From: a virus
DNA length: 64,000 nt
Virus record (IMG/VR): IMGVR_UViG_3300045988_108496
Coordinates: 1 to 64,000 of that record
Reading direction: 5' to 3' (one strand)
The translations under genes and the position numbers were made by a program. The notes below the pieces were generated by a model. That model was not told the origin of the DNA. It saw nothing but the letters and a program-made list of their open reading frames with translations, and did no database searches. Shown here one piece after another: positions 1 to 64,000 of this stretch (position 1 is its first letter; every line of letters starts with the position of its first letter).

Positions 1-1
1 C

Positions 2-244
2 TACACTAAGGAAGAGTACGACAACTTCTCTGAGGAGGAAAAGCGTCGCTGTGTCTGTCGTGCGAGCTTCTATGCGGCTGCGTACGGCGGTCTCGTCTAC
101 TCGTATGCTTCGTCGAATTCGAATACGGTTGGCGGTGTGCGTCTTGCCTTCTCAAACAGAGACTTGGCAGAGTATGCAGGTGTGCAGTTCATTGACATTT
201 GGGCTGATTTTGTCTTTAAATCTAACGATAATAACAAACAATAA
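2..244 (+). CDS. hypothetical protein (5' end outside window)
   Basis: Frame 2 is open from the window edge to TAA 242-244 (YTKEEYDNFSEEEKRR...FVFKSNDNNKQ*). Absent from the ORF track because no start lies in the window. Confidence 0.35.
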   Translation, partial: YTKEEYDNFSEEEKRRCVCRASFYAAAYGGLVYSYASSNSNTVGGVRLAFSNRDLAEYAGVQFIDIWADFVFKSNDNNKQ

Positions 245-254
245 TTCAACAGCA

Positions 255-752
255 ATGAACAGGGTGATTAAATTCAAAGGCAAGAGTGTTGATAGCAGTG
301 AGTGGATTAAAGGCTATTACTATAAGGAGTGTGATAATACCTACATCATTGAGGACAGACAGAAAGTTTCTATGCTTAATCGTAATGAAGCAGTATTGAT
401 TGACCCCGATACCGTCTGCCAGTTCACCGGCTTTCTCGACAAGAACGGCAAGGAGATATATGAGGGTGAGGTGTTGCGCTCGGAGAATTATCCGTATAGC
501 TGTATCGAAGACAACGAGCGCGACAACTACTATGCCGTAGTGTATTACTGCGAGGAGGGAGCTTTCTTTGGTATAGTGACGGCAGTGAATCCCGACTCTA
601 AAGTATGCGGTATTTCTGACGGCATTGGTGATGATGTCCAGAAAGAGAAAATGAAGAACTTTGAGGTTGTTGGCAATATCCACGAAGAGAAGTGGCAACA
701 ATACGGCAAATACTTTAAGACTGAAGAAGGAAAGGAGGCCGACAATGATTAA
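255..752 (+). CDS. YopX-like protein
   Basis: Internal ATG 255 of track ORF 51..752. MNRVIKFKGKS..EWIKGYY and DPDTVCQFTGFLDKNGKEIYEGEV resemble the YopX family core as I remember it. The upstream 68 codons overlap the previous gene end. Confidence 0.6.
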   Translation: MNRVIKFKGKSVDSSEWIKGYYYKECDNTYIIEDRQKVSMLNRNEAVLIDPDTVCQFTGFLDKNGKEIYEGEVLRSENYPYSCIEDNERDNYYAVVYYCEEGAFFGIVTAVNPDSKVCGISDGIGDDVQKEKMKNFEVVGNIHEEKWQQYGKYFKTEEGKEADND

Positions 753-1206
753 TGTAGAAGACCTTAGAATAGGCGACATTGTGCAGACAAACAAAGACTG
801 CATGTTTCCGAAAGACACCTTGTGCATCGTTACCGAAATCCATCCCGACCGACAGCGTAATGACAAGAAGGGAGTCGTCAGTCTGAAGGCTGTCAACGAC
901 GAAGACGACGGTCCCTGGGGGACATGGTGCTGCAACATCGATGGCGTGCCCATCACGCCCGAAATACTTAAAAAGAACGGTTTTAAAGAAAAGATCGTTG
1001 GCAAGTACTTTACAAGACCAATTAAAGCAAGAACAGGTAGCTCCCTTGCCAGATATTTGGCTGTAGAACGAAAAAAATACGCTTGGGCAATATTCATAAA
1101 GTATTACAACGTGAAAGGCTATGCACTCTTATGTCATATAAAGTACGTTCACGAACTACAGCTCGTCCTTAAAATAGCGGAATTTAGTCTGGAAATTAAA
1201 GTATAG
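745..1206 (+). CDS. hypothetical protein
   Basis: ATG 745 (MINVEDLRIGD...) overlaps the upstream stop by 8 nt and is preceded by AGGAGG. No motif recognised. Confidence 0.5.
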   Translation: MINVEDLRIGDIVQTNKDCMFPKDTLCIVTEIHPDRQRNDKKGVVSLKAVNDEDDGPWGTWCCNIDGVPITPEILKKNGFKEKIVGKYFTRPIKARTGSSLARYLAVERKKYAWAIFIKYYNVKGYALLCHIKYVHELQLVLKIAEFSLEIKV

Positions 1207-1210
1207 TCCT

Positions 1211-1765
1211 ATGAAAGCAAAAAACAAGGTATTGTTTGACAGATACAACCTTTACTTTAGAGGTGTTTGGAAGAAACCCCACAACTATCCCTCGCTGTTA
1301 GATATGGTAGAGCGTCGTATAGGATGGAGGGTTGACGTACTTCGTTGTTGTAATAACTGGGAAGATATTGTTTCTACTGACCGTAAAGTGCTTTCCAACT
1401 TTTGTAATCCGAAGGTGTTCCACTTTCCGAAAAAGTGTTGTGTGCCTCCTGAAGTTTTTGACCCTGGATGGTCGCTACCTAATAAATATCGTGTTGTTAG
1501 GAAGAAAAACAATCGGTATAAGATCGTCTTGAACAAATACAAACCTTTTCCCACCGGAGGTAGAACCTTGGTGGTAGATTATAAGAGAGGTTATATCCGT
1601 GAGGTTGGCGATAAGGTGTGGTATCATCCCGATTGGATGGATCTCGGTTGTGATACCTGCGCCGATTTAGGAACTTGCCTTAATGGTCGCCACGACAAGA
1701 GTTTTTGTGCGTTTGCGGCAAAGTGTGGAATCGGTCACGGTAACACATGGCAGGAAGTAAGATGA
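1211..1765 (+). CDS. hypothetical Cys-rich protein
   Basis: 184-aa track ORF starting 5 nt after the upstream stop. Many Cys residues (CC, CDTC, C..C). No family recognised. Confidence 0.5.
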   Translation: MKAKNKVLFDRYNLYFRGVWKKPHNYPSLLDMVERRIGWRVDVLRCCNNWEDIVSTDRKVLSNFCNPKVFHFPKKCCVPPEVFDPGWSLPNKYRVVRKKNNRYKIVLNKYKPFPTGGRTLVVDYKRGYIREVGDKVWYHPDWMDLGCDTCADLGTCLNGRHDKSFCAFAAKCGIGHGNTWQEVR

Positions 1766-1899
1766 TCAAATGCCAACACCCATGAGTTTTAACAGTACCG
1801 ACCGCGCAAGCGAATAGCCAATGCCGTGACTGCATCGCCACCAGGCGGCTTTGCCGACCCTCGTGACGGACTGGGCAACACCACGCCACATATAGTATA

Positions 1900-1907
1900 T
1901 AAATTTG
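1900..1907 (+). promoter_or_regulatory. TAnnTTTG -7 box (TAAATTTG)
   Basis: Exact match to the Bacteroidota -7 consensus, 9 nt before ATG 1916. No -33 TTTG seen. Confidence 0.35.
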
Positions 1908-1915
1908 AATAAGAC

Positions 1916-2083
1916 ATGAAGCTCAGAATTATTCCAATGGAGGTCTACGACGGTTGCATACCCGTGACCGTCTGGATGGTTCAGAAAAGAGTCGGAGGCT
2001 GCATCTTCGGCAAATGGGTCAACATCAAAGGATTTACCGACAAGCGAAGGGCTGCGGCATTAATGAGCATGTTGTATAATTAA
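1916..2083 (+). CDS. small hypothetical protein (55 aa)
   Basis: ATG 1916 to TAA 2081-2083 (MKLRIIPMEVYDGCIPVTVWMVQKR...), below the track threshold. A TAAATTTG box sits 9 nt upstream. Confidence 0.3.
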   Translation: MKLRIIPMEVYDGCIPVTVWMVQKRVGGCIFGKWVNIKGFTDKRRAAALMSMLYN

Positions 2084-2109
2084 ACAGAACCCCATAAAAC
2101 ATAGAGACT

Positions 2110-2658
2110 ATGGAAAAAGAAACAAACAACCGCATGGAGGCATTGGCCTACATCATCGCCGACTTGAAGGCAGAGAACATGATGATGACAGAACGCGTGC
2201 ATCAGCTCGTGGACGACCACAACAATGTGGCGCGTCTGTTGCGCGGAAAAGAGAAACACGAGCCTAATACAGAAGGCTACACTTTTAGTGAACTGACAGA
2301 AGCCTTGGAAAAATGCGAGGCATTAGAAAAGGAAAAAAAGGAGCTGAAGCAGCAATGCGCCCATCTCCAGATGGAGCGCAACGAAGCAAAGAGCCGTGCT
2401 GATGACTGCGAGCACCAAAGGAAAGAACTTTTTAAGCAAATAGCACGTTTTGACAAGTTGGAGTTTAAGGAGATAGGAACATCTTGCACCAGCAAACCTC
2501 TTGCGCCGGAAGACAATCTGGTGAAGGTTGGTTCTACTGAATGTTGCACCTGCCGACACTTCCTCAAGATGGATAAGTATTTTTGTGTGCTGTGTACGTG
2601 CCACTACGACGGCATGAAAGCCATGGAAGATATAGAACGCAAGAACGCCGATGATTGA
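2110..2658 (+). CDS. hypothetical coiled-coil protein with Cys-rich C-terminus
   Basis: 182-aa track ORF with a charged heptad-like middle (EKEKKELKQQCAHLQMERNEAK) and a C-terminal CCTCRH...CVLCTCH cluster. Confidence 0.5.
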   Translation: MEKETNNRMEALAYIIADLKAENMMMTERVHQLVDDHNNVARLLRGKEKHEPNTEGYTFSELTEALEKCEALEKEKKELKQQCAHLQMERNEAKSRADDCEHQRKELFKQIARFDKLEFKEIGTSCTSKPLAPEDNLVKVGSTECCTCRHFLKMDKYFCVLCTCHYDGMKAMEDIERKNADD

Positions 2659-2725
2659 CACCGCACGATGTGAGCATGTCCGCACCGCCAAAATATTTCT
2701 CCCTACATTTGTAGTCGGGGAAAGC

Positions 2726-2763
2726 AATGTGTTAGCACATTTAATGAAAAGTGTTAGCACATT
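2726..2763. promoter_or_regulatory. two operator-like palindromes, 22 bp centre to centre
   Basis: AATGTG-TTAG-CACATT (2726-2741) and AAAGTG-TTAG-CACATT (2748-2763). 16 nt upstream of GTG 2779. Confidence 0.4.
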
Positions 2764-2778
2764 GCAAAAAGCCTCTTT

Positions 2779-3039
2779 GTGGAATTGGGTAAAAACATAG
2801 AGGATAGTATTGGCGAGGACGTTGACGTGAACCGCGAGTTTACCGCTGCCGACCTCACCACCAAGGACCTCACCGCAGGCGTAGCCATCGACTTCTCAAA
2901 GAAGTTCAACGCTGCCTTCGCACAGCACGGCTCGTTCAAGCGTGTGTGCGCTGCTGCAACGGATGCTCCGTCGGCACCAGGCACAGGTGGCAATAATTCG
3001 GGTGGCGGTCAGAAGCCACCTTCGGAGATTGAGCCGTAA
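2779..3039 (+). CDS. hypothetical protein (GTG start); 3' end duplicated at 23.7 kb
   Basis: 86-aa track ORF with a GTG start and coding-like composition. Ends ...GGGQKPPSEIEP*. Preceded by two palindromic boxes and followed by a 10-bp-stem hairpin. Confidence 0.35.
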   Translation: MELGKNIEDSIGEDVDVNREFTAADLTTKDLTAGVAIDFSKKFNAAFAQHGSFKRVCAAATDAPSAPGTGGNNSGGGQKPPSEIEP

Positions 3040-3062
3040 CATCGGCGAGTGTATCGCCATTT

Positions 3063-3099
3063 CAGTTCTTTCTAGTTTTGCAAGACTTGGAAAGAACTG
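3063..3099 (+). terminator. hairpin after ORF 2779..3039
   Basis: CAGTTCTTTC (3063-3072) pairs with GAAAGAACTG (3090-3099). No clear T-run. Confidence 0.4.
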
Positions 3100-3151
3100 G
3101 AATACCTACTGACAGTCGTCTGACTAAACAAAATTGCGTAACATTTCAACT

Positions 3152-3505
3152 ATGATACAACATCAGCATTGGGAAGACTCCACTCGCATACTCATTACCG
3201 ACGAGCAGCATCATGGCAGCATACAGGCGTTTATCCCAAACCGCACCGAAGACAAGCCTTTGGATGGCGAGGCAGACGCTCTCATCTATTCGCTGTGGGT
3301 GGGAGAAGCGTACCGTGGTCGCGAGGTGGCAAAGCACTTGATGGAGGCAGCCGAAAGTGAACTGAAGCGCTGCGGCATATCGACCGTCGCAATATCGTGG
3401 GACGGACGCGACTCTCCCCAGTGGGTGTTACATTGGTATGAAAGATTAGGCTACGAGGGAAAAGCGTTCGACTATCGCTGCTGTACGCTTCTCAAACGGC
3501 TGTAG
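3152..3505 (+). CDS. GNAT-family N-acetyltransferase
   Basis: ATG 3152 inside track ORF 3134..3505. LWVGEAYRGREVAKHLMEAAE (acetyl-CoA motif A-like) and WYERLGYE C-terminal motif. Confidence 0.65.
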   Translation: MIQHQHWEDSTRILITDEQHHGSIQAFIPNRTEDKPLDGEADALIYSLWVGEAYRGREVAKHLMEAAESELKRCGISTVAISWDGRDSPQWVLHWYERLGYEGKAFDYRCCTLLKRL

Positions 3506-3813
3506 CTTTATCTTATATCGGATTATCGGATTGAACGGATGCTCCCTATTCTCTTCATTCGATTCATTGGATGACATGAAACATCAAATGACACGAATTT
3601 CACGAACAAACAGGAATCCGTAAAAATCCGCGAAATCCGATGTAAAACACTAACTCATCCCGAAGGCCAAGGGATCGTACTCAGTGTGTCGCATGTAACC
3701 ACTCCGTAAAACGTAATTAACGGGCTCTGATGCAGACGAGCGAGACGAAGGAAAACGCTATAACCACTGCATATCTTATTTTAATTAACGGATTTATAGA
3801 CAAAGAAACAATT

Positions 3814-4677
3814 ATGAGAAAATTATTTTCAATTCTTTTTGCGCTTGTCGCAGTAGTGATGTTATCCTCGTGTCGTTTTGTGTCGCCCGATGCCGACGAG
3901 GAAACCGTGTTGGTAAAGAAACCATGGATATTCGGACATGGTGGGGTTGACGACACTCCAGTTCAGAGTGGTCTGACATGGTGTGCACTGAGTACTCGTG
4001 CCGAGACATTCAAGATTGTTCCGGTACGCCACGAGGTGCTTCTTGACGACATCTTCTCCGACGACAACACTCCGCTCGACTTCCATTCTGTCATAGTCAC
4101 GCAGGTGGAGCAGGGTCGTTCTCCTATACTGTTGCAGAACTATGGACGTGATTGGTTTAATACTAATCTATACAACTATTTCTGCAATCTTGTCAGAGAC
4201 CATATCTCACAGTATAGTCCATTCGATTTGATGTCTAACCGTCAGGTATTGAGCACTATCGACAAGAAGATTTTGAAGCAGATGCAGGATTACGTTGCAG
4301 TCCTCTCCAAGCACAAGCCGATGCCCGTTATCATCAAGGATGTTATTATCGGTAAGGCAACACCCAACAAGGAACAGCTTGCCGAAATGAACCGCACGGC
4401 TAAAATGGTACAGGCCAAGCAGACGCAGGAACGTGAATACGAGGTTCAGGTGGCTCGCGAGAAGGCTGAGCGTCAAAAGGCTGTGGCAGATAAGGCGTAT
4501 ATGAGCGAGATGAATCTTAACCCACAGCAGTTTATTCAGCTTAAATGGGTGGAGACGGTGGCTCAGAAGCAGGGCGCAAACATAGATGTGCTCGTAGGTC
4601 CAGCTGAGCACATGTGGACATCAAACGATAAACAATTAAAACAACAACGATTATGGTATCAATTATTTCAGCGTTAA
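3814..4677 (+). CDS. SPFH/band-7 domain lipoprotein
   Basis: ATG 3814 (MRKLFSILFALVAVVMLSSC, signal peptide plus lipobox). The body follows the SPFH pattern, followed by an Ala/Glu/Lys-rich helix (QAKQTQEREYEVQVAREKAERQKAVADKA). Confidence 0.6.
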   Translation: MRKLFSILFALVAVVMLSSCRFVSPDADEETVLVKKPWIFGHGGVDDTPVQSGLTWCALSTRAETFKIVPVRHEVLLDDIFSDDNTPLDFHSVIVTQVEQGRSPILLQNYGRDWFNTNLYNYFCNLVRDHISQYSPFDLMSNRQVLSTIDKKILKQMQDYVAVLSKHKPMPVIIKDVIIGKATPNKEQLAEMNRTAKMVQAKQTQEREYEVQVAREKAERQKAVADKAYMSEMNLNPQQFIQLKWVETVAQKQGANIDVLVGPAEHMWTSNDKQLKQQRLWYQLFQR

Positions 4678-5033
4678 TAATCCTCTTGGTTATCTTCGTG
4701 CTTTCCTTAATCTCCTCTTGGCTCGACAAGTTCGGACGGAAGCACAAGGAGAAGTTAATAGAGAAAGCTATCGACAAGGTTTCCTCGCTTCTTAACTCCA
4801 AGATTGCATTGGTGATGGATCAGTACAAGACTGGTCCGTGGTATCTTATGGTATATACCAAACAAGCCAACCACCCGATATTGATTTCCAACAACAATAT
4901 CCGCAGTGTACACCCAGACGCTCTGCATCGCAAGATTATCATCAAGCAGTTCAATGGCGAGGATATGGTTATTGAGAACGTGGAGAACTATGAGTTGTGC
5001 TCGGCAAACGAAATGTGCGACTACGACATGTAG
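4653..5033 (+). CDS. small membrane protein (possible SPFH partner)
   Basis: 126 aa. N-terminal TM helix MVSIISALIILLVIFVLSLISSW. Overlaps the SPFH gene end by 25 nt. Confidence 0.5.
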   Translation: MVSIISALIILLVIFVLSLISSWLDKFGRKHKEKLIEKAIDKVSSLLNSKIALVMDQYKTGPWYLMVYTKQANHPILISNNNIRSVHPDALHRKIIIKQFNGEDMVIENVENYELCSANEMCDYDM

Positions 5034-5095
5034 GCGGACACGACTAACGTCATACTTTGACTGGATGTTTCATTCTTAATTTTAACTTAGGCATG

Positions 5096-5128
5096 GTCCT
5101 GTTGTCCGTGAGGAAAGCAGGGCTTTTT
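5096..5128 (+). terminator. rho-independent terminator with GTGA-capped apex
   Basis: GTCCTG...TCC-GTGA-GGA...CAGGGC followed by TTTTTGTTT. Confidence 0.55.
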
Positions 5129-5176
5129 GTTTATTCCCTCCTCTAACCATGTCCGCTCCTTCTCCCCGTCTTTCCT

Positions 5177-5184
5177 TATATTTG
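5177..5184 (+). promoter_or_regulatory. TAnnTTTG -7 box (TATATTTG) upstream of the portal-like gene
   Basis: Exact consensus match 35 nt before ATG 5220, just after the terminator at 5096-5128. Confidence 0.45.
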
Positions 5185-5219
5185 CGCTATAACATTTAAC
5201 AACACACACATTCATCACA

Positions 5220-6977
5220 ATGACAACAGTTAGCAATATCAGCGAGCTCCAACAGCGTAGTGAGGAGCTCCAGTCGCAAGGCTACGAGGCCGTTCTGCCT
5301 GGCGCGTTCTGTGCGCCTAAGCAGGGAGGCAACGTGTTTTCGTGGGGCGAGTACGTTCACCAGAAACTCACGGCTTCGGCCACCATGACCGGAGCGGAAG
5401 GCAATGCGGCAAGACGGGAGATCTCCGCCGTGTTCGGTTCGTCGGGCGGCGAGAACAAAGCCAAGCCCGAAGGTGTGGGTACGCCTGGACTGGGATTTAT
5501 GGAGTGGGGCGTGGGCAACCGACTGCCCAACCTCGTGTATCTGCTTTCCAAAATGTCGCCCTTTCCGGCAGCGGGAGTGGATTTCGTGAAGAAGATTCTC
5601 GTTGGTCGCGGACCATGCGCCAAGTATCACTATACGCAGTACGTTGGTGGCAACATCACCGAGAAGTTTATCTCCTTCCCCTCGGCTGGCACCCTGCTCC
5701 GCGGACAGATAGCCGACCTCAAGGCTAAGGAAGACCAACTCTCACAATCGGATAACCAACTCTCACAATCGGATAACCAATTCTTAAAATCGGATAACCA
5801 ATTCTTAAAATCGGAGACCAATTCTGAGAGTGAAGACAGCGAAGAGATGAAGTCGCTCAAGGCAGCACTGGCAGAATGGGAACGCACCAATGAGGAGCTG
5901 CAAGAGTTTATCGAGAACAACGACCTCATGCGCACCTATCTTGAGATGGCAGGCGATATGTCGCTCATGTCGCAATGCTTCTGCGAGCTACAGCTCAACC
6001 AACGTCAGTTGGACGAGAACGGCCGACCCGTGCCCACATCACAGTGGAACCCGAAGATTGTCGGTATAAAACCTCGCTCGGTGTTCACCACCCGACTGGA
6101 GCGCATGGATAGTCAGTATCGCATCAACTATGCCTACCTCTCTAACCAGTGGCTCGACTCCACTCAGACGCTCACCGAAGCCGACCGTCGCATTGCTGCC
6201 GTGCCTTATCTCGCAGCCGACACAGCCGTCTCAGACCTCAAACGCCATGTGCGTGAGGCACGTCAGCAGCGTGTGAGCCGCAAGAACCGCCCCACACGCT
6301 TCATCATGTCTCCACGCGACTTCGGTGGTCCCTACTATGCCGATGCCCTTTGGCACAGCATCTTTGCCGGAAGCATCTTTGAGTATGCCTTCACCATTGT
6401 TGACGATCGTCTCACTCGTAAGCGCAACAGCAATATTATCGGTCGCGTGATTTACATCCATCAGGAATACCTCAAGCAGCTCTACACCCAACAGGGCGAG
6501 AACAAGAGCAAGACGATGGCACAGATACAGCAGGAGGTGTTCACAGACATCAATCGCTGGCTGTCTAATCCCGACAACGCAGGTCAGGCTCTTATCTCTG
6601 CCGTGTTCACTGGCTTGGACGGCAAGGAGCACAAGGCTTGGGAGATTGTGGAGATTGAGAGCAAAGCCAACTCGCAAGCGCAAGCCGAGAAAACCGAGCT
6701 TCAGGAAATATCATCCATCATCTTCTTTGCCATGGGTTTGGACTCGAAGCTCATCGGCAACACCCCAGGCGACGCTACATCATCGGGTGGCACCGACCTC
6801 CGCGAGCGTTTCCTCGTAAAGCAAATCCAGTTTGCCCCATTGCAGCAGCTCATGCTCCGTCCGTTGGAGGTGATAAGCAAATTCAATGGTTGGGACCCGC
6901 ACCTGGTGTGGCAGATTGACCGCGAAGTGCTCACCACACTGGATAACTCGAAAACTGGGGTGACGATGCAGGAATAG
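5220..6977 (+). CDS. portal-like protein
   Basis: 585 aa. The size and C-terminal segment (SSGGTDLRERFLVKQIQFAPLQQLMLRPLEVISKFNGW) resemble portal proteins by memory. Contains a 4 x 21-bp in-frame repeat. Not verified by search. Confidence 0.55.
   Translation: MTTVSNISELQQRSEELQSQGYEAVLPGAFCAPKQGGNVFSWGEYVHQKLTASATMTGAEGNAARREISAVFGSSGGENKAKPEGVGTPGLGFMEWGVGNRLPNLVYLLSKMSPFPAAGVDFVKKILVGRGPCAKYHYTQYVGGNITEKFISFPSAGTLLRGQIADLKAKEDQLSQSDNQLSQSDNQFLKSDNQFLKSETNSESEDSEEMKSLKAALAEWERTNEELQEFIENNDLMRTYLEMAGDMSLMSQCFCELQLNQRQLDENGRPVPTSQWNPKIVGIKPRSVFTTRLERMDSQYRINYAYLSNQWLDSTQTLTEADRRIAAVPYLAADTAVSDLKRHVREARQQRVSRKNRPTRFIMSPRDFGGPYYADALWHSIFAGSIFEYAFTIVDDRLTRKRNSNIIGRVIYIHQEYLKQLYTQQGENKSKTMAQIQQEVFTDINRWLSNPDNAGQALISAVFTGLDGKEHKAWEIVEIESKANSQAQAEKTELQEISSIIFFAMGLDSKLIGNTPGDATSSGGTDLRERFLVKQIQFAPLQQLMLRPLEVISKFNGWDPHLVWQIDREVLTTLDNSKTGVTMQE
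5735..5818 (+). repeat. 4 x 21-bp in-frame tandem repeat inside the portal-like gene
   Basis: CCAACTCTCACAATCGGATAA x2, then CCAATTCTTAAAATCGGATAA and CCAATTCTTAAAATCGGAGAC. Encodes QLSQSDN QLSQSDN QFLKSDN QFLKSET. Confidence 0.9.
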
Positions 6978-6999
6978 TAACGAACAAATGATATAGAGA

Positions 7000-7776
7000 A
7001 TGATAGAACTGAATAAGATATATAATGAAGACTGCCTGGAAGGAATGAAAAGGATTCCGGACGGGAGCGTGGATTGCATCGTGTGCGATTTGCCGTATGG
7101 TACGACTGCTTGTGCTTGGGATAGCGTGCTTCCGTTTGATGAGTTGTGGAAGCAATATCATCGTGTTCTCAAAATGGGGGGGGTAGTTCTTTTGTTTGGT
7201 AGTGAACCATTCAGTACTTCCATCCGCACAAGCAATATGAAAGAATGGCGATATGATTGGATATGGAAAAAGAATACTTCAGCAGGATTCGTTCATGCTA
7301 AAAACAGACCTCTGAAGAATTACGAGATAATATCTGCATTTTGCCGTTTCGGAATGGGCCATAAGAGTACAATGGGAGAGAAGCGTATGCCATACAATCC
7401 ACAAGATTTGCGGCCATGCCACAAGGTTAGTCATAGTGCACTAAACAAATTCGGTGGGGTTGTAGGCAAAAGACCTTCTCTGAAAGAGACAGTCGTAACG
7501 GAATGGGAGAACTATCCTACATCTATTCTTGAGTTCAACGTGGAGCCTGACTCTTTCCACCCCACTCAAAAGCCCGTCGCTCTTATCCAGTATCTCATTC
7601 GCACCTATTCCAACGAGGGCGACACCATATTAGACAACTGTATGGGCAGCGGCACCACCGCCATTGCAGCCATCCGCGAGAAGCGCAACTTCATCGGCTT
7701 TGAGCTCAACAAGGAGTATTACGACAAGGCTTGCAAGCGCATCAAGCTGGAGCAAGCGCAACTCACGCTGTTTTAA
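7000..7776 (+). CDS. DNA methyltransferase (beta-class N6A/N4C type)
   Basis: Motif IV-like VCDLPYGT near the N-terminus. FHPTQKPVALIQYLI and DNCMGSGTTAIAA (SAM motif I) near the C-terminus. Carries a G8 tract at 7176-7183. Confidence 0.85.
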   Translation: MIELNKIYNEDCLEGMKRIPDGSVDCIVCDLPYGTTACAWDSVLPFDELWKQYHRVLKMGGVVLLFGSEPFSTSIRTSNMKEWRYDWIWKKNTSAGFVHAKNRPLKNYEIISAFCRFGMGHKSTMGEKRMPYNPQDLRPCHKVSHSALNKFGGVVGKRPSLKETVVTEWENYPTSILEFNVEPDSFHPTQKPVALIQYLIRTYSNEGDTILDNCMGSGTTAIAAIREKRNFIGFELNKEYYDKACKRIKLEQAQLTLF

Positions 7777-7828
7777 TGAACGCTCTGATGCTAAATATAA
7801 TAAAAAGATTTATAGAACAATTAGCAAT

Positions 7829-8482
7829 ATGGAAAATGTAGAAAAAATAAAGGAAGCAACGATGCAAGGCCTACTGAAGATGTACGGTCTTTTGATGGAC
7901 GAATGCGCGGCTCAAGAAAAGCGAATATTTGACTTGGAAGATAAAGTTGCTGCACTCTCGTCTCAATTGAAGAAAAAGAAGAGATATTTGAAGTTAGAAT
8001 GTCCGCGTCTCGAACCGGCCATAAGCACTTTCAAGGAGTTTGATTTTCCTCATGGTAGAATACTAAAGCTCAAGAACGTCTCCCCCGACTCTCGCGCCGA
8101 CTACGCTATTGTGGCAGTAAAGCGTTTCTATTCAACCGACAATAAACTTGAATGTTACGCATTTTACGTTCACGAAAAGTTTGGTCTGAACAAATTGTAT
8201 ATTGCTGATAAGCAAGCGAAAAACATTTATAGCAAACCTTCCAGAGGTTTTGAAAACTACATTTTCTCCCATGTAGGATTAGACCTGAATCAAGGTTGGA
8301 AAATTGCAAGTGGTTTAATGGCTTTTGATGAAGTTGAGAAACTTTTTCAGTTGGCAGAGTCTATCGGCTACTGGACACCCTACACGATTACATCCAGTAA
8401 ACCTTCTCGTGGATGCTCTCGCGTACCTGTACACGGAGCCCATGTTAATAGTTCATTTGAAAGGATAAAAAGAAAATCATAG
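7829..8482 (+). CDS. hypothetical protein
   Basis: ATG 7829 (MENVEKIKEATMQG...) inside track ORF 7664..8482. The upstream extension overlaps the methyltransferase gene. Confidence 0.5.
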   Translation: MENVEKIKEATMQGLLKMYGLLMDECAAQEKRIFDLEDKVAALSSQLKKKKRYLKLECPRLEPAISTFKEFDFPHGRILKLKNVSPDSRADYAIVAVKRFYSTDNKLECYAFYVHEKFGLNKLYIADKQAKNIYSKPSRGFENYIFSHVGLDLNQGWKIASGLMAFDEVEKLFQLAESIGYWTPYTITSSKPSRGCSRVPVHGAHVNSSFERIKRKS

Positions 8483-8511
8483 ATACTGTAGGCATAAGAA
8501 ATGAGTTGCAA

Positions 8512-8551
8512 ATCGGTCTACCGATAACTCAAAATTCAAAATTCAAAATTC
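8512..8551 (+). repeat. hairpin + TCAAAAT-heptad element (copy a)
   Basis: ATCGGT-CT-ACCGAT, then CTCAAAATTCAAAATTCAAAATTC, ending 6 nt before ATG 8558. Confidence 0.7.
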
Positions 8552-8557
8552 GTAGTT

Positions 8558-9592
8558 ATGATTATTTCAACCATCAAGGAGCTACGGCTCCACATCCCCA
8601 GCAACGCCATCGACGAGATAAATTCTCTTCAAGGCATACTCGACAACAGCGAGAAAGATTTTCTGCGCGACAAGTTGGGCGACTCGCTTTACAACCGATT
8701 GTGCGAGTATTATCAGACCGTTTCGCCCGACGACTTCTATATGGCAGTCAGCAACGGCGAGCACACTCAGCAGCCCTGGATGCAGCTCCTGCTTATGGCA
8801 CAGCGCATGGTAACATACGATGCCATGTCGCGCTTCGCCTACACACAGGCTCTCTCTATCAATGGCACTGGCATCAACGTGGCTTCAAGTGACGACTACG
8901 GCACGGCATCCAAAGACCTGCTTGACAAGGGTGTGCAGGGCTATAAGCGCGAGGCAATGGTTTCGCTCAATCAGATGCTCGTAATGCTCGAAGGTTGGGC
9001 ACGCAAAATGGCTACACCCGCAGCCATTGCCGAAGCTGACTCCACCGACCAACCGACCAGCGAGCCAAAGGACGAGCAGCATAAGGCCATTGAGGAGATA
9101 AGTCTATTGTGGCAGGAGAGCCAGTACTACTACGCCCACCACGACCTCCTCATTGCCACATGTGCCGACCTTCAGCAATACCTCGACATCTACGAGAATC
9201 GTGAGAAGTTCATCCGTCTTCTGCCCGACCTTCACTTCATTCAAGACGAATACATCAGTGAGGCTATTGGCGAAGACACGGTGCAACGTCTGCTCCACAC
9301 CGACAATCCCAACGACAAACCCTTTCTTCGCAAGGTACGTCGCCTGATGGTGGCCCACCTCGAAGAGCGCACAACAATTCTCACTATTGACAAGGCACGC
9401 CGAGCCGCTGCTCACAACGAAGCCATTGCCTTACGCTCCTCGGTGCTCCGGCTCATGGAAATGCGCAAGGCAGCGGACGCTGCCAACACTACCCCCGACA
9501 ATCCCTCAACCAACACCACCGACTCAACAAGCAAAGGCTACGAGAACAACCAGCCAGACAGCAAGATATTCGTGTCGCCACTGCTGTATTAG
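8558..9592 (+). CDS. hypothetical virion-module protein
   Basis: 344 aa. The N-terminus IKELRLHIPSNAIDEINSLQGILDNSEKDFLRDKLG loosely recalls gp6-like head-tail connector N-termini. Weak evidence. Confidence 0.45.
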   Translation: MIISTIKELRLHIPSNAIDEINSLQGILDNSEKDFLRDKLGDSLYNRLCEYYQTVSPDDFYMAVSNGEHTQQPWMQLLLMAQRMVTYDAMSRFAYTQALSINGTGINVASSDDYGTASKDLLDKGVQGYKREAMVSLNQMLVMLEGWARKMATPAAIAEADSTDQPTSEPKDEQHKAIEEISLLWQESQYYYAHHDLLIATCADLQQYLDIYENREKFIRLLPDLHFIQDEYISEAIGEDTVQRLLHTDNPNDKPFLRKVRRLMVAHLEERTTILTIDKARRAAAHNEAIALRSSVLRLMEMRKAADAANTTPDNPSTNTTDSTSKGYENNQPDSKIFVSPLLY

Positions 9593-9599
9593 TATTTCC

Positions 9600-9639
9600 A
9601 AGGCTTATAAAGGCCCAGTAAGGCTCAGTAAGGCCCATT
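9600..9639 (+). repeat. 4 x 10-bp AAGGCYYAKT array
   Basis: AAGGCTTATA AAGGCCCAGT AAGGCTCAGT AAGGCCCATT, ending 15 nt before ATG 9655. Confidence 0.85.
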
Positions 9640-9654
9640 ATAAAAAGCAACATT

Positions 9655-10707
9655 ATGGAAGAAATAATTCGCATTCTAACCCCTGCCCTTACCGCCCGTA
9701 TGCTCACCTCCGATCAGCGTGAAGCCTTCGAGCGTGGTCTTACTCTTCTTGAGCAGAACCCACGGGCAATGTCGTTCGTAAAGGAGAGCCGACGTTTCCG
9801 CGACTATCATCGTCGTGTGCGCCAGCTCCTCACCTATCTGCAAACCATGCAGACCTCTTGCACAGAGATAAAGCGTCACGTCGGTCGCCCCACCAAGGAG
9901 GAACAGGCTCTCTATGCCGAGCAGCAGAAGGAGAAGGCTCTTGAGGAAGCGCGTCGCTCGCTCTTCCCCGACCTGCAGCCCGACCTCACCTTGCAGCCTC
10001 TCACCTACGGCGGCATCGTGGCCAACCCCAACGGCGAGACCATAGCGTCCACCATGCCCAACCTCATGCAGCTCCGACCCTTCCTCTCCGTCCGACTGCA
10101 AGAGCAAGTCAACACCGTGCGCTCCTTGCGCAACGAGATGGCAGCAAAGTCTGAGCAAGCCAAGACTATGGTCGAAGCCAATGAGAAGGCAGGCAGACCT
10201 ATCTACACCGAAGAAGAGATTGCCCATCTCGCCACCCGTGCCGTAAAGATAGAAAGCGACATCCTCCCTCGTATCTACATCAACGTAGACCGCGAGATTG
10301 GCGAGGCGTACCTTCGCCTATCCCCACGCACCGGCGACCCCGAATACATCGCCCGAATAGAGAAGGCGTGCAACGTCCCACCGCAGAATTTACGCGCCCA
10401 GTTCCGTCCTTTTTATGAAAAAGCACTTGCCCGTGACCCTCTCTTCGCCCAGTCGGTAGCCGACAAGATAGCCAACGACCGCCCCGAGGTGAAAGCCGCT
10501 CGCGACGCAGCAGCCAAGCACAAAGCCGAAGCCGACGCTCTCATCAAGTACATTTTGCGAAAGGACAAGCCATCGACCAAAGCCCGTGCAAAAGGCCTTG
10601 CCGACCGCATCGCCCAACTCCGCAAAGACTACGCCGACATTGTGACTGAAGACGAACTGAAAGGCTACGAGGCTATTCTTGAGAAAGTAAAAGAAGAAAT
10701 GAAATGA
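9655..10707 (+). CDS. hypothetical helical/charged protein (scaffold-like composition)
   Basis: 350 aa, Ala/Glu/Lys/Arg-rich. Preceded by a 4 x 10-bp AAGGCYYAKT array. Confidence 0.45.
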   Translation: MEEIIRILTPALTARMLTSDQREAFERGLTLLEQNPRAMSFVKESRRFRDYHRRVRQLLTYLQTMQTSCTEIKRHVGRPTKEEQALYAEQQKEKALEEARRSLFPDLQPDLTLQPLTYGGIVANPNGETIASTMPNLMQLRPFLSVRLQEQVNTVRSLRNEMAAKSEQAKTMVEANEKAGRPIYTEEEIAHLATRAVKIESDILPRIYINVDREIGEAYLRLSPRTGDPEYIARIEKACNVPPQNLRAQFRPFYEKALARDPLFAQSVADKIANDRPEVKAARDAAAKHKAEADALIKYILRKDKPSTKARAKGLADRIAQLRKDYADIVTEDELKGYEAILEKVKEEMK

Positions 10708-11345
10708 CACCATTCGAGATATTAAAGACTATTTGCACCCATGCCTGCCACGACCGCCACGCTTGCGCCGAGGGCTATTGTGCCATGCTTGCCACCGAAA
10801 ATATCAGTCAGCTTATGGCTGTGTGGCGATCCAACTGGGAAGACATAGTAGAGAGCAAGTATGCCGACATCATTAACGACCGTCTGCCTGCCCTCTACCC
10901 CACCCTAAGAGCAGAAATGAATGCAGCTGGCATCTACGTCAACGAATGTCCGAAGACAGCACCAGAGTTTGTGTTTGTCCTCGTTACTGACTATGACACT
11001 ATCGTTGACATCAACGACTATGCCCGCTGCTACATCTTGGGCAAAGCCTACGTCCGTGCATGGAATCACAGTCAGTTGTATAGCGACCGTTGCGACCAAG
11101 CCCTAATCGAAATCCACGACCATGCCTATGGCCATGTGAGCAAAGGTTGGGTTGCAGCCTACACAGCTGCCCGACTATGGACCACCGCCGATGCCGTGCT
11201 CAATGGCAGCGTGACGTGCGAGGCACACGGAGGCACAGTTAGAGCTCGCTCCTACCGCAAGCTCGAAGCCTACGGTGACACAAAGGTATATGCCGCATCA
11301 GAACGAAACATTACACTCTACGGCAACGCCAAAATAATAGTATAA
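10704..11345 (+). CDS. hypothetical protein
   Basis: 213 aa. The ATG overlaps the upstream stop (ATGA). No motif recognised. Confidence 0.5.
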   Translation: MTPFEILKTICTHACHDRHACAEGYCAMLATENISQLMAVWRSNWEDIVESKYADIINDRLPALYPTLRAEMNAAGIYVNECPKTAPEFVFVLVTDYDTIVDINDYARCYILGKAYVRAWNHSQLYSDRCDQALIEIHDHAYGHVSKGWVAAYTAARLWTTADAVLNGSVTCEAHGGTVRARSYRKLEAYGDTKVYAASERNITLYGNAKIIV

Positions 11346-11350
11346 CACTT

Positions 11351-11427
11351 AAAGCCCAGCAAGGCTTAGAAAGGCTTAATAGTTTCCCAAGGCTTAGAAA
11401 GGCCAGTAAGGCCCAGTAAGGCTTATT
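11351..11427 (+). repeat. 7-unit AAGGCYYAKT array (3 + 4 units)
   Basis: AAAGCCCAGC AAGGCTTAGA AAGGCTTAAT, an 8-nt gap, then AAGGCTTAGA AAGGCCAGT AAGGCCCAGT AAGGCTTATT. Ends 12 nt before ATG 11440. Confidence 0.85.
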
Positions 11428-11439
11428 AAAAAAATCAAC

Positions 11440-14274
11440 ATGAACAGCAAACTAACCATTCTTGCCGACGGCAAGCCCCTCGCCCTGAAGGAAGACGCAT
11501 CCATCAGCATCGAGTTGAGCAATCCCTTGTTCAACGACGTTGAGATGTTCTCCTATCCCGTAGAGCTGCCCTTGGAAGGCAACCGTCACTTTTTGAAGAA
11601 CGTGGATGATGTCAGTTCCGACATTCGCCCCGTCAGCTACGAGCACACACCTATGCAGATCGTCGCCGACGGCGTACCCTTCGCCTCCGGCACAGCCATC
11701 ATCCAGGAAGATGAACGCTTAGAAGACTCCCTCTCGCTCAACATCGACGCATCCACACAGTCATTCTCCGACCTCATTAGCGACCTCAAGTGCAACGAGG
11801 TGCCTATACCTTCTAAATATAAGGACCAGCTCTTGATAGGCGAGAAGATTGATGAAGTGAATGTTAGCGTGTCGTATAACACTGAGGTGGTTATTAAATA
11901 CAAAGGTAAGAAAGGTAACAAGAAGTATGGTTCGGTGGGCAAATCTGACACTCACGCTACCTTCTCTCCCCAGGCCCTCGGTTTCTCTTATCCTGCTCAG
12001 TGCAAGGAGGCAGGCGACAAGCACGCGGCTGTATTGAAGAAGATATACATCTATCCGAACAGTAACGAAGTGAATGTGCCCGACGTTCTTACGTCATACA
12101 TCAACGTGAGCGACCCCTACCCCATCAAGCCGTTCTGCAATGCCCGTGTATGCTACAAGCATTACGATCTTGCCGAAGACGGCTCAACGTCAGACAAGGT
12201 TGTAGAGTCTATCGACACCCGTAAAGGAGAGGATGATAAAAATACGAGCGAAAAGGAAATGTACGAAGACCGTGGTCCTATCTGGGTATTGGATGCCGAC
12301 CGTCCGCAGTCGGGCATCTGCTTCTACGTGTTGTTCTTTCTCGACTGCCTCTTCGAGCACCTTGGCGTGCAGTTTGACAATTCGGCTCTTACAGCCATCG
12401 GCGACATGAACCGCCTCTGCTTCTTCACCACAAAATGCTCCTACGACATCGAGCCGTTGTATTATGGCGAGAAGTACAAGGAGGAAGACGAAGCCGTGGA
12501 AGCCGGATTGAAAACCACGGACGATATTAAGGTCGGCTTCTTTCAGAAGCAAGCTAACAGCGAAAAGGAGGTAAAAAATCTTTTTGAAGATGTAAATATA
12601 TGGCTCAGTTCGCGCGGTTGTGGCGGTCAGCTCAAACTCGAAAATCCCAAAGACAAGAGCGTGCAGGAGGTCAGATACCGTGAGGTTACGTATAAGGTGG
12701 TAGAGAAGAAGTACGAAGGTGGCTTCTACAACCAAGGTGTTTTCAAGGCCACCGAAGTGGTAGCTGTGGAAGGCGACTGGGTAACTGAACGTGTAGGCGA
12801 GAACAAAATTGCAAGCATCACTTGCAAGAGTACCATCGATTCGGCGCAGATGAGTGCAAGTATCTTCCGTATGTATGCCAACGGCAAAAACTTCCCTGCC
12901 GAGTCGGTGTCAGATGTTATCGACTCGCTTGAACAGCAGTTCGGCATAAAGTTTCATTATGACTACGAACAGAAAAAGGTTACGGCTTATCTCATTCGTG
13001 ACGTGTTCCGCAAGCAGAATCCCGACCCTCGCCCCCTCCATGCCGAAGTGCTCTCTATGGTACCCATGACGGAGAAGATAACCGGTGTGCGTGCCGGATA
13101 TGCAGCCGAAAGCGAAGCCAAAGAGCAAAAGGACAACGTGAAGAACAAAGTGAAGGACTACAACACCGATTACGACTACATCGAATACCCCAAGAACCGC
13201 ACCGTGACAAGTCTTACATATAAGGATATTATTCATCGTGTGCAAAATGGCGAAATGAGCGTGTTCATAGACCTTCAGACGGGCAATAAGTATCGTGTGA
13301 AGATTGACAAGGATTTTACCAATGCTGGCGATATGAATCCGCGACTGTTTGAGGTGGGAGCCATGAAGGGAGTGGAAACAGGCGATTGTTCTACGCTCAA
13401 CGAAGACTACATCATAGAGTTCAAGTCATCGTTTGTTCCTGTCGGAATGGTGGATGCCAACTACCGTAAAGCTCTATCATCAACATCGGGCAGCACGTGC
13501 GTTAGCGATGACCCAAAGCAGCCAACCGAAGTAGGTAAGGAATATAAAGGTAAAGAGGTTGGAGGATTGAACGAGTCTTACGCCAAGACCCAGATGGCAG
13601 CTCTCATCGACGAGGATATGGAGCATGAGTTTGTGAAGCAATACATCAAGAACCCCATGTCGTCAATGGTTGCCGACTTCTACGTTACCGAAGAACTCTC
13701 GCTGCGTGAGAGCTATGATCCGTCGTCTACCGATGACGGCAACTCGCCCCTTCAGTCATACGACTGGGGCTTGTCTGTGGCTATCATGCGAGGTGGCGGC
13801 ATCGATGCGACACACGAAGCCTACGGCTATAACTATGACGGATTCGGCAACTCGAAGTGGCGCACAAAGGCTGGCGACTATGCCCTTACTACCGACTCCA
13901 TCGACCCATACGGCAACGAGTACGACTACAACGGCGTTGAGTCGGGCATCGGCAACGAGGAACGCTTCTCCTTGAAGCCACGTGCTTGGGTGCAGCCCGA
14001 ATGGGCAGACGCTCCACTCGTAGTAAACACTCCATCGGTAAAGAACCGAGGCTACGTAGACGTGTTCCTCGTCGATTACATCTACTTCCTCCTTCACCGT
14101 AAGAAGTATTACGTCAAGTGCCTCGCCTCCGTAGCGCAGATAGCCGACATTCAGAACCACTGGAAAGAGTGGTGGACCATTGACGGCAAGAAATGCCTAA
14201 TCAACAAGGTAAATGCCGACGTGACGGCGAAGGAAGGAATGGGAGAAGTAGAAATGGAAATCTACAGCATTTAA
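11440..14274 (+). CDS. large virion structural protein (baseplate/tail-like)
   Basis: 944 aa. Lies in the structural gene run upstream of the fibre genes. Preceded by a 7 x 10-bp AAGGC array. Function inferred from size and position only. Confidence 0.5.
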   Translation: MNSKLTILADGKPLALKEDASISIELSNPLFNDVEMFSYPVELPLEGNRHFLKNVDDVSSDIRPVSYEHTPMQIVADGVPFASGTAIIQEDERLEDSLSLNIDASTQSFSDLISDLKCNEVPIPSKYKDQLLIGEKIDEVNVSVSYNTEVVIKYKGKKGNKKYGSVGKSDTHATFSPQALGFSYPAQCKEAGDKHAAVLKKIYIYPNSNEVNVPDVLTSYINVSDPYPIKPFCNARVCYKHYDLAEDGSTSDKVVESIDTRKGEDDKNTSEKEMYEDRGPIWVLDADRPQSGICFYVLFFLDCLFEHLGVQFDNSALTAIGDMNRLCFFTTKCSYDIEPLYYGEKYKEEDEAVEAGLKTTDDIKVGFFQKQANSEKEVKNLFEDVNIWLSSRGCGGQLKLENPKDKSVQEVRYREVTYKVVEKKYEGGFYNQGVFKATEVVAVEGDWVTERVGENKIASITCKSTIDSAQMSASIFRMYANGKNFPAESVSDVIDSLEQQFGIKFHYDYEQKKVTAYLIRDVFRKQNPDPRPLHAEVLSMVPMTEKITGVRAGYAAESEAKEQKDNVKNKVKDYNTDYDYIEYPKNRTVTSLTYKDIIHRVQNGEMSVFIDLQTGNKYRVKIDKDFTNAGDMNPRLFEVGAMKGVETGDCSTLNEDYIIEFKSSFVPVGMVDANYRKALSSTSGSTCVSDDPKQPTEVGKEYKGKEVGGLNESYAKTQMAALIDEDMEHEFVKQYIKNPMSSMVADFYVTEELSLRESYDPSSTDDGNSPLQSYDWGLSVAIMRGGGIDATHEAYGYNYDGFGNSKWRTKAGDYALTTDSIDPYGNEYDYNGVESGIGNEERFSLKPRAWVQPEWADAPLVVNTPSVKNRGYVDVFLVDYIYFLLHRKKYYVKCLASVAQIADIQNHWKEWWTIDGKKCLINKVNADVTAKEGMGEVEMEIYSI

Positions 14275-14310
14275 CTAATAAATAATAATTACCAATTAAT
14301 AATTAAAGCA

Positions 14311-15348
14311 ATGGCAAGTTATTTAAAATTACTATCCGGTTCGGTGTTTAATGGTAATCCTATCTCTTTTATTGTTAAACCTATTAATTTAAATAAAACG
14401 CCCTCTTTCCATCGTATGATATTCGAGATAAAATGCGGTATAAGCGAAGGAAACTATGAAACCATAAAGATGTCGGAACCTATAATCAGCGAAAAAGTTA
14501 GAAATGTTGTGGTTGATATTTCCTCTGCTCTACGTTCTTTTCGCGATTCGTATATTTACAAGTCCGAACCTGGTGTAATGCCCGTAGTGAAGTTCAACGT
14601 GTCGGCATACGACGAGTATATGCTTGATGGTGAAGTATATAAGACATCACCGGTGTCTTACTTGTCCGGAGACGATGTGAAGCAGACCCTATTCGGAGGC
14701 TTCTCCGATTACGACCGACTCACGGCCACAAACGACACAATGCCCGTTAGCCGCATGACACGCAAGCCCACGACCATACCGCAGTTGGCATGTGTAGGCG
14801 AAACTATCATCTACGTAGATCCCTACTCGCCTGCCATCGACTTCACCACAGCCACATGGGATGCGCCCGAAGCCAAGGCTTTCACGATAACCAACGAAGG
14901 ACGACAAACCATTGGCGACATTAGCGTTTATGCCATGCCGCAGGCAGAAGCTGTCCGTCGCACGGAGTTCCGCTTCATCAATTCGTTCGGTGTATTGGAG
15001 AGCGTCAGTGTACCGAGAGTATATAGCAAGAAGCTCAGTATTACAACCAATAATTACACCTTGACACAGAAAGAATCTCTGCGCTCGATCTCACGCGCAG
15101 CAACTCGCAAGCAGAACAATCAGGAGGAATGGAACTTCCAGACTGACCCTCTCGATGAAGCATGGCTCGCATGGTATCTGCATGAGTTCCTGATGACAGA
15201 ACACGCATGGATAAACATCAACGGCAAGTTTCTGCCTTGCACCATCACAGCCGACGACGAAATCTCTTTTGATGATAAGACAAAAGAAGGTGTACACAGC
15301 GTGTCGTTTACGGCGAAACTCGACTTCCGAGGAAGCACAATCATTTGA
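14311..15348 (+). CDS. hypothetical virion-module protein
   Basis: 345-aa track ORF between large structural genes. Confidence 0.5.
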   Translation: MASYLKLLSGSVFNGNPISFIVKPINLNKTPSFHRMIFEIKCGISEGNYETIKMSEPIISEKVRNVVVDISSALRSFRDSYIYKSEPGVMPVVKFNVSAYDEYMLDGEVYKTSPVSYLSGDDVKQTLFGGFSDYDRLTATNDTMPVSRMTRKPTTIPQLACVGETIIYVDPYSPAIDFTTATWDAPEAKAFTITNEGRQTIGDISVYAMPQAEAVRRTEFRFINSFGVLESVSVPRVYSKKLSITTNNYTLTQKESLRSISRAATRKQNNQEEWNFQTDPLDEAWLAWYLHEFLMTEHAWININGKFLPCTITADDEISFDDKTKEGVHSVSFTAKLDFRGSTII

Positions 15349-15396
15349 GTTTTGAAATTCGAGTTTTGAATTAGGAACCGGTCGGCTTGCAGCCGA
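15347..15396 (-). repeat. hairpin + heptad element (copy b, inverted)
   Basis: GAGTTTTGAAATTCGAGTTTTGAATT, then TCGGCT-TGC-AGCCGA. Confidence 0.7.
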
Positions 15397-15503
15397 TTTA
15401 CGACCTCAAGAGTCACCATGCTCCTGCGGTCGTTTGCGTTTAAGTATGTCCGTATTATACTAACGCTTTTTTCTAAATTCGTAACAGAAAATCAACATAA
15501 TAT

Positions 15504-18500
15504 ATGACACAAGCAACAACCAGAGACTATTGGATTTCGCCCTCGGCATTGCACATCGAACTAAATGCCCTTGGCAATCCTGACTATATTCAGGCATCGT
15601 GCATAAGCGGTGCCCAAATTCTTGTGTACGTTAAGAATATTATCGGCTTCGATGCTGGACACAATTACCGGCGCTGGTCCTTGCAGGCAGTTCCAACGGT
15701 ATTCAACACCCACACCGAGAAATACGTTTATGCCGCCATCCCTCGCGACATGACGCTCACGGCTTCGGCATTGATTGTGTTCCCGTCTGAGCAGGTAGAC
15801 ATCTACGGCAAGAACGAAAAAGAAGAGCAGATAGGCGATGAGAAGTACTACTACATCTTTCTGCAAGGTGTCATCACCTCGTCGGGTGATAATGGCACGG
15901 TGCAGCGCGATTGGAAGGAAGGCTGCAGAATCGTATATGGCTACTTGTCCTCAGACGAAGCAATCAGTGCCATTCCCTACGAAAGCGAGTGGTATAACTA
16001 TGCTTCGGTAGACGGAATCGTAACATTCCTCAAGGACATCACGATGAAGGCGGGCTCTAAATTTCGCCAACTTTTCGCAAAGACTCTCACTATTGTGTCC
16101 GGAGGACATATCGCTTTTGAAGGACAAGGCGAGGTGAATGGAGTAGCCACAACGGGCACGCAGTTTGAGTCTACCGACAAGATTGTAACTCCGAAGTTTC
16201 TTGACGATAATGCGCTGTCAAAAGTAAAACAGGATGTCGCGCAGAAACTTATCCGTTTTTTGGAAGGTATCGCATTCGGCGAACAGAGCGACAATAACCC
16301 TCTCGGCATCTCCTCTGACGGAATCGCCACACTCAAAGAGGTTGTGTCAGCTGCGTTCCGTTCGGGTGCGCTCGGCTCTGGTTTTAAGCTTGGTGATTAC
16401 AACGGAAGTGGTGACAGTTACTTGGAGGTAGACCGCCTGCTTGTGCGCAAGGCGGCGGAGTTCGTAAGGCTCGTAATCCGAGAGTTGCAAAGCGTAGGTG
16501 GTGAGATTGTTCTGTCGCCTGCTGCCATGAAGATTAGCAATGTGGTCTATTTCGAGAAAGGTGTGTATCTTCCCGAATATGAAGCTCTTCCTCTGCGCTA
16601 CAATGTTTACCGCTGCTACTTCTCGCAGAAGAAAGGCGACGAAGAGATTGAGAACCAGTTCGTCGAGGACGACCTTGTGCGCTGTCAGACGTTCAACGTC
16701 AAGGAGGGCGTGAATGAGAACGTGAAGAACAGATACTACTGGCGTAAGGTGTACAAGGTAGGCAAAGATTTCATTGATGTGCTTGCTGATTTCTGCGATA
16801 CTGGCAGCGATATTCCGCAGGCAGGTGACGAGCTTGTACAGATGGGCAATACGACGGACACGGCACGCCAGTCAGTCGTTGTTCTATCGGCATACGGAGC
16901 GGATGCGCCATCGTTAAAGATGTACGAAGGCGTAGATAGCTACTCGTTAGAAAACAAGGAGGTCTTTGTCCTATCGCGTTCCGAGATGTTCGCCATAGCC
17001 GATAAGTTTAGGTTCGTTACGCGCAAGGCTAATGGCGAGATAGAAAGCACGCAGTCGTTTGCGGAGCTTGTGATGTCCGTGGATGGGCTCAGAACAACGG
17101 TCAAAAGAAACAAAGAAGAGCTTGACGACGAGATAAAAAGCACGCAGTCGCAGATAACACAGACCGCAAATGATATAAGAACAGAGGTTAGGAGAGACTA
17201 CTCTACCAAGAAGGATGTAAACGACCAAATAGCAACTGTTAGCTCTTCTATAACACAGACCGCTACACAGATAGCGATGAAGGTGGGCTACACTCTTGCC
17301 GAGCGACGTAACCTGCTCGTCGGCTCGTTGTTCCGCAAGCAAGGCGAGGGTTTCTTTCTTCTGCGCTCTAAGATATATCGCACGTCGGCGCATGAGGGTG
17401 CTAATGTGATATTCGCACCAGAAGCTAAAGCAGGCGGTGTGCAATGGGGTGGAGCGGCGAACTCTCACAACATACACGTCACCAAGGGCAAGACGTACAC
17501 GCTGGCTTTCTGGGTACGCACGAAGTCTGCCAGAGTAGAAATTGTGGGCGAGACGATATGGCATAGCTCGGCAACCGACACGTCGCGACCAAGTGGATAT
17601 ACCGGTCCTAACGGTAGTGCGAATTTAGGCGGCGTAACGATAACGCCAAGCAACGGATGGTATCTCTACCAAAAAACCTTTACCGTGGCAGCGAACGCCC
17701 CTTATGAGTGGATTTCCGTGGCGTGTCTAAAAGCTAACGCATCTACTGCGAGTCAGCAGGTGTACATCGCCCACCCTATCCTCATAGAGGGTACGGCGGA
17801 GGACTTTGTGTGTTGGAGCGCATCGCCTGACGACTACGACTACATCGGGGGCAACTTGCTTGACAACACGCGCACGTTTAATAAGACAGGCAATCTGATG
17901 CGAATGGATGCGTCAGTGGTAACTAACGGGTCGTACAACAACGGATGCTCGGTAATATATGCAAACGCTGCCTCCAAATACATTGAGATGGCGCAGTGGA
18001 GCGTTAGCTCTATCATCAAGAAAAATGAGGACTACATATTATCCTTTATGGCAAAAGGTTCCGGCAGCATCGACGCATACATGTGGAGTGGTTCTAATCT
18101 AAGCATATTCGCCGAGGACAGCGAGCGCGATACAACAACGAGCAACGCCGACGGAGGTCGTCGCTTCTCTCTCACAAGCGAGTGGAAGCGTTATTGGGTA
18201 CACTGGCGTTCTGAGGGCACTGGCATACCTAATTATGTATTAATCCGTTGTTCGCAAGGCGGAAAGGCGTGGGTGACAATGCCGAAGTTGGAGGTGGGTG
18301 CAACGCCTACCGATTGGATAGAGGGCAAGAGTGGTTTTATCGAAGACAGTGGCATTGCAGCCAAACTACTGCGCACAGGCTTAGACGTCGAAAATGGCAA
18401 GATAACGGCAACGGCGGATAAGTTCGAGGTACGCAACAACAGCGGTGAGACAACGGCAAGCGTTAATGAGAAAGGTTTGTTAGAGGTTGGCGCAGGAGTT

Positions 18501-19028
18501 TTTTCGGGACTAATCCGTAAGAAGATGACGGAGATAACGCCTGAGAACTTAAAGGACTATGTCACCGACCAAGCAGCACTGGCTCTCGGAAATATCCAGA
18601 TTGACTTCGAGAAGACCGGCTGCTTTGTGAAGTTTACGGGTAACATAAAGGCGATGACTAAGTCTGATGTTGTTATTGTTCCACCTTTCTACATGCCCAA
18701 CCATACAAACTGGGGCAAACTGAGCACAAAGACGGTTTACGAGGCTATGGCGTATGTCGGACAGACCATTATTGTTGTCAATGATAGTGATACAGAAATG
18801 ACTACAATCGGATATACGAGTATGGATTTCGACCATGCCAGCAAATATTTTGGCAGAGGGCAAGGCGCGATGATGACCTGCGTTGTCAATAAAGGTCAGA
18901 ATAGTTGCACTGTGGTATGGAACGGCAGACAGTTACCGTTTTCAAGCCCTGCACTTGAAAGCGAGTCCGACCCGACAAGTACTGCTGAAGACCCGACAGC
19001 AACAGAAGAAGAACAACCAAAAGAATAA
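15504..19028 (+). CDS. tail fibre / receptor-binding-type protein
   Basis: 1174 aa. Carries a fibre-like coiled segment (STQSQITQTANDIRTEV...SSSITQTATQIAMKV) followed by beta-rich carbohydrate-binding-like modules. Confidence 0.6.
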   Translation: MTQATTRDYWISPSALHIELNALGNPDYIQASCISGAQILVYVKNIIGFDAGHNYRRWSLQAVPTVFNTHTEKYVYAAIPRDMTLTASALIVFPSEQVDIYGKNEKEEQIGDEKYYYIFLQGVITSSGDNGTVQRDWKEGCRIVYGYLSSDEAISAIPYESEWYNYASVDGIVTFLKDITMKAGSKFRQLFAKTLTIVSGGHIAFEGQGEVNGVATTGTQFESTDKIVTPKFLDDNALSKVKQDVAQKLIRFLEGIAFGEQSDNNPLGISSDGIATLKEVVSAAFRSGALGSGFKLGDYNGSGDSYLEVDRLLVRKAAEFVRLVIRELQSVGGEIVLSPAAMKISNVVYFEKGVYLPEYEALPLRYNVYRCYFSQKKGDEEIENQFVEDDLVRCQTFNVKEGVNENVKNRYYWRKVYKVGKDFIDVLADFCDTGSDIPQAGDELVQMGNTTDTARQSVVVLSAYGADAPSLKMYEGVDSYSLENKEVFVLSRSEMFAIADKFRFVTRKANGEIESTQSFAELVMSVDGLRTTVKRNKEELDDEIKSTQSQITQTANDIRTEVRRDYSTKKDVNDQIATVSSSITQTATQIAMKVGYTLAERRNLLVGSLFRKQGEGFFLLRSKIYRTSAHEGANVIFAPEAKAGGVQWGGAANSHNIHVTKGKTYTLAFWVRTKSARVEIVGETIWHSSATDTSRPSGYTGPNGSANLGGVTITPSNGWYLYQKTFTVAANAPYEWISVACLKANASTASQQVYIAHPILIEGTAEDFVCWSASPDDYDYIGGNLLDNTRTFNKTGNLMRMDASVVTNGSYNNGCSVIYANAASKYIEMAQWSVSSIIKKNEDYILSFMAKGSGSIDAYMWSGSNLSIFAEDSERDTTTSNADGGRRFSLTSEWKRYWVHWRSEGTGIPNYVLIRCSQGGKAWVTMPKLEVGATPTDWIEGKSGFIEDSGIAAKLLRTGLDVENGKITATADKFEVRNNSGETTASVNEKGLLEVGAGVFSGLIRKKMTEITPENLKDYVTDQAALALGNIQIDFEKTGCFVKFTGNIKAMTKSDVVIVPPFYMPNHTNWGKLSTKTVYEAMAYVGQTIIVVNDSDTEMTTIGYTSMDFDHASKYFGRGQGAMMTCVVNKGQNSCTVVWNGRQLPFSSPALESESDPTSTAEDPTATEEEQPKE

Positions 19029-19031
19029 GAT

Positions 19032-19142
19032 ATGAAGAAAATAGTTAGAGGCAATGATTTTACGTTGCGCATACCCGTAAAAAAGATAGTCAATGGTGAA
19101 CAGGTAGCTTTTCCGCGCCTGCCTGCACGGACATCGTTGTGA
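19032..19142 (+). CDS. 36-codon ORF, probable true 5' end of the downstream fibre gene
   Basis: ATG 4 nt after the upstream stop (MKKIVRGNDFTLRIPVKKIVNGEQVAF...). Ends at TGA 19140-19142, overlapping the -1 frame that continues as 19139..21391. Confidence 0.35.
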   Translation: MKKIVRGNDFTLRIPVKKIVNGEQVAFPRLPARTSL

Positions 19143-21391
19143 ATATCGTGAACCAGTATCGGCGCGTGGCTCTGAGCTACACTATCGACACGACGGAGGA
19201 CAATATCATCAATGCGCGTGTAGAGGGCGACGCTGTATCAGTGGGCACATACGCCCTCGAAGTGCGAGGTAAGATTTTCGGCAATGACTGGCGCAGCAAG
19301 GAGTACGAGCAGTTTGCCATCGTAGACAACAACGCTTCGGGCGACACAGCGTTCAACGGCGAGCTTATCGAGGGCGAGGACTCCGTGGAGATGAACACGG
19401 CACTTGTTATCCTGCCTCCGACGGCAGAACTGACGCAGCTTATAACCGACGCAAACACAGCTATTGAAACGGCGAAGCAGACGGACGCAACGCTCAAGGC
19501 TAACGAGAGTGAGCGCACGGAGGCGGAACAGCAGCGAGCGTCAGCAGAAGCCGCTCGCGTGTCAGCAGAAAATAAGCGCAGTGAGAGTGAGGAAGTTCGC
19601 CATGCAGCGGAGACAGAGCGCATGAGCAATGAGGACGCTCGAAAGTCAGCAGAGGCGCAGCGTGCCAATGCTGAGAGCGAGCGTATCGAAGCTGAAAAGA
19701 CACGCACAGCGAACGAATCCGCACGTGTCGCAGCGGAGAAGCAGAGAGCGACTACTTTTGCCGAGCTTACGGCGAACGTAGACACGGCTGTCAGCAAGGC
19801 GAACAGCGCAGCAAGTGCAGCAAACACGGCTACTGACAAGGCAAATGCAGAGGAGGGCAAGCGTGCGGAAGCCGAAAATCTGCGCACGGAAGCAGAAGCT
19901 ACACGCAAGCAGAACGAAAACACGCGGCTGGAGGCTGAAACCGAGCGTGTACGACAAGAAGCAGCGAGAGAAACTGCGGAAGCTACTCGCCAGAACGCAG
20001 AGACGGAGCGAGAAAAAGCTGATGCCGAGCGTGAGAAACGTGTGTCCGAAGCAATATCCGGCACGTCTTCTGCCGCCAAAACCGCCACTGACGCAGCAGC
20101 AGTGGCAACAGAGACAGCCAAGAAAGCTATGGTTGCGACTACAGAAGCAGAGAGGGTAAACGCCGAGCTAAGGGGCAACGTGCTCGTAGTGACCGATAGA
20201 AATGGCGATGTCAGCACTCTTGACTTTGAGCAGTGGGACTTGGAGGAACGAGTGAATATCACCATTACGACATCTGTTGCTGGAGTAAGCGTGAAAGGCG
20301 TGGCGGTAAACGTCTTCCTTAACGACGCTTCGGTGTTCACGAAATACACCACGGATGCTGACGGCAAGGTGTCGTTCACAATTCCGAGAGGAACGATGTA
20401 CAGAATAGCTTTCCAGGAGTTGAAAGGCTGTGACCCACTTCCTTCTCTCACTTACACCGCCGCACTGAGAGTACGCGACATCAACGTGGAGTATAAGCCG
20501 ATAAGCGACGAGCGAGCCTCTGTGGTAGTAACGATAGACAAAGCGGAGAACGGAAGTGTAAGTCCGTTCGGAGGCGTGGCAGTGACCTGCGCCATTGCAA
20601 ACGGCGACACAATAACAACGGAAACCGACAGCGAAGGAAAGGTGACGTTCCGCGTACCATACAACAAGAAGTACAAGATTACCGCAGCCCAAAAAGATGG
20701 CTATTATGCTTTTCGCGGCATATATGAGAAGAGTAATGTGGCAGATGTGGCAGAACATAATCTTTACTTCCACTACTACCCTACAACGTCGGGCGTGTTC
20801 ATTCTTGACGCTACAGGCGCACAATATACGGCAGATGAATGGCAGGCGGCTGGCAAGAACGCGGAAGAGGCAGTCCTCATAAAACTCGTGACGCAGAACC
20901 TCGCTAATGGCAACAACTGCTTCGGCTTCTCACCCGCAGCCTTGCAAGCCGGCTATCCAAACAAGCAGTGGTGTACACAGAATACGCAGTTCAACAACAT
21001 TCCATTAAACGGTAACAATGTAAAAGATGCACTGTACTACGATGGCGTAAAACAGTCAAAACTTGTGCGCGAAGAAGCGGAAGAGCGTGGATTGTCTATA
21101 CCTCTATTCACTTACGCCTATGAGCAGACGGTGGATTTGGCGGATGTTCAGCTACATGGCTTTATTTTGACGATTGGACAGATGACGGAAGCGAATGTGA
21201 ACAAAATTCTTGTGAACGAGGTGGTAAAGATGCTGCATGGCGGTAATGCAAAATTATTCAGTTCTTTATTCTCTCGATTGAAATGGACATCAACGCAGTA
21301 CAGTGTCGTAGATGCTTGGGCTTTTAGTTCCAGTTCGGGCGGTCACGTCAAGTCGGACAGCAGCCTGGCTCTGCCGGTCTTCGCTTGTTAA
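19139..21391 (+). CDS. tail fibre protein with Ala/Glu/Arg coiled coil
   Basis: 750 aa with a GTG start in the track. Long AE..R repeat coiled coil. Two CarboxypepD_reg-like beta modules (DADGKVSFTIPRG, DSEGKVTFRVPYN). The C-terminus resembles the DUF1566/Lcl type. Confidence 0.6.
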   Translation: MNIVNQYRRVALSYTIDTTEDNIINARVEGDAVSVGTYALEVRGKIFGNDWRSKEYEQFAIVDNNASGDTAFNGELIEGEDSVEMNTALVILPPTAELTQLITDANTAIETAKQTDATLKANESERTEAEQQRASAEAARVSAENKRSESEEVRHAAETERMSNEDARKSAEAQRANAESERIEAEKTRTANESARVAAEKQRATTFAELTANVDTAVSKANSAASAANTATDKANAEEGKRAEAENLRTEAEATRKQNENTRLEAETERVRQEAARETAEATRQNAETEREKADAEREKRVSEAISGTSSAAKTATDAAAVATETAKKAMVATTEAERVNAELRGNVLVVTDRNGDVSTLDFEQWDLEERVNITITTSVAGVSVKGVAVNVFLNDASVFTKYTTDADGKVSFTIPRGTMYRIAFQELKGCDPLPSLTYTAALRVRDINVEYKPISDERASVVVTIDKAENGSVSPFGGVAVTCAIANGDTITTETDSEGKVTFRVPYNKKYKITAAQKDGYYAFRGIYEKSNVADVAEHNLYFHYYPTTSGVFILDATGAQYTADEWQAAGKNAEEAVLIKLVTQNLANGNNCFGFSPAALQAGYPNKQWCTQNTQFNNIPLNGNNVKDALYYDGVKQSKLVREEAEERGLSIPLFTYAYEQTVDLADVQLHGFILTIGQMTEANVNKILVNEVVKMLHGGNAKLFSSLFSRLKWTSTQYSVVDAWAFSSSSGGHVKSDSSLALPVFAC

Positions 21392-21452
21392 TCTCTTTTT
21401 CTCTCCGTTTTCCGCGAGCAGCGAAAATTAATAATAAATACAAATAAAGACT

Positions 21453-22052
21453 ATGAAGAAAACTATTGGTTTTGTCCGCACGTTCATCCCTGCGGATTTG
21501 TTTAAAAAGGAATATGCGTTGGGAGGTCTAACCATTTATCACATCGACGAGCAGTTGAATGTTGAGATGAACGCATACGAGTGTTGGGAGTGTTCGGTAC
21601 GGAGTGGCGAATACACGCAGGACGAGGTTATGGCTGCGTTCGAGGAGTTTAAGGCAAAGCTCGCAGCATCGGAGCTTGCAACTGCGAAGGCGCAGAAAAT
21701 AGCGGAGATAGATGCCTACGACACGTCAGACGCAGTGAATAGCTTCTTGGTGGACGGCACTAAAATGTGGCTCGACAAGGCGACACGCGTCGGTCTTATG
21801 AACTCCACTACTATCGCTCAAAGCTCTGGGTTGGAAAAGGTCACACTGTGGTTTGGTGATACGCAACTAATGCTCACCTGCGACAAGGCGATAAGCCTAC
21901 TCTCTGCCATTGAGATGTACGCTGTCCAGTGCTTTGACACTACGGCAAGACATAAAGCAGCAATAGGTAATCTGACAACCATTGAAGAGGTTGAGAAGTA
22001 TGACATCACAGCAGGCTACCCCGAGAGATTGGAAATAACAACATACGATTAA
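21453..22052 (+). CDS. DUF4376-like protein (possible fibre assembly factor)
   Basis: 199 aa. AKAQKIAEIDAYDTSDAVNSF...WLDKATRVGL...IEMYAVQCF matches my memory of the DUF4376 pattern. Lies directly after the fibre genes. Confidence 0.4.
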   Translation: MKKTIGFVRTFIPADLFKKEYALGGLTIYHIDEQLNVEMNAYECWECSVRSGEYTQDEVMAAFEEFKAKLAASELATAKAQKIAEIDAYDTSDAVNSFLVDGTKMWLDKATRVGLMNSTTIAQSSGLEKVTLWFGDTQLMLTCDKAISLLSAIEMYAVQCFDTTARHKAAIGNLTTIEEVEKYDITAGYPERLEITTYD

Positions 22053-22071
22053 CAACAAAAATTCAAATATC

Positions 22072-22533
22072 ATGGAAGTAAAAGTAAGACGAATAGCAAA
22101 AAAGGAGACGTACACAATAGGTAAGATGTACGTCAACGGCGAGTATGTCTGCGACACTCTTGAAGACAAGGACAGAGGACTAACATCTAACATGTCAGTT
22201 GCGCAGATATGCGGAGTGAAGATTAAGGGCGAAACGGCTATACCGACAGGCAGATACCTCGTCGATATGAAGACGGTATCGCCAAGGTTCGGAGGTCGGG
22301 CGCAGTACCAGTTCTGCAAGGGTCGACTGCCAAGGTTGTGCAATACGCCCGGCTACCAAGGCGTACTTATTCACTGCGGCAACACGGCGAAGGACACGGA
22401 GGGCTGCATCCTTGTCGGCGAGAATAAGGAGAGGGGCAAGGTGCTCAACTCAACGGCGACGTTCCGTAAGGTGTACGCGAAGCTGAAGGCTGCGGACGAG
22501 AGAGGAGAACAGATCTGGATAACAATCGAGTAA
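22072..22533 (+). CDS. YkuD-fold/DUF5675-like putative cell-wall enzyme (endolysin candidate)
   Basis: 153 aa. GETAIPTGRY...YQGVLIHCGNTAKDTEGCILVG has a His...Cys signature like L,D-transpeptidase-fold proteins. Followed by a membrane protein. Confidence 0.45.
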   Translation: MEVKVRRIAKKETYTIGKMYVNGEYVCDTLEDKDRGLTSNMSVAQICGVKIKGETAIPTGRYLVDMKTVSPRFGGRAQYQFCKGRLPRLCNTPGYQGVLIHCGNTAKDTEGCILVGENKERGKVLNSTATFRKVYAKLKAADERGEQIWITIE

Positions 22534-22545
22534 CACGAGAAAAAC

Positions 22546-22881
22546 ATGAACATAAGAGTAATACTGATGCTGCTGAACTGCATCATATTGGGAGCGACAA
22601 CGCTCTTTATTTTCTATAAGGCAGCGCAGCTCGATATGGTAGATGAAGGCTACGACGAGAACAAGCGAAACCGACAAGGTGCTATCGGATGGTTTATTGC
22701 GTCTATATTCGTAGGCGTTCTCGCGCTGCCCGTAATGGTGCTGCGTGAGGTTTATCAATGGAAGCGTTATAAGCTACCGGGTATTGAGTGGGATGATATT
22801 TGTCGCTACGGATTTACTATTGTTATCGGCTCTATGCTGCACGTACTCCTGCTTGTGGTGGTTACGCCATCTTCTTGTTGA
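22546..22881 (+). CDS. small membrane protein (holin candidate)
   Basis: 111 aa with three hydrophobic segments. Immediately downstream of the endolysin candidate and followed by a terminator. Confidence 0.4.
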   Translation: MNIRVILMLLNCIILGATTLFIFYKAAQLDMVDEGYDENKRNRQGAIGWFIASIFVGVLALPVMVLREVYQWKRYKLPGIEWDDICRYGFTIVIGSMLHVLLLVVVTPSSC

Positions 22882-22912
22882 CAGCGAAAGTAAAAGGACT
22901 AAATCAAAAAAA

Positions 22913-22940
22913 CCGCTTCCATCCTCGCAGACAGAAGCGG
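22913..22940. terminator. bidirectional terminator between the lysis genes and the lipoprotein gene
   Basis: CCGCTTC / GAAGCGG stem with A7 upstream and a T-rich downstream flank. The loop is ATCCTCGCAGAC. Confidence 0.6.
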
Positions 22941-23039
22941 CCCAACTTTTGTTATACTTTACAGAAGTATGGCTAAGAGCCATATTCGTGACTGCAAAGG
23001 TACAATATTTTTTTGTTTTTACATCGGATTTTGCTGATT

Positions 23040-23612
23040 TTAGTTCACTAACATAGGACCCGTGTCGCGGCCTGTAAACGATATATTGATATTGCGAGCA
23101 TAGTCTCCGTTCTTTTCCGTCATTTCGTCAACGTGTAGCTTCACGCGGAACGTCTTTTTCCCATATTCGTCGCCCTTATCAAGAGTCTTTATCTCTGCCC
23201 AGGCACCTTTTACGGGCTGGTTGTTGTCCCAAGTGCTTAGTTCGTGCTTCTTGTATTCGGGTTGCCATTGCTCCTTCCATCCCCACACCGAACCGCCGAC
23301 CTGCTCTATCCCGTAACGACCGTCGTACATGTCGTCAGCAGGGGCATTGTAGACGAGAAAACTGATCGTATAGTAATCGGTCTTGTAATTACCCACCTGC
23401 GGGTCGCTTTGAAGTCCGAACGATCCCGTACCGCTATTGTTATGGGAATAAGACAACTGATGCACAGGCTTCACTTTGAGAAGTTTTGAAAAAGCCGACT
23501 CCACCGGCACATACTCCGGTTCCTCGTTGTCGTCGCTGCTGCAACTGCTCATACTCACACATGCTGTCGTCATCATCGTCAACAGCAGCATCATTCTAAA
23601 GATTTTCTTCAT
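23040..23612 (-). CDS. lipoprotein with acidic post-Cys export-type signal
   Basis: MKKIFRMMLLLTMMTTACVSMSSC-SSDDNEEPE: signal peptide, lipobox, then an acidic run like the Bacteroidota lipoprotein export signal. Opposite strand to the flanking modules. Confidence 0.6.
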   Translation of the reverse strand: MKKIFRMMLLLTMMTTACVSMSSCSSDDNEEPEYVPVESAFSKLLKVKPVHQLSYSHNNSGTGSFGLQSDPQVGNYKTDYYTISFLVYNAPADDMYDGRYGIEQVGGSVWGWKEQWQPEYKKHELSTWDNNQPVKGAWAEIKTLDKGDEYGKKTFRVKLHVDEMTEKNGDYARNINISFTGRDTGPMLVN

Positions 23613-23722
23613 ACATTAATATTTTTATACGTTAGTACTTTCGTAGGTTTGTATATTTTTGTTTTCTGTCATTCAATGTTTTATAATACCGTCATCACAA
23701 GATTGACAATCCTTACAGCTAC

Positions 23723-23850
23723 ATGCGCTCGCTTGTCACCGACGACCTCAAGGTGATGCTCGCCGGCAACGACCTCACGGGTGGCGTAGTGCCGGCGGTG
23801 GCTCCACAGGTGGCGGTGGTCAGAAGCCTGGCGGCGAACTGGAGCCGTAA
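23723..23850 (+). pseudogene. degenerate copy of the 3' end of ORF 2779..3039
   Basis: Shares the strings GACCTCAC, GGCGTAG, CACAGGTGGC, GGTCAGAAGCC and GAGCCGTAAC with 2851-3042. The reading frame is broken. The last frame ends GGGGQKPGGELEP*, compared with GGGQKPPSEIEP* in the other copy. Confidence 0.45.
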
Positions 23851-23878
23851 CGGTCGCTAAGCGGAAAACTTAACATTC

Positions 23879-23916
23879 CCCACGATAGGCACGCGAGGCT
23901 TGCCGTGGGATTTTTT
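23879..23916 (+). terminator. terminator after the pseudogene remnant
   Basis: CCCACG...GGCA-CGCGAGGCT-TGCC...CGTGGG followed by ATTTTTT. Confidence 0.5.
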
Positions 23917-23951
23917 CTTTGCAATGTCCGTAGGACGAAAAGCAAAAAAAA

Positions 23952-23977
23952 CACTGCTATCCTCGCGGACGGCAGTG
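23952..23977 (-). terminator. terminator of the HTH gene pair
   Basis: CACTGC / GCAGTG stem. A8 upstream on the plus strand gives U8 after the hairpin on the minus strand. The loop is TATCCTCGCGGAC. Confidence 0.6.
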
Positions 23978-24031
23978 CTCAAAACCAAAATAGTAACATA
24001 ATCATTAAAGATTATGAAACATGTCGTTTTA

Positions 24032-24370
24032 TCACTCTGCCTTAATGCTTGCGCTGATTTTTGCGCCACACGACGGGCAGACTGTCTGTATCTTAAATTC
24101 TGATGGTGCTTTTTGTGTCTTTTCGCATTCCTGCCATTGATCTTCGTCTGGGAACAACTCAGTTATCTTCACGCCTAATGCGTCGGCTATCTCATAAAGG
24201 TTGCTCAATGAAGGATTGCCGTTGATACGCGAACTCATTGTAGCTTTCGTGATTGTGCGCTGATTGTTGTCCTTGTCGGTGCGGATTATCTTGTTGGCGA
24301 GGTCGGTCAATGTAAGACCCTTCTCCTGCATGATTTCAGCTATGCGGAGATTGTTTCTCTTTCGTTCCAT
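24032..24370 (-). CDS. XRE-type HTH regulator with C-terminal CxxC
   Basis: LRIAEIMQEKGLTLTDLANKI...ATMSSRINGNPSLSNLYEIADALGVKITELF is an HTH_3 pattern. C-terminal CPSCG. Confidence 0.7.
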   Translation of the reverse strand: MERKRNNLRIAEIMQEKGLTLTDLANKIIRTDKDNNQRTITKATMSSRINGNPSLSNLYEIADALGVKITELFPDEDQWQECEKTQKAPSEFKIQTVCPSCGAKISASIKAE

Positions 24371-24419
24371 AATAATGTTCTTTGATGTTTCTATTCTGTA
24401 AAGTATTAAAAGTTTGATG

Positions 24420-24451
24420 CAAAGTTATATAATTATATGAATATTTACAAA
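24420..24451 (-). promoter_or_regulatory. Bacteroidota-type promoter (TTTG-N20-TAACTTTG) for HTH gene 24032..24370
   Basis: The plus strand shows CAAAGTTA 24420-24427 and CAAA 24448-24451, which is the -7 and -33 on the minus strand with a 20-nt spacer. Confidence 0.55.
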
Positions 24452-24527
24452 CTATTTTGAAGAAAAATGATACAAATACGAATATTTTTAATACTTTTGT
24501 TTGGTATTATGATATTATTGAGCGCGT

Positions 24528-24971
24528 CTACCCTACCCCATTCTTCTCCTCGGCATATCGTGGAATGTTGGTGACGAGGAAGGCAGTGGCGCAGTTTGGG
24601 CATACCAGCACTTTGTGTGCGTCTTGTGGGGTCTGGGCGAACAGCGGACCTAAGCGTTCACGCTCGGCATACTCCTTCAGTTTTTCAAAGCTCACCTTGG
24701 GCTCTTCGATGATTGTGCCGTCTTGAGCCATGCGATAGAAGAAGTCGCGAGGGTCAACGTCTATTGCCCAGGCTATCTTGTATATGGTGGAGAGCGTAGG
24801 ATTGCCCGAAGTCATTTGCGACACGGCAGCCTTGGTCACACCCAGACGTTCTGCCACTTGCTGAGTGGTGAATCCCTTTCGGTGAACGGTCTCCATAATG
24901 TTCAGTTCCGTAACGGGAGCGTATGGCTGCACCACCTTGCGCCCATCTTTCTTTATCTCGATGTCTATCAT
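24528..24971 (-). CDS. XRE-type HTH regulator with C-terminal CxxC (paralog)
   Basis: Internal ATG at 24969-24971 (MIDIEIKK...). The longer track start would overlap the TAACTTTG promoter box. HTH FTTQQVAERLGVTKAAVSQMTSGNPTLSTIYKIAWAI. C-terminal CPNC. Confidence 0.7.
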   Translation of the reverse strand: MIDIEIKKDGRKVVQPYAPVTELNIMETVHRKGFTTQQVAERLGVTKAAVSQMTSGNPTLSTIYKIAWAIDVDPRDFFYRMAQDGTIIEEPKVSFEKLKEYAERERLGPLFAQTPQDAHKVLVCPNCATAFLVTNIPRYAEEKNGVG

Positions 24972-24998
24972 ATATAGTGTTTTGTGTTGTTTATAACG

Positions 24999-25006
24999 CA
25001 AAGTTA
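24999..25006 (-). promoter_or_regulatory. -7 box TAACTTTG for HTH gene 24528..24971
   Basis: Plus strand CAAAGTTA, embedded in the same GCAAAGTTA string as the 24420 promoter. 28 nt upstream of the ATG. Confidence 0.5.
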
Positions 25007-25346
25007 AGATATTTTGCTTTTATGCGCAGGACATTGTGCGTATTTCGTCGTTTTTGTGTAAGTTTGGTCTATTGATTAAGTGTTTTGGTATAGGTTGATG
25101 TTGTTTTAACGTACTAAACATGAGCGTTTTAATCTGTTTGTTCCCCAAAATAATCGTTGTAATTTGGGTTTTCTCGAAAGTGGCAGCACGTAGGTTGCTA
25201 CCCATAAAACCATGTAAATTTTTAAGAATTAGAGCAAAGGTGTTGTTTTGAACGGCTCAACCTCACAAGCGAGCAACCGCCGCACTGAGACCCCTTGGCT
25301 TAGTGTCGGTTAGTCAAATCTTATTATATATGCTAACGAGTATAAA

Positions 25347-25385
25347 GGGGGGGGGTGGTCTGTGGTGGTCTGTGGTGGTCGTGAA
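25347..25385 (+). repeat. G9 tract followed by a ~3 x 10-bp TGGTCTGTGG mini-array
   Basis: GGGGGGGGG, then TGGTCTGTGG TGGTCTGTGG TGGTCGTGAA, directly upstream of promoter-repeat copy 1. Confidence 0.8.
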
Positions 25386-25391
25386 TGTGCC

Positions 25392-25547
25392 TTATATATA
25401 ATAAGGTGTAATAATAAAATAATACAAAAATAAATACCTGTATGAAAAAATCCTTATTTTATTTGGCGGTGTTAGATTTTTTCCATACCTTTGCAGCAGT
25501 TAAAGAAAAAAACCAAATAGTAACAAATAAAATACTTTAAGATTATG
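25392..25547 (+). repeat. ~155-bp direct repeat copy 1 (promoter module)
   Basis: TTATATATAATAAGGTGTAATAATAAAATAATA...TACCTTTGCAGCAGTTAAAGAAA...AAGATTATG. Aligns by eye along its whole length with 26695-26849. Confidence 0.85.
25462..25493 (+). promoter_or_regulatory. promoter TTTG-N20-TACCTTTG
   Basis: -33 TTTG at 25462-25465 and -7 TACCTTTG at 25486-25493. Inside direct-repeat copy 1. Confidence 0.65.
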
Positions 25548-25898
25548 AACAAAAGAAAATTGTCGTTGTTAATTGCGCTTGCAACAATAGCAACTAACAA
25601 CAAAGAAGGATTTACAGTAAATGCAGCAACTTTGCAACCAATTACAACAGGGTACGCTGTAGCCATCGCAGCAACACAAAATTCGTTTGGTCTCGAAGGC
25701 CTTGCGAACGTTGTAAAATACGTTAGCGAACACCCTGAAATAAATGCTTTTGGCGGTTGGTATAATAGCCAAAATAATATGTATTATTTTGACGCTACAA
25801 TGATTATTAAGGATTTGAAAACAGCTATAGAGATCGGGCGTGCAAATAAACAGCTTGCAATTTTTGATCTTACGAACGGCTTACCTATCGACTTATAA
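25545..25898 (+). CDS. hypothetical protein
   Basis: 117 aa. First gene after promoter-repeat copy 1. Followed by the GC hairpin at 25909-25927. Confidence 0.5.
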   Translation: MNKRKLSLLIALATIATNNKEGFTVNAATLQPITTGYAVAIAATQNSFGLEGLANVVKYVSEHPEINAFGGWYNSQNNMYYFDATMIIKDLKTAIEIGRANKQLAIFDLTNGLPIDL

Positions 25899-25908
25899 TA
25901 AATGAAGA

Positions 25909-25927
25909 GGACCGGCGCCGCCGGTCC
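25909..25927 (+). terminator. GC hairpin after gene 25545..25898
   Basis: GGACCGGC-GCC-GCCGGTCC. Weak T tail. Confidence 0.4.
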
Positions 25928-25957
25928 TTACATTCAACAAATTAAATATTATATATT

Positions 25958-26308
25958 ATGATATACAACAAAGAAATTAACGGCGTTAAATTTTCGCTTG
26001 TTTGTGAATCTTGGTGCACTCGAAACAGTTGGGGGCACAGAGTAACTTTGTATAAAAATGATACCGCAAAAGTGGGTAAAATAAAAATACGCTATTATAA
26101 TAGAACTTGGGAGGAATACCAATACCAAAGCGCAATAAAAGGCGTTATATATAATGCCATTCAAGAAATTAAAGCGGTTGCAAAGAAAGCGTTTTTAACT
26201 TTGCATAACTACAAACTTTTGACGAAAAAACGCGCCGCCGAATTTACCGAATATCTTGCAAAGGATTTAGAATATAATACATATAAAGAACTTTTTGAAA
26301 TGTTTTAA
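25958..26308 (+). CDS. hypothetical protein
   Basis: 116 aa. Followed by the strong terminator at 26316-26345. Confidence 0.5.
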   Translation: MIYNKEINGVKFSLVCESWCTRNSWGHRVTLYKNDTAKVGKIKIRYYNRTWEEYQYQSAIKGVIYNAIQEIKAVAKKAFLTLHNYKLLTKKRAAEFTEYLAKDLEYNTYKELFEMF

Positions 26309-26315
26309 TTGTTTG

Positions 26316-26345
26316 ACGTGCTGCGAATTTGCAGCACGTTTTTTT
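26316..26345 (+). terminator. rho-independent terminator
   Basis: ACGTGCTGC-GAATTT-GCAGCACGT followed by T7. Confidence 0.75.
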
Positions 26346-26565
26346 GTATCTCGTTGTATGGTGCTGTATGGTGCTGTATGGTGCTGTACCTCGCTGTATG
26401 GTGCTGTATCTCGCTGCATCTCGCTGCATCTCGCTGTATCTCGCTGTATGGTGCTGTATCGTGCTGTACCTCGCTGTATCGTGCTGTATCTCGCTGCATC
26501 TCGCTGTATCTCGCTGTATCGTGCTGTATCGTGCTGTATCTCGCTGTATCGTGCTGTATGGTGTC
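26346..26565 (+). repeat. 22 contiguous 10-bp units (GYAYNNYGCT)
   Basis: The units are GTATGGTGCT, GTATCTCGCT, GCATCTCGCT, GTACCTCGCT and GTATCGTGCT in mixed order. The array starts right after terminator 26316-26345. Confidence 0.95.
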
Positions 26566-26694
26566 CCCTGGTGCCCCACTCCATCACATTACACACATTA
26601 TATAATATCACAGATATTAGAGTATTTGAGGCGGTGCCCACTCATTATAGATATTATAGAGCATCACTGATATTATGTTTTTTATATTGTTTGC

Positions 26695-26849
26695 ATTATA
26701 TAATAAGGTGTAATAATAAAATAATATGAAAATAAATATTTGTATGAAAATTTTTTTATTTTATTTGGCAGTGTTAGATTATTTTCGTACCTTTGCAACA
26801 GTTAAAGAAATAAACCAAAATAGTAAAGAACAAAATACAAAAGATTATG
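26695..26849 (+). repeat. ~155-bp direct repeat copy 2 (promoter module)
   Basis: See copy 1. Similarity stops at the ATG of each downstream gene. Confidence 0.85.
26764..26795 (+). promoter_or_regulatory. promoter TTTG-N20-TACCTTTG
   Basis: -33 at 26764-26767 and -7 at 26788-26795. Inside direct-repeat copy 2. Confidence 0.65.
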
Positions 26850-27122
26850 GCAAGAATCACTAAAAAACAGGAGTTCGACGAGCTTTCCAAGTTCGGTTGC
26901 GCTTTCCTTCAGACCAACAATTATGGGGGCTATTGCATCGTTATAGATGATGGCGGGGAACAGGTATTGTGGCGCGACTGCACCAGCAGAAACGAGCATA
27001 CGGCGCGACGTTGGCAGCGCATCAAATACACTTGCCCGCGTGATCCTGAAACCGAATCGCGTCCGTACCTTACTATATACGGCATCCGCTATTATTTAGA
27101 CGACTTCATGCGCTGCGCCTAA
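26847..27122 (+). CDS. hypothetical protein
   Basis: 91 aa. First gene after promoter-repeat copy 2. Confidence 0.5.
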   Translation: MARITKKQEFDELSKFGCAFLQTNNYGGYCIVIDDGGEQVLWRDCTSRNEHTARRWQRIKYTCPRDPETESRPYLTIYGIRYYLDDFMRCA

Positions 27123-27130
27123 CCATACCA

Positions 27131-27148
27131 GGGAGGCTCCGGCCTCCC
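27131..27148 (+). terminator. hairpin preceding a CTATTATAGAA box
   Basis: GGGAGG-CTCCGG-CCTCCC. Confidence 0.4.
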
Positions 27149-27199
27149 CTATTATAGAAAACATATAACATCACCAACTTTATAAATACTTTACTGATT

Positions 27200-27874
27200 A
27201 TGAGTACACCGAATTCTGCATTAACAAATGCTTCACGTTATTTCGTGTTAGGAATGCCTGTATATTACACACAGGAAGAAATAGACGAGCGCAAACTCGA
27301 CCAGGACCTTTTAGGCGAGTTTGATGAACTGGACACAGAGGCTAATTATGAAGCGGACAAGGAAAATGTGGCCTGTGAGCTGAAGGCGAAGGGATGGCAC
27401 GATATAGAAGAGTGTGACAATGATCGCAGTTATCCAACATCTCTATTTTCAGAGATTACTAAAACTATTTGGTTTGGCAACACGTATGTAGATGTTACCG
27501 TTCAAGCCGGCTGCACGTCCGGCTATTACGAAGCGGCTAATTTTGACTGGTTTGCAAAAGTAAAGGTTAGCGGCATGATAGAAGGATGGCACGAGACCTT
27601 CGAGTATGAGCACGACGAGCTGGAAGCCGACGACGTGATCCGCGACAACTGGTACGACAACAAAGGACTCAGCAAGATTCACGCTGCGCACATTCTCCGC
27701 AAAATTGAGTCTATTATAGACGACCTGAAAAACGAGGCTGAGCTTGCCTTCTCACAGTATTGCGACGAGGAGTTGTTTTGCGATTTTATCGCCTTCAACG
27801 GTGAAGCCGGCTACAGCAAGACGGGCAAACGCCTCTGGCAAGAAGTAGAAGAACTGAATAAGAAAACCGCTTAA
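27200..27874 (+). CDS. hypothetical protein with acidic N-terminal third
   Basis: 224 aa. EEIDERKLDQDLLGEFDELDTEANYEADKE. No family recognised. Confidence 0.5.
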   Translation: MSTPNSALTNASRYFVLGMPVYYTQEEIDERKLDQDLLGEFDELDTEANYEADKENVACELKAKGWHDIEECDNDRSYPTSLFSEITKTIWFGNTYVDVTVQAGCTSGYYEAANFDWFAKVKVSGMIEGWHETFEYEHDELEADDVIRDNWYDNKGLSKIHAAHILRKIESIIDDLKNEAELAFSQYCDEELFCDFIAFNGEAGYSKTGKRLWQEVEELNKKTA

Positions 27875-27887
27875 ACAATATATCATC

Positions 27888-28145
27888 ATGGCACCAACTA
27901 TTACAATATCACGCACAACGAGTACACGTGCCCTTCTCACGGCTTTATTTGCCGTCGTCGTGTTACTCGTCAGTCGCACGGTAAAAAACGCTCTTGCAGC
28001 CCTTAAAACGACCCGCCAGTGGCTCCGGGCTCAGCACAGCTTTTATGGCCAGGATGGCGACCCTATCCAGTGCACCGGCTGGCAGTTCGTCGGCTACAAC
28101 ATCATGGCAGCAGTAGTGGCAATATTGCTCTGCATTAAGTATTAA
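27888..28145 (+). CDS. small membrane protein
   Basis: 85 aa with two hydrophobic segments (LLTALFAVVVLLV, IMAAVVAILLCI). Confidence 0.4.
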   Translation: MAPTITISRTTSTRALLTALFAVVVLLVSRTVKNALAALKTTRQWLRAQHSFYGQDGDPIQCTGWQFVGYNIMAAVVAILLCIKY

Positions 28146-28201
28146 TTAACGCCTTATTATAGGCACATAAAAATATCACCAACTTTTAACATTTACAGAT
28201 T

Positions 28202-28594
28202 ATGGCACAGATAGCATTATTCAACGTAACCAATGATTCACAGTATTTACCACAGCGTCGCGACATGTTCAACGAGGCGCGATGGAAGGAGGCTAAGCGC
28301 CTCCTGGCACAGGCCCTGAAGTTGACAAGCAAGGAGGCAGGCAGATATACGTCGCGCTTCCTCCAGGATAGAATGGTCGGTGGGGACTTTCCGGCACCAG
28401 CCGGAGGCTATCACAACGGCATCACGTGTATAGCCAACGGAGGCGAGCACAGCCAGCAGCGAGGCGAGTTCACAGTGTACGATATTATAGGCAGCTCGTA
28501 TATTTATGAGGCACCGACAGGCGACATGTGTATAGCCAACATTCCGGAAGAAGGAGAAACGGAGTACTACCGTATATCGGTATTGGCTTATTAA
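28202..28594 (+). CDS. hypothetical protein
   Basis: 130-aa track ORF preceded by a CTTATTATAGG box. Confidence 0.5.
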   Translation: MAQIALFNVTNDSQYLPQRRDMFNEARWKEAKRLLAQALKLTSKEAGRYTSRFLQDRMVGGDFPAPAGGYHNGITCIANGGEHSQQRGEFTVYDIIGSSYIYEAPTGDMCIANIPEEGETEYYRISVLAY

Positions 28595-28606
28595 ACCATC
28601 ATTCAC

Positions 28607-28633
28607 GGGCTGCACCTGGCAGCAGGGCAGCCC
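28607..28633 (+). terminator. hairpin preceding a CTATTATAGAAC box
   Basis: GGGCTGC...GCAGCCC with nested CTGC/GCAG. Confidence 0.55.
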
Positions 28634-28666
28634 CTATTATAGAACACTTTTAAAATTGAGAATATT

Positions 28667-29467
28667 ATGAACGAGATATTTGTCGAAGCAAAAAATCTTA
28701 TTTGCAAAGATGGCGAGGTGTGGCTGTGGAAGTCTGATGGTATGAAGTTTGTGAACTTCTTCGCCACAAAGGAGGATGCACAGAAGTATATAGATCTGCA
28801 TCATCAGTTTTGCCGTGAACGCGGCATGAAGGAAGAAGCCTATAGCATCGGCACGGAGGCAGACTTTATGGCGGCTGCGAAAAAGTATGAAGCCGACAAG
28901 AAGGCCAACGAGGTGAAGGAGTACGGAAAGCACGTTGACGCATTGATAGAGCGCAAACAGCTCGAAATAAAGGCCCTGGACGGACTTGTTCAGGTGTGCC
29001 GAAAGTTTGATGGCAAGGTACTTAATAAACGCTTCCATGATGCAGTGAAGGAGGCGACGGGCTTTTATAGCTCGTTCGGTGAATACAGCTTCGAGCTGAA
29101 TTGCTACGACTATTACGACTTTTATCGCCCCAACGTCTCATTGTCCGTTGACTGGAGCCACGGCATCAACCGCTACACCGGCAAGAAGAAGGAGATGAAT
29201 CCGAATGACTGGCAGTGGAACACTGGCGACCGTCTGGATGCCGAAAAAGCGGTTGCCGTTATAGATTTTTACAAAAACGGTCGACTTGCCAAAATCGAGG
29301 AACTGAAGGCTTCAAAGAAGAAGTATGCAGCCTATCTGCGACTTGCACGAAAAGCGGAGGCGATAATGAAGGATATGGAAGGTTACGACTACGAGATTCG
29401 CGAGTTCGCAAAGGAGAACGCATTGAGCCAGTATAGCCGTCACTCATACTTCTGGAGGGGCTACTAA
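28667..29467 (+). CDS. hypothetical protein
   Basis: 266-aa track ORF preceded by a hairpin plus CTATTATAGAAC box. Confidence 0.5.
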   Translation: MNEIFVEAKNLICKDGEVWLWKSDGMKFVNFFATKEDAQKYIDLHHQFCRERGMKEEAYSIGTEADFMAAAKKYEADKKANEVKEYGKHVDALIERKQLEIKALDGLVQVCRKFDGKVLNKRFHDAVKEATGFYSSFGEYSFELNCYDYYDFYRPNVSLSVDWSHGINRYTGKKKEMNPNDWQWNTGDRLDAEKAVAVIDFYKNGRLAKIEELKASKKKYAAYLRLARKAEAIMKDMEGYDYEIREFAKENALSQYSRHSYFWRGY

Positions 29468-29478
29468 ATCAACATCAT

Positions 29479-29504
29479 GGGCTGCTCTGGCAGCAGGGCA
29501 GCCC
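29479..29504 (+). terminator. hairpin preceding a CTATTATAGAAC box (near-identical to 28607)
   Basis: GGGCTGC-TCTGGCAGCAGG-GCAGCCC. Confidence 0.55.
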
Positions 29505-29537
29505 CTATTATAGAACATATAAAAATTTGATAAAATC

Positions 29538-30215
29538 ATGGATAAGAAGAAATATATCGACGTATTGACTGAACAGGCAAACAAGCATCACAGACCGCAA
29601 GAAATGGCTCTGAGCGACTTCTGCGACTATCTTATAGAGTTTTTCAGTGTTGATTCTTTTAAGACTGGCACAACTGGTCAGCATTTCTTAAACTGCACAC
29701 AAAAAAATCCCGCTTTTGCCGATCTTGCTCTTCTGTGGCTCAACGACGTAAAAACGGCGATGGAGCATGGCCAGTGGCTTGACGTGTTTGGCATACTGTA
29801 CGAAGAAATGTATCTAAGCCGTGGCAAGGCATCGAAGACGGGTCAGTTCTTCACGCCTCAGAGCGTGTCGGACTTAATGGCACAGATCAGCGGCCTGGGA
29901 GCCGGCGACCACGGCAGGGTGAACGACTGCGCAGCAGGTAGCGGACGTTTGCTCCTGGCACATTATATGGAGAAGAGCAAACTGGACCATTCAGCCGGCA
30001 GACGCTTTGAGTATGTGGCACAAGATAGCGATCCTATTGCTTGCAATATGTGCGCCTTGAATTTAATGGTACACGGCATGTATGGTCGTGTGGAGTGTCG
30101 CGACACATTGCGTATGAGTAAGCCGACGGTGGTGTATTATATCAACGAAGTAAAATATCCGTTTAACACGCCTTATTATAGCGTGAGAACGGTATTAGCG
30201 GAAAATCAAAAATAA
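29538..30215 (+). CDS. truncated N6-adenine methylase-like (HsdM-like) protein
   Basis: GQFFTPQSVSDLM (motif X-like), NDCAAGSGRLLL (motif I) and CNMCALNLMVHG...CRDTL are present. No canonical NPPF/Y motif (only FNTPYY). The protein ends about 15 aa later. Confidence 0.55.
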   Translation: MDKKKYIDVLTEQANKHHRPQEMALSDFCDYLIEFFSVDSFKTGTTGQHFLNCTQKNPAFADLALLWLNDVKTAMEHGQWLDVFGILYEEMYLSRGKASKTGQFFTPQSVSDLMAQISGLGAGDHGRVNDCAAGSGRLLLAHYMEKSKLDHSAGRRFEYVAQDSDPIACNMCALNLMVHGMYGRVECRDTLRMSKPTVVYYINEVKYPFNTPYYSVRTVLAENQK

Positions 30216-30268
30216 GGTATCACGGGACGATTTGCCCCTATTATAGAACATTAAAAATACTAAGGATT

Positions 30269-30895
30269 ATGGCAAAGATATTTGTTAATGAGACTGTAGG
30301 TAAATTGCAAAGTTTTGTTGGATTCTACGATTCAATCTGGAGTCCAGATGATGATATATATTATGAGTGTGTAGAAGAAGATCTGGAGGAGGATGTTGAT
30401 TTTACCTTCGACTATAAGCAGTACCAAAACGACATCTGCAAAGCATATACGGAGGTTTGGGAATTGTGGATGCAGAAGTTTATCAGCGACGATATAGAAC
30501 TGGAGTTCGTAGAGGTTCACAGTCCTCGATATTATAATTACGAAAATGATTCTTGTCGCGTGAAAATTCGCCTGACACAGGCTGCGGAGGATGCTATTAT
30601 AGCCAAGATAGGAAAACACCGCGATCAGCTGGCTAAGTGGATAAAGGAAAACCACACAAGCTATGATGGCTTCTTTTCTAATCTATCCAACGACATCGAC
30701 CAGTGGCCCAGTCGTTTGTTCGATAGCGACGAAACTTTTCAGCCTGCCTATCTCTTCTGTATGCTCTATTATATTGTCAAGGCAGAATATTTGGCGACAG
30801 GTGAGACAGAAAGCTTGGAATACGAGGCTTGCGGTCGCATACGTACAGATATTAGTGTAACATCATATATGAAGGACATAGAAAAAGTTGCTTAA
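30269..30895 (+). CDS. hypothetical protein
   Basis: 208-aa track ORF preceded by a CTATTATAGAAC box. Confidence 0.5.
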   Translation: MAKIFVNETVGKLQSFVGFYDSIWSPDDDIYYECVEEDLEEDVDFTFDYKQYQNDICKAYTEVWELWMQKFISDDIELEFVEVHSPRYYNYENDSCRVKIRLTQAAEDAIIAKIGKHRDQLAKWIKENHTSYDGFFSNLSNDIDQWPSRLFDSDETFQPAYLFCMLYYIVKAEYLATGETESLEYEACGRIRTDISVTSYMKDIEKVA

Positions 30896-30899
30896 TTAT

Positions 30900-31262
30900 A
30901 TGAGAACATCTAAAACAATTCATTCTTTTCTGCTTAGTGAGCAGAAAGGACACACACTCCTCACGGCTCAGGAATATCCCTGGAGCGTGTTGCAGGTGAT
31001 ACCTACCACTCCGGCAGACTTCGACCGCACAGTGGCAGTTCTGGAGCAGCGAGGTTTTGTCGCCCATCACGACATCGACCGCACATTTTGCATCATCCAC
31101 CTGACAAGCGGCGACCACGACGGACAACACCCTGAACGGTATATCACCATCACTCAGAACAACTACATGCAGTACATCGAGGCATTGAAGGACACGATGG
31201 CACAGGCGGCAGTGTGGTATGAGACGAATATTATAGAACCCTTTAAAAACGACAGATTATGA
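30900..31262 (+). CDS. hypothetical protein
   Basis: ATG 30900 inside track ORF 30888..31262, which has a TTG start. Confidence 0.45.
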   Translation: MRTSKTIHSFLLSEQKGHTLLTAQEYPWSVLQVIPTTPADFDRTVAVLEQRGFVAHHDIDRTFCIIHLTSGDHDGQHPERYITITQNNYMQYIEALKDTMAQAAVWYETNIIEPFKNDRL

Positions 31263-31510
31263 GAGTACCGAAAGATATACCTAACGAATTGAAGCGTCTA
31301 ATCAATGCTATATTGAAGCGTGATGGCGATTGCGAAGGTTGGCTTAATGGATATAATCGAAATCCATGGGGATTCACCTGGTATGGCTCCAGTATGATTT
31401 GTGAGCCTCTGTTTTGTTGTTATGGCTGCATTGGCTATGGCATCAATTATAAGGGGTACACAATTCATGTGGATAATGAGCTGTCACGAATAAAGATTTT
31501 TGATGAATAG
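31259..31510 (+). CDS. hypothetical Cys-rich small protein
   Basis: 83 aa. CEGW...CEPLFCCYGCIGYG. The ATG overlaps the upstream stop. Confidence 0.45.
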   Translation: MRVPKDIPNELKRLINAILKRDGDCEGWLNGYNRNPWGFTWYGSSMICEPLFCCYGCIGYGINYKGYTIHVDNELSRIKIFDE

Positions 31511-31545
31511 TATATTATATAACCCTTAAAAAACGACAGAAAATT

Positions 31546-31830
31546 ATGGCAAGAATAATTATACTGAGTACCTGCGACGCATGGAAGTCGCGCAGTTCAT
31601 TCCGACTTTACGGGACATGGGCGACTACGAAAGCTGGTTGTCGCCGACTGTTCAAGAAAATTGGTGAGCTTATTGAAGATGGCACGTTTGCTTATGAAGA
31701 CGAAACATTGCCAGTGAACGAGCAGTTGGCGAAGTTTAAGGAAGACGGAAAAGGCTGCGTTACAGGATTTATTTATGATATTCAGTCTAAACTGAAATAC
31801 GGAAATATGGAGTGGTCCGAGCTTAGATAA
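31546..31830 (+). CDS. hypothetical protein
   Basis: 94-aa track ORF preceded by the AAAAACGACAGA junction. Confidence 0.45.
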   Translation: MARIIILSTCDAWKSRSSFRLYGTWATTKAGCRRLFKKIGELIEDGTFAYEDETLPVNEQLAKFKEDGKGCVTGFIYDIQSKLKYGNMEWSELR

Positions 31831-31876
31831 ACACCCCTATAACACAACCTCTTTTTAAAAAAAACGACAGAAGATT

Positions 31877-32107
31877 ATGAAATTTAAGACAGTAAAAACG
31901 ATATTGATGGATGCTCAGAGCAATCAGCAGCACGGAGTAATAAAGATGCACAGCGACTGCGTGTGTTTCAGTTTTACCAACGGCGACAGCGGCGAGGACG
32001 ACATCATCGCCTACAGCAGCGACACGGAGGTTATTTCGGTGTTAGGCAAAGCCGGCAACAGCTATATCGACTGCGAGGCGATAGAGTGCATTGAGGTGTA
32101 TAAGTAG
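31877..32107 (+). CDS. hypothetical protein
   Basis: 76-aa track ORF preceded by the AAAAACGACAGA junction. Confidence 0.45.
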   Translation: MKFKTVKTILMDAQSNQQHGVIKMHSDCVCFSFTNGDSGEDDIIAYSSDTEVISVLGKAGNSYIDCEAIECIEVYK

Positions 32108-32121
32108 ACCATTTCATCTCG

Positions 32122-32283
32122 CGCCCGGCATGGCCCTTGCGAAGGTTCGACCCCTTCGGCGGAAACGCATAATCATAATCAGAGTATTTTTTGTTTAGCT
32201 GCTGCTGCGGTCCGCGAGGATAGCGGCAGCCACAACGCCCACCATGCAGGCATGGCGCCAGGTTCGAGCTCCTGGATGGGCGA
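32122..32283 (+). ncRNA. candidate structured RNA: two tRNA-like minihelices flanking a GCGA-capped hairpin
   Basis: TLS1 at 32122-32161 (T-arm GAAGG-TTCGACC-CCTTC). Hairpin at 32201-32230. TLS2 at 32236-32283 (CGCCCA / TGGGCG stem, CCAGG-TTCGAGCT-CCTGG). No full cloverleaf. Confidence 0.3.
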
Positions 32284-32330
32284 CTGAAAATAATAAAATA
32301 CGCATTAATATATAATTTATGCGTCATTAA

Positions 32331-32362
32331 TTTGGTAGTTATAAATATTATTGCTACCTTTG
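32331..32362 (+). promoter_or_regulatory. promoter TTTG-N20-TACCTTTG
   Basis: -33 at 32331-32334 and -7 at 32355-32362. TACCTTTGCAACAG is shared with the 25486 and 26788 promoters. Confidence 0.65.
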
Positions 32363-32401
32363 CAACAGATAAAGAAACAACTAATTTAAACTTTAAACTA
32401 T

Positions 32402-32833
32402 ATGCGTAAATCAATAGACACTTACATCGAAGCGATTGCTCACGACAACGAGCTGTATATTCGCGAGAGCTATATGACAGTAGCAGACTACATCATCAAC
32501 AACGCAGAGAACTGCTCCGGCTATTACGAGTTCTTTGACGACGACGAACTCGACGAGACTGGCGAACCGACAGAGGCTCAGATTGACGAACTGAAGGCTT
32601 ATCTCTTAGAGAACTATACTACACCGATCGAGCATCGTATCGAGGACATTGTGCTCACTAAGCACGGCAACGGTAGCGATAATCTACAGTATGTAGCCGA
32701 CGGCAAGAACTTCGAGGTTGATGGCGAGTTCTATGTTGATAAAGAATACCGCCTTCACCACACCCACATCTTCGAGAACGGCGACGAGCAGGAGATAGTA
32801 ATACCCTACGAGAATGGCGAACACAAGTTATAA
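32402..32833 (+). CDS. hypothetical acidic protein
   Basis: 143 aa. First gene after the promoter at 32331-32362. Confidence 0.5.
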   Translation: MRKSIDTYIEAIAHDNELYIRESYMTVADYIINNAENCSGYYEFFDDDELDETGEPTEAQIDELKAYLLENYTTPIEHRIEDIVLTKHGNGSDNLQYVADGKNFEVDGEFYVDKEYRLHHTHIFENGDEQEIVIPYENGEHKL

Positions 32834-32872
32834 CTCTTCCAGCCCTACCGCAACACGGACAAGCGGAAAATT

Positions 32873-33118
32873 ATGAAGATTAAGACCTCAAAGTACAATG
32901 AAGTAAGATTATCTGATGTTGCTCAATACATCAAAGTTCCTGCACAGATAGTAAAGCCATCTACGCCAACAAACGGAGTGTTGATTGGTGAAGTTCAATA
33001 CGAAGACGGAAAGAAAGAACGAGTATATTCAGACTACGACGTCCGTATCAATAACATTCAGTTGCCATTTGCAGCTGGAAAGGAAAGCTACTTCGATAGC
33101 GAGATAGAAATAAACTAA
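32873..33118 (+). CDS. hypothetical protein
   Basis: 81-aa track ORF preceded by the CAGCCCTAC...AAGCGGAA junction. Confidence 0.45.
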   Translation: MKIKTSKYNEVRLSDVAQYIKVPAQIVKPSTPTNGVLIGEVQYEDGKKERVYSDYDVRINNIQLPFAAGKESYFDSEIEIN

Positions 33119-33156
33119 CAGATTCAGCCCTACGCATCACGGTTAAGCGGAATAAT

Positions 33157-33420
33157 ATGAAACAGTTTCTTTTACAATTGGGTAAGGAAAGTAAGGTATG
33201 TTCTAATATAGCAGAAGCCAAGGAATTTGTCTCTCGTTTTGGACATCTGACGAGTGCAGGAGAAAAGAGAATCACCGGTTTGTTTGATGGCACAATAGGC
33301 ATAAACCGAGACTTCGCCTGGATGATGCCCAAGCATATTCCAGAATTAAAGAACTACCCTGAGCAGCATTGCAGAATGTGGATAAAACCATGTCCTGCGG
33401 ACACCAACGAAGGAGAATAA
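33157..33420 (+). CDS. hypothetical protein
   Basis: 87-aa track ORF preceded by the CAGCCCTAC...AAGCGGAA junction. Confidence 0.45.
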   Translation: MKQFLLQLGKESKVCSNIAEAKEFVSRFGHLTSAGEKRITGLFDGTIGINRDFAWMMPKHIPELKNYPEQHCRMWIKPCPADTNEGE

Positions 33421-33430
33421 CCAGTACGCC

Positions 33431-33634
33431 ATGCACGAGATAATAGACGTAATACACGACTATCTGTTTGTAACGCTCCGTCTGCGCAATGTGCAGACGG
33501 GCGCGACAAGAGACTGGAGGTATTGGGACGACCTGGAGGATTGGCTGTGCAAGGAGTACGGCGTGAAGGATCTGAAAGGTCTCGTTATAGAAAAGTTGCC
33601 TAATTATGGCGATTGGGTAGAATCAGAGAAATAA
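33431..33634 (+). CDS. hypothetical protein
   Basis: 67-aa track ORF. Confidence 0.4.
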   Translation: MHEIIDVIHDYLFVTLRLRNVQTGATRDWRYWDDLEDWLCKEYGVKDLKGLVIEKLPNYGDWVESEK

Positions 33635-33747
33635 AAATCATTCAGCCCTACCGTCGAGGAAATAAAGGATATTTAAAAGTCTAATCAACCACAGAGGACA
33701 CGGAGAACACAGACGATGTGAAACTTGTGGTTTAAATTGATATTGTT

Positions 33748-34530
33748 ATGGCAGAACAGATTAGAGTGTGGAAGTCGAAGAACTTGCACTCCACCTATAT
33801 GCTTGTATATCGAGACGAGCTGACGGGGAGGCTGCGCGTCACTCGGATGGATGGCAGGAAGTGTGACAATGAAAATGGCCTGATAAACAGTTATAACATG
33901 TTTGGTGGTGGTCTTTGGGCAGCTTGCAGGGACATGGGTAACGATGTTGCGGAGATACGCGCTGCCGTGGATCGTGAGATAGCCGAGGAGACAGCACAGC
34001 GAGAGCGTGAGGAGCTTCGACTGAAAGCGGAAGCCGAAGCTAAAGCGAAGGCTTTACAGAAGGCTCAGGAGATTAGGGCTGCGCTTGCCGGCACAAAGGA
34101 CAGCGTATGTATCAAGCCTATTGAGGTGTTGCAGCGGTACGACCTCTTAGAGGAGCGTCTGGAACAGCTGAAGTCTGGCGAGTATGCCGTTTGCATCAAC
34201 TATAAGAAGAAGGGCGTTGTTGAGCTGCGCACGAAAGCACGAACGACCGACCATCTGAAGGTGTTGGCAAAGGTGACGAAGGATAAAAGAAATAGTAAAG
34301 CCTCTTTACATCGTTTTGCCGTGAAGGTGCGCGAAGCGTATCAGTCGGGCATTGTCATCATCGGCAAGACTCACGCCCTTAAAGGCTTCGGCAAGCGCAT
34401 TGTGGACGCTGCTCTCTGCGTCAAGAAGAGCCAGAACACATATTACTCATCGTCTGCGCCACGTCAGTATTACGACAAGAACACGCTTGTGTATATGAAG
34501 CTGGAGCAGATAGAGAAAAATGACTTATAA
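33748..34530 (+). CDS. hypothetical protein with central coiled coil
   Basis: 260 aa. AQREREELRLKAEAEAKAKALQKAQEIRA. Confidence 0.5.
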   Translation: MAEQIRVWKSKNLHSTYMLVYRDELTGRLRVTRMDGRKCDNENGLINSYNMFGGGLWAACRDMGNDVAEIRAAVDREIAEETAQREREELRLKAEAEAKAKALQKAQEIRAALAGTKDSVCIKPIEVLQRYDLLEERLEQLKSGEYAVCINYKKKGVVELRTKARTTDHLKVLAKVTKDKRNSKASLHRFAVKVREAYQSGIVIIGKTHALKGFGKRIVDAALCVKKSQNTYYSSSAPRQYYDKNTLVYMKLEQIEKNDL

Positions 34531-34541
34531 TGTTATAGACT

Positions 34542-35102
34542 ATGGCAGAAAACAGTAAAACGACGAGATCGGCAGGCAGACCTGCCATCGGTGGCAAGAG
34601 ACGACAATATGTTGTGACAGACGATGTGCACGAGTGGATAATGTCGCACGGTGGAGGTAAGTACTTGACGGAGACCATGCGCTGTGTGCGCACTACGAGC
34701 GGAGGTAAAGGTGCTGTGACAGATTATGCGATGTGCATTCTTCGCGCTGCCACTTGCTTCGATTTTGAGGTAGACCTTACCGAGCCTTATGCTGACTTAG
34801 GATTGAAAGCCCGCGACATAATATTGTCGGAGGTAAAAGAGCCTGAGACTTACCATGTTTACAAGGAAGGAACGTGGAAAGATGGCGTTTTTAACAATAA
34901 CATTGGCTCCCTTGCTATCAGTTCATCGTCAGAATGCCCTGAAGACGAAAGCAAGCGACGTTATTACAGACCGTCGGGAGACTTCGGGGATTATAAGCGT
35001 ATTCCTTACAAGCGGGTGAAGGCAGGAGACTATTGTTTGGTTAATCGGTATGTCGACGACAAAGCACGAGTCGTAGGAGTATTGGCACAAGTAGAGAAGT
35101 GA
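34542..35102 (+). CDS. hypothetical protein (basic N-terminus, possible DNA binding)
   Basis: 186 aa. The RSAGRPAIGGKRRQYVVTDDVHEWI start resembles small RHH/Arc-like N-termini. Weak evidence. Confidence 0.45.
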   Translation: MAENSKTTRSAGRPAIGGKRRQYVVTDDVHEWIMSHGGGKYLTETMRCVRTTSGGKGAVTDYAMCILRAATCFDFEVDLTEPYADLGLKARDIILSEVKEPETYHVYKEGTWKDGVFNNNIGSLAISSSSECPEDESKRRYYRPSGDFGDYKRIPYKRVKAGDYCLVNRYVDDKARVVGVLAQVEK

Positions 35103-35138
35103 AAAATAAATAATAACAATAATAAAAAACGAAATATT

Positions 35139-35450
35139 ATGGCAACAAAGAAAGTTTATCCGTTTATTCATGCAGAGATGTTCGACCTTGAAGACAACAA
35201 CGACAGAAAGAATGTTGTGTTTGACGCGCGAGAGGTCGAGAGCTACGAATCATGGTCAAGTAAAGATGATGAAGATGGGAACAAGTGCGTACAAGTCAAT
35301 TTCAAATCGGGACGAAAAATGTGTCTATACATGGAACTCGATCAAGAGCTTTACCCTGGCGACAATCTGATTACTGCAATCGACATGGTGCAGTACTCTC
35401 ACTTCTGGCACGACAACGAAGACTCTATCCCTGACGAGGACGAGAATTAA
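35139..35450 (+). CDS. hypothetical acidic protein
   Basis: 103-aa track ORF. Confidence 0.5.
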   Translation: MATKKVYPFIHAEMFDLEDNNDRKNVVFDAREVESYESWSSKDDEDGNKCVQVNFKSGRKMCLYMELDQELYPGDNLITAIDMVQYSHFWHDNEDSIPDEDEN

Positions 35451-35481
35451 TATAACAACAACTTTTTATACTTTACAGAAT

Positions 35482-37080
35482 ATGGCTAAAATTAAGAATT
35501 TTGAGGATTATTGCGCTTTGGTGGACGAAGTAAAGGTGCATGATTATAAGTATTTTGCACAGAACGCCCCCTCTATAAGCGACGAGGAATATGATGCTCT
35601 TTACTTCGCTTTGCAGGAATATGAAGACGCGCATCCGGATGATATACTGAAAGACTCACCTACCCAGCGGTGCTACAGCGAGAACGGCAACGGCAAGCGC
35701 ACTGTTGCGCGTCGCACGGCGTGCCTCTCGATGAAGAAGCTGCATGATGCCAAGTCGGTAGTGAAATACCTGAGAGCGCAGCAGCGCACTGCCAATATCA
35801 GCAGTCAGGGCGCGAAGGTAGATATAGAGTGGAAGTTCGACGGCGAGACCGTGAGTCTTGTGTATCGCCGCGGCTCGCTCTCGGAAGCTACCTACGGACA
35901 TGGCAAAGAGTTGTACGGCATCGACTGCCTGGAACATATAAAGCATGTTCAAGGCGTGCCTGTCCAGGTGGACGTATGGAGCCAGTACGACCGAGTGGAG
36001 GTGAGAGGTGAGGTGATCATCTCGCTTGAGGAGTTTGCCCGTTATAGCAAGGCTGGCAAATCGCCCCGTTCTACGAGTAACGGCATCATGGCGAAGAAAG
36101 TGGCTGTAAAGGACGAGTGCAAGCGTCTGGAGTTTCATCCCTTCCGCCTCATTATGGACGGCGTGATAAGACACACGGCTGCTATGCAGGCTCTTGAGCG
36201 TAATGGCTTTAAGACTTCGGGCTTCGTGTCGGCTCTCAATCTTGAGAAAACGGATGCCGAACTGGAGCAGGACATTGAGAACATCGTGTGCTCTGCCGAG
36301 GTGGAGCGTGAGTCGCTGCCCTACCCTACCGACGGTCTTGTGTTCAAGTTCGACAACTACGACTATTACGACCGTATAGGACAGACCGATCATGACGCAA
36401 AGTATAATTGCGCTTTTAAGTTTCGACCGGTGTTTAAGGCCGTAACCACATATCGCGGATACCATACTACGGTAGGCGAAAAGACTGGCAAGGTGACGTA
36501 TGTAGCCGACTTTGACGAGGTGGAAATGAACGGACACCGTTTCGCCCATGCCAACTGCGGAAGCGAGCGCACGTTCCTCCAGAAAGACCTTGTGGCAGGT
36601 TGCAAGATAGAGGTCAGCTTGCACGGCGATGTTATCGTGTGTGTGGATAGAAAGATTGAAGACGAACCGGCTATTGATGAGAACCTTATCATTGAGGAAA
36701 AGCCTATCATTGAGGAAGAATCTATTGCTATTGACGAGGAGCCTCTTGTTATAGACGAATCGGGATTTGTTCATCATCCGGAGCCTCACGTTATAGAGCC
36801 GGATATTTATCAGGATCGGGAGCCGGAAGCAGAGTCGGAGCCTATACCTCAGCTGAAGCCGAAACGTAAGCGTAATTATCCGCAGGTAGGCGAGCCGACG
36901 CTACGAGAGGAACGTGAAGACACGTCGGCAAGGAGAAAGGATGGCAAACTGAGCGTAAAGAAGGTATTCGCCGGTGCGCTTGCTGTACTCATGTCAGCGT
37001 CAATGTTCGTAGTTGTGGTAGCATTCGCCGGAGCCGCCCTATTCTTTCTGCCGATGATGGGAGATGTTGCAAAGAAGTGA
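35482..37080 (+). CDS. ligA: NAD-dependent DNA ligase (adenylation + OB core) with acidic linker and C-terminal TM helix
   Basis: HDYKYFAQNAPSISDEEYDALY...HPDDILKDSPTQR matches the LigA domain Ia/N-terminus. KxDG motif EWKFDGETVSLVY. C-terminal VFAGALAVLMSASMFVVVVAFAGAALFFLPMMG. Confidence 0.85.
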   Translation: MAKIKNFEDYCALVDEVKVHDYKYFAQNAPSISDEEYDALYFALQEYEDAHPDDILKDSPTQRCYSENGNGKRTVARRTACLSMKKLHDAKSVVKYLRAQQRTANISSQGAKVDIEWKFDGETVSLVYRRGSLSEATYGHGKELYGIDCLEHIKHVQGVPVQVDVWSQYDRVEVRGEVIISLEEFARYSKAGKSPRSTSNGIMAKKVAVKDECKRLEFHPFRLIMDGVIRHTAAMQALERNGFKTSGFVSALNLEKTDAELEQDIENIVCSAEVERESLPYPTDGLVFKFDNYDYYDRIGQTDHDAKYNCAFKFRPVFKAVTTYRGYHTTVGEKTGKVTYVADFDEVEMNGHRFAHANCGSERTFLQKDLVAGCKIEVSLHGDVIVCVDRKIEDEPAIDENLIIEEKPIIEEESIAIDEEPLVIDESGFVHHPEPHVIEPDIYQDREPEAESEPIPQLKPKRKRNYPQVGEPTLREEREDTSARRKDGKLSVKKVFAGALAVLMSASMFVVVVAFAGAALFFLPMMGDVAKK

Positions 37081-37345
37081 GTTATGTTTTTGTGGAAATG
37101 TGGAAATGTGGAAGTACAGAAATACATAAATACACATTTTCACAAAAACATAAAACAATAAACACACAAACACATCCATACACAAACGCACACACACATA
37201 AATACATATATACATATATACATATATACATGAATAAACAAAGCAACTAACAAATTAATCAACTAACAAAGCAATACACACACAAATACACTTATAAATA
37301 AATTAAGCAATAAATAAATAAACAAATAAATAAACAAATAAATGT
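37081..37345 (+). repeat. G-poor A/C-rich patchwork of microsatellites between ligA and parA
   Basis: GTGGAAAT x3 (37092-37115). ACATATAT x3 (about 37204-37230). CAACTAACAAA x2. AAATAAATAAACAA x2. Inverted repeat GTTATGTTTTTGTG / CACAAAAACATAAAAC. Confidence 0.8.
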
Positions 37346-37354
37346 GCATGGATA

Positions 37355-37386
37355 TTTGTTTATTTCAATTATAATTCTTAAATTTG
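37355..37386 (+). promoter_or_regulatory. promoter TTTG-N20-TAAATTTG upstream of parA
   Basis: -33 at 37355-37358 and -7 at 37379-37386. The TTCTTAAATTTGCAAC string is identical to that at 43349-43364. Confidence 0.65.
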
Positions 37387-37459
37387 CAACGTATTACAGA
37401 TTATACGTGTTCTGTATATTTGAATAGTATCATCAATTTTAAAATATACTTTATAGAAG

Positions 37460-38326
37460 ATGGAAAGACTTAGAGAAGTGCTTGCCTTTGTAAACCACAA
37501 AGGCGGTGTAGGAAAAACAACAACGGTGCAGAGTTTAGCGACCGGATTGCGCCGTTTTGGTAAAGGAAAATTCGGAGTGGATGCCGATGGACGCAAACGC
37601 TTGCCGCGTGTGCTCATTATCGACCTTGACCCGCAGGCGTGTGCCTCGTTCCTCTTCGGATGGAGCGAGACTCAGAACGCAGGTAAGCCTACCGTTTACG
37701 ACGCATTGGTACAGCAAAGCAATTTGCCCGTTTATCAGGTACGTGAGGGAATTTACCTCGCGCCAGCTGCGTCGCAGCTTATATCCATAGAACCGTTTCT
37801 GAATCAGCGGGCATTGCCTCGCAAAGCCCTTTGTAAATTGCTCGCCAAGCCACTGAACGAGTTAGCAGGCACCGAACTGGCAGACGGAGGCGTGAACACC
37901 GTTATGGATGCTTTCGACTACGTGCTTATAGACTGCCCACCGGCTATGTCGTTGCTTACATACAATGCTCTCACAGCCGCTACGAGTGTAGTGCTGCCCG
38001 TGCAGCTCGAAGTGTTGGCAACAAAAGGTATTGCCGAAATCATCAACGCCATCGAGGAAACACGTGAGGATCTTAATCCCGATCTTGACATTCGTGGCTT
38101 GCTGATGGTAATGAGCAACGACCAGACCAACGCCACAAAGGAGTTTAAGGCATATCTCGGCGAAAAGTATCAGGACTATATGTTTGACGCTTATACGCGC
38201 CGCGACACGAAGATGGTCGAAGCGCAAGCTATGCGAGAAGACATCTTTGCTTATGCACCGTATTGCAGGGTAGGGCAGGACTATGAGCGTTTTACCAAGG
38301 AGATAATCAACAGTTTCACTTTTTAA
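37460..38326 (+). CDS. parA: ParA/Soj-type partition ATPase
   Basis: Deviant Walker A FVNHKGGVGKTTT. IIDLDPQ motif. Typical size of 288 aa. Confidence 0.9.
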   Translation: MERLREVLAFVNHKGGVGKTTTVQSLATGLRRFGKGKFGVDADGRKRLPRVLIIDLDPQACASFLFGWSETQNAGKPTVYDALVQQSNLPVYQVREGIYLAPAASQLISIEPFLNQRALPRKALCKLLAKPLNELAGTELADGGVNTVMDAFDYVLIDCPPAMSLLTYNALTAATSVVLPVQLEVLATKGIAEIINAIEETREDLNPDLDIRGLLMVMSNDQTNATKEFKAYLGEKYQDYMFDAYTRRDTKMVEAQAMREDIFAYAPYCRVGQDYERFTKEIINSFTF

Positions 38327-38337
38327 TATTATAGGGT

Positions 38338-38793
38338 ATGGCAAGAGAAATGAAGAAACGAGTTGCGCATTTTGGTCTGGAAAATTCAGACGCTATAGAC
38401 GAGAACGAGCGCATTTTGGAAGCAGGTAGACAGCAGCGTCAGGAGAACAGGGAGAAAAAGGGAAGTGGAGAAGCGGCAGCGAATACTGTCACTGCTTCGT
38501 CCGCAGAAGTTCCGGCGACTGAAAAGCCGACTGTTTCTACAACAACGTCTGAGACCGAGACATCGACAACTATAACTCCTGTAGCAGATCAACCGGCAAC
38601 CACATCATTCAGCAACGATATTGCTGCGAACATGCGTAAGCCGAAGGGTAAGAAGACCGAGAATGGCATCACCATATACGTGCCGATGGAGTATTACGAG
38701 CGTATCGCCTTGATGAAAATGCGCACTGGCGTGCCTATCAAGGATTTGGCGCTACAGGCTGTGATTGAGTTTTTGGACAGAAACAAAATGTAA
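38338..38793 (+). CDS. ribbon-helix-helix partner protein (ParG/omega-like centromere-binding candidate)
   Basis: Disordered N-terminal two-thirds. C-terminal ITIYVPMEYYERIALMKMRTGVPIKDLALQAVIEFLDRN fits a strand-helix-helix. Lies 11 nt after parA. Confidence 0.6.
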   Translation: MAREMKKRVAHFGLENSDAIDENERILEAGRQQRQENREKKGSGEAAANTVTASSAEVPATEKPTVSTTTSETETSTTITPVADQPATTSFSNDIAANMRKPKGKKTENGITIYVPMEYYERIALMKMRTGVPIKDLALQAVIEFLDRNKM

Positions 38794-38947
38794 AATCTAA
38801 AGTCTGATGTACACCGATATGGACAACTTTGAAAAATGCGAGGCGATATTCAACGAGGACTTGTAATATGTAAGGTAAAATCCTACTAAAGTTTTTTACC
38901 TTAAAGTTTACGAAGTCACTACAAAAGTGTGCTGTTTTTGGTTTGTA

Positions 38948-39034
38948 ATACCTACGGATTTGTTTACCAATACCTACGGATTTGTTTACTTAAACCTACG
39001 GATTTGTTTACCAACTCCTGCGTTTTTGTTTACC
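38948..39034 (+). repeat. 4 direct iterons, 22-bp period
   Basis: ATACCTACGGATTTGTTTACC (38948), ATACCTACGGATTTGTTTAC (38970), AAACCTACGGATTTGTTTACC (38992) and the degenerate ACTCCTGCGTTTTTGTTTACC (39014). Confidence 0.9.
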
Positions 39035-39197
39035 TCACTGTAGGTAACTGATTGATAATCAATACGCTCAAAAACCTTAATATAATATAATTATAAACTA
39101 TGGATTTTTCGTTTTGAAAGAATAAAAGAATAGTTTATGTTACATTATATTAAGGGAAATTGGAGGAGTTGAAAATCAACGAGTTAGAGCATACGAA

Positions 39198-39283
39198 GTA
39201 AACAAATATATAGGAGTTGGTAAACAAAAACGTAGGTTTTGATACATAAAAACGTAGGTTTAAGTACATAAAAACGTAGGTTA
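39198..39283 (-). repeat. 4 iterons in inverted orientation, ~22-bp period
   Basis: GTAAACAAATATATAGGAGTT, GTAAACAAAAACGTAGGTTT, ATACATAAAAACGTAGGTTT, GTACATAAAAACGTAGGTTA. The last overlaps the rep ATG at 39283. Confidence 0.9.
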
Positions 39284-40875
39284 TGGCAAAGAAAGCGAAA
39301 AAAGAAGACAATGAAGGCAAACTTCAACATGCCTTGAACGAATTGCGCTGGATAAACACACCTGTCAACTATACATCATACGCTAAAAGCTATTCTCTCA
39401 TACAACAGGACGTTATGCTGTTGGTAAGCGGACGACTGCAAGACCATTTTGCCAAGTTTCTTAACGAACATCGTTATTTAAGCAAGGAACGACCCAATGG
39501 AGGTATAACGAAAGAAGACCTGTTGAAGATGGGACCGATACGTTTGCGCCTGGCTGACTTCGGTATAGACAGCAGCCATTATGACGAGTCGGTAAAGGTG
39601 ATAAACCAAATGAAGAAGATAGAGTTTCATTTACCGCGTTTCGATCCAGAGACAGGACTTAGAAAAGGTGAGGACTATATGCCTATATTCAGCAAGATAT
39701 TTATCCCGAAGAACTTCACATCACGAGAAGGAGAAGATTTCAACTATTCGGGAGACGGAGAAACAAAGATAGACGAGGACGGACAGGAAGTGCGCAAGTT
39801 CCGTCGTGACGGATATATCGAGGTTACAATAAACATTGAGGTGGCAAAAGCCGTGTTTGATATGGCAGACGGATATTTCAATCATCTTGAACGTATCGCC
39901 TATTTCTGCAATTCGGCTTACACGTCACGTCTTTATCTTCTGTTGATGAAGTACGCGAGCAGGGGGCAGATGCACCCTGCTATAGATTATCGTGAGCTGA
40001 AGGAAGCATTGGGTATGTTTAAGGTCGATGTGGAAAAAAGTGAACAACCCGCAAAGGTTGTCACTACTGAGAAATATCAAAAGTTCTCACAGTTCCGCAA
40101 ACAGGTGTTGGACGTGGCACGTGGTGACATGGAGCGACTGTGCGAGGAAAACAAGATAGAGATAATGCTATCGTGCATTGACCCCAACAAAAAAGGCTAT
40201 GAACCTATTTATAGGGGTAGCGTCAAACGAGGCAATCCTGAAAAAATCAAGTTTCATATTAAGCGCACACCGTTGGGCTTGGCGAGAGAATTGGAGTTGC
40301 ATCGTGGTTCGTCAGAAAAACGTTTGTGCGCCAAGTTAATGTCATTATATCCTACGCTCGACGAAGAACGGCTCAAGGCGTTTGTTGCTGACGTTCCCGA
40401 AGACCTTTGGAACGACTTTAAGGCGTATGCCTATAATGGAGTGCCGAAAGCGGTAGAGCAACCGCATAGATGGAATGGCACGGTGGAGGATTTCGTGTTT
40501 TACATTATGGAGCAATGGATAAAACAGCATAGTGTGAAGCATGAAGCCCAGCAGCAGACGTTTGCGTTTGTCGAAGCGGAGGAAGTGAAGCCGAAACCGG
40601 GCGAAAAGGAGTGGCAGAATCTTTTGACCATGCTTGACGGTGAAACAGGCGAGTGGCTGGGTAGTGAGATGTCGGACTTGTTGAAAAAAGTGATGCTTGA
40701 TGATTATGACGGCAAGACTGTCCGGATTATTGCGACTCAGGAGCAGGTGACAGCCATAGAGAATCTATTGGAGAGCAATGTACTACAAGGTAAGTTTAGC
40801 CAATTACTTGGCTATTGCTTTAAGGGCAATAAACGTAAAAAGGTCTGTTTGGATTATAAAAAACTTAACAAATAG
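39283..40875 (+). CDS. replication initiator (Rep, iteron-binding type)
   Basis: 530 aa. The ATG lies inside the last of 8 iterons. SYSLIQQDVMLLVS recalls the Rep_3-type N-terminus. The call rests mainly on iteron context. Confidence 0.65.
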   Translation: MAKKAKKEDNEGKLQHALNELRWINTPVNYTSYAKSYSLIQQDVMLLVSGRLQDHFAKFLNEHRYLSKERPNGGITKEDLLKMGPIRLRLADFGIDSSHYDESVKVINQMKKIEFHLPRFDPETGLRKGEDYMPIFSKIFIPKNFTSREGEDFNYSGDGETKIDEDGQEVRKFRRDGYIEVTINIEVAKAVFDMADGYFNHLERIAYFCNSAYTSRLYLLLMKYASRGQMHPAIDYRELKEALGMFKVDVEKSEQPAKVVTTEKYQKFSQFRKQVLDVARGDMERLCEENKIEIMLSCIDPNKKGYEPIYRGSVKRGNPEKIKFHIKRTPLGLARELELHRGSSEKRLCAKLMSLYPTLDEERLKAFVADVPEDLWNDFKAYAYNGVPKAVEQPHRWNGTVEDFVFYIMEQWIKQHSVKHEAQQQTFAFVEAEEVKPKPGEKEWQNLLTMLDGETGEWLGSEMSDLLKKVMLDDYDGKTVRIIATQEQVTAIENLLESNVLQGKFSQLLGYCFKGNKRKKVCLDYKKLNK

Positions 40876-40880
40876 TTTCA

Positions 40881-40918
40881 CACCGCTTACCCATTCCCAA
40901 AGGTAGGCGGTGTTTTTT
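40881..40918 (+). terminator. rho-independent terminator after rep
   Basis: CACCGCTTACC / GGTAGGCGGTG stem followed by T6. Confidence 0.75.
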
Positions 40919-40985
40919 AGTATGTCCTGTTTGTGTTGGCGACTTTTTTTATTTTTGTACACAGAAACCAACAAGACATAAATAT

Positions 40986-41582
40986 ATGGGAAAAATCAAA
41001 ATCATTACATTATGGCTTATGGCTGTAATCACGTTAATGAGCTGCGCCGCCTCAAGAAAGGTGGAGCAGGGGAGTAGTGAGCAACGGCGTGATAGTGACG
41101 TAACTATCGTTAAGGACAGCGTGGTGAAGTCGGAGACGATGACGGACAGCAGCGCCGTTAGAGTCACGGACGAGAATCATACATCTGGCACTATGACCGA
41201 CAAGGGTAGTAACGAGGAAACTATCACTGAGCGAGTGACTGAGAGTACGGATGCCCAAGGCAACAAGACCACCACCACCGATCGAACCGTACACCGCAAG
41301 GGCGACTATGAGCGCAATGCCACATACGAGGCACGACTGAAGCATCAGGAAGAGATAATGACGCGGATGCAGCACGTAATAGATAGCTTAGTGTTGAGTA
41401 ACAGACTGAACGCGGGTACCCACTGGGCAAAGAAGGATAGCACGAATGTGGTGAAGGAGAAGAACACAAAGAATATAAAGTCTACGTCAGAATGGTGGCA
41501 GCTTGCTCTGATTGTTTTCAGTGTTTCTTCTCTTGTTCTTTGTTTTAATACCTCGTTTTATAGTAAAAAGAATAAAGCATAA
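40986..41582 (+). CDS. lipoprotein with C-terminal TM anchor (u-spanin-like architecture)
   Basis: MGKIKIITLWLMAVITLMSC lipobox. Ser/Thr/Asp/Glu-rich middle. C-terminal WWQLALIVFSVSSLVLCF helix. Confidence 0.55.
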   Translation: MGKIKIITLWLMAVITLMSCAASRKVEQGSSEQRRDSDVTIVKDSVVKSETMTDSSAVRVTDENHTSGTMTDKGSNEETITERVTESTDAQGNKTTTTDRTVHRKGDYERNATYEARLKHQEEIMTRMQHVIDSLVLSNRLNAGTHWAKKDSTNVVKEKNTKNIKSTSEWWQLALIVFSVSSLVLCFNTSFYSKKNKA

Positions 41583-41588
41583 GAACTT

Positions 41589-41882
41589 ATGAGTAGAAAG
41601 AAACAAGACATAATAGAGAATACCGAGCAGCCGGAAGTCACCTTACAAGACTTTGTTATCCCTGCCAAGATAGAAGCCTTTTGCGAAAAATACAAGCCGC
41701 TCGACCATTGGCGTGAATACTGCGACATGTTCACCGACTATCAGCTTCGTACGTACTTCAAGGCAGTAGTATGTCCGTTGGGCGATCCGTTGGCATTGTA
41801 CCTTCAGGAGCTGGCTGTGAGAGGCTTTAAGATGAAGGACGATGAATGTGGAGAGCCTGTCATCTACGCTGCGCTAAGGTGA
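41589..41882 (+). CDS. hypothetical protein
   Basis: 97-aa track ORF. Confidence 0.45.
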   Translation: MSRKKQDIIENTEQPEVTLQDFVIPAKIEAFCEKYKPLDHWREYCDMFTDYQLRTYFKAVVCPLGDPLALYLQELAVRGFKMKDDECGEPVIYAALR

Positions 41883-41889
41883 TTTTTGT

Positions 41890-41943
41890 TTTTGAATTTT
41901 GAATTATCGGCAAAGCCGATTTTGATTTGTCAATTTTGAATTT
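41890..41943 (-). repeat. hairpin + heptad element (copy c, inverted)
   Basis: TTTTGAATTTTGAATT, then ATCGGC-AAA-GCCGAT, then TTTGATTTGTCAATTTTGAATTT. Confidence 0.7.
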
Positions 41944-41950
41944 AAAATAT

Positions 41951-42475
41951 ATGAAGAAACCTCATTATTATTACAAGGTGTCGGCTACGTCTAATGTAGG
42001 TAGCGACATTCAGAAGTTTATGAACCGCTGCCAGGAAGCCGAGCAGAAGGCTCTTGATTGGGCTAAAAAACATGGAGCAGAGCACTATTACGAGTCGCCT
42101 GAAGGCATGGCAGGTGGAGTAGGAGCCGTGGAGTTTGCCGACACCACCGGACGTGACGGTTGGGATAAGGAAGTGTCGCCCGATGGTCGTGTGTTCTTCT
42201 TCCCCATCGAAGGCACCGACTTGGAAAAAGAGATGAATGCCCTGCCAGTCGTGAGTGAGGCAGAGCTGTTTTGCATACTAAACCTTCAGCCGAAGCGCAC
42301 GAAAGACAACCTGCCTTTGCCCATGACGTTTGGAAATAGCACGCCCATCGTGTTCCTGCATCAAGGCTACTGGTATGCCGACGTTCCGTATGTAAGTGCC
42401 GACATTACACTTACCCAGATAGAGGAAAAAGAGTTTTATCGTCGCAAGATGGCAGCGATAAACGAACGAAAATAA
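41951..42475 (+). CDS. hypothetical protein
   Basis: ATG 41951 (MKKPHYYYKV...) inside track ORF 41927..42475, which has a TTG start. Confidence 0.5.
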   Translation: MKKPHYYYKVSATSNVGSDIQKFMNRCQEAEQKALDWAKKHGAEHYYESPEGMAGGVGAVEFADTTGRDGWDKEVSPDGRVFFFPIEGTDLEKEMNALPVVSEAELFCILNLQPKRTKDNLPLPMTFGNSTPIVFLHQGYWYADVPYVSADITLTQIEEKEFYRRKMAAINERK

Positions 42476-42532
42476 ATAGTAAGTAGTAGATAATAAGTGG
42501 TTAATAATTAGTTTTTAGTTTAGATTTTTTGT

Positions 42533-42568
42533 GCGTTACCCGTCCGTGAGGATAGGTAACGCTTTTTT
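42533..42568 (+). terminator. rho-independent terminator with GTGA-capped apex
   Basis: GCGTTACC-CGTCCGTGAGGATA-GGTAACGC followed by T6. Confidence 0.7.
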
Positions 42569-42569
42569 G

Positions 42570-43256
42570 TCAGTCTTGTGTAGGACGGTCGGCAACCATA
42601 TAACCATCATCCATGCTCATATTTTTGTAGCTTTTTGCTTCGTTGAGCATACGAGTGAGATTAGCGATTTGCTTTTGTTGTTCTGCAATCACATCGAGCA
42701 GACGTGCGCGTTCCTCGCTATGACGCTCTTCGCTCTTCATGCGTTTAGCTTCGAGGTCGAGCAGTGCTTTCATATTTTGGTCGCTAACATTGCCTACTAC
42801 GATCATCTCTCCTTGCCCCGTATCGTGCGTCTGGACACATATAGAGGAGGGATTGTCCGTACCGCTGCACTCTTTTTTATCAGAATCAACAATTCCTGGT
42901 ACGACGGACGGAATTAGCTGCACGTCTAACGGGTCGAGAAGCGCACGACTGCCAGCTTTACGCTCTGTAACATAGCCGCCGTCAGGAGCGAATATGTCAC
43001 CTTCTTGTGGTTGTACGTACATTGAGTTTCCCGTTGGGTCGCTATCTTTGTCGTAAAAGAAAGCTGAGATAGGCACTTGAAAGGTGTTACAGAAGCGTAG
43101 AATGCTTGATACTGGCATGGGACATCTGCCTTGCTCCCATAGACGCAGACTGTTGTTAGATGTTGATCCGATGGCTTGCAGGATGGTGTTGATGTTTATC
43201 CTGCCGTTGGCCTCCATCCATCTGTTGAGAAACGAATAATTGTATTGGTACTTCAT
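42570..43256 (-). CDS. XRE-like HTH protein with C-terminal coiled coil (repressor candidate)
   Basis: ATG at 43254-43256; the track start at 43280 is GTG. NINTILQAIGSTSNNSLRLWEQGRCPMPVSSILRFCNTFQVPISAFF. Divergent from the gene at 43386. Confidence 0.55.
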   Translation of the reverse strand: MKYQYNYSFLNRWMEANGRININTILQAIGSTSNNSLRLWEQGRCPMPVSSILRFCNTFQVPISAFFYDKDSDPTGNSMYVQPQEGDIFAPDGGYVTERKAGSRALLDPLDVQLIPSVVPGIVDSDKKECSGTDNPSSICVQTHDTGQGEMIVVGNVSDQNMKALLDLEAKRMKSEERHSEERARLLDVIAEQQKQIANLTRMLNEAKSYKNMSMDDGYMVADRPTQD

Positions 43257-43328
43257 AACTGAATTATTTAAAAATGACACTTAAATCGTTAAAAAAGATA
43301 AATACTGAAAAATAAAAGTAGCTAAGCT

Positions 43329-43359
43329 ATTGTTATTTATATTTTAATTCTTAAATTTG
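43329..43359 (+). promoter_or_regulatory. promoter (ATTG-N19-TAAATTTG) for the rightward operon starting at 43386
   Basis: -7 TAAATTTG at 43352-43359. Imperfect -33. Confidence 0.5.
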
Positions 43360-43362
43360 CAA

Positions 43363-43370
43363 CAAATATA
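43363..43370 (-). promoter_or_regulatory. possible leftward -7 box TATATTTG
   Basis: Plus strand CAAATATA. Overlaps the rightward promoter within the palindrome ATTTG-CAA-CAAAT. Confidence 0.3.
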
Positions 43371-43385
43371 ATGAATAACTGAAAA

Positions 43386-43880
43386 ATGACAAAGGAAAAT
43401 ATCGAGAAAATAACGACACCATTGCAATCTTTGAACGCTAAAGATATTTCAGTGGAAGAAAAGAAATCGTTGTCTGATTTTATGCAGTCAAAAGGCTTCT
43501 CCGTAGCCACTTTTTATCTGCGTTTCTTTAAGAACGGCTTTTCTGTTTGGGAAATCATCGGCATTAACGAATGTAAAAAACAATTTTTAGCTATTCCGGA
43601 AGTAGCCGAGCTATTATTGTCGTATGCCGGAGACGAAGAGCAAGGAGCCGATAAGGGCGACAAGGGGTATCTCTATACCTTAGCAAAGAGTGATAAGGTT
43701 GGCGCTTTCTACGAATGTCTGAGACGTGCCAATACTGGACTTTGTAAAAAGTTTTTCGACTTTATGAACGAGCGAGGTATGAGCACCGGCACAGTTATCA
43801 AGCGTTTTACCACTGACAACTGGAAAGAATGGGAGTCTAATGGTATTAAGAATTGTCTTTGTCAGTTTAACCTAAACTAA
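43386..43880 (+). CDS. hypothetical protein with two HTH-like repeats (Cro/antirepressor-position gene)
   Basis: GFSVATFYLRFFKNGFSVWEI and GMSTGTVIKRFTTDNWKEWE are an internal repeat. First gene of the rightward operon. Confidence 0.45.
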   Translation: MTKENIEKITTPLQSLNAKDISVEEKKSLSDFMQSKGFSVATFYLRFFKNGFSVWEIIGINECKKQFLAIPEVAELLLSYAGDEEQGADKGDKGYLYTLAKSDKVGAFYECLRRANTGLCKKFFDFMNERGMSTGTVIKRFTTDNWKEWESNGIKNCLCQFNLN

Positions 43881-43885
43881 ATAAA

Positions 43886-44551
43886 ATGATAGATGTTACT
43901 TTAGATTTTGAGACCTGTGCACTTGCACCTACAGCTGCCGTGATGAGTGTCGGGGCAGTAGTATGGAATCGCGATGGAGATAAATCACCTTTTTATGGTG
44001 GCAATAGTGCTGTTAAATATCCTACATTCTCGGCTCATGTAGACCTTCGGGGAATGTTCATCGAGGGTTTTACTTTCGATGAAGAGACAGCCGAGTGGTG
44101 GAAGCAGAAGAGCGAAGGAGCAAAAGCTGCAGTTCTTGATAGTGATGATGACGCTACACCATGTTCGCCTATACAGACTGTTGTGCGTAACTTTTTTGGA
44201 TGGGTTAAAGAAATCAAAGAAGCGTTGCACAATCAGGACTTGTGTCTTTGGGCTCAAGGTTCAGATTTTGACATTGCTATCTTGCGTAATATCTGCTATA
44301 AGTTGGGCATAGAAGTTCCCGTGCATTACACCAACTTCCGCGACCATCGCACGTTTATCTACGAGGCGGCTCGCTTGATATGTAATGCCCGTGGAGAGTT
44401 CTATCATCCGAGTAAGGCATACGACCTTATTGAGGATTATAAGGACATTGATAAAGGCGCGGAACACGACCCTGTATTTGACTGCAAGCGCAGCATCTAT
44501 TCCACATGGCAGATGATGCGAAAGTTGGCTTGTTTGAAATATATTGAATAG
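43886..44551 (+). CDS. DEDD-type 3'-5' exonuclease
   Basis: Exo I DVTLDFETC, Exo II WAQGSDFDIAIL, Exo III EHDPVFDCKRS (DEDDh pattern). Confidence 0.7.
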   Translation: MIDVTLDFETCALAPTAAVMSVGAVVWNRDGDKSPFYGGNSAVKYPTFSAHVDLRGMFIEGFTFDEETAEWWKQKSEGAKAAVLDSDDDATPCSPIQTVVRNFFGWVKEIKEALHNQDLCLWAQGSDFDIAILRNICYKLGIEVPVHYTNFRDHRTFIYEAARLICNARGEFYHPSKAYDLIEDYKDIDKGAEHDPVFDCKRSIYSTWQMMRKLACLKYIE

Positions 44552-44553
44552 AA

Positions 44554-44970
44554 ATGCCTAACCATGAGTATCTGAATTGCCCTTACATCCCTAATCGCCG
44601 GAACAAAAGGCAAGGACGGCCTACGCATCGGGAATATCTACACCGCATAGCCTATACGGAGACCGTGCGCGACTATGACAGCGACAACAAAGTACTGCTT
44701 TTCCATGCTCCATTCGCCTTAGTGAAGGATGTGTGTCAGAAGTTGTTCACGATGATGCAGGGCAATGTAGGGAATATAATAGTAAGAAACGAGCATTCCT
44801 GCCGAGTGAAAAACGGCAAGTGTTATTGGCGTGTGGCTGTGGAGATAATAGATCTTAATGAAAGCGTCATTTCGTTTAAGGAGTTCGTGCTGATGCTGAT
44901 TAACTGCATGAAGAACTTGGCTAACTGCACCATCCGACACTTCCGCACGGAAACGTTTCTGAACTTATAG
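44554..44970 (+). CDS. hypothetical protein
   Basis: 138-aa track ORF. Confidence 0.45.
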   Translation: MPNHEYLNCPYIPNRRNKRQGRPTHREYLHRIAYTETVRDYDSDNKVLLFHAPFALVKDVCQKLFTMMQGNVGNIIVRNEHSCRVKNGKCYWRVAVEIIDLNESVISFKEFVLMLINCMKNLANCTIRHFRTETFLNL

Positions 44971-45141
44971 TAAAAACAAATGTAAAAACAGAAAGAATAA
45001 AGGACAGCATGGAGAATGAGGTAGCGGCAACGCCCTCCTATAAGTAAGTTTTATCAGGGTGGACACAAGAGCCTCGGATTCTGGTAATACCGAAAAGTTT
45101 GGCATTTCATCGCTGTCCTTTCTTTAATAATAACAGCAATC

Positions 45142-48100
45142 ATGTTCTTTCATCCTATCATAAATCGTCTTGCCAACATCGACCTGCACCTTCTCGTGAA
45201 GCCCGCCAACGAGCAGCGCATCGAAGGTCAGACCGCATGTTTCTGCCCTATCTGCCAAAAGGGGCAGGACGCGGATGTCGATGCCAAGCAGACACCCCAC
45301 TTCATTATTTATGAAAATGAGCGAGGTGGGCTTTATTCGGGCGTGGGTGTTGACGACAACCGAATGGCAGAGCATGGTGCCGTGAAGTGGAAATGCACCC
45401 GCACGGGTAAGACCGGCTACGGAGCCATCGAGTTGTACGCAGCCAAGATGAACCTTCCGCTGCACGGATATAGTCTTCAGCGCATCTGCCAAAGACTTGT
45501 AAGGGATGTGTATGGCGATACCGACGAGGTGCGGCGTGCCTTCCCAGAGGTGTTTGCCAAGATGGACTACCGTACTCAGGCACAGCAGACCATCGAGACA
45601 TTCTCTTTCATGCCGAAGACCGACTTCTCGCCACAAGAGCTTGCAGCCCTTGGGTGTGAGGTGACGCTCGACAAAGGATTGCCTCGCTTCGGCTTTGGCA
45701 GTACGTTTACGCCCGACATGCTCAACAAGGACTTCCGCATCTACTCTCTGTTGAGTGTCACGCTGCCCGACGTAATACGCGACGGTCAGCATGTGAGCGA
45801 GATTATCCACGGTACGCCGTGGAATCCGCTGTTCGTATGCTTCGCCTCACAGGAGATAGGTCCGCAGAACTCTTACGGATGTTTCTTCCGTCCAGCAATG
45901 GCTGGGAGCGAACCGATAGTGTTCTCTACCGCCGAGGAGCACAGCGTGAGGAAGGTGAGCAAGTGGCTCATGGGCGACAACGTGTTCGTCTATGCAATGG
46001 ATCAGCGCAAGAGCGACAACACCGCCGTACATGCAGCCATCCAGAAGTTCGAGCCGACGGAGAAGTTTACCGAAGAAAAAGAAATCTGGGTAGAACGTGA
46101 AGACAAGAATGGCGTGGGGAAAGGAACATTTAAGCAAGAGAAGAAGAAGATTCCTACCGCCGAGATAAAAGCTCGCAACATCGTCTTTTGTCGTACACCC
46201 GAAGACGCATTGAGTGTGTATTATGCCATGCGTTCCTTGCGCCTTGATAAGGCGGAAGACCAACACTTCCAAGACTTTTGTTGGTATCACGTGGCGTTCT
46301 CCATCGGACGGAGAAACTTCTGGTATATAGAGCGCGGCGAGTGGAAGCGGGAGAATATTGACTTTAGCGGTGTGCAATATCAGAAGATGAACCGCTTTGC
46401 CGAGCACGTCATTATTCTATACCCTAACGACATTGCCTCACAGCGCGACTGCGGAGCTATATGCACCAAGTTCAGCTCATTGTATTATGCAATGCTGCCA
46501 GAAGGTTTCCGATCGCGCTATTGCCGACGCTGGCAATGGCTATATGGCTGCTCTCCCCGAAGCGTGCGCGATTATCTGCTGACGTACACCATGAACGCGG
46601 AGGAGAACTTCCAGTTCGACCATGACCTTCGCCTTCCGCTCTATTCCCGATTGCGTGGAGCCAGGAACACGGAACCTTTCGAGATAGAATATCCGCGTGA
46701 CCCTCGAAGCGGAAAGCCAAAGCCACCTACCTGCAAGGTGTCGCCTACGCGATTGTGGCTCTTTATGACCGCTCACGGATATTATCGCATGATAGACCCC
46801 GAGAGCACCGACCTCGTAGGACAGTATATCCACCTGAATAAATGCTTTGTGGAATATATCGACGCAAAGAGTATTATCCAGGCAGCAAAGACAATGCTTT
46901 TGGAATATATAGAACAGACATGGCGGCATAGCGACAACGAGCGGCGTTTGATGTCCGACTGTGCCAATATGGTGGATAAGACCTTCACGGAGAAGTCTGC
47001 CGGAGGTTTGCAGAGTATGGTGATTAATTTTGCCGATGCCTTCGATGCAAAGACGGAGTACTTCTACTTCAACAATGTGGCACTGAAGATAACGCCCGAC
47101 AGCATCCGCACGGTGTCGTATGACGACATCAACTTCTTTATCCCCTCGCTTGCCAAGAAGCCGTATGACTTCACGATGCGGGTGTTCAAGACACCGTTCA
47201 CCATCACCGAGCGTCAGGAATACCGCGATCGACTTGAAGCGATAGACAAGAAGGAGAAAATGCAGAATGAGGACGGGTCGCCAGTGTTCACCTACGACGA
47301 GATAAAGCAGATGCGTGGCGACCTTATGGAATGGGCGCAGACATATCGTTGGGATGTCAACTGGCAAGGACAGCAAGAAAAAGACCTTTGGCCTATTCTG
47401 CGCATAGTGCGCGGCTTCTCAAACACCCTTTGGGAGCGAGAACGAGACGTACAGCGTAGTAAAGAAGAACTTACTGAGGACGAGCGAGCTGTAATGAACG
47501 CCCATTTTGCCAATATGCTTTCGGGCATAGGCAGGCTTTGTTATCGTTCATGGGAAGGGATGCAGAACGTCTGTCCTTATCTTCTTGAGGATAATATCGC
47601 CGACGAGAAGCAAGCCTCTGGTGGTAGCGGTAAGTCGGTATTGGTAAACCTCGTGGTTGGTTCGGCTGTCAATGTGTTCAGTGTGGATATGAAAGACTTC
47701 CTTACCATTGTCGATGCAAAGTTCTGTCTTTCCGACTTGCTCACATATCCTGGCAAATATCGTGTAGTACACTGGGAGGACAAGCAGAAGAGCTTTCCGC
47801 TCAAATACTTCTACAACAAGATAACCAAAGGTACGAAGGTTGAAAAGAAATTTGGCGACCCCGTCAGTCTGAAGATGGAAGACTCACCGATGCACGTCAT
47901 AACAAGCAACAGTCCGTTGAGCGACGACGACCCCTCTACTATAGGTCGTTTTCCACTGGTTAGTTTCTCCGACCGTTTTGCTCGCGAGAATCCTCAAAAG
48001 CGACAGCCGGCACGATCACCATCCGACATTATGAAGCGTTTTGATACCGACCCCGCCAAATTGACCGATACCGACCGCAATCAGACCATATACCTTTGCG

Positions 48101-48810
48101 CCTTGGCAGTGCAGTTCTTGATGCACTACCACACCTTTGCCATTGCACCGCAAGGCAATGTGCGTCGCCGCCAGATGGTGCAGAAGCTCACCGAGAGCAT
48201 TGTCCGCTACTTCGAGTGGTTCTTCTCTCGCAATGAGGTCTACGGTGTGCCGATATGTACGGACGATATGTTCAACGAGTTTATGCGCGATTGGGCTGAT
48301 GCTTCCGAGGGTAAGAGCAAGGAGTATAGCCGTGCTACCTTCAAGAAGAAGATATACGACTATTGCGAAAACATGTCGATAGCGTGCAATCCTAAGCATC
48401 TCTTCGAGAACGAGAGTGACAAGCAGCGCAAATGCTTTAAGCTCCAGGCATGGGTTACGCAGGAATACTTTACCGGTCGTGAGTGGGAGAATGACAATAC
48501 CATCGAGCCGAAGTTTATCCGCTATATGCAGACCTCCAAGCATGTGTTCTTCTTCTTCCGTCCTGGCAAGGATGCGATACCGAAGGACTACCGCGAGCTA
48601 AAGCGCATAGCAAAGCAATATGCCGAGCAGCCCGACCCGCTGCCATACCGCGACGATGACGGCAATATCGTTCAACTCACTGATGAAGAGAAGGAACGTT
48701 GGGAGAACAACAAGACACGCAAGCAGGGTAGGCGTATGACTCCATCTGTGGCAGCTACGACAGCTACGGCTGTTGTGCCGGATGTAAATGAGGAGAATAT
48801 GCCGTTCTGA
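45142..48810 (+). CDS. primase-helicase-type replication protein (P-loop NTPase)
   Basis: 1222 aa. N-terminal Zn-finger-like CFCPICQ...KWKC...GYGAIELY. Walker A ASGGSGKSVL at about aa 825. Acidic C-terminus ending EENMPF. Confidence 0.6.
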   Translation: MFFHPIINRLANIDLHLLVKPANEQRIEGQTACFCPICQKGQDADVDAKQTPHFIIYENERGGLYSGVGVDDNRMAEHGAVKWKCTRTGKTGYGAIELYAAKMNLPLHGYSLQRICQRLVRDVYGDTDEVRRAFPEVFAKMDYRTQAQQTIETFSFMPKTDFSPQELAALGCEVTLDKGLPRFGFGSTFTPDMLNKDFRIYSLLSVTLPDVIRDGQHVSEIIHGTPWNPLFVCFASQEIGPQNSYGCFFRPAMAGSEPIVFSTAEEHSVRKVSKWLMGDNVFVYAMDQRKSDNTAVHAAIQKFEPTEKFTEEKEIWVEREDKNGVGKGTFKQEKKKIPTAEIKARNIVFCRTPEDALSVYYAMRSLRLDKAEDQHFQDFCWYHVAFSIGRRNFWYIERGEWKRENIDFSGVQYQKMNRFAEHVIILYPNDIASQRDCGAICTKFSSLYYAMLPEGFRSRYCRRWQWLYGCSPRSVRDYLLTYTMNAEENFQFDHDLRLPLYSRLRGARNTEPFEIEYPRDPRSGKPKPPTCKVSPTRLWLFMTAHGYYRMIDPESTDLVGQYIHLNKCFVEYIDAKSIIQAAKTMLLEYIEQTWRHSDNERRLMSDCANMVDKTFTEKSAGGLQSMVINFADAFDAKTEYFYFNNVALKITPDSIRTVSYDDINFFIPSLAKKPYDFTMRVFKTPFTITERQEYRDRLEAIDKKEKMQNEDGSPVFTYDEIKQMRGDLMEWAQTYRWDVNWQGQQEKDLWPILRIVRGFSNTLWERERDVQRSKEELTEDERAVMNAHFANMLSGIGRLCYRSWEGMQNVCPYLLEDNIADEKQASGGSGKSVLVNLVVGSAVNVFSVDMKDFLTIVDAKFCLSDLLTYPGKYRVVHWEDKQKSFPLKYFYNKITKGTKVEKKFGDPVSLKMEDSPMHVITSNSPLSDDDPSTIGRFPLVSFSDRFARENPQKRQPARSPSDIMKRFDTDPAKLTDTDRNQTIYLCALAVQFLMHYHTFAIAPQGNVRRRQMVQKLTESIVRYFEWFFSRNEVYGVPICTDDMFNEFMRDWADASEGKSKEYSRATFKKKIYDYCENMSIACNPKHLFENESDKQRKCFKLQAWVTQEYFTGREWENDNTIEPKFIRYMQTSKHVFFFFRPGKDAIPKDYRELKRIAKQYAEQPDPLPYRDDDGNIVQLTDEEKERWENNKTRKQGRRMTPSVAATTATAVVPDVNEENMPF

Positions 48811-48906
48811 TGAATCCACTGAAAAGATTTTTGGGTTCTTGGTAGTAAAACCTATAGGTTCTTATATAGAGAATATAGATGTAGAATTTTAAACAAAATA
48901 TAGAGT

Positions 48907-49335
48907 ATGAAATTATACCGTTACATGTCTTCTTTTGAGATAGCTAAGTTGTTTCATCGAGAGATATTGAAAAATACTACTGACCACAGCAAACTTCGTG
49001 GTACAGCAAGTACGGCAAAAGGATTCTGTTTTGGAATTGGTGACATGGAACAGGCTAAAAAGGATCTTAGACGACTGAAGGGAATCGTCACTTCTGATGC
49101 CCTGTTTGTGTTCACACCTAAAAACATTGATAAGTTTACACAATGTAAAGGTCGCTATATAGATTATGATAAGATTGATGCTGAAGGGAAATCTATCACA
49201 GACTATCCCATAGGAAAAGAACCCCACAAGTACTTCGATGAATATTGCGCCGAGAGTTATTCTGTTGACGACATTGAAAAAATAGAGTGTTTTGAAGTGG
49301 TACGCCGTTCTTTTCCTAAAGCAAAATTCAAATAA
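48907..49335 (+). CDS. hypothetical protein
   Basis: 142-aa track ORF. Confidence 0.45.
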   Translation: MKLYRYMSSFEIAKLFHREILKNTTDHSKLRGTASTAKGFCFGIGDMEQAKKDLRRLKGIVTSDALFVFTPKNIDKFTQCKGRYIDYDKIDAEGKSITDYPIGKEPHKYFDEYCAESYSVDDIEKIECFEVVRRSFPKAKFK

Positions 49336-49346
49336 AATAATACGCT

Positions 49347-49580
49347 ATGCGAACATTCACCCCCCCCAAGTGCGAAAACTGCATCTCTTACGACCATATA
49401 AAATGCGGTTGCAGAGAAAAAAGCTCACCTCTGTTCGGCGGCAATATCAGTCCGTTTCACCTTGCTTGCTGCAACTTTATAAGCGTGTCAAAGGTATATG
49501 CACCAAAGAACCGCATAAAGAAGTGGTATAAGGTACGCACGATGGACGACATGAGCGACAGCAGAGCGAGACTATATTAA
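49347..49580 (+). CDS. small Cys-rich protein
   Basis: 77 aa. CENC...KCGC...ACC. C8 tract at codons 5-7. Confidence 0.4.
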   Translation: MRTFTPPKCENCISYDHIKCGCREKSSPLFGGNISPFHLACCNFISVSKVYAPKNRIKKWYKVRTMDDMSDSRARLY

Positions 49581-49618
49581 ACAGAAAACAGTAAACAAAT
49601 AAAAACAACAAAAACAAA

Positions 49619-50224
49619 ATGGCAAGTTACAACGGCAACATCGACCTGCTCTCCTTAAATGGAGCGCAGGTGTTCAAGGGTATCGACTCGAAAAACCCTG
49701 AGCGTGTATATGTCTGCATTCCGGCAGGCTTGAACGAAATTAAAGTGGAGCAGGCTCCTAAAGACCCTACTCGCACATTGGCTAAGTTGCGTGTAAACAT
49801 CTGGCCACTCAACGAGCAGTACAAGGCTAAGGTGCGCCAGGCTGCTTTGGAGCGTGGCGACAGCAACGTGACCGTACCGACACACGAAATGCAGATGTCG
49901 TTTTCGGTTGACTATATCAAGGACATTGTACGGAAGTTTCCGAAGCTCGTAGAGCAAGTGAAGGAAGCCAACAAAGAACGCGACCCCGAGATTGTAAACC
50001 AAGACCCCACCGACGAGAATACTCACCTCTTCAAGGCTATCCGCCAGCGAATGAATAAGCGACTGGCTATGCTCTACCAGCCACAGACAACACAGCAACC
50101 TTCACCATACGCCACACCGAATGTAGGCGTAGCAGGAGCAGCTACCGGATATGTGGCGCCAGCCGAGAATACTGACCCACTCGCAGGCTATACCGATGCC
50201 GACGTAGGCGATCTGCCGTTCTAA
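49619..50224 (+). CDS. SSB-like protein (acidic tail ending DLPF)
   Basis: 201 aa. Gln/Pro-rich linker, then TDADVGDLPF*, like the SSB C-terminal tip DDDIPF. Sits between the helicase and clamp genes. The fold is not recognised. Confidence 0.45.
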   Translation: MASYNGNIDLLSLNGAQVFKGIDSKNPERVYVCIPAGLNEIKVEQAPKDPTRTLAKLRVNIWPLNEQYKAKVRQAALERGDSNVTVPTHEMQMSFSVDYIKDIVRKFPKLVEQVKEANKERDPEIVNQDPTDENTHLFKAIRQRMNKRLAMLYQPQTTQQPSPYATPNVGVAGAATGYVAPAENTDPLAGYTDADVGDLPF

Positions 50225-50278
50225 TTCAAAATGCGCAACGCGCATAATTCAAAACTCAAATTTCAAAATTCAAAACTT
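50224..50278 (+). repeat. hairpin + heptad element (copy d)
   Basis: AATTCAAAA, then ATGCGC-AAC-GCGCAT, then AATTCAAAACTCAAATTTCAAAATTCAAAACTT, ending at ATG 50279. Confidence 0.7.
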
Positions 50279-51469
50279 ATGAAGTTACAAGCCCTATCAT
50301 CCAAAGCCCTGCACGCTGCCCTTAACAAGTCGGCAAAGTGTATCGGCTCTAAAAATCCCATTGCCATTTTCGACAATGTGCTGCTGACCTGCAACGAAAG
50401 CGGTCTGTTCTTTCTTACGTCATCTACAGCAGAAGCACAGCTCACCATCCCGGCGCCCATTTCGTTGTGCGGTGGCAAGTTTGATAAGCCGATAGTGCTA
50501 CCTATAAAGATGCTCAGTTCGCTGTTAGGCACACTGCCCGACTGCGTTGTCACTCTTGATATAGAGGAGGGTGGATCGTCGTTCACTGTAGAGTATTGCA
50601 CCGGCAGTGGCGACAACGTTAAGTCGGGCAAGGCTAAAATGGCTTATTTCTCGGGCAACGAATACCCTCAGATGCTATTGCCCAAGAGTGAGGCTTCAAC
50701 AATTATTTGCCTGCCTTTTCAGTTGTTCCATTCTGTTATAGATACTGCTGATAAGTTTGTTCAGATAGACGAACTTCGCCCCCAGCTTTCCAGCTTGTGT
50801 GTAGACATTGCCGACGACCGCTCAGAGGTGGTCTTTGCGGCTACGAACGGACATACGCTTGCAAAGATAGTACACAGCAATGATCCGCAGAAGGGTGGCA
50901 GTGATTTCTTCCGTAGTGGCGAGCCTCGCAAGACGCTTATCCACCGCAATTACTTCCGCACGTTGTCAGCCTTTGACGGATGCGAGGAGATCAGCATCGA
51001 GAACGACGGAAACACCATCCGTTTTTCGTCGGGCGACATCGAACTTATTTGCAAGCACATGGAGGGCAAATACCCTAACTACAGCGGCGTAATTCCGAAG
51101 TCCAACCCCTACTTCGTCGTATTTGACAAGAAGGAAATGACTGACATCCTGCGCCGTGTCAGTCTGTTCTCAAGTAGCGCAAGCAATCTTGTAAAGGTAG
51201 AGAAGAACGGCATTTTCATCAACGTTTCTGCGAGTAACATGGATTTTGCTTTGTCCGGCGAAGACCAGGTGCTCATATCTAACGCAGAGTGCCCCGACAA
51301 TTTCCGCATCGGATTGAAGTCGTCGGCTTTTCAGACCTGTATCAACTCCATTCCGTCGGACACCATACGAATGCAGTTGCTTGACGCTTCGCACGCCGTA
51401 GTGCTCACCGCTGACACACCTGCGCCTAAAGTGATGACGCTTGTGATGCCGATGCTGCTTGACGATTAA
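50279..51469 (+). CDS. dnaN: DNA polymerase III beta sliding clamp
   Basis: ATG 50279 (MKLQALSSKALHAALNKSAKCIGSKNPIAIFDNVLL...TSSTAEAQL). DnaN N-terminal pattern and a size of 396 aa. Confidence 0.8.
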   Translation: MKLQALSSKALHAALNKSAKCIGSKNPIAIFDNVLLTCNESGLFFLTSSTAEAQLTIPAPISLCGGKFDKPIVLPIKMLSSLLGTLPDCVVTLDIEEGGSSFTVEYCTGSGDNVKSGKAKMAYFSGNEYPQMLLPKSEASTIICLPFQLFHSVIDTADKFVQIDELRPQLSSLCVDIADDRSEVVFAATNGHTLAKIVHSNDPQKGGSDFFRSGEPRKTLIHRNYFRTLSAFDGCEEISIENDGNTIRFSSGDIELICKHMEGKYPNYSGVIPKSNPYFVVFDKKEMTDILRRVSLFSSSASNLVKVEKNGIFINVSASNMDFALSGEDQVLISNAECPDNFRIGLKSSAFQTCINSIPSDTIRMQLLDASHAVVLTADTPAPKVMTLVMPMLLDD

Positions 51470-51501
51470 TTGATAATTCATAACTAATAATTAATAATCA
51501 A

Positions 51502-52137
51502 ATGGACGATACTCTCCTCTTTATTCCGCCTTGCTGCGTAGACAATAAGCTGCCCAAGGCGGTCAACCAGGCACCTCACCGTCAGCTCACGTTTTACACA
51601 CATGGCGACGTAACGGTGGAGAAATTCTATAAGGCAGTGAGCCACCTCGTGATAGACTCTCACGTAATGGTGCTCACCATGCCTTTGCCTAAGCAAGAGA
51701 CATTTATGTTTCTTGAGCAATGCTTTGAGCGAGGATGGACAACCCACCTCGTGCTATCCACCTACCGCTCATGCGACTCGCTCATAGCAAAACACCTTGG
51801 CGATTACGCCGACCGCATCATCTATGCGCAAAGCGACGACGTGAGCGACCTAAGCAGCCACATGGTGCTCTACAACAAAGACAGGGCATTGACACTAAGC
51901 GGACCGATGTTCGACCGTCCGCAAATAGATGTACGACTGGCTGCATACACAATAGTATTCCATCCCTCCCACCTGCTAAACTCTACAGCCGACTGGGGCA
52001 ATTCGCTCCGTAATATTCTCTTCCCCGACGTACTGCGTCAGCGCAAGAAGATGTTTGCCGGAGGTGTAAAATTGATAAAGGATAAGGAAATCGACAGGTT
52101 CATACACTTGGAATTTCCACCATTCAAAGAAGAATAA
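51502..52137 (+). CDS. hypothetical protein
   Basis: 211-aa track ORF. Confidence 0.5.
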   Translation: MDDTLLFIPPCCVDNKLPKAVNQAPHRQLTFYTHGDVTVEKFYKAVSHLVIDSHVMVLTMPLPKQETFMFLEQCFERGWTTHLVLSTYRSCDSLIAKHLGDYADRIIYAQSDDVSDLSSHMVLYNKDRALTLSGPMFDRPQIDVRLAAYTIVFHPSHLLNSTADWGNSLRNILFPDVLRQRKKMFAGGVKLIKDKEIDRFIHLEFPPFKEE

Positions 52138-52139
52138 AT

Positions 52140-52451
52140 ATGAGACCACTTACACAGTCATTCACCGAGCTGCGCCGCTATATGGAAAAGTGGCAATGGA
52201 ACGACCCACGCACGGGACAGCGCGTCACAGGCTTCAATCCACCGCAGACAGCACGCAACGTGGCACGTATGCCGTTCTACATACGTTTCCTCACCAAGAC
52301 GGGACATGTAGACACCGGCACCTGCGTCTGCCTCTCGGTTGACACCATACGCCACCAGCGCAAGGTGCAGTTTGTGGAGAGTGGCGAGATAAGGGTTGTG
52401 AACGACATACTCGTGCTCGAAGTAGATGGCACGAGATTTATAACGCATTAA
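52140..52451 (+). CDS. hypothetical protein
   Basis: 103-aa track ORF. Confidence 0.45.
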   Translation: MRPLTQSFTELRRYMEKWQWNDPRTGQRVTGFNPPQTARNVARMPFYIRFLTKTGHVDTGTCVCLSVDTIRHQRKVQFVESGEIRVVNDILVLEVDGTRFITH

Positions 52452-52677
52452 AACGATTTGTTTACATGGAGTTTAAGTCATTTTTTATGGTAGATTAATA
52501 TTGTTTTTAAAGCACTACTCTGGTTCGTGAGAATAGGAGTGGATTTCTAAAACGTTTTTATTTTTGATGGAATTTAGTTTACTTTCTCGCTCGTGAGAGT
52601 GGGGAAGTTTTTAGAGTTTTTTTATTTGCTCCGTGTGCGCAGTCTATAATATAAACAACTTTTAAAAAATCAAAAAT

Positions 52678-53232
52678 ATGAATTTGTTCAAGTCAAAGAA
52701 AAAGCAGTCGCTAAAAGAACTGCGTGACCTTACCGCCGTTTGTTCAATTCTCGACGAGTTTGAGCGTAGGGGCATTATCTTCTGGCGTCGCAGGGACAAT
52801 CTTCTCCTTATCGAGGAAGTCCTCGCTGTGTTAAAGTTGGCTGAGGGACGTGCCGGCTTCCACAAGTTCCTCAATCAGGTTGCCATGTGGCAGAGTAATA
52901 AACTTATTAACGAGGCCTACGAAGCATATCGTATAGAGGTAGAAACGGACGCCGTGCGTAAGGCACAACTCAAGTTCGCAAATCTCACCAAAGCCGACAT
53001 TATGCGCATCCGGCAAGAAGCAAGAGAAAACATGCCGATGCTGCCTATGGAGCAGCTTGACTGCATCAAGGAGTTCGACATATTCGTTGTCCGAGCTAAT
53101 GCTCCTTCGGCGCAGAATGCTACAGAAGAGAGCGGTCAACTCCTTGCTCTTGGCCATTACGACGGAGAGAAGGTAGAGATGGCAATGTACGATGACGTGA
53201 AACACAACCTTGTAAATAGCGACAATGATTAA
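52678..53232 (+). CDS. hypothetical protein
   Basis: 184-aa track ORF after a 226-nt structured spacer. Confidence 0.5.
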   Translation: MNLFKSKKKQSLKELRDLTAVCSILDEFERRGIIFWRRRDNLLLIEEVLAVLKLAEGRAGFHKFLNQVAMWQSNKLINEAYEAYRIEVETDAVRKAQLKFANLTKADIMRIRQEARENMPMLPMEQLDCIKEFDIFVVRANAPSAQNATEESGQLLALGHYDGEKVEMAMYDDVKHNLVNSDND

Positions 53233-53779
53233 AGTGTCTTTCAACCATCACGATTTTCTGTTCGCCATCGAAGGATTTGTTCGTGGCTCGCATCTACGTC
53301 AGCACGTATGGCGCAATATCGTCTATAAGGCAATTCCTCAGATGTCTGCTGACGATATGGACTTTTTGTGGTTTTTCCTTCGTCGAGATACGTTCGGTGT
53401 CTATTTCTGTCAGAATAGCCCCCACTTCGGCTACTATGATTTCATGCACGTGCTCGCTGCTCTGCATCGGGGCAATCGCTATAAAGTGTTGTTCAGGTCC
53501 GAGGATGGTACCAAAACGTTCAGGGCGTTCTGCTATCGCCTCCACGGCAAGTATAGACCGCTGCATCTTTATTATTTCGATGAAAGTATGCGGAGGTGGA
53601 AACTTCAACATGCAATAGAAGCGTTTGATGCTTTTATTCCCGACGATCAGATAAAGATAGCAGTAAGAAGGCGAGGGGTGCGCAACGAGTACGTACAAGA
53701 AGACAAGGAAGAGTGGTGGAACGATCTTGACATATACGACGACTTTTGCGAGCGTTTTAACTTAATAAGTCAAAATTAA
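53225..53779 (+). CDS. hypothetical protein
   Basis: 184-aa track ORF with an 8-nt overlap with the upstream gene. Confidence 0.5.
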   Translation: MIKVSFNHHDFLFAIEGFVRGSHLRQHVWRNIVYKAIPQMSADDMDFLWFFLRRDTFGVYFCQNSPHFGYYDFMHVLAALHRGNRYKVLFRSEDGTKTFRAFCYRLHGKYRPLHLYYFDESMRRWKLQHAIEAFDAFIPDDQIKIAVRRRGVRNEYVQEDKEEWWNDLDIYDDFCERFNLISQN

Positions 53780-53797
53780 AAAGCTAAATGTATAGAT

Positions 53798-54118
53798 ATG
53801 GACCCTAAGCTAAAGAAATTTATAAAGCAGTACAAGGATAGTTGTAATAAGTTGGCAGAACTCGTCAATATGCAACTGTTTTCCGGTTGCCGCAAGTGGT
53901 ATTGGATAGGAGAGGAAGTAGGTGGGGCGTGCGACTTTGAGGAAGCCGACGTACTAAATCCGGAAGACATGCTTCGCATCATCGAGAATGGTCTGACCTA
54001 TGACGAATATGCCGAGTGGCGAGACGCTAACCTCGATAACAATCGTTACATCAATCTCAAGTCGTGGCTCATGGGGCTACGGCATGATATGTTGAATGAA
54101 GAAAAAGGAACAATTTAA
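53798..54118 (+). CDS. hypothetical protein
   Basis: 106-aa track ORF. Confidence 0.45.
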   Translation: MDPKLKKFIKQYKDSCNKLAELVNMQLFSGCRKWYWIGEEVGGACDFEEADVLNPEDMLRIIENGLTYDEYAEWRDANLDNNRYINLKSWLMGLRHDMLNEEKGTI

Positions 54119-54199
54119 TATTAGCACTTTTTTTTATCAATTTGTTTGGAAGGGCAGCCGTTGTGATAACGTCTGCCTTTCGCCTTTCTTTATATACCC

Positions 54200-54261
54200 G
54201 AAAACTCAAAATTGAATAATCCAAAATGCGTGTAGCGCACAATTCAAAACTCAAAACTCCC
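54200..54261 (+). repeat. hairpin + heptad element (copy e)
   Basis: GAAAACTCAAAATTGAATAATCCAAAA, then TGCGT-GTA-GCGCA, then CAATTCAAAACTCAAAACTCCC. Shares about 30 nt with copy d. Confidence 0.7.
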
Positions 54262-54262
54262 A

Positions 54263-56254
54263 TCATCTTCCACTCGGCAGCACAAACCAACCGCCACCGC
54301 CACGGAAGAATTTGTAACCTAAATACAGAGTATCGAAGGCATCCGTGAAGTCGGTACGTTGCTGTAAGGGCAGTGTGTCCTCACTTTCTGGCTTCTTTTC
54401 GCCCGACTTATCCTTATGAAATCCTTTGTACGAAATCTGCACTTCGCAGAGCTGCATGGCTATGATAAGATCGGGGTTGTTTATTTGGTTAATACGGATG
54501 GCGGGGTAGGAGAGGTGAGCAAGACCGTCGTTAATGATTTGATGTTTCACCTCGTGCTTTTCCGGCGCACCCATGTCTATTGCTGTCACGTTCCAACCTC
54601 GTTTCTCCAGTTCTGCAATCACTATCATATAGAAGCGTTCGTCGCTTGAAGCGTACGAGGCTCCCTGCTTGGCAGTGGAATCGTAGAAATACGTCACGTC
54701 GCGGTTGACGGCTCGCTTCGGAGCGTAGTAGTCTGAAAAATCGGCAATTAGTTCGCGTAGTTTGCGCTCGTTCTTTACGTAAAAACTCTTTATCACATTC
54801 AGACACTCCATGCCGTCACGCGCGTAGCCTTGTCCCACAACGAGTGTATTGATGTTAGCGTTATAGTCGAGAGCTATATATAGAGGCAGGGAGTTGATGC
54901 AGTCGGAATCCATGCGGCAGTCGTTGCGCTCGGCGAGTTCCTGGAAGTCGGGTTGGTAACTCTCGCTTGTGATGCGTTTGCCGTTGATGATGCCACTTAC
55001 CTTTTGTGTGCTAAAATTCGCCTGATTAAGAACATCATCATCTGGGATATAACCGTGAACATGATCAATGTCGAGGTTGGAATAAAAGCCATCGTTCGAT
55101 TTCTGTATCTTGACGTTAAGAATTGAGACCGCGAAGGTGTATGGCGGAAGGTCACGCTTCATCTGACGAATATAGTCTTCGCCCAAAATATCCACATTGT
55201 CGAGCGATGACGCACGGCGCACGCAGAAAGCCACACGGCGCAGCTCACGCAGATAACCATCAGTGAACTTCTTTGAGCGCAGAAACATCTGCATCTCGAA
55301 ATCTTCTTCTGGCGTGATAAGATACTCATAATCGTAAATTAGTTCGGCATCGTCCTGTGGAATGAGTTTATAGTTGACAGCCATCTCCACCATACCCTTT
55401 GTGACGTGTTGGCCATGGTTGGGCATTATCTTGAACTGCCCCTCATGCTTCATCATCTTCAGAGCCACGGCACGGATCATCGTGCGCAAATCCTTCGGCA
55501 CCACATGAACTGAGTGACTGTTCTTCTTGGCGTTATACAGCAGGTCGTTGTAGCGTATCACCTTATTTGCATAATCCTCCAACTGCTCCTGCACCCATCG
55601 GTAAGTCTTGCCCTTGAACGGACCCGTCTCTACGGTCAGGTCCAGTTTCTCCTCCTCTTTCTCCAGCCACGAACCTTTGGCAGTGAGCGAGGCATCCGAG
55701 AGAAAGCGTGTTGATTTATACATCGGGTTGTGGTCAGAGAAGTTGATGTCGCCCAGCGGATGCGTCTGACCTGAAAGAGCCGGCATCAATTCGTCTGTTA
55801 CTTTCTTATACGGGAAGAATCTCGCCTCGTCGCCCACCATTGCCGAGAACGTGTAGGAGTTGGCAGAGGCAGTCTGCGAGAGAGATATAAGAACCCATCC
55901 GGCACCATTCGCCAGCCAAATATAGTTGTCGTAGTTCTTAGGTTTGAAGATACTCTCGCGAGCATGTTTCGGCGGTCGTCCCCACCCAAAGTGGATGCCC
56001 TGCGTAAAGCCGAACATACGCTCCATAGCCGCCATCGTACTCGGGATGGTCTTACCGAAGCCCTGTTGACGCGACACTGCCACCCATGCGCCGAGCATAC
56101 CAGGCATGGAGTTGCTTGCCGTCCAGACGTAAGGAGCCACCAAACCATCGGTCTTACCCACACGGCGGGCAGCAATCACTCGCTCGTCTTTGGATCCCAT
56201 GTATAGCGACTGCTGCTGGAACTTAGTTAAGTAAATATTATGTGCTTGCTGCAT
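54263..56254 (-). CDS. terL: terminase large subunit
   Basis: 663 aa. Walker A-like AARRVGKTDG near the N-terminus. Overall size and pattern of phage TerL by memory. Confidence 0.7.
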   Translation of the reverse strand: MQQAHNIYLTKFQQQSLYMGSKDERVIAARRVGKTDGLVAPYVWTASNSMPGMLGAWVAVSRQQGFGKTIPSTMAAMERMFGFTQGIHFGWGRPPKHARESIFKPKNYDNYIWLANGAGWVLISLSQTASANSYTFSAMVGDEARFFPYKKVTDELMPALSGQTHPLGDINFSDHNPMYKSTRFLSDASLTAKGSWLEKEEEKLDLTVETGPFKGKTYRWVQEQLEDYANKVIRYNDLLYNAKKNSHSVHVVPKDLRTMIRAVALKMMKHEGQFKIMPNHGQHVTKGMVEMAVNYKLIPQDDAELIYDYEYLITPEEDFEMQMFLRSKKFTDGYLRELRRVAFCVRRASSLDNVDILGEDYIRQMKRDLPPYTFAVSILNVKIQKSNDGFYSNLDIDHVHGYIPDDDVLNQANFSTQKVSGIINGKRITSESYQPDFQELAERNDCRMDSDCINSLPLYIALDYNANINTLVVGQGYARDGMECLNVIKSFYVKNERKLRELIADFSDYYAPKRAVNRDVTYFYDSTAKQGASYASSDERFYMIVIAELEKRGWNVTAIDMGAPEKHEVKHQIINDGLAHLSYPAIRINQINNPDLIIAMQLCEVQISYKGFHKDKSGEKKPESEDTLPLQQRTDFTDAFDTLYLGYKFFRGGGGWFVLPSGR

Positions 56255-56256
56255 TG

Positions 56257-56484
56257 TTATCCTGATGTTTTATGTCCTACATGCCATTTATTGCACGTCC
56301 TGCACCGGTACACCGTATATCTCTGTGCTTTGAGATTCGGGTTCTCTTGTAAGAACTCCCAAGCATCATCCTCGGTCTCGTATGTTTTCTTCGCCTTCCA
56401 TGAGTGCTGCTTGCGAGTGTAGTGTTCGGGGTCCGGCTTGAACGGCGGAACCTTGTTGAAGTATTTGTGTCGGTTGTTACTCAT
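56257..56484 (-). CDS. small Zn-ribbon-like protein
   Basis: 75 aa. C-terminal YRCRTCNKWHVGH. Confidence 0.45.
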   Translation of the reverse strand: MSNNRHKYFNKVPPFKPDPEHYTRKQHSWKAKKTYETEDDAWEFLQENPNLKAQRYTVYRCRTCNKWHVGHKTSG

Positions 56485-56529
56485 GTGTTGTTTTTGTGTT
56501 GTTTTGTGTTTTCTGTTGTTCAGTTCCCG

Positions 56530-57123
56530 TCAGTTAAACCACTTCACAGTTGTCTCGCCCTTATACCCTTTCTCCCACACGAACCATGCGTAAGCCGCTG
56601 CGCTGCTGCCGTACTTGTCGAAGTCGCCATTCATAGCACATTTCAGTCGCGACGAACTTACCCAAACACGAATGGGGGGGGTAGAACGGAAGAGATCGCG
56701 TCGGGCCTTGCCTTCGAGGAAAGTCAGCTTTAGGAACATCGCCACTTTCTTACCTTCGGGAATTATGCTCAGAGCTTTCTCAACGAACTGCTGCGCATAT
56801 TTGTAGGGTGGATTGGTCACGATGTTCCCGTTCCACACCAAGTTGTCTATTGCGAGGAAGTCAGCCACCTCACCGTAACCTCTATCCACAAGGTCGCGGC
56901 TCACCACCTCATACCCTGCCGCCTTCAGCGCCTCGCTTATGTGTCCTTCGCCACACGCAGGTTCCAATATTCTACCGTCGAATTGTTCCAACCGGCAAAG
57001 CCACTCCGTAGCTTTTGGCTCCGTAGCGTAATAGTCCTCACGCTGTCGTTCTCCGTCAGCATGATTACTCGCTCCTAATGTCTTGAACACGGCAGCCGAG
57101 CCGCCCACCCAGTCCTTAGCCAT
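56530..57123 (-). CDS. DNA N6-adenine methyltransferase (NPPY)
   Basis: Motif I ILEPACGEGH and motif IV VTNPPYKY. Carries a C8 tract on the coding strand at 56674-56681. Confidence 0.8.
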   Translation of the reverse strand: MAKDWVGGSAAVFKTLGASNHADGERQREDYYATEPKATEWLCRLEQFDGRILEPACGEGHISEALKAAGYEVVSRDLVDRGYGEVADFLAIDNLVWNGNIVTNPPYKYAQQFVEKALSIIPEGKKVAMFLKLTFLEGKARRDLFRSTPPIRVWVSSSRLKCAMNGDFDKYGSSAAAYAWFVWEKGYKGETTVKWFN

Positions 57124-57165
57124 TGTGAACCTCCTTTCCGCATTTAATTGAATAGTTCATGTCTT

Positions 57166-57495
57166 TTACATTTTAAATTGTCTTTTCAAGAAAGGATTGC
57201 TCTTTATGAGTTCTATCATTTCCTCCTCTGAGTGTAAACCCTCCCAAAATACTTCAGTATGTGAATATCTTCTTTCGTCGTCAATGGAGAACGGCACGGC
57301 ATAGTTGGTATATATAACGCCGTGATGTTTTATCAAGTGGCGACCTGGATTCTTGTAGATATTATCGATCCACGTCTCGTTGTTACATTCAGTCCATATT
57401 TTGTATTCTTCGTGGGTAAGGCCTTTGTCGATACCAATAGGATAGTGACTTGCCCTGCCGTTGCCTTCTGTCCCAAAATAGATAATCTTTGCCAT
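57166..57495 (-). CDS. hypothetical protein
   Basis: 109-aa track ORF. Confidence 0.45.
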   Translation of the reverse strand: MAKIIYFGTEGNGRASHYPIGIDKGLTHEEYKIWTECNNETWIDNIYKNPGRHLIKHHGVIYTNYAVPFSIDDERRYSHTEVFWEGLHSEEEMIELIKSNPFLKRQFKM

Positions 57496-57515
57496 ATCGT
57501 GATTGTTTATGTTGT

Positions 57516-58430
57516 TTATAATGTCAAGTCAATACCAAACTCTCTTTCCAAAAACTCCTTCCAGTCCGGTTTCCCGAACAGCGAAACGTTAGCCTTCTTC
57601 CAGTCCTTTTCGCGAGGGAAAAACACGTCACGCGTAAACCATTCGTACACGTTGTCGTAGCGTTGGCGAACCTTTGCGTCGGGATGATTGTCCCAAAAGC
57701 GTTGTCCGGCACGCAGGTAGGCTCGTGCCATACGCGGATATTCCTTGAAGTAGAGGATGCGCTTGCGCTCTGTGGCGAGTGGGCAACACATACAGCCGAG
57801 ACGTTTCGACACGTCGATTTGCCCCCCCCGATTGGTGTAATAGACTGGAGCGAGTGTCAGATGTCGGTCTTCGACGAAAGCCAACACATCATCGTCCGTC
57901 CAATCGAGAATAGGGTAAATGGCTTCCACATGATTGTCCTCCGTCTTGCGACCGTAAAAACGGCATTCCGTAGGTTCGTTGTATCGCTCATTGCGCTTCG
58001 AGCTCTCCGACTTCCTTATGCCCATGATGCACTTATCTGTAACCTTGTATTCCTTCAACTTCTCGCAACAGAATCGTGAGAAACGGTTAGGGAACCCCTT
58101 TTTCGTTACAAGTTGAAAGAACGTTTCCTTGGGTCTGAGTATTTCGGCACCCATACGCCCCACATGGGCAATCGTACCTGGAGGATCAATCGTAGTGTTG
58201 CGATAAATGGCACGATAGCGGACACCCGCTTCCTTAGCCAGTTGCAGAATCACGTCAGAGTCTTTGCCGCCCGAATACGCCACCTCTATCTCATCGTCGT
58301 ATCCATTCTGTATGCCTTGAAGCAGACGGATGGCACGGTCTATTTTCTTTTGTAAATCCTCTGTTATCATATCGTTGTTTTTGTTACTTATTTTACCCAT
58401 ACCATCAATGGTTTTTATCCAACCCATCAA
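57516..58430 (-). CDS. PAPS-reductase / PP-loop ATPase family protein
   Basis: PP-loop VAYSGGKDSDV. The start is uncertain (alternative ATG at 58370). G8 tract on the coding strand at 57822-57829. Confidence 0.8.
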   Translation of the reverse strand: MMGWIKTIDGMGKISNKNNDMITEDLQKKIDRAIRLLQGIQNGYDDEIEVAYSGGKDSDVILQLAKEAGVRYRAIYRNTTIDPPGTIAHVGRMGAEILRPKETFFQLVTKKGFPNRFSRFCCEKLKEYKVTDKCIMGIRKSESSKRNERYNEPTECRFYGRKTEDNHVEAIYPILDWTDDDVLAFVEDRHLTLAPVYYTNRGGQIDVSKRLGCMCCPLATERKRILYFKEYPRMARAYLRAGQRFWDNHPDAKVRQRYDNVYEWFTRDVFFPREKDWKKANVSLFGKPDWKEFLEREFGIDLTL

Positions 58431-58694
58431 TGGGTATATTTGCCGAGGTCTGAACCTCCGTTTTTAGGTGCCGACCCTTTTGGTGCAAAGGGCAAAACCT
58501 TTGTCATGCTTCGGGCGAAACCTTATAGAACTATTGCTTGTATCGAACTATGCCCATTGTTTGTATATAGGTATTGGCATTCCTCAAACCTAAAAATACT
58601 TCTCCTATGTTTTCGACAATCATATTCCTCATCTTCTGCTGGCTCAAAAATTGTCAATTCGCCTAATTCGTTGTGCGTTTTACTCGAATGGCTA

Positions 58695-59039
58695 CTAAAA
58701 CAAATAGTGTCTCAAGAGAAATTCGTCTAATGGGATATTCACCTCTCCTTCTTTTTCTCCATTAGTTCCGAATATATCGTATCTGCCATACGCATCGAAC
58801 AGTGGAGTTAATATGACTTTTTCCTCGTTTCTTATTTCAGCGATGAAAGGTGTAGGGTCTTTGTAGCGTGCATACCATTGTATTTTTTCATTCAGGCGGT
58901 GCAAATAGGTTTTTCTTCCCTGATATTCCACTTCTTCCTGAAACATGAAAATTTCCCCCTTAACGGCTTTGTCGATCAGGCGTTTTATCTTGTTGAACTT
59001 TTGCATCTTTTCCTTATTCTGCGCTTTTTTTATAACCAT
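58695..59039 (-). CDS. hypothetical protein
   Basis: Internal ATG (MVIKKAQNKEK...) of track ORF 58695..59174. The longer form would overlap the upstream gene by 160 nt. Confidence 0.4.
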   Translation of the reverse strand: MVIKKAQNKEKMQKFNKIKRLIDKAVKGEIFMFQEEVEYQGRKTYLHRLNEKIQWYARYKDPTPFIAEIRNEEKVILTPLFDAYGRYDIFGTNGEKEGEVNIPLDEFLLRHYLF

Positions 59040-59883
59040 GGGATACTTCACTCTTCGTTCTTCCCTCTTCACTTTCTGTCTCCATATATTCAAAGTAATC
59101 CGGCTCCTCCGGCTTTCCGCTACTGAGCAGTTCTTCATCCTCGATTTCCTGTAGGTCCTTGGTGGTAAGACCATACTTGCGAGCCATGCGCAGCTTCTCT
59201 TCCTCGGTGTAGTTCACGCGGTCGCGTTTTACGATGCTCACGTCCTGCGTGATGGCAATACGACTCATGTCCGGCATCTCGTCCGTAGCGTCCTTCTCCT
59301 CCTGAAAGTTGCCATACACATTAGCCAAGGCTTGCATACCTTTATCTACTGCACGATCGTTATTCTGCTGCTTACCCGTGCGTATCAGCCATTCGGCACT
59401 GCTCAGATACATAGCCTTGTGTCGTGGACTCTCGTCGGTCTGGAAGAAACGTATCAGGTGGTTGCATACCAGCACGTCGTTGTTGAGCTCCGTGACGGTA
59501 CGCGGGCAGATATTGCCCTCGTCGTCGAGAGTAATCTTCAGCGCAAGCACATACTCCTGCGCCTCCTTATTGCTCTGCGCTGCCTGGTTGAAGAACATCT
59601 CATAGTCACGTCGGGCGATATTGCGGCACACCGTCCGAGGGTCGATGTCCTTGTTTTGCACCCATCGCTTGTAAAACTCCGAGCATATCTGCATACGGTA
59701 GCGTTGCTCCAGCTTCGGGAACGCCGTTTCTATACTTGTGCCGTAACTCAACCATTTGTCAATGCGAGCGAGCGTGTTTTGTGTAAGTCCTGACATATCA
59801 TCATTAGTTTTTTTGTTTCTTGCCTTAAAGTAACAATATTGCCCGTCCCCCATACGGACATACTTAATCTCCCCGTACCCCAC
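59014..59883 (-). CDS. hypothetical protein (first gene of the leftward terminase operon)
   Basis: 289-aa track ORF with a GTG start. Alternative ATG at 59796 (MSGLTQNT...). No motif recognised. A small-terminase role is possible by position only. Confidence 0.4.
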   Translation of the reverse strand: MGYGEIKYVRMGDGQYCYFKARNKKTNDDMSGLTQNTLARIDKWLSYGTSIETAFPKLEQRYRMQICSEFYKRWVQNKDIDPRTVCRNIARRDYEMFFNQAAQSNKEAQEYVLALKITLDDEGNICPRTVTELNNDVLVCNHLIRFFQTDESPRHKAMYLSSAEWLIRTGKQQNNDRAVDKGMQALANVYGNFQEEKDATDEMPDMSRIAITQDVSIVKRDRVNYTEEEKLRMARKYGLTTKDLQEIEDEELLSSGKPEEPDYFEYMETESEEGRTKSEVSHGYKKSAE

Positions 59884-59912
59884 AATGTCCGTTATGTGTA
59901 GTAACTAATCAG

Positions 59913-59920
59913 TAAATTTG
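59913..59920 (+). promoter_or_regulatory. -7 box TAAATTTG for the holin-to-tape-measure operon
   Basis: Exact consensus 45 nt before ATG 59965, in the divergent intergenic region. Confidence 0.45.
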
Positions 59921-59964
59921 TTGTATAAAATTCAGGACAACAACACAAAAACACAACACAAAAC

Positions 59965-60477
59965 ATGAACAATCCATTCTACGTTTCGCGAGCCATTGCC
60001 GCAGTGCTCGGCTTGCTGTGGGTTCACATCGAACCCTCGATCAATTTTATCACCGTGTGCTTCTTCGCCCTCATCATCGACTGCTATACGGCATGGCGGT
60101 GCAACCGTCGCATCTACCAAAGATACCGCGAAGAGATAAAGCGCAACCCGAAGTGCAAGATGGACGGCAAGTTGCGCTCCAAGAAGATGGCTAAGATGGT
60201 ATGGACCTTCTCCGTGCTCATCATGTGCATCTGCCTCGCCTCATATCTCGACCGTAACATTCTTGGCTATATGAACACCCACCTCGCCAACCAGCTCACC
60301 GCCATGTACTGCCTCGTTCAGTTCGTCAGCATACTTGAAAACGAGAGCACCTGCAACGGAGCAGCTTGGGCAAGAGTGCTGCAAAAGATTGTGGCAGACA
60401 AGACCGAGCGACACTTCAACGTGAAACTGAAAGAACTGATGAAGGACAAGGAAGCGGAGGAAGCAGCGAAAGAATAA
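59965..60477 (+). CDS. holin-like membrane protein (holin_4-type pattern)
   Basis: ALIIDCYTAWR ... SKKMAKMVWTFSVLIM ... VQFVSILENESTCNG resembles the D..TG / S.K / E..SILEN signature of TcdE-type holins by memory. Confidence 0.5.
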   Translation: MNNPFYVSRAIAAVLGLLWVHIEPSINFITVCFFALIIDCYTAWRCNRRIYQRYREEIKRNPKCKMDGKLRSKKMAKMVWTFSVLIMCICLASYLDRNILGYMNTHLANQLTAMYCLVQFVSILENESTCNGAAWARVLQKIVADKTERHFNVKLKELMKDKEAEEAAKE

Positions 60478-60498
60478 CAAACAAAACTAAGCAGCATT

Positions 60499-61089
60499 AT
60501 GACAATAAGCAATATCCTTGAGCATTGGGCTTCCATCTACAAGCCCCTATCTCACAAACCCGAAAGCGAACGCCTCGAAGACCAGAGTTTCTTCCGCATC
60601 CGCTACATCGACCTTGAGAACATTTTCTCCCGGAACGCCAACATTGTTCATTCACCGTGTATGCTTCAGAGTGTAATTACTACGGGAGAACTCGTTGACG
60701 CTCGCAAGGCAGTAGTATCTCACCAGGTGTGGTTTCTCTTGAAACTAAAAGATGCTCCGCAGACCCTCGGTCGTTATAGCGGTACACAGCTCGAACGTGC
60801 CACAAGCGACCTTGTGGAGTATTGTGAGCAACTTGTTTCATGGCTCTTTGAAGTGAAGCGTACGGGCGTTTGCCCCGTCACCAAACGCAGTTTTGCTGAC
60901 GATGCGCAACTTCTTGCCGAACTTCGCAGCATCGACCCCGAATCTGTATCGTTTGGCGTTATGCCCGACATCTATGCTAACCAGTGGCTCATAGCAGGAG
61001 TGGACTGGAAGAGTCTCAAGCCGCTTTTTTCTTTTCAATGTGGCATGAACGGGCAGTATATTCTGCCCAAGGACAACAGTCAAGAATAG
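60499..61089 (+). CDS. hypothetical protein
   Basis: 196-aa track ORF upstream of the tape measure gene. Confidence 0.45.
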   Translation: MTISNILEHWASIYKPLSHKPESERLEDQSFFRIRYIDLENIFSRNANIVHSPCMLQSVITTGELVDARKAVVSHQVWFLLKLKDAPQTLGRYSGTQLERATSDLVEYCEQLVSWLFEVKRTGVCPVTKRSFADDAQLLAELRSIDPESVSFGVMPDIYANQWLIAGVDWKSLKPLFSFQCGMNGQYILPKDNSQE

Positions 61090-61099
61090 GAGGTAGGTT

Positions 61100-61675
61100 A
61101 TGGCAAGATTTATCTCTCCAGTACAATCGCCCTTCGCTCCATTGTCGCGTATCGCACCGCTGTATCTCAGTCAGACCCTCATGGACCTTGAGGCAAACAT
61201 GCAGGCACAACGCATTTATCCAACAGAAGTATATCGAGGTTACGAGGAGATAAACCAATACCGTAGAGAGCACGGTATGTGGTGGTCTACGGGCGAGGGA
61301 GCAAAGTCGTTCGACGGACATATCTATCAGGCAGATGATACGTCGGGGTTGCTCACGGTAGGCATCCGCTACAATGACTATCTGCGCTACGTTGACCTTG
61401 GTGTCGGCTTGACAGGACACCCGTCTGACCCTGCCGCCCACATTACAGCAGACGTGGTAGACCGTCAACGTCCGGCAAGAAACGCCAAACGTTACATTCG
61501 TGGCAAATGGAATCGTAGGCAGGGTAAGTCACACCGTCCAGCCATCCTACGAACCATTCGCCGACTGCGTGACCGATACCGCAACTATCTTGCCGACTTC
61601 TATGGCTATCAAGGAGCTATAGATATTATACAAGCTCTTGAAGGCTTTGGCGAACACGCCAAGTCTACATTCTAA
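61100..61675 (+). CDS. hypothetical protein
   Basis: 191-aa track ORF preceded by AGGAGG. Upstream of the tape measure gene. Confidence 0.45.
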   Translation: MARFISPVQSPFAPLSRIAPLYLSQTLMDLEANMQAQRIYPTEVYRGYEEINQYRREHGMWWSTGEGAKSFDGHIYQADDTSGLLTVGIRYNDYLRYVDLGVGLTGHPSDPAAHITADVVDRQRPARNAKRYIRGKWNRRQGKSHRPAILRTIRRLRDRYRNYLADFYGYQGAIDIIQALEGFGEHAKSTF

Positions 61676-61699
61676 ACACTAACACAATACAAAAACAGA

Positions 61700-64000
61700 T
61701 ATGGCAAATTTGAAGACCGAAGTAATCCTTACGATGAACGGCAAGGCTGCTATTCAGGTGCTCGAAGCCCTGAGAGATAAAGCCAAATCAGTGAGAGAGG
61801 AAATAGACCATCTCGACGAGAAAGCCCCCGATTTCAAGCAGCGCAAAGCCGGGCTGGAAGAAGTGTATAAGGCTTTGCAGTCAGCTGAAACGGATGTTAT
61901 AAAAGGCACGGAGCGACTGGACCATGCCCTTCAGAATCTTACATCAACATCACTCCAAAACCTCCGCAAGGCTTTGGGTGACGGTCGTCGTCAGTTGCAA
62001 AGTCTATCAGAAGATGAGCTGAAGGAAAACGAGGAAATACGCAAGAAAATGAAGCAGGTGGGCGACCAGGTCCGCTTGCTTGAAGGTCAGTATGTCAAGA
62101 TTCCCGATGGATTAAAGAATATAAAGAACCAGTCAGACCAATGGCTCGACAAGGCCATCAAGCAACAGCGCGACCTCGTAGGCTCATTGGAAAAATCGGA
62201 TGCGTCGTATCAGCAGAATCTCGCCACATTGAAGCAGCTGGAAGCCGAGGAGGATAGACGCAAGGGCAAGATGAGCGTGTTGAAGGCACATCAGACTGTG
62301 AGCAACGATAATGCTTCGGCATCTGATTTGCGCCGAGCCAAGACTACGCTTACTGAGGCCCGCGACAATACACCTACAAAATTTTCTTATACTATTGGCG
62401 ATTATAATCGTGAGCTCCAGGAGATAGAGAAGCGATTGGAGGCCGTGTCGGGCAAGACTCAGAAAGCATCAATGAGCTGGAAGCAGATGAAGCAAGTGTT
62501 GGCTGAACCCAACAAGGCTTCGGGCGAAGATATAAAGCGCACGATGGAAGTGATACAGCAGAAGATACAGCAGCTTCCTGCTGGCAGCAAGTATGTAGCC
62601 GACCTCCGTCGCCAATACTCCATGCTCGAACAGACTCTCAAGGGCACTCGTATGTCGCAGAGTGCCCTCAACGACATTCTCGCTCGTAGCAAGCAGGGTA
62701 AGGCTTCCCTCGACGAACTGCGCCGTGCTTACAAGCAACTCGAAGAGGAACTAAACCAAATCAACACCAAGAGCAAGGAGTTTGCCGATAAGCAGAAGTC
62801 GATGAAGGAGCTGAAGAAGAACATCGACGAGGTGACGGGCGCAGCCAACAAGCAGAGTGGGGCATGGCATACAGCACTGAAGAACCTCACGGCATACGTT
62901 GGATTGTTTGCAGCGTTCAACAAGGCGAAAGAACTTGTGACGGGTGCCATTAAGAAGAATTTGGAGTATTCAGGTTCGTTGACCGACATCCGTAAGGTCA
63001 GCGGTCTGACTATGGAGGAAGTTAAAAAACTCTCTACTGAGTTGGCCAAAATAGACACCAGAACATCCGTTGATGGACTGGCACAGCTCGCCTATGAGGC
63101 ATCTAAACTTGGCGTAGGAAAGTACGGAGTGGAAGGCATGACCCAATTTGTCAGAGCCGCCGATAAAATTAACGTAGCGATCGGCGAGGAAATGGGAGAA
63201 AAAGCCCTCCCATCATTGCTGAAGATGACGGAAGTAATGGGACTTATCCCCAAAATGGGACTCGAAAGATCCATTGAAGCTGTAGGTTCTTCTATGTTTA
63301 AGTTGGCTTCTACATCTACTGCCACGAGCAGTGACATTACTGAGTTTGCAAAGCGATGTACGGGTGTGGCACGAACCGCCGGCATAACAACCGATCAGTT
63401 GCTCGCCCTTGGTAGTGCGTTCAGTGCGCAGATGGCTTCGCCCGAAGTTGCAGCTACTGCCATGTCTAAGTTTATTGTGGCGTTGCAGAAGAACCATAAC
63501 TTGATAGAAAAAGACCTTGCTATTCCTGCCGGAACAATCAACAGCATGTACCAGGCAGGTAACGCTATGGATGCTATTGTCCTCATTCTTGAGAAGATGA
63601 AAGAGAAGGGCAACATGAATGCCCTTGGCGAAATCTTCAAGGACGTAGGAGGTGATGGTCAGCGTCTTATTTCTTCGATGGTTACTATGGCTAAGAATGT
63701 GGATATGTTGAAAGACCATCTCTACGAATCGCAGGAAGCCTTTGAGGAAGCTACAGCCGTAGGTAAAGAATACTCGATGCAGCAGCAGAGTGCCATCGGT
63801 ATTCTCGAAAGAGCTAACAACCTTTGGGAAAAGGCGTTTGTCAATCCTGACGGTGTAGACGCTGTAAAGGGTATGGCGGAATGGTGGTATGAGATGTCGG
63901 CAACGATGACAAGCAGTCCGTTACTGAAAGGCACATTGCTTGTTTCTCTTCAGATGGTTCTTATAGCATTGAAAGCCGTAGCGTCCCTTTTGCCGGTAAT
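61700..64000 (+). CDS. tail tape measure protein (3' end outside window)
   Basis: Frame open for 767 codons from ATG 61700 to the window edge, and not in the track. Long coiled-coil N-terminus, then a TP901-type TMP core (GSLTDIRKVSGLT...LAYEASKLGV...ITEFAKRCTGVARTAGI). Confidence 0.8.

Follow-up and report, generated by a model that had tools for sequence, protein, structure and literature searches.

Length-variable poly-G/C tracts as probable, independently acting switches of DNA-modification genes in a clade of gut phages

Two neighbouring genes in virus record IMGVR_UViG_3300045988_108496, analysed here over a stretch of 64,000 nucleotides (the window), each contain an eight-base G/C tract within their reading frame. 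This arrangement raises the questions whether such tracts act as contingency switches, whether the two genes switch together and whether both encoded enzymes modify phage DNA. A first-pass annotation had assigned the genes to a leftward operon ending in the terminase gene and had interpreted them, together with a G8 tract in another methyltransferase gene, as a stochastically switchable module.

The leftward block was confirmed. On the minus strand, it consists of a PAPS-reductase-like gene (PAPS-like; 57516..58430, longest ORF 304 aa), a 109-aa ORF of unknown function (orf109; 57166..57495), a gene for a 197-aa DNA methyltransferase (MTase197; 56530..57123), a conserved 75-aa ORF (orf75; 56257..56484) directly upstream of the terminase gene and, as last gene of the co-directional block, the terminase large subunit gene (54263..56254; weak match to phrog_2). 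Gaps within the block did not exceed 45 nt, and in the window a single ORF separated the two tract-bearing genes. This ORF, orf109, had no match in Pfam, PHROGs, NCBIfam or PADLOC and was kept in relatives at varying positions; in a clade with 70% identity, other ORFs were found between the PAPS-like gene and MTase197. An apparent frameshift of orf109 in five loci coincided with a divergent indel region that contained no homopolymer. The terminase gene and orf75 were used as controls; tblastn matched the terminase to those of other phages at identities of ~30% or less.

In the translation of MTase197, an EPACGEG sequence (motif I) precedes NPPY (motif IV), which is the motif order of gamma-type amino-methyltransferases. 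The protein matched phrog_799 ('DNA methyltransferase', 1.4e-68), showed weak similarity to M.TaqI (E 0.57) and yielded no match in a Pfam search. Based on motifs and family homology, MTase197 is predicted to be an N6-adenine or N4-cytosine DNA methyltransferase.

Both tracts were found in frame where the first-pass annotation had placed them, in genes that were intact in the window. The MTase197 tract (C8 on the coding strand, G8 on the plus strand, 56674..56681) reads ACC CCC CCC and encodes T-P-P within ...FRSTPPIRVW..., while the PAPS-like tract (G8 on the coding strand, C8 on the plus strand, 57822..57829) reads CGG GGG GGG and encodes R-G-G within ...YYTNRGGQIDVS..., in a variable loop of the family alignment approximately 10 residues upstream of an invariant RLGCxxCP motif. 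The annotated G8 tract in a second methyltransferase gene, of the N6_N4_Mtase family (MTase258; 7000-7776), was also present (7176..7183, plus strand, M-G-G-V). Simulated one-base length changes in G8 or C8 resulted in truncated products.

Two further long tracts were detected. A C8 tract (49360..49367, plus strand) covers codons 5-7 of a 77-aa Cys-rich ORF of unknown function (orf77; 49347-49580). An intergenic G9 tract (25347..25355), followed by GTGGTCT repeats, is located between divergent genes, a minus-strand 157-aa ORF with a helix-turn-helix-like sequence and a plus-strand 117-aa ORF; in the two closest relatives, this site showed G8 and a different repeat count. A third methyltransferase gene, with an N6_Mtase domain (29538..30215, plus strand), has no tract.

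Runs of G or C of 5, 6, 7, 8 and 9 bases occurred 14, 0, 0, 4 and 1 times in the window, while A/T runs decayed monotonically with length. Run-length extension analysis, with an observed extension probability of ~0.13-0.2 per base, predicted ~0.1 G/C runs of at least 8 bases, versus 5 observed. The same bimodality was seen in 765 kb of related loci, in which G/C runs of 5/6/7/8/9 bases numbered 231/37/47/43/14 and A/T runs again decayed monotonically. Since GGG and CGG are rare (5.9% of Gly and 5% of Arg codons, respectively), the probability of CGG-GGG-GGG based on codon usage is only ~2e-4. The bimodal run lengths and rare codons indicated that the tracts are more than a product of chance.

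PAPS-like alleles from the window and 50 related loci (n = 51) were compared. At this site, the tract spanned G4 to G9 among the related loci, with an in-frame length set by the flank; variants with a three-base difference were seen as well, and so were interrupted, 'locked' ones. Twenty-four of the 51 alleles were ON, and 26 were OFF due to a frame break at residues 197-204, the position of the tract. In every allele, the true frame downstream was open for 101 codons. At one locus (L027), inactivation involved an A8 indel. A neighbour-joining tree of the gene required at least 16 ON/OFF state changes, with the two states interleaved at the tips. Most contigs originated from one IMG/VR collection (3300045988) and the comparison was between consensus assemblies; ON and OFF alleles were also found in independent JGI metagenomes (loci L013, L016, L021, L038 and L039) and among other protein sources. 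Frameshifted products formed recurrent protein clusters drawn from several sources (e.g., P0050, with 42 members).

The methyltransferase tracts also varied in length. In relatives, MTase197 was ON with C8 and OFF with C6, C7 or C9, and a synonymous interrupted form, CCCCACCC, represented a locked ON state. When tracts with exact flanks were counted in 34 viral contigs, C8 was found 15 times, C9 5 times, C7 3 times, C6 twice and the interrupted form 9 times. Another clade carried a second, independent tract at residue ~50 of MTase197, and in one locus (L037) the methyltransferase was inactivated by an in-frame stop. MTase258 was intact, with G8, in locus L081, and OFF in locus L082 (99% identical), where G7 caused a frameshift at residue 60. 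Relatives of orf77 with C8 encoded the full 77 aa (ON), and those with C7 or C9 encoded truncated products of 17-61 aa (OFF).

Control genes showed no such variation: among relatives, the terminase gene (51/51), orf279 (51/51) and orf75 (52/52) were each in a single frame. In close relatives, 1-bp indels within the coding block from the PAPS-like gene to the terminase gene occurred only at the two tracts. All four ON/OFF combinations of the PAPS-like gene and MTase197 were found. The two genes thus did not behave as a linked pair. Stochastic switching, as proposed in the first-pass annotation, was strongly supported by length variation at fixed sites, by interleaved ON and OFF relatives, by the intact downstream frame of OFF alleles and by control genes that were never shifted.

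Across 61 loci, ~100 of 104 G/C tracts of at least 7 bases were located in the PAPS-like gene or in one of four methyltransferase families. The 104 tracts occupied at least 12 distinct sites. PAPS-like genes contained 44 tracts and MTase197 contained 22, of which 2 were scored on the other strand; N6_N4 MTases accounted for 20, D12 MTases for 15 and a C5 MTase for 1. When related contigs were counted as independent, 55 of the 60 tracts outside PAPS-like genes fell in MTase-homologous sequence, which made up 8.9% of the DNA.

These distributions bear on three other explanations of the length differences. G/C homopolymers are error-prone on some sequencing platforms and most contigs came from one catalogue, so that the genes might be intact everywhere and the differences might reflect sequencing or assembly errors. 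This explanation was virtually ruled out because the terminase and two other neighbouring genes were never frameshifted in the same contigs. Moreover, the OFF fraction of one half is well above consensus error rates, and error accounts neither for three-base-different and synonymous interrupted variants at the tract sites, nor for recurrent clusters of frameshifted proteins from several sources, nor for avoidance of 6-7-base G/C runs alongside retention of 8-9-base runs. An equally slight probability applies to programmed recoding, in which ribosomal frameshifting or transcriptional slippage at the tracts would yield two isoforms with alternative C-termini. In the subclade of the window, the alternative frames after the PAPS-like tract are indeed open for 98 and 63 codons, corresponding to 301-aa and 267-aa products. 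However, dual coding was rejected, as such long open frames were confined to this subclade; no alternative C-terminus is conserved, because in clades with 65-75% identity the two shifted frames run into stops after 30 and 46 codons. Shifted frames in the methyltransferases end within 3-40 codons, and the variation itself occurs at the DNA level. Translational or transcriptional recoding across a tract could still soften the OFF state.

A very unlikely, but less remote, explanation is that the tracts are hot spots of mutation in accessory genes that are dispensable and that OFF alleles mark the onset of gene loss. The genes are accessory, they are part of a mosaic island in which methyltransferases are gained and lost, and a few alleles were inactivated by other means (the A8 indel and in-frame stop mentioned above). 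Against gene loss, the tracts were kept across 65-100% protein identity although synonymous codons could remove them, and were built from the rarest Gly and Arg codons. Their occurrence at 12 or more sites, almost exclusively within five gene families, the open downstream frame in 26 of 26 tract-OFF PAPS-like alleles and the interleaving of ON and OFF alleles at the tips of the tree likewise argue against decay.

The G8 and C8 repeats are located inside ORFs, over-represented and length-polymorphic among close relatives, whose ON and OFF alleles show no other defect, as expected of contingency loci. The number of state changes on the tree lends indirect support to frequent, reversible switching. 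With a probability of about 0.78, sequence comparison therefore favours the interpretation that they are hypermutable contingency loci that would switch phage DNA-modification genes independently, as a form of epigenetic bet-hedging. In the proposed mechanism, slipped-strand mispairing during phage DNA replication would add or drop one G or C, and the resulting frameshift would truncate the enzyme. The PAPS-like protein would lose its invariant CxxC ligands and C-terminal 100 residues, and the methyltransferase its last 50 residues. A later slip would bring the gene back, with every tract switching by itself. Because the tracts would switch singly, and because the second methyltransferase and the Cys-rich ORF carry a G8 and a C8 tract of their own, one phage lineage would generate progeny with varying combinations of DNA-modifying enzymes. 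ON progeny would presumably be protected against host restriction that cuts unmodified DNA, while OFF progeny may evade type IV-like restriction, which depends on modification, or be spared a cost of modification. We infer that bet-hedging on the epigenetic state of the phage provides the adaptive rationale.

Whether this interpretation extends from methyltransferases to the PAPS-like gene depends on the function of its product. Since homologues start with MITEDLQ, translation likely begins at the ATG at 58370, for a product of 284 aa, and not at the TTG at 58430. The protein belongs to the PP-loop/PAPS_reduct superfamily, as indicated by its domain score (PF01507, 2.7e-13, 50.8 bits versus a gathering threshold of 22.5), by a PP-loop, SGGKDS, that was invariant in an alignment of 37 homologues and by its fold. 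An AF2 model (pLDDT 96.4) gave [4Fe-4S] APS reductases, CysD and TtuA as top Foldseek matches, and a PDB sequence search returned only CysD (E 0.03). Foldseek matched generic folds of the PAPS-reductase and PP-loop type and no entry for DndC, SspD or BrxP, and the fold therefore leaves the function of the protein unsettled. The only invariant cysteines in the alignment were C101, C102, C193 and C196, which correspond to the CC...CxxC set of [4Fe-4S]-binding PAPS-reductase-like enzymes and suggest a similar cluster-binding site.

A conventional metabolic role, in which a CysH/APS-reductase auxiliary gene has methyltransferase neighbours by chance, would agree with the PF01507 domain, with the match to phrog_424 (1.1e-32), which PHROGs label as PAPS reductase and auxiliary metabolic gene, and with the closest solved folds, the [4Fe-4S] APS reductases of Pseudomonas aeruginosa and Mycobacterium tuberculosis (CysH; 2goy and 7lhr; Foldseek E ~5e-8, TM 0.5-0.65), which share the CC...CxxC motif. 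This role is nevertheless distinctly unlikely. The protein scored 21.2 bits against the CysH model NF002537, with a cut-off of 154, and is 17% identical to the APS reductases, from which its 90-residue C-terminal helical domain also differs. CysH and other APS/PAPS reductases carry a C-terminal catalytic cysteine motif of the ECGLH type; no such motif was conserved in the alignment of PAPS-like homologues. Its context consists of DNA methyltransferases instead of sulfur assimilation, its tract is of a type otherwise almost confined to DNA methyltransferases, and distant homologues again adjoin C5 or N6/N4 methyltransferase genes. In addition, its best defence-model match is the domain of a DNA-modifying protein, BrxP. 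From the shared regulation and gene neighbourhood, we infer that the PAPS-like enzyme belongs to the DNA-modification class.

The analogy with DndC drawn in the first-pass annotation proved weak. HMM comparison of 57516..58430 recovered the PAPS_reduct domain, and no NCBIfam cut-off was reached: a partial match to DndC (TIGR03183) scored 20.7 bits versus a cut-off of 290.4. In PADLOC, BrxP, whose PAPS-reductase domain matched better, was the best model (8.8e-16, restricted to positions 104-364 of 779), and DndC matched partially (7e-6). The PAPS-like protein thus shares a PP-loop domain with DndC, SspD and BrxP. BrxP, however, comprises 780 aa with PAPS-reductase and SspB-like domains and is encoded with brxC, brxZ and brxL, while the PAPS-like protein is a stand-alone 284-aa domain without an SspB-like part and no BREX genes were found near its gene. 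BrxP-type (BREX type 4) systems are a source of phosphorothioate in gut Bacteroides (Yuan et al., Nat Commun 2026, PMC12914056), and synthesis of this mark reportedly depends on DndD, SspC or BrxC as a P-loop NTPase partner (PMC12914056). Pfam and PADLOC scans of the 20 larger window proteins revealed no DndD, SspC, BrxC, DndE or cysteine desulfurase, in contrast to Dnd, Ssp and Brx systems, and a ParA-like protein was the sole ATPase; part of the genome extends beyond the window, and the host could supply a partner. Because the DndC match was weak and these scans gave no NTPase of the DndD/SspC/BrxC type, the proposal that the PAPS-like enzyme makes more than methylation is put forward as a hypothesis. 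In its most specific form, which is unlikely, the stand-alone enzyme would write a phase-variable non-methyl mark on phage DNA that counters phosphorothioate-based immunity. With partner proteins perhaps borrowed from the host, the enzyme could make a phosphorothioate that imitates the 'self' mark used in gut Bacteroidota by Dnd, Ssp or BREX type 4 systems; alternatively, the mark might be another sulfur- or adenylation-dependent modification. If so, a clade in which each DNA-modification gene has its own switch would display a combinatorial phage 'epigenetic phasotype'.

Related switches are known from bacteria and other phages. Phasevarion methyltransferases are cellular and usually part of restriction-modification systems, with a role in global gene regulation or defence. 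In bacterial phasevarions, repeats in type III Mod or type IIG methyltransferase ORFs cause stochastic ON/OFF methylation (e.g., PMC4889913, PMC6902483). The genes described here differ in being orphan phage methyltransferases, from four families and presumably involved in counter-defence. PolyG tracts of Campylobacter phages reportedly influence host recognition and are located in genes for receptor-binding and structural proteins. The window resembles these phages in having polyG tracts in phage genes and differs in having them in DNA-modification genes. As cited in PMC12823448, such hypermutable tracts create phenotypic diversity in Campylobacter phages (Sorensen et al., Cell Rep 2021). The closest precedent is agt, the alpha-glucosyltransferase gene of coliphage T2, a contingency locus with an A/T tract whose reversion rate in experiments was ~1000-fold that of a point mutant (Gomez, Barrick & Waters, bioRxiv 2025, PMC12633550). 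In both cases a homopolymer is located inside a phage DNA-modification gene; one-base changes switch modification off and back on in T2, and would do so here. The trade-off proposed for T2, between defences that need modification absent and those that need it present, is mirrored by the bet-hedging proposed here. Unlike agt, the window carries G/C tracts of 8-9 bases in several genes per genome, in methyltransferases as well as the PAPS-like gene, and the evidence is comparative. Literature searches gave no description of phase variation in methyltransferases encoded by phages or in PAPS-like genes of gut phages.

Most structural proteins of the window had no match in a PHROG search, a 6-kb megablast query gave no match among GenBank phages, and neither tRNAs nor Rfam matches were found. 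A weak indication of the host comes from contigs that carry homologues and were assigned to MAGs of Prevotella, Prevotellaceae and Porphyromonadaceae. Homologues of the PAPS-like gene are present in related cultured Bacteroides phages; those of BF10P1, BF8P1 and BK649P1 are 37% identical and have no tract. In gut phages, broad host range and high prevalence have been associated with methyltransferase load (PMC12636319). If gut phages randomise their DNA marks, one lineage could keep infecting hosts with opposing restriction demands, which would help to explain phage persistence in strain-diverse communities of, for example, Prevotella and Bacteroides. Frameshifted "pseudogenes" in virome catalogues may then be OFF states of working genes, and poly-G/C tracts could flag uncharacterised DNA-modification or counter-defence genes from sequence alone, with orf77 and the PAPS-like protein as candidates in the window. 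A longer motif, ATG-G8-TAG, was shared on the plus strand by both methyltransferase tracts of the window; it was judged a coincidence, since L081 does not conserve this flank and the remaining tracts read differently.

A G8 tract on the plus strand (C8 in the coding sense; 56674-56681) lay within the gene for a 197-amino-acid NPPY methyltransferase (57123..56530, minus strand), which matched phrog_799 ('DNA methyltransferase', 1.4e-68) and carried an EPACGEG motif followed by NPPY; here, ACC CCC CCC encodes the T-P-P of FRSTPPIRVW. A C8 tract on the plus strand (G8 in the coding sense; 57822-57829) lay within the 304-amino-acid minus-strand ORF 58430..57516, whose PP-loop product contains a PAPS-reductase domain (PAPS_reduct, PF01507, 2.7e-13; also matching phrog_424) and in which CGG GGG GGG encodes the R-G-G of YYTNRGGQIDVS. 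Both ORFs were intact, which confirmed the in-frame state assigned to the two tracts by the first-pass annotation. Its placement of the genes in one co-directional block ending in the terminase also agreed with the gene order, which was tightly packed (PAPS-like gene, orf109, 197-amino-acid methyltransferase, orf75, terminase large subunit). The G8 tract that it mentioned in another methyltransferase was located at 7176-7183 in an N6_N4_Mtase gene (7000-7776). A fourth coding tract, C8 at codons 5-7 (49360-49367), occurred in a cysteine-rich 77-amino-acid ORF (49347-49580) without family assignment in Pfam. Both methyltransferase tracts share AATGGGGGGGGTAG on the plus strand (7171-7186 and 56669-56684), in the sense orientation of one gene and antisense to the other; since this flank was not kept in the related locus L081, the sharing is probably a coincidence.

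The window had 14 G/C runs of 5 bases, four of 8 and a single one of 9, with no runs of 6 or 7, while A/T runs decayed smoothly with length. At the observed per-base extension probability (~0.13-0.2), ~0.1 G/C runs of at least 8 bases were expected, and the tracts of the window exceeded chance. The second mode recurred in DNA from related phages (765 kb), in which G/C runs of lengths 5, 6, 7, 8 and 9 numbered 231, 37, 47, 43 and 14, and A/T runs 1935, 479, 140, 56 and 2, respectively. The tract codons were rare (GGG, 5.9% of glycine codons; CGG, 5% of arginine codons), and both GGG-GGG dipeptide encodings in the 60 modelled genes of the window were at tracts.

When IMG/VR was scanned with the PAPS-like protein as query, 80 loci were retrieved; ~50 of them lay on contigs 50-110 kb long and were 64-100% identical at the protein level. 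The homologous site in these relatives ranged from G4 to G9. When the state of 51 alleles (the window and 50 related loci) was called by frame-aware tblastn, 24 were in frame (ON) and 27 frameshifted (OFF), with 26 of the latter breaking at residues 197-204, which correspond to the tract. In the 27th (locus L027, ~6278), the break was located at residue ~110, in an A8 run that arose by substitution. The in-frame tract length was set by the flank: G7 was ON and G8 and G9 were OFF after GATAC, G8 was ON and G7 OFF after CAATC, and G6 and G9 were ON and G7 OFF after ACAAT. In 'locked ON' forms, the tract was interrupted (GAGGGGG) or represented by three-base-different variants. ON and OFF alleles were mixed at the tips of a neighbour-joining tree of the gene from which the tract had been removed, and parsimony required at least 16 changes. 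Together, these comparisons showed tracts that are non-random, vary in length at fixed sites and serve as frame switches, with switching that recurred many times.

Consensus sequencing error does not explain the differences in tract length, as it leaves the 50% OFF rate, the three-base variants and the absence of 6-7-base runs unaccounted for. In the same contigs, the control genes were never frameshifted (terminase, 51/51; orf279, 51/51; orf75, 52/52) and, in the five closest loci, 1-bp indels in the coding block from the PAPS-like gene to the terminase occurred only at the two tracts. OFF alleles were also present in independent JGI metagenomes, in two further metagenome contigs (G7 and G5) and as ENA, Logan and NCBI-derived protein clusters whose PAPS-like match ended at residue ~200. 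Decay of OFF alleles into pseudogenes was ruled out by the true frame 3' of the tract, which was open over all 101 codons in each allele, ON or OFF; apart from the tract, OFF alleles were thus intact. In the subclade of the window, the two wrong frames 3' of the tract (57516-57821) were unusual in being open for 98 and 63 codons, so that a G7 allele would yield a 301-amino-acid product. The corresponding frames ended at 30 and 46 codons in more distant clades, and the long open frames are therefore probably not functional.

Similar variation was observed in the other tract-bearing genes. The tract of the 197-amino-acid methyltransferase varied from C6 to C9 among relatives: C8 was ON (in the window, L006, L007, L028, L031, L034 and L045), C6, C7 and C9 were OFF, and a synonymous allele (ACC CCA CCC) was locked ON. 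An exact-flank pattern scan matched 34 viral contigs, with C8 in 15, C9 in five, C7 in three, C6 in two and interrupted 8-mers in nine. In a second clade, no tract was present here; a tract near residue 50, ranging from G5 to G9, showed both ON and OFF alleles instead. An in-frame stop, a non-tract route, inactivated the same gene in related locus L037 (~8120). The N6_N4_Mtase gene carried a frameshifting G7 in a 99%-identical relative. In relatives, C7 and C9 alleles of the cysteine-rich ORF, which truncate it to 17-61 amino acids, were commoner than intact C8 alleles, marking it as a predicted fourth phase-variable gene. Distant homologues of the PAPS-like protein (47-51% identity; L047, ~6105, and L054, ~6004) carried G9 elsewhere, either within the PP-loop codons for SGGKDS or close to the N-terminus, and these represent further independent tract origins in the family.

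All G/C runs of at least 7 bases were extracted from the 61 closest loci (n = 104) and their host ORFs were clustered. The PAPS-like gene accounted for 44 tracts, the 197-amino-acid methyltransferase for 20 (with two more scored on the opposite strand), N6_N4 methyltransferases for 20, a D12-class (Dam-like) methyltransferase for 15, a C5 methyltransferase for one and an unassigned stretch for two, with at least 12 distinct tract positions across these gene families. When the PAPS-like gene, on which the loci were centred, was left out, 55 of 60 tracts fell in methyltransferase-homologous sequence, which makes up 8.9% of the DNA (nominal binomial P 5e-52, with related contigs treated as independent). 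Tracts were therefore almost confined to predicted DNA-modification genes, and a long G/C tract appears close to a marker of such genes in this phage group. This provides the best available argument for a DNA-directed activity of the PAPS-like protein as well. The proposal in the first-pass annotation that DNA modification is switched by contingency tracts is, on these comparative data, well supported. The pattern spans the whole clade, beyond what that annotation could see; it is clean, holds generally among these phages and is open to experiment.

The annotation had further proposed that the PAPS-like gene and the methyltransferase act as a pair whose chemistry goes beyond methylation. All four ON/OFF combinations occurred, indicating independent switches rather than a pair. 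When 37 homologues (30-77% identity) were aligned, three elements proved invariant: SGGKDS (the PP-loop), R-x-CC-xxx-KE and RLGCxxCP. They represent an ATP-pyrophosphatase site and a CC...CxxC set. In APS reductases, the latter binds a [4Fe-4S] cluster, and we take these cysteines to be putative cluster ligands in the phage protein as well. The tract-encoded R-G-G is located in a variable loop shortly upstream of CxxC that reads DE-SG, NG or QG in other members; the tract is thus not imposed by the protein. A frameshift at this site would strip two putative cluster ligands and the C-terminal domain. A confident AlphaFold model (pLDDT 96.4) best matched, among PDB structures, [4Fe-4S] APS reductases (2goy, 7lhr), CysD, FAD synthase and TtuA (TM 0.4-0.65, 13-19% identity), a predicted fold that is generic for the family and does not discriminate between functions.

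In profile searches, the BrxP PAPS-reductase domain was the top defence-system match (8.8e-16), and DndC (7e-6; 20.7 bits, cut-off 290.4) and CysH (21 bits, cut-off 154) were both far under threshold. A metabolic CysH-like role is unlikely. BrxP of BREX type 4 makes phosphorothioate DNA in gut Bacteroides and was reported to require a P-loop NTPase partner (PMC12914056). The phage protein shares its PAPS-reductase domain but differs in that neither a partner of this kind nor DndE or a desulfurase turned up among its neighbours or the larger window proteins. That it writes phosphorothioates is possible but unsupported, and we consider it unlikely; the broader claim of chemistry beyond methylation likewise found no support. 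Distant homologues (37-50% identity) adjoined C5 or N6/N4 methyltransferases or DUF7666 proteins. We read the PAPS-like protein as a putative DNA-directed PP-loop/[4Fe-4S] enzyme. Intact homologues with 37% identity, annotated as hypothetical, occur in the cultured Bacteroides fragilis and B. ovatus phages BF10P1, BF8P1 and BK649P1 (~48 kb; loci L318, OP172662.1, and L319, OP172680.1), which offer a possible experimental entry point.

Repeat-switched methyltransferases are classical in bacteria, and the tract-switched genes described here are a variation on a known type of system. The literature searches turned up no report of phase variation in methyltransferases or PAPS-like genes that gut phages encode. 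Among experimental precedents, the nearest is the A-tract of T2 agt, which sets sensitivity to TgvAB against sensitivity to McrBC (PMC12633550); it too lies in a phage DNA-modification gene, whereas the tracts in the present study are G/C. PolyG tracts of Campylobacter phages, as cited in PMC12823448, are the other known phage case. Tract-length changes would arise by slipped-strand mispairing in replication. The window encodes a DNA polymerase III beta clamp (50231-51469), an NAD-dependent DNA ligase (35482-37080) and an Rv2179c-like exonuclease (43886-44551), suggesting that the phage brings some of the machinery for its replication. The benefit may be bet-hedging on modification state: ON phages would be protected from restriction of unmodified DNA, and OFF phages would avoid modification-dependent restriction or the cost of modification.

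The group to which the phage belongs (~90-100 kb) is poorly characterised. GenBank yielded no close phage, and most large proteins of the structural region (585, 344, 350, 944 and 345 amino acids; 5220-21391) were without any match in a PHROG search, indicating a virion module from a poorly described lineage. Binning of homologous contigs with Prevotella, Prevotellaceae and Porphyromonadaceae MAGs weakly suggests a Bacteroidales host. The three methyltransferases of the window, and the different sets in relatives, fit the reported link of methyltransferase load to host range in gut phages (PMC12636319). Upstream of the terminase, a mosaic methyltransferase island varied in content among close relatives; L001 and L004 carried a 765-bp insertion (relative to window position 56516) between the 197-amino-acid methyltransferase gene and orf75, which holds an additional N6_N4 methyltransferase with 59% identity to the one at 7000-7776. 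An intergenic G9, followed by ~3 copies of GTGGTCT (25347-25380), separated divergent genes for a 157-amino-acid ORF (minus strand) with a putative helix-turn-helix-like sequence and a 117-amino-acid ORF (plus strand). The two closest relatives had G8 and another repeat count, and many related contigs stopped within ~1 kb, so that this region may be the end of the genome, a repeat at which assemblies break or a promoter that varies. Together with a ParA-like ATPase gene (AAA_31; 37460-38326), the helix-turn-helix-like ORF (~24.5-25.0 kb) hints that the phage is temperate or plasmid-like in lifestyle.
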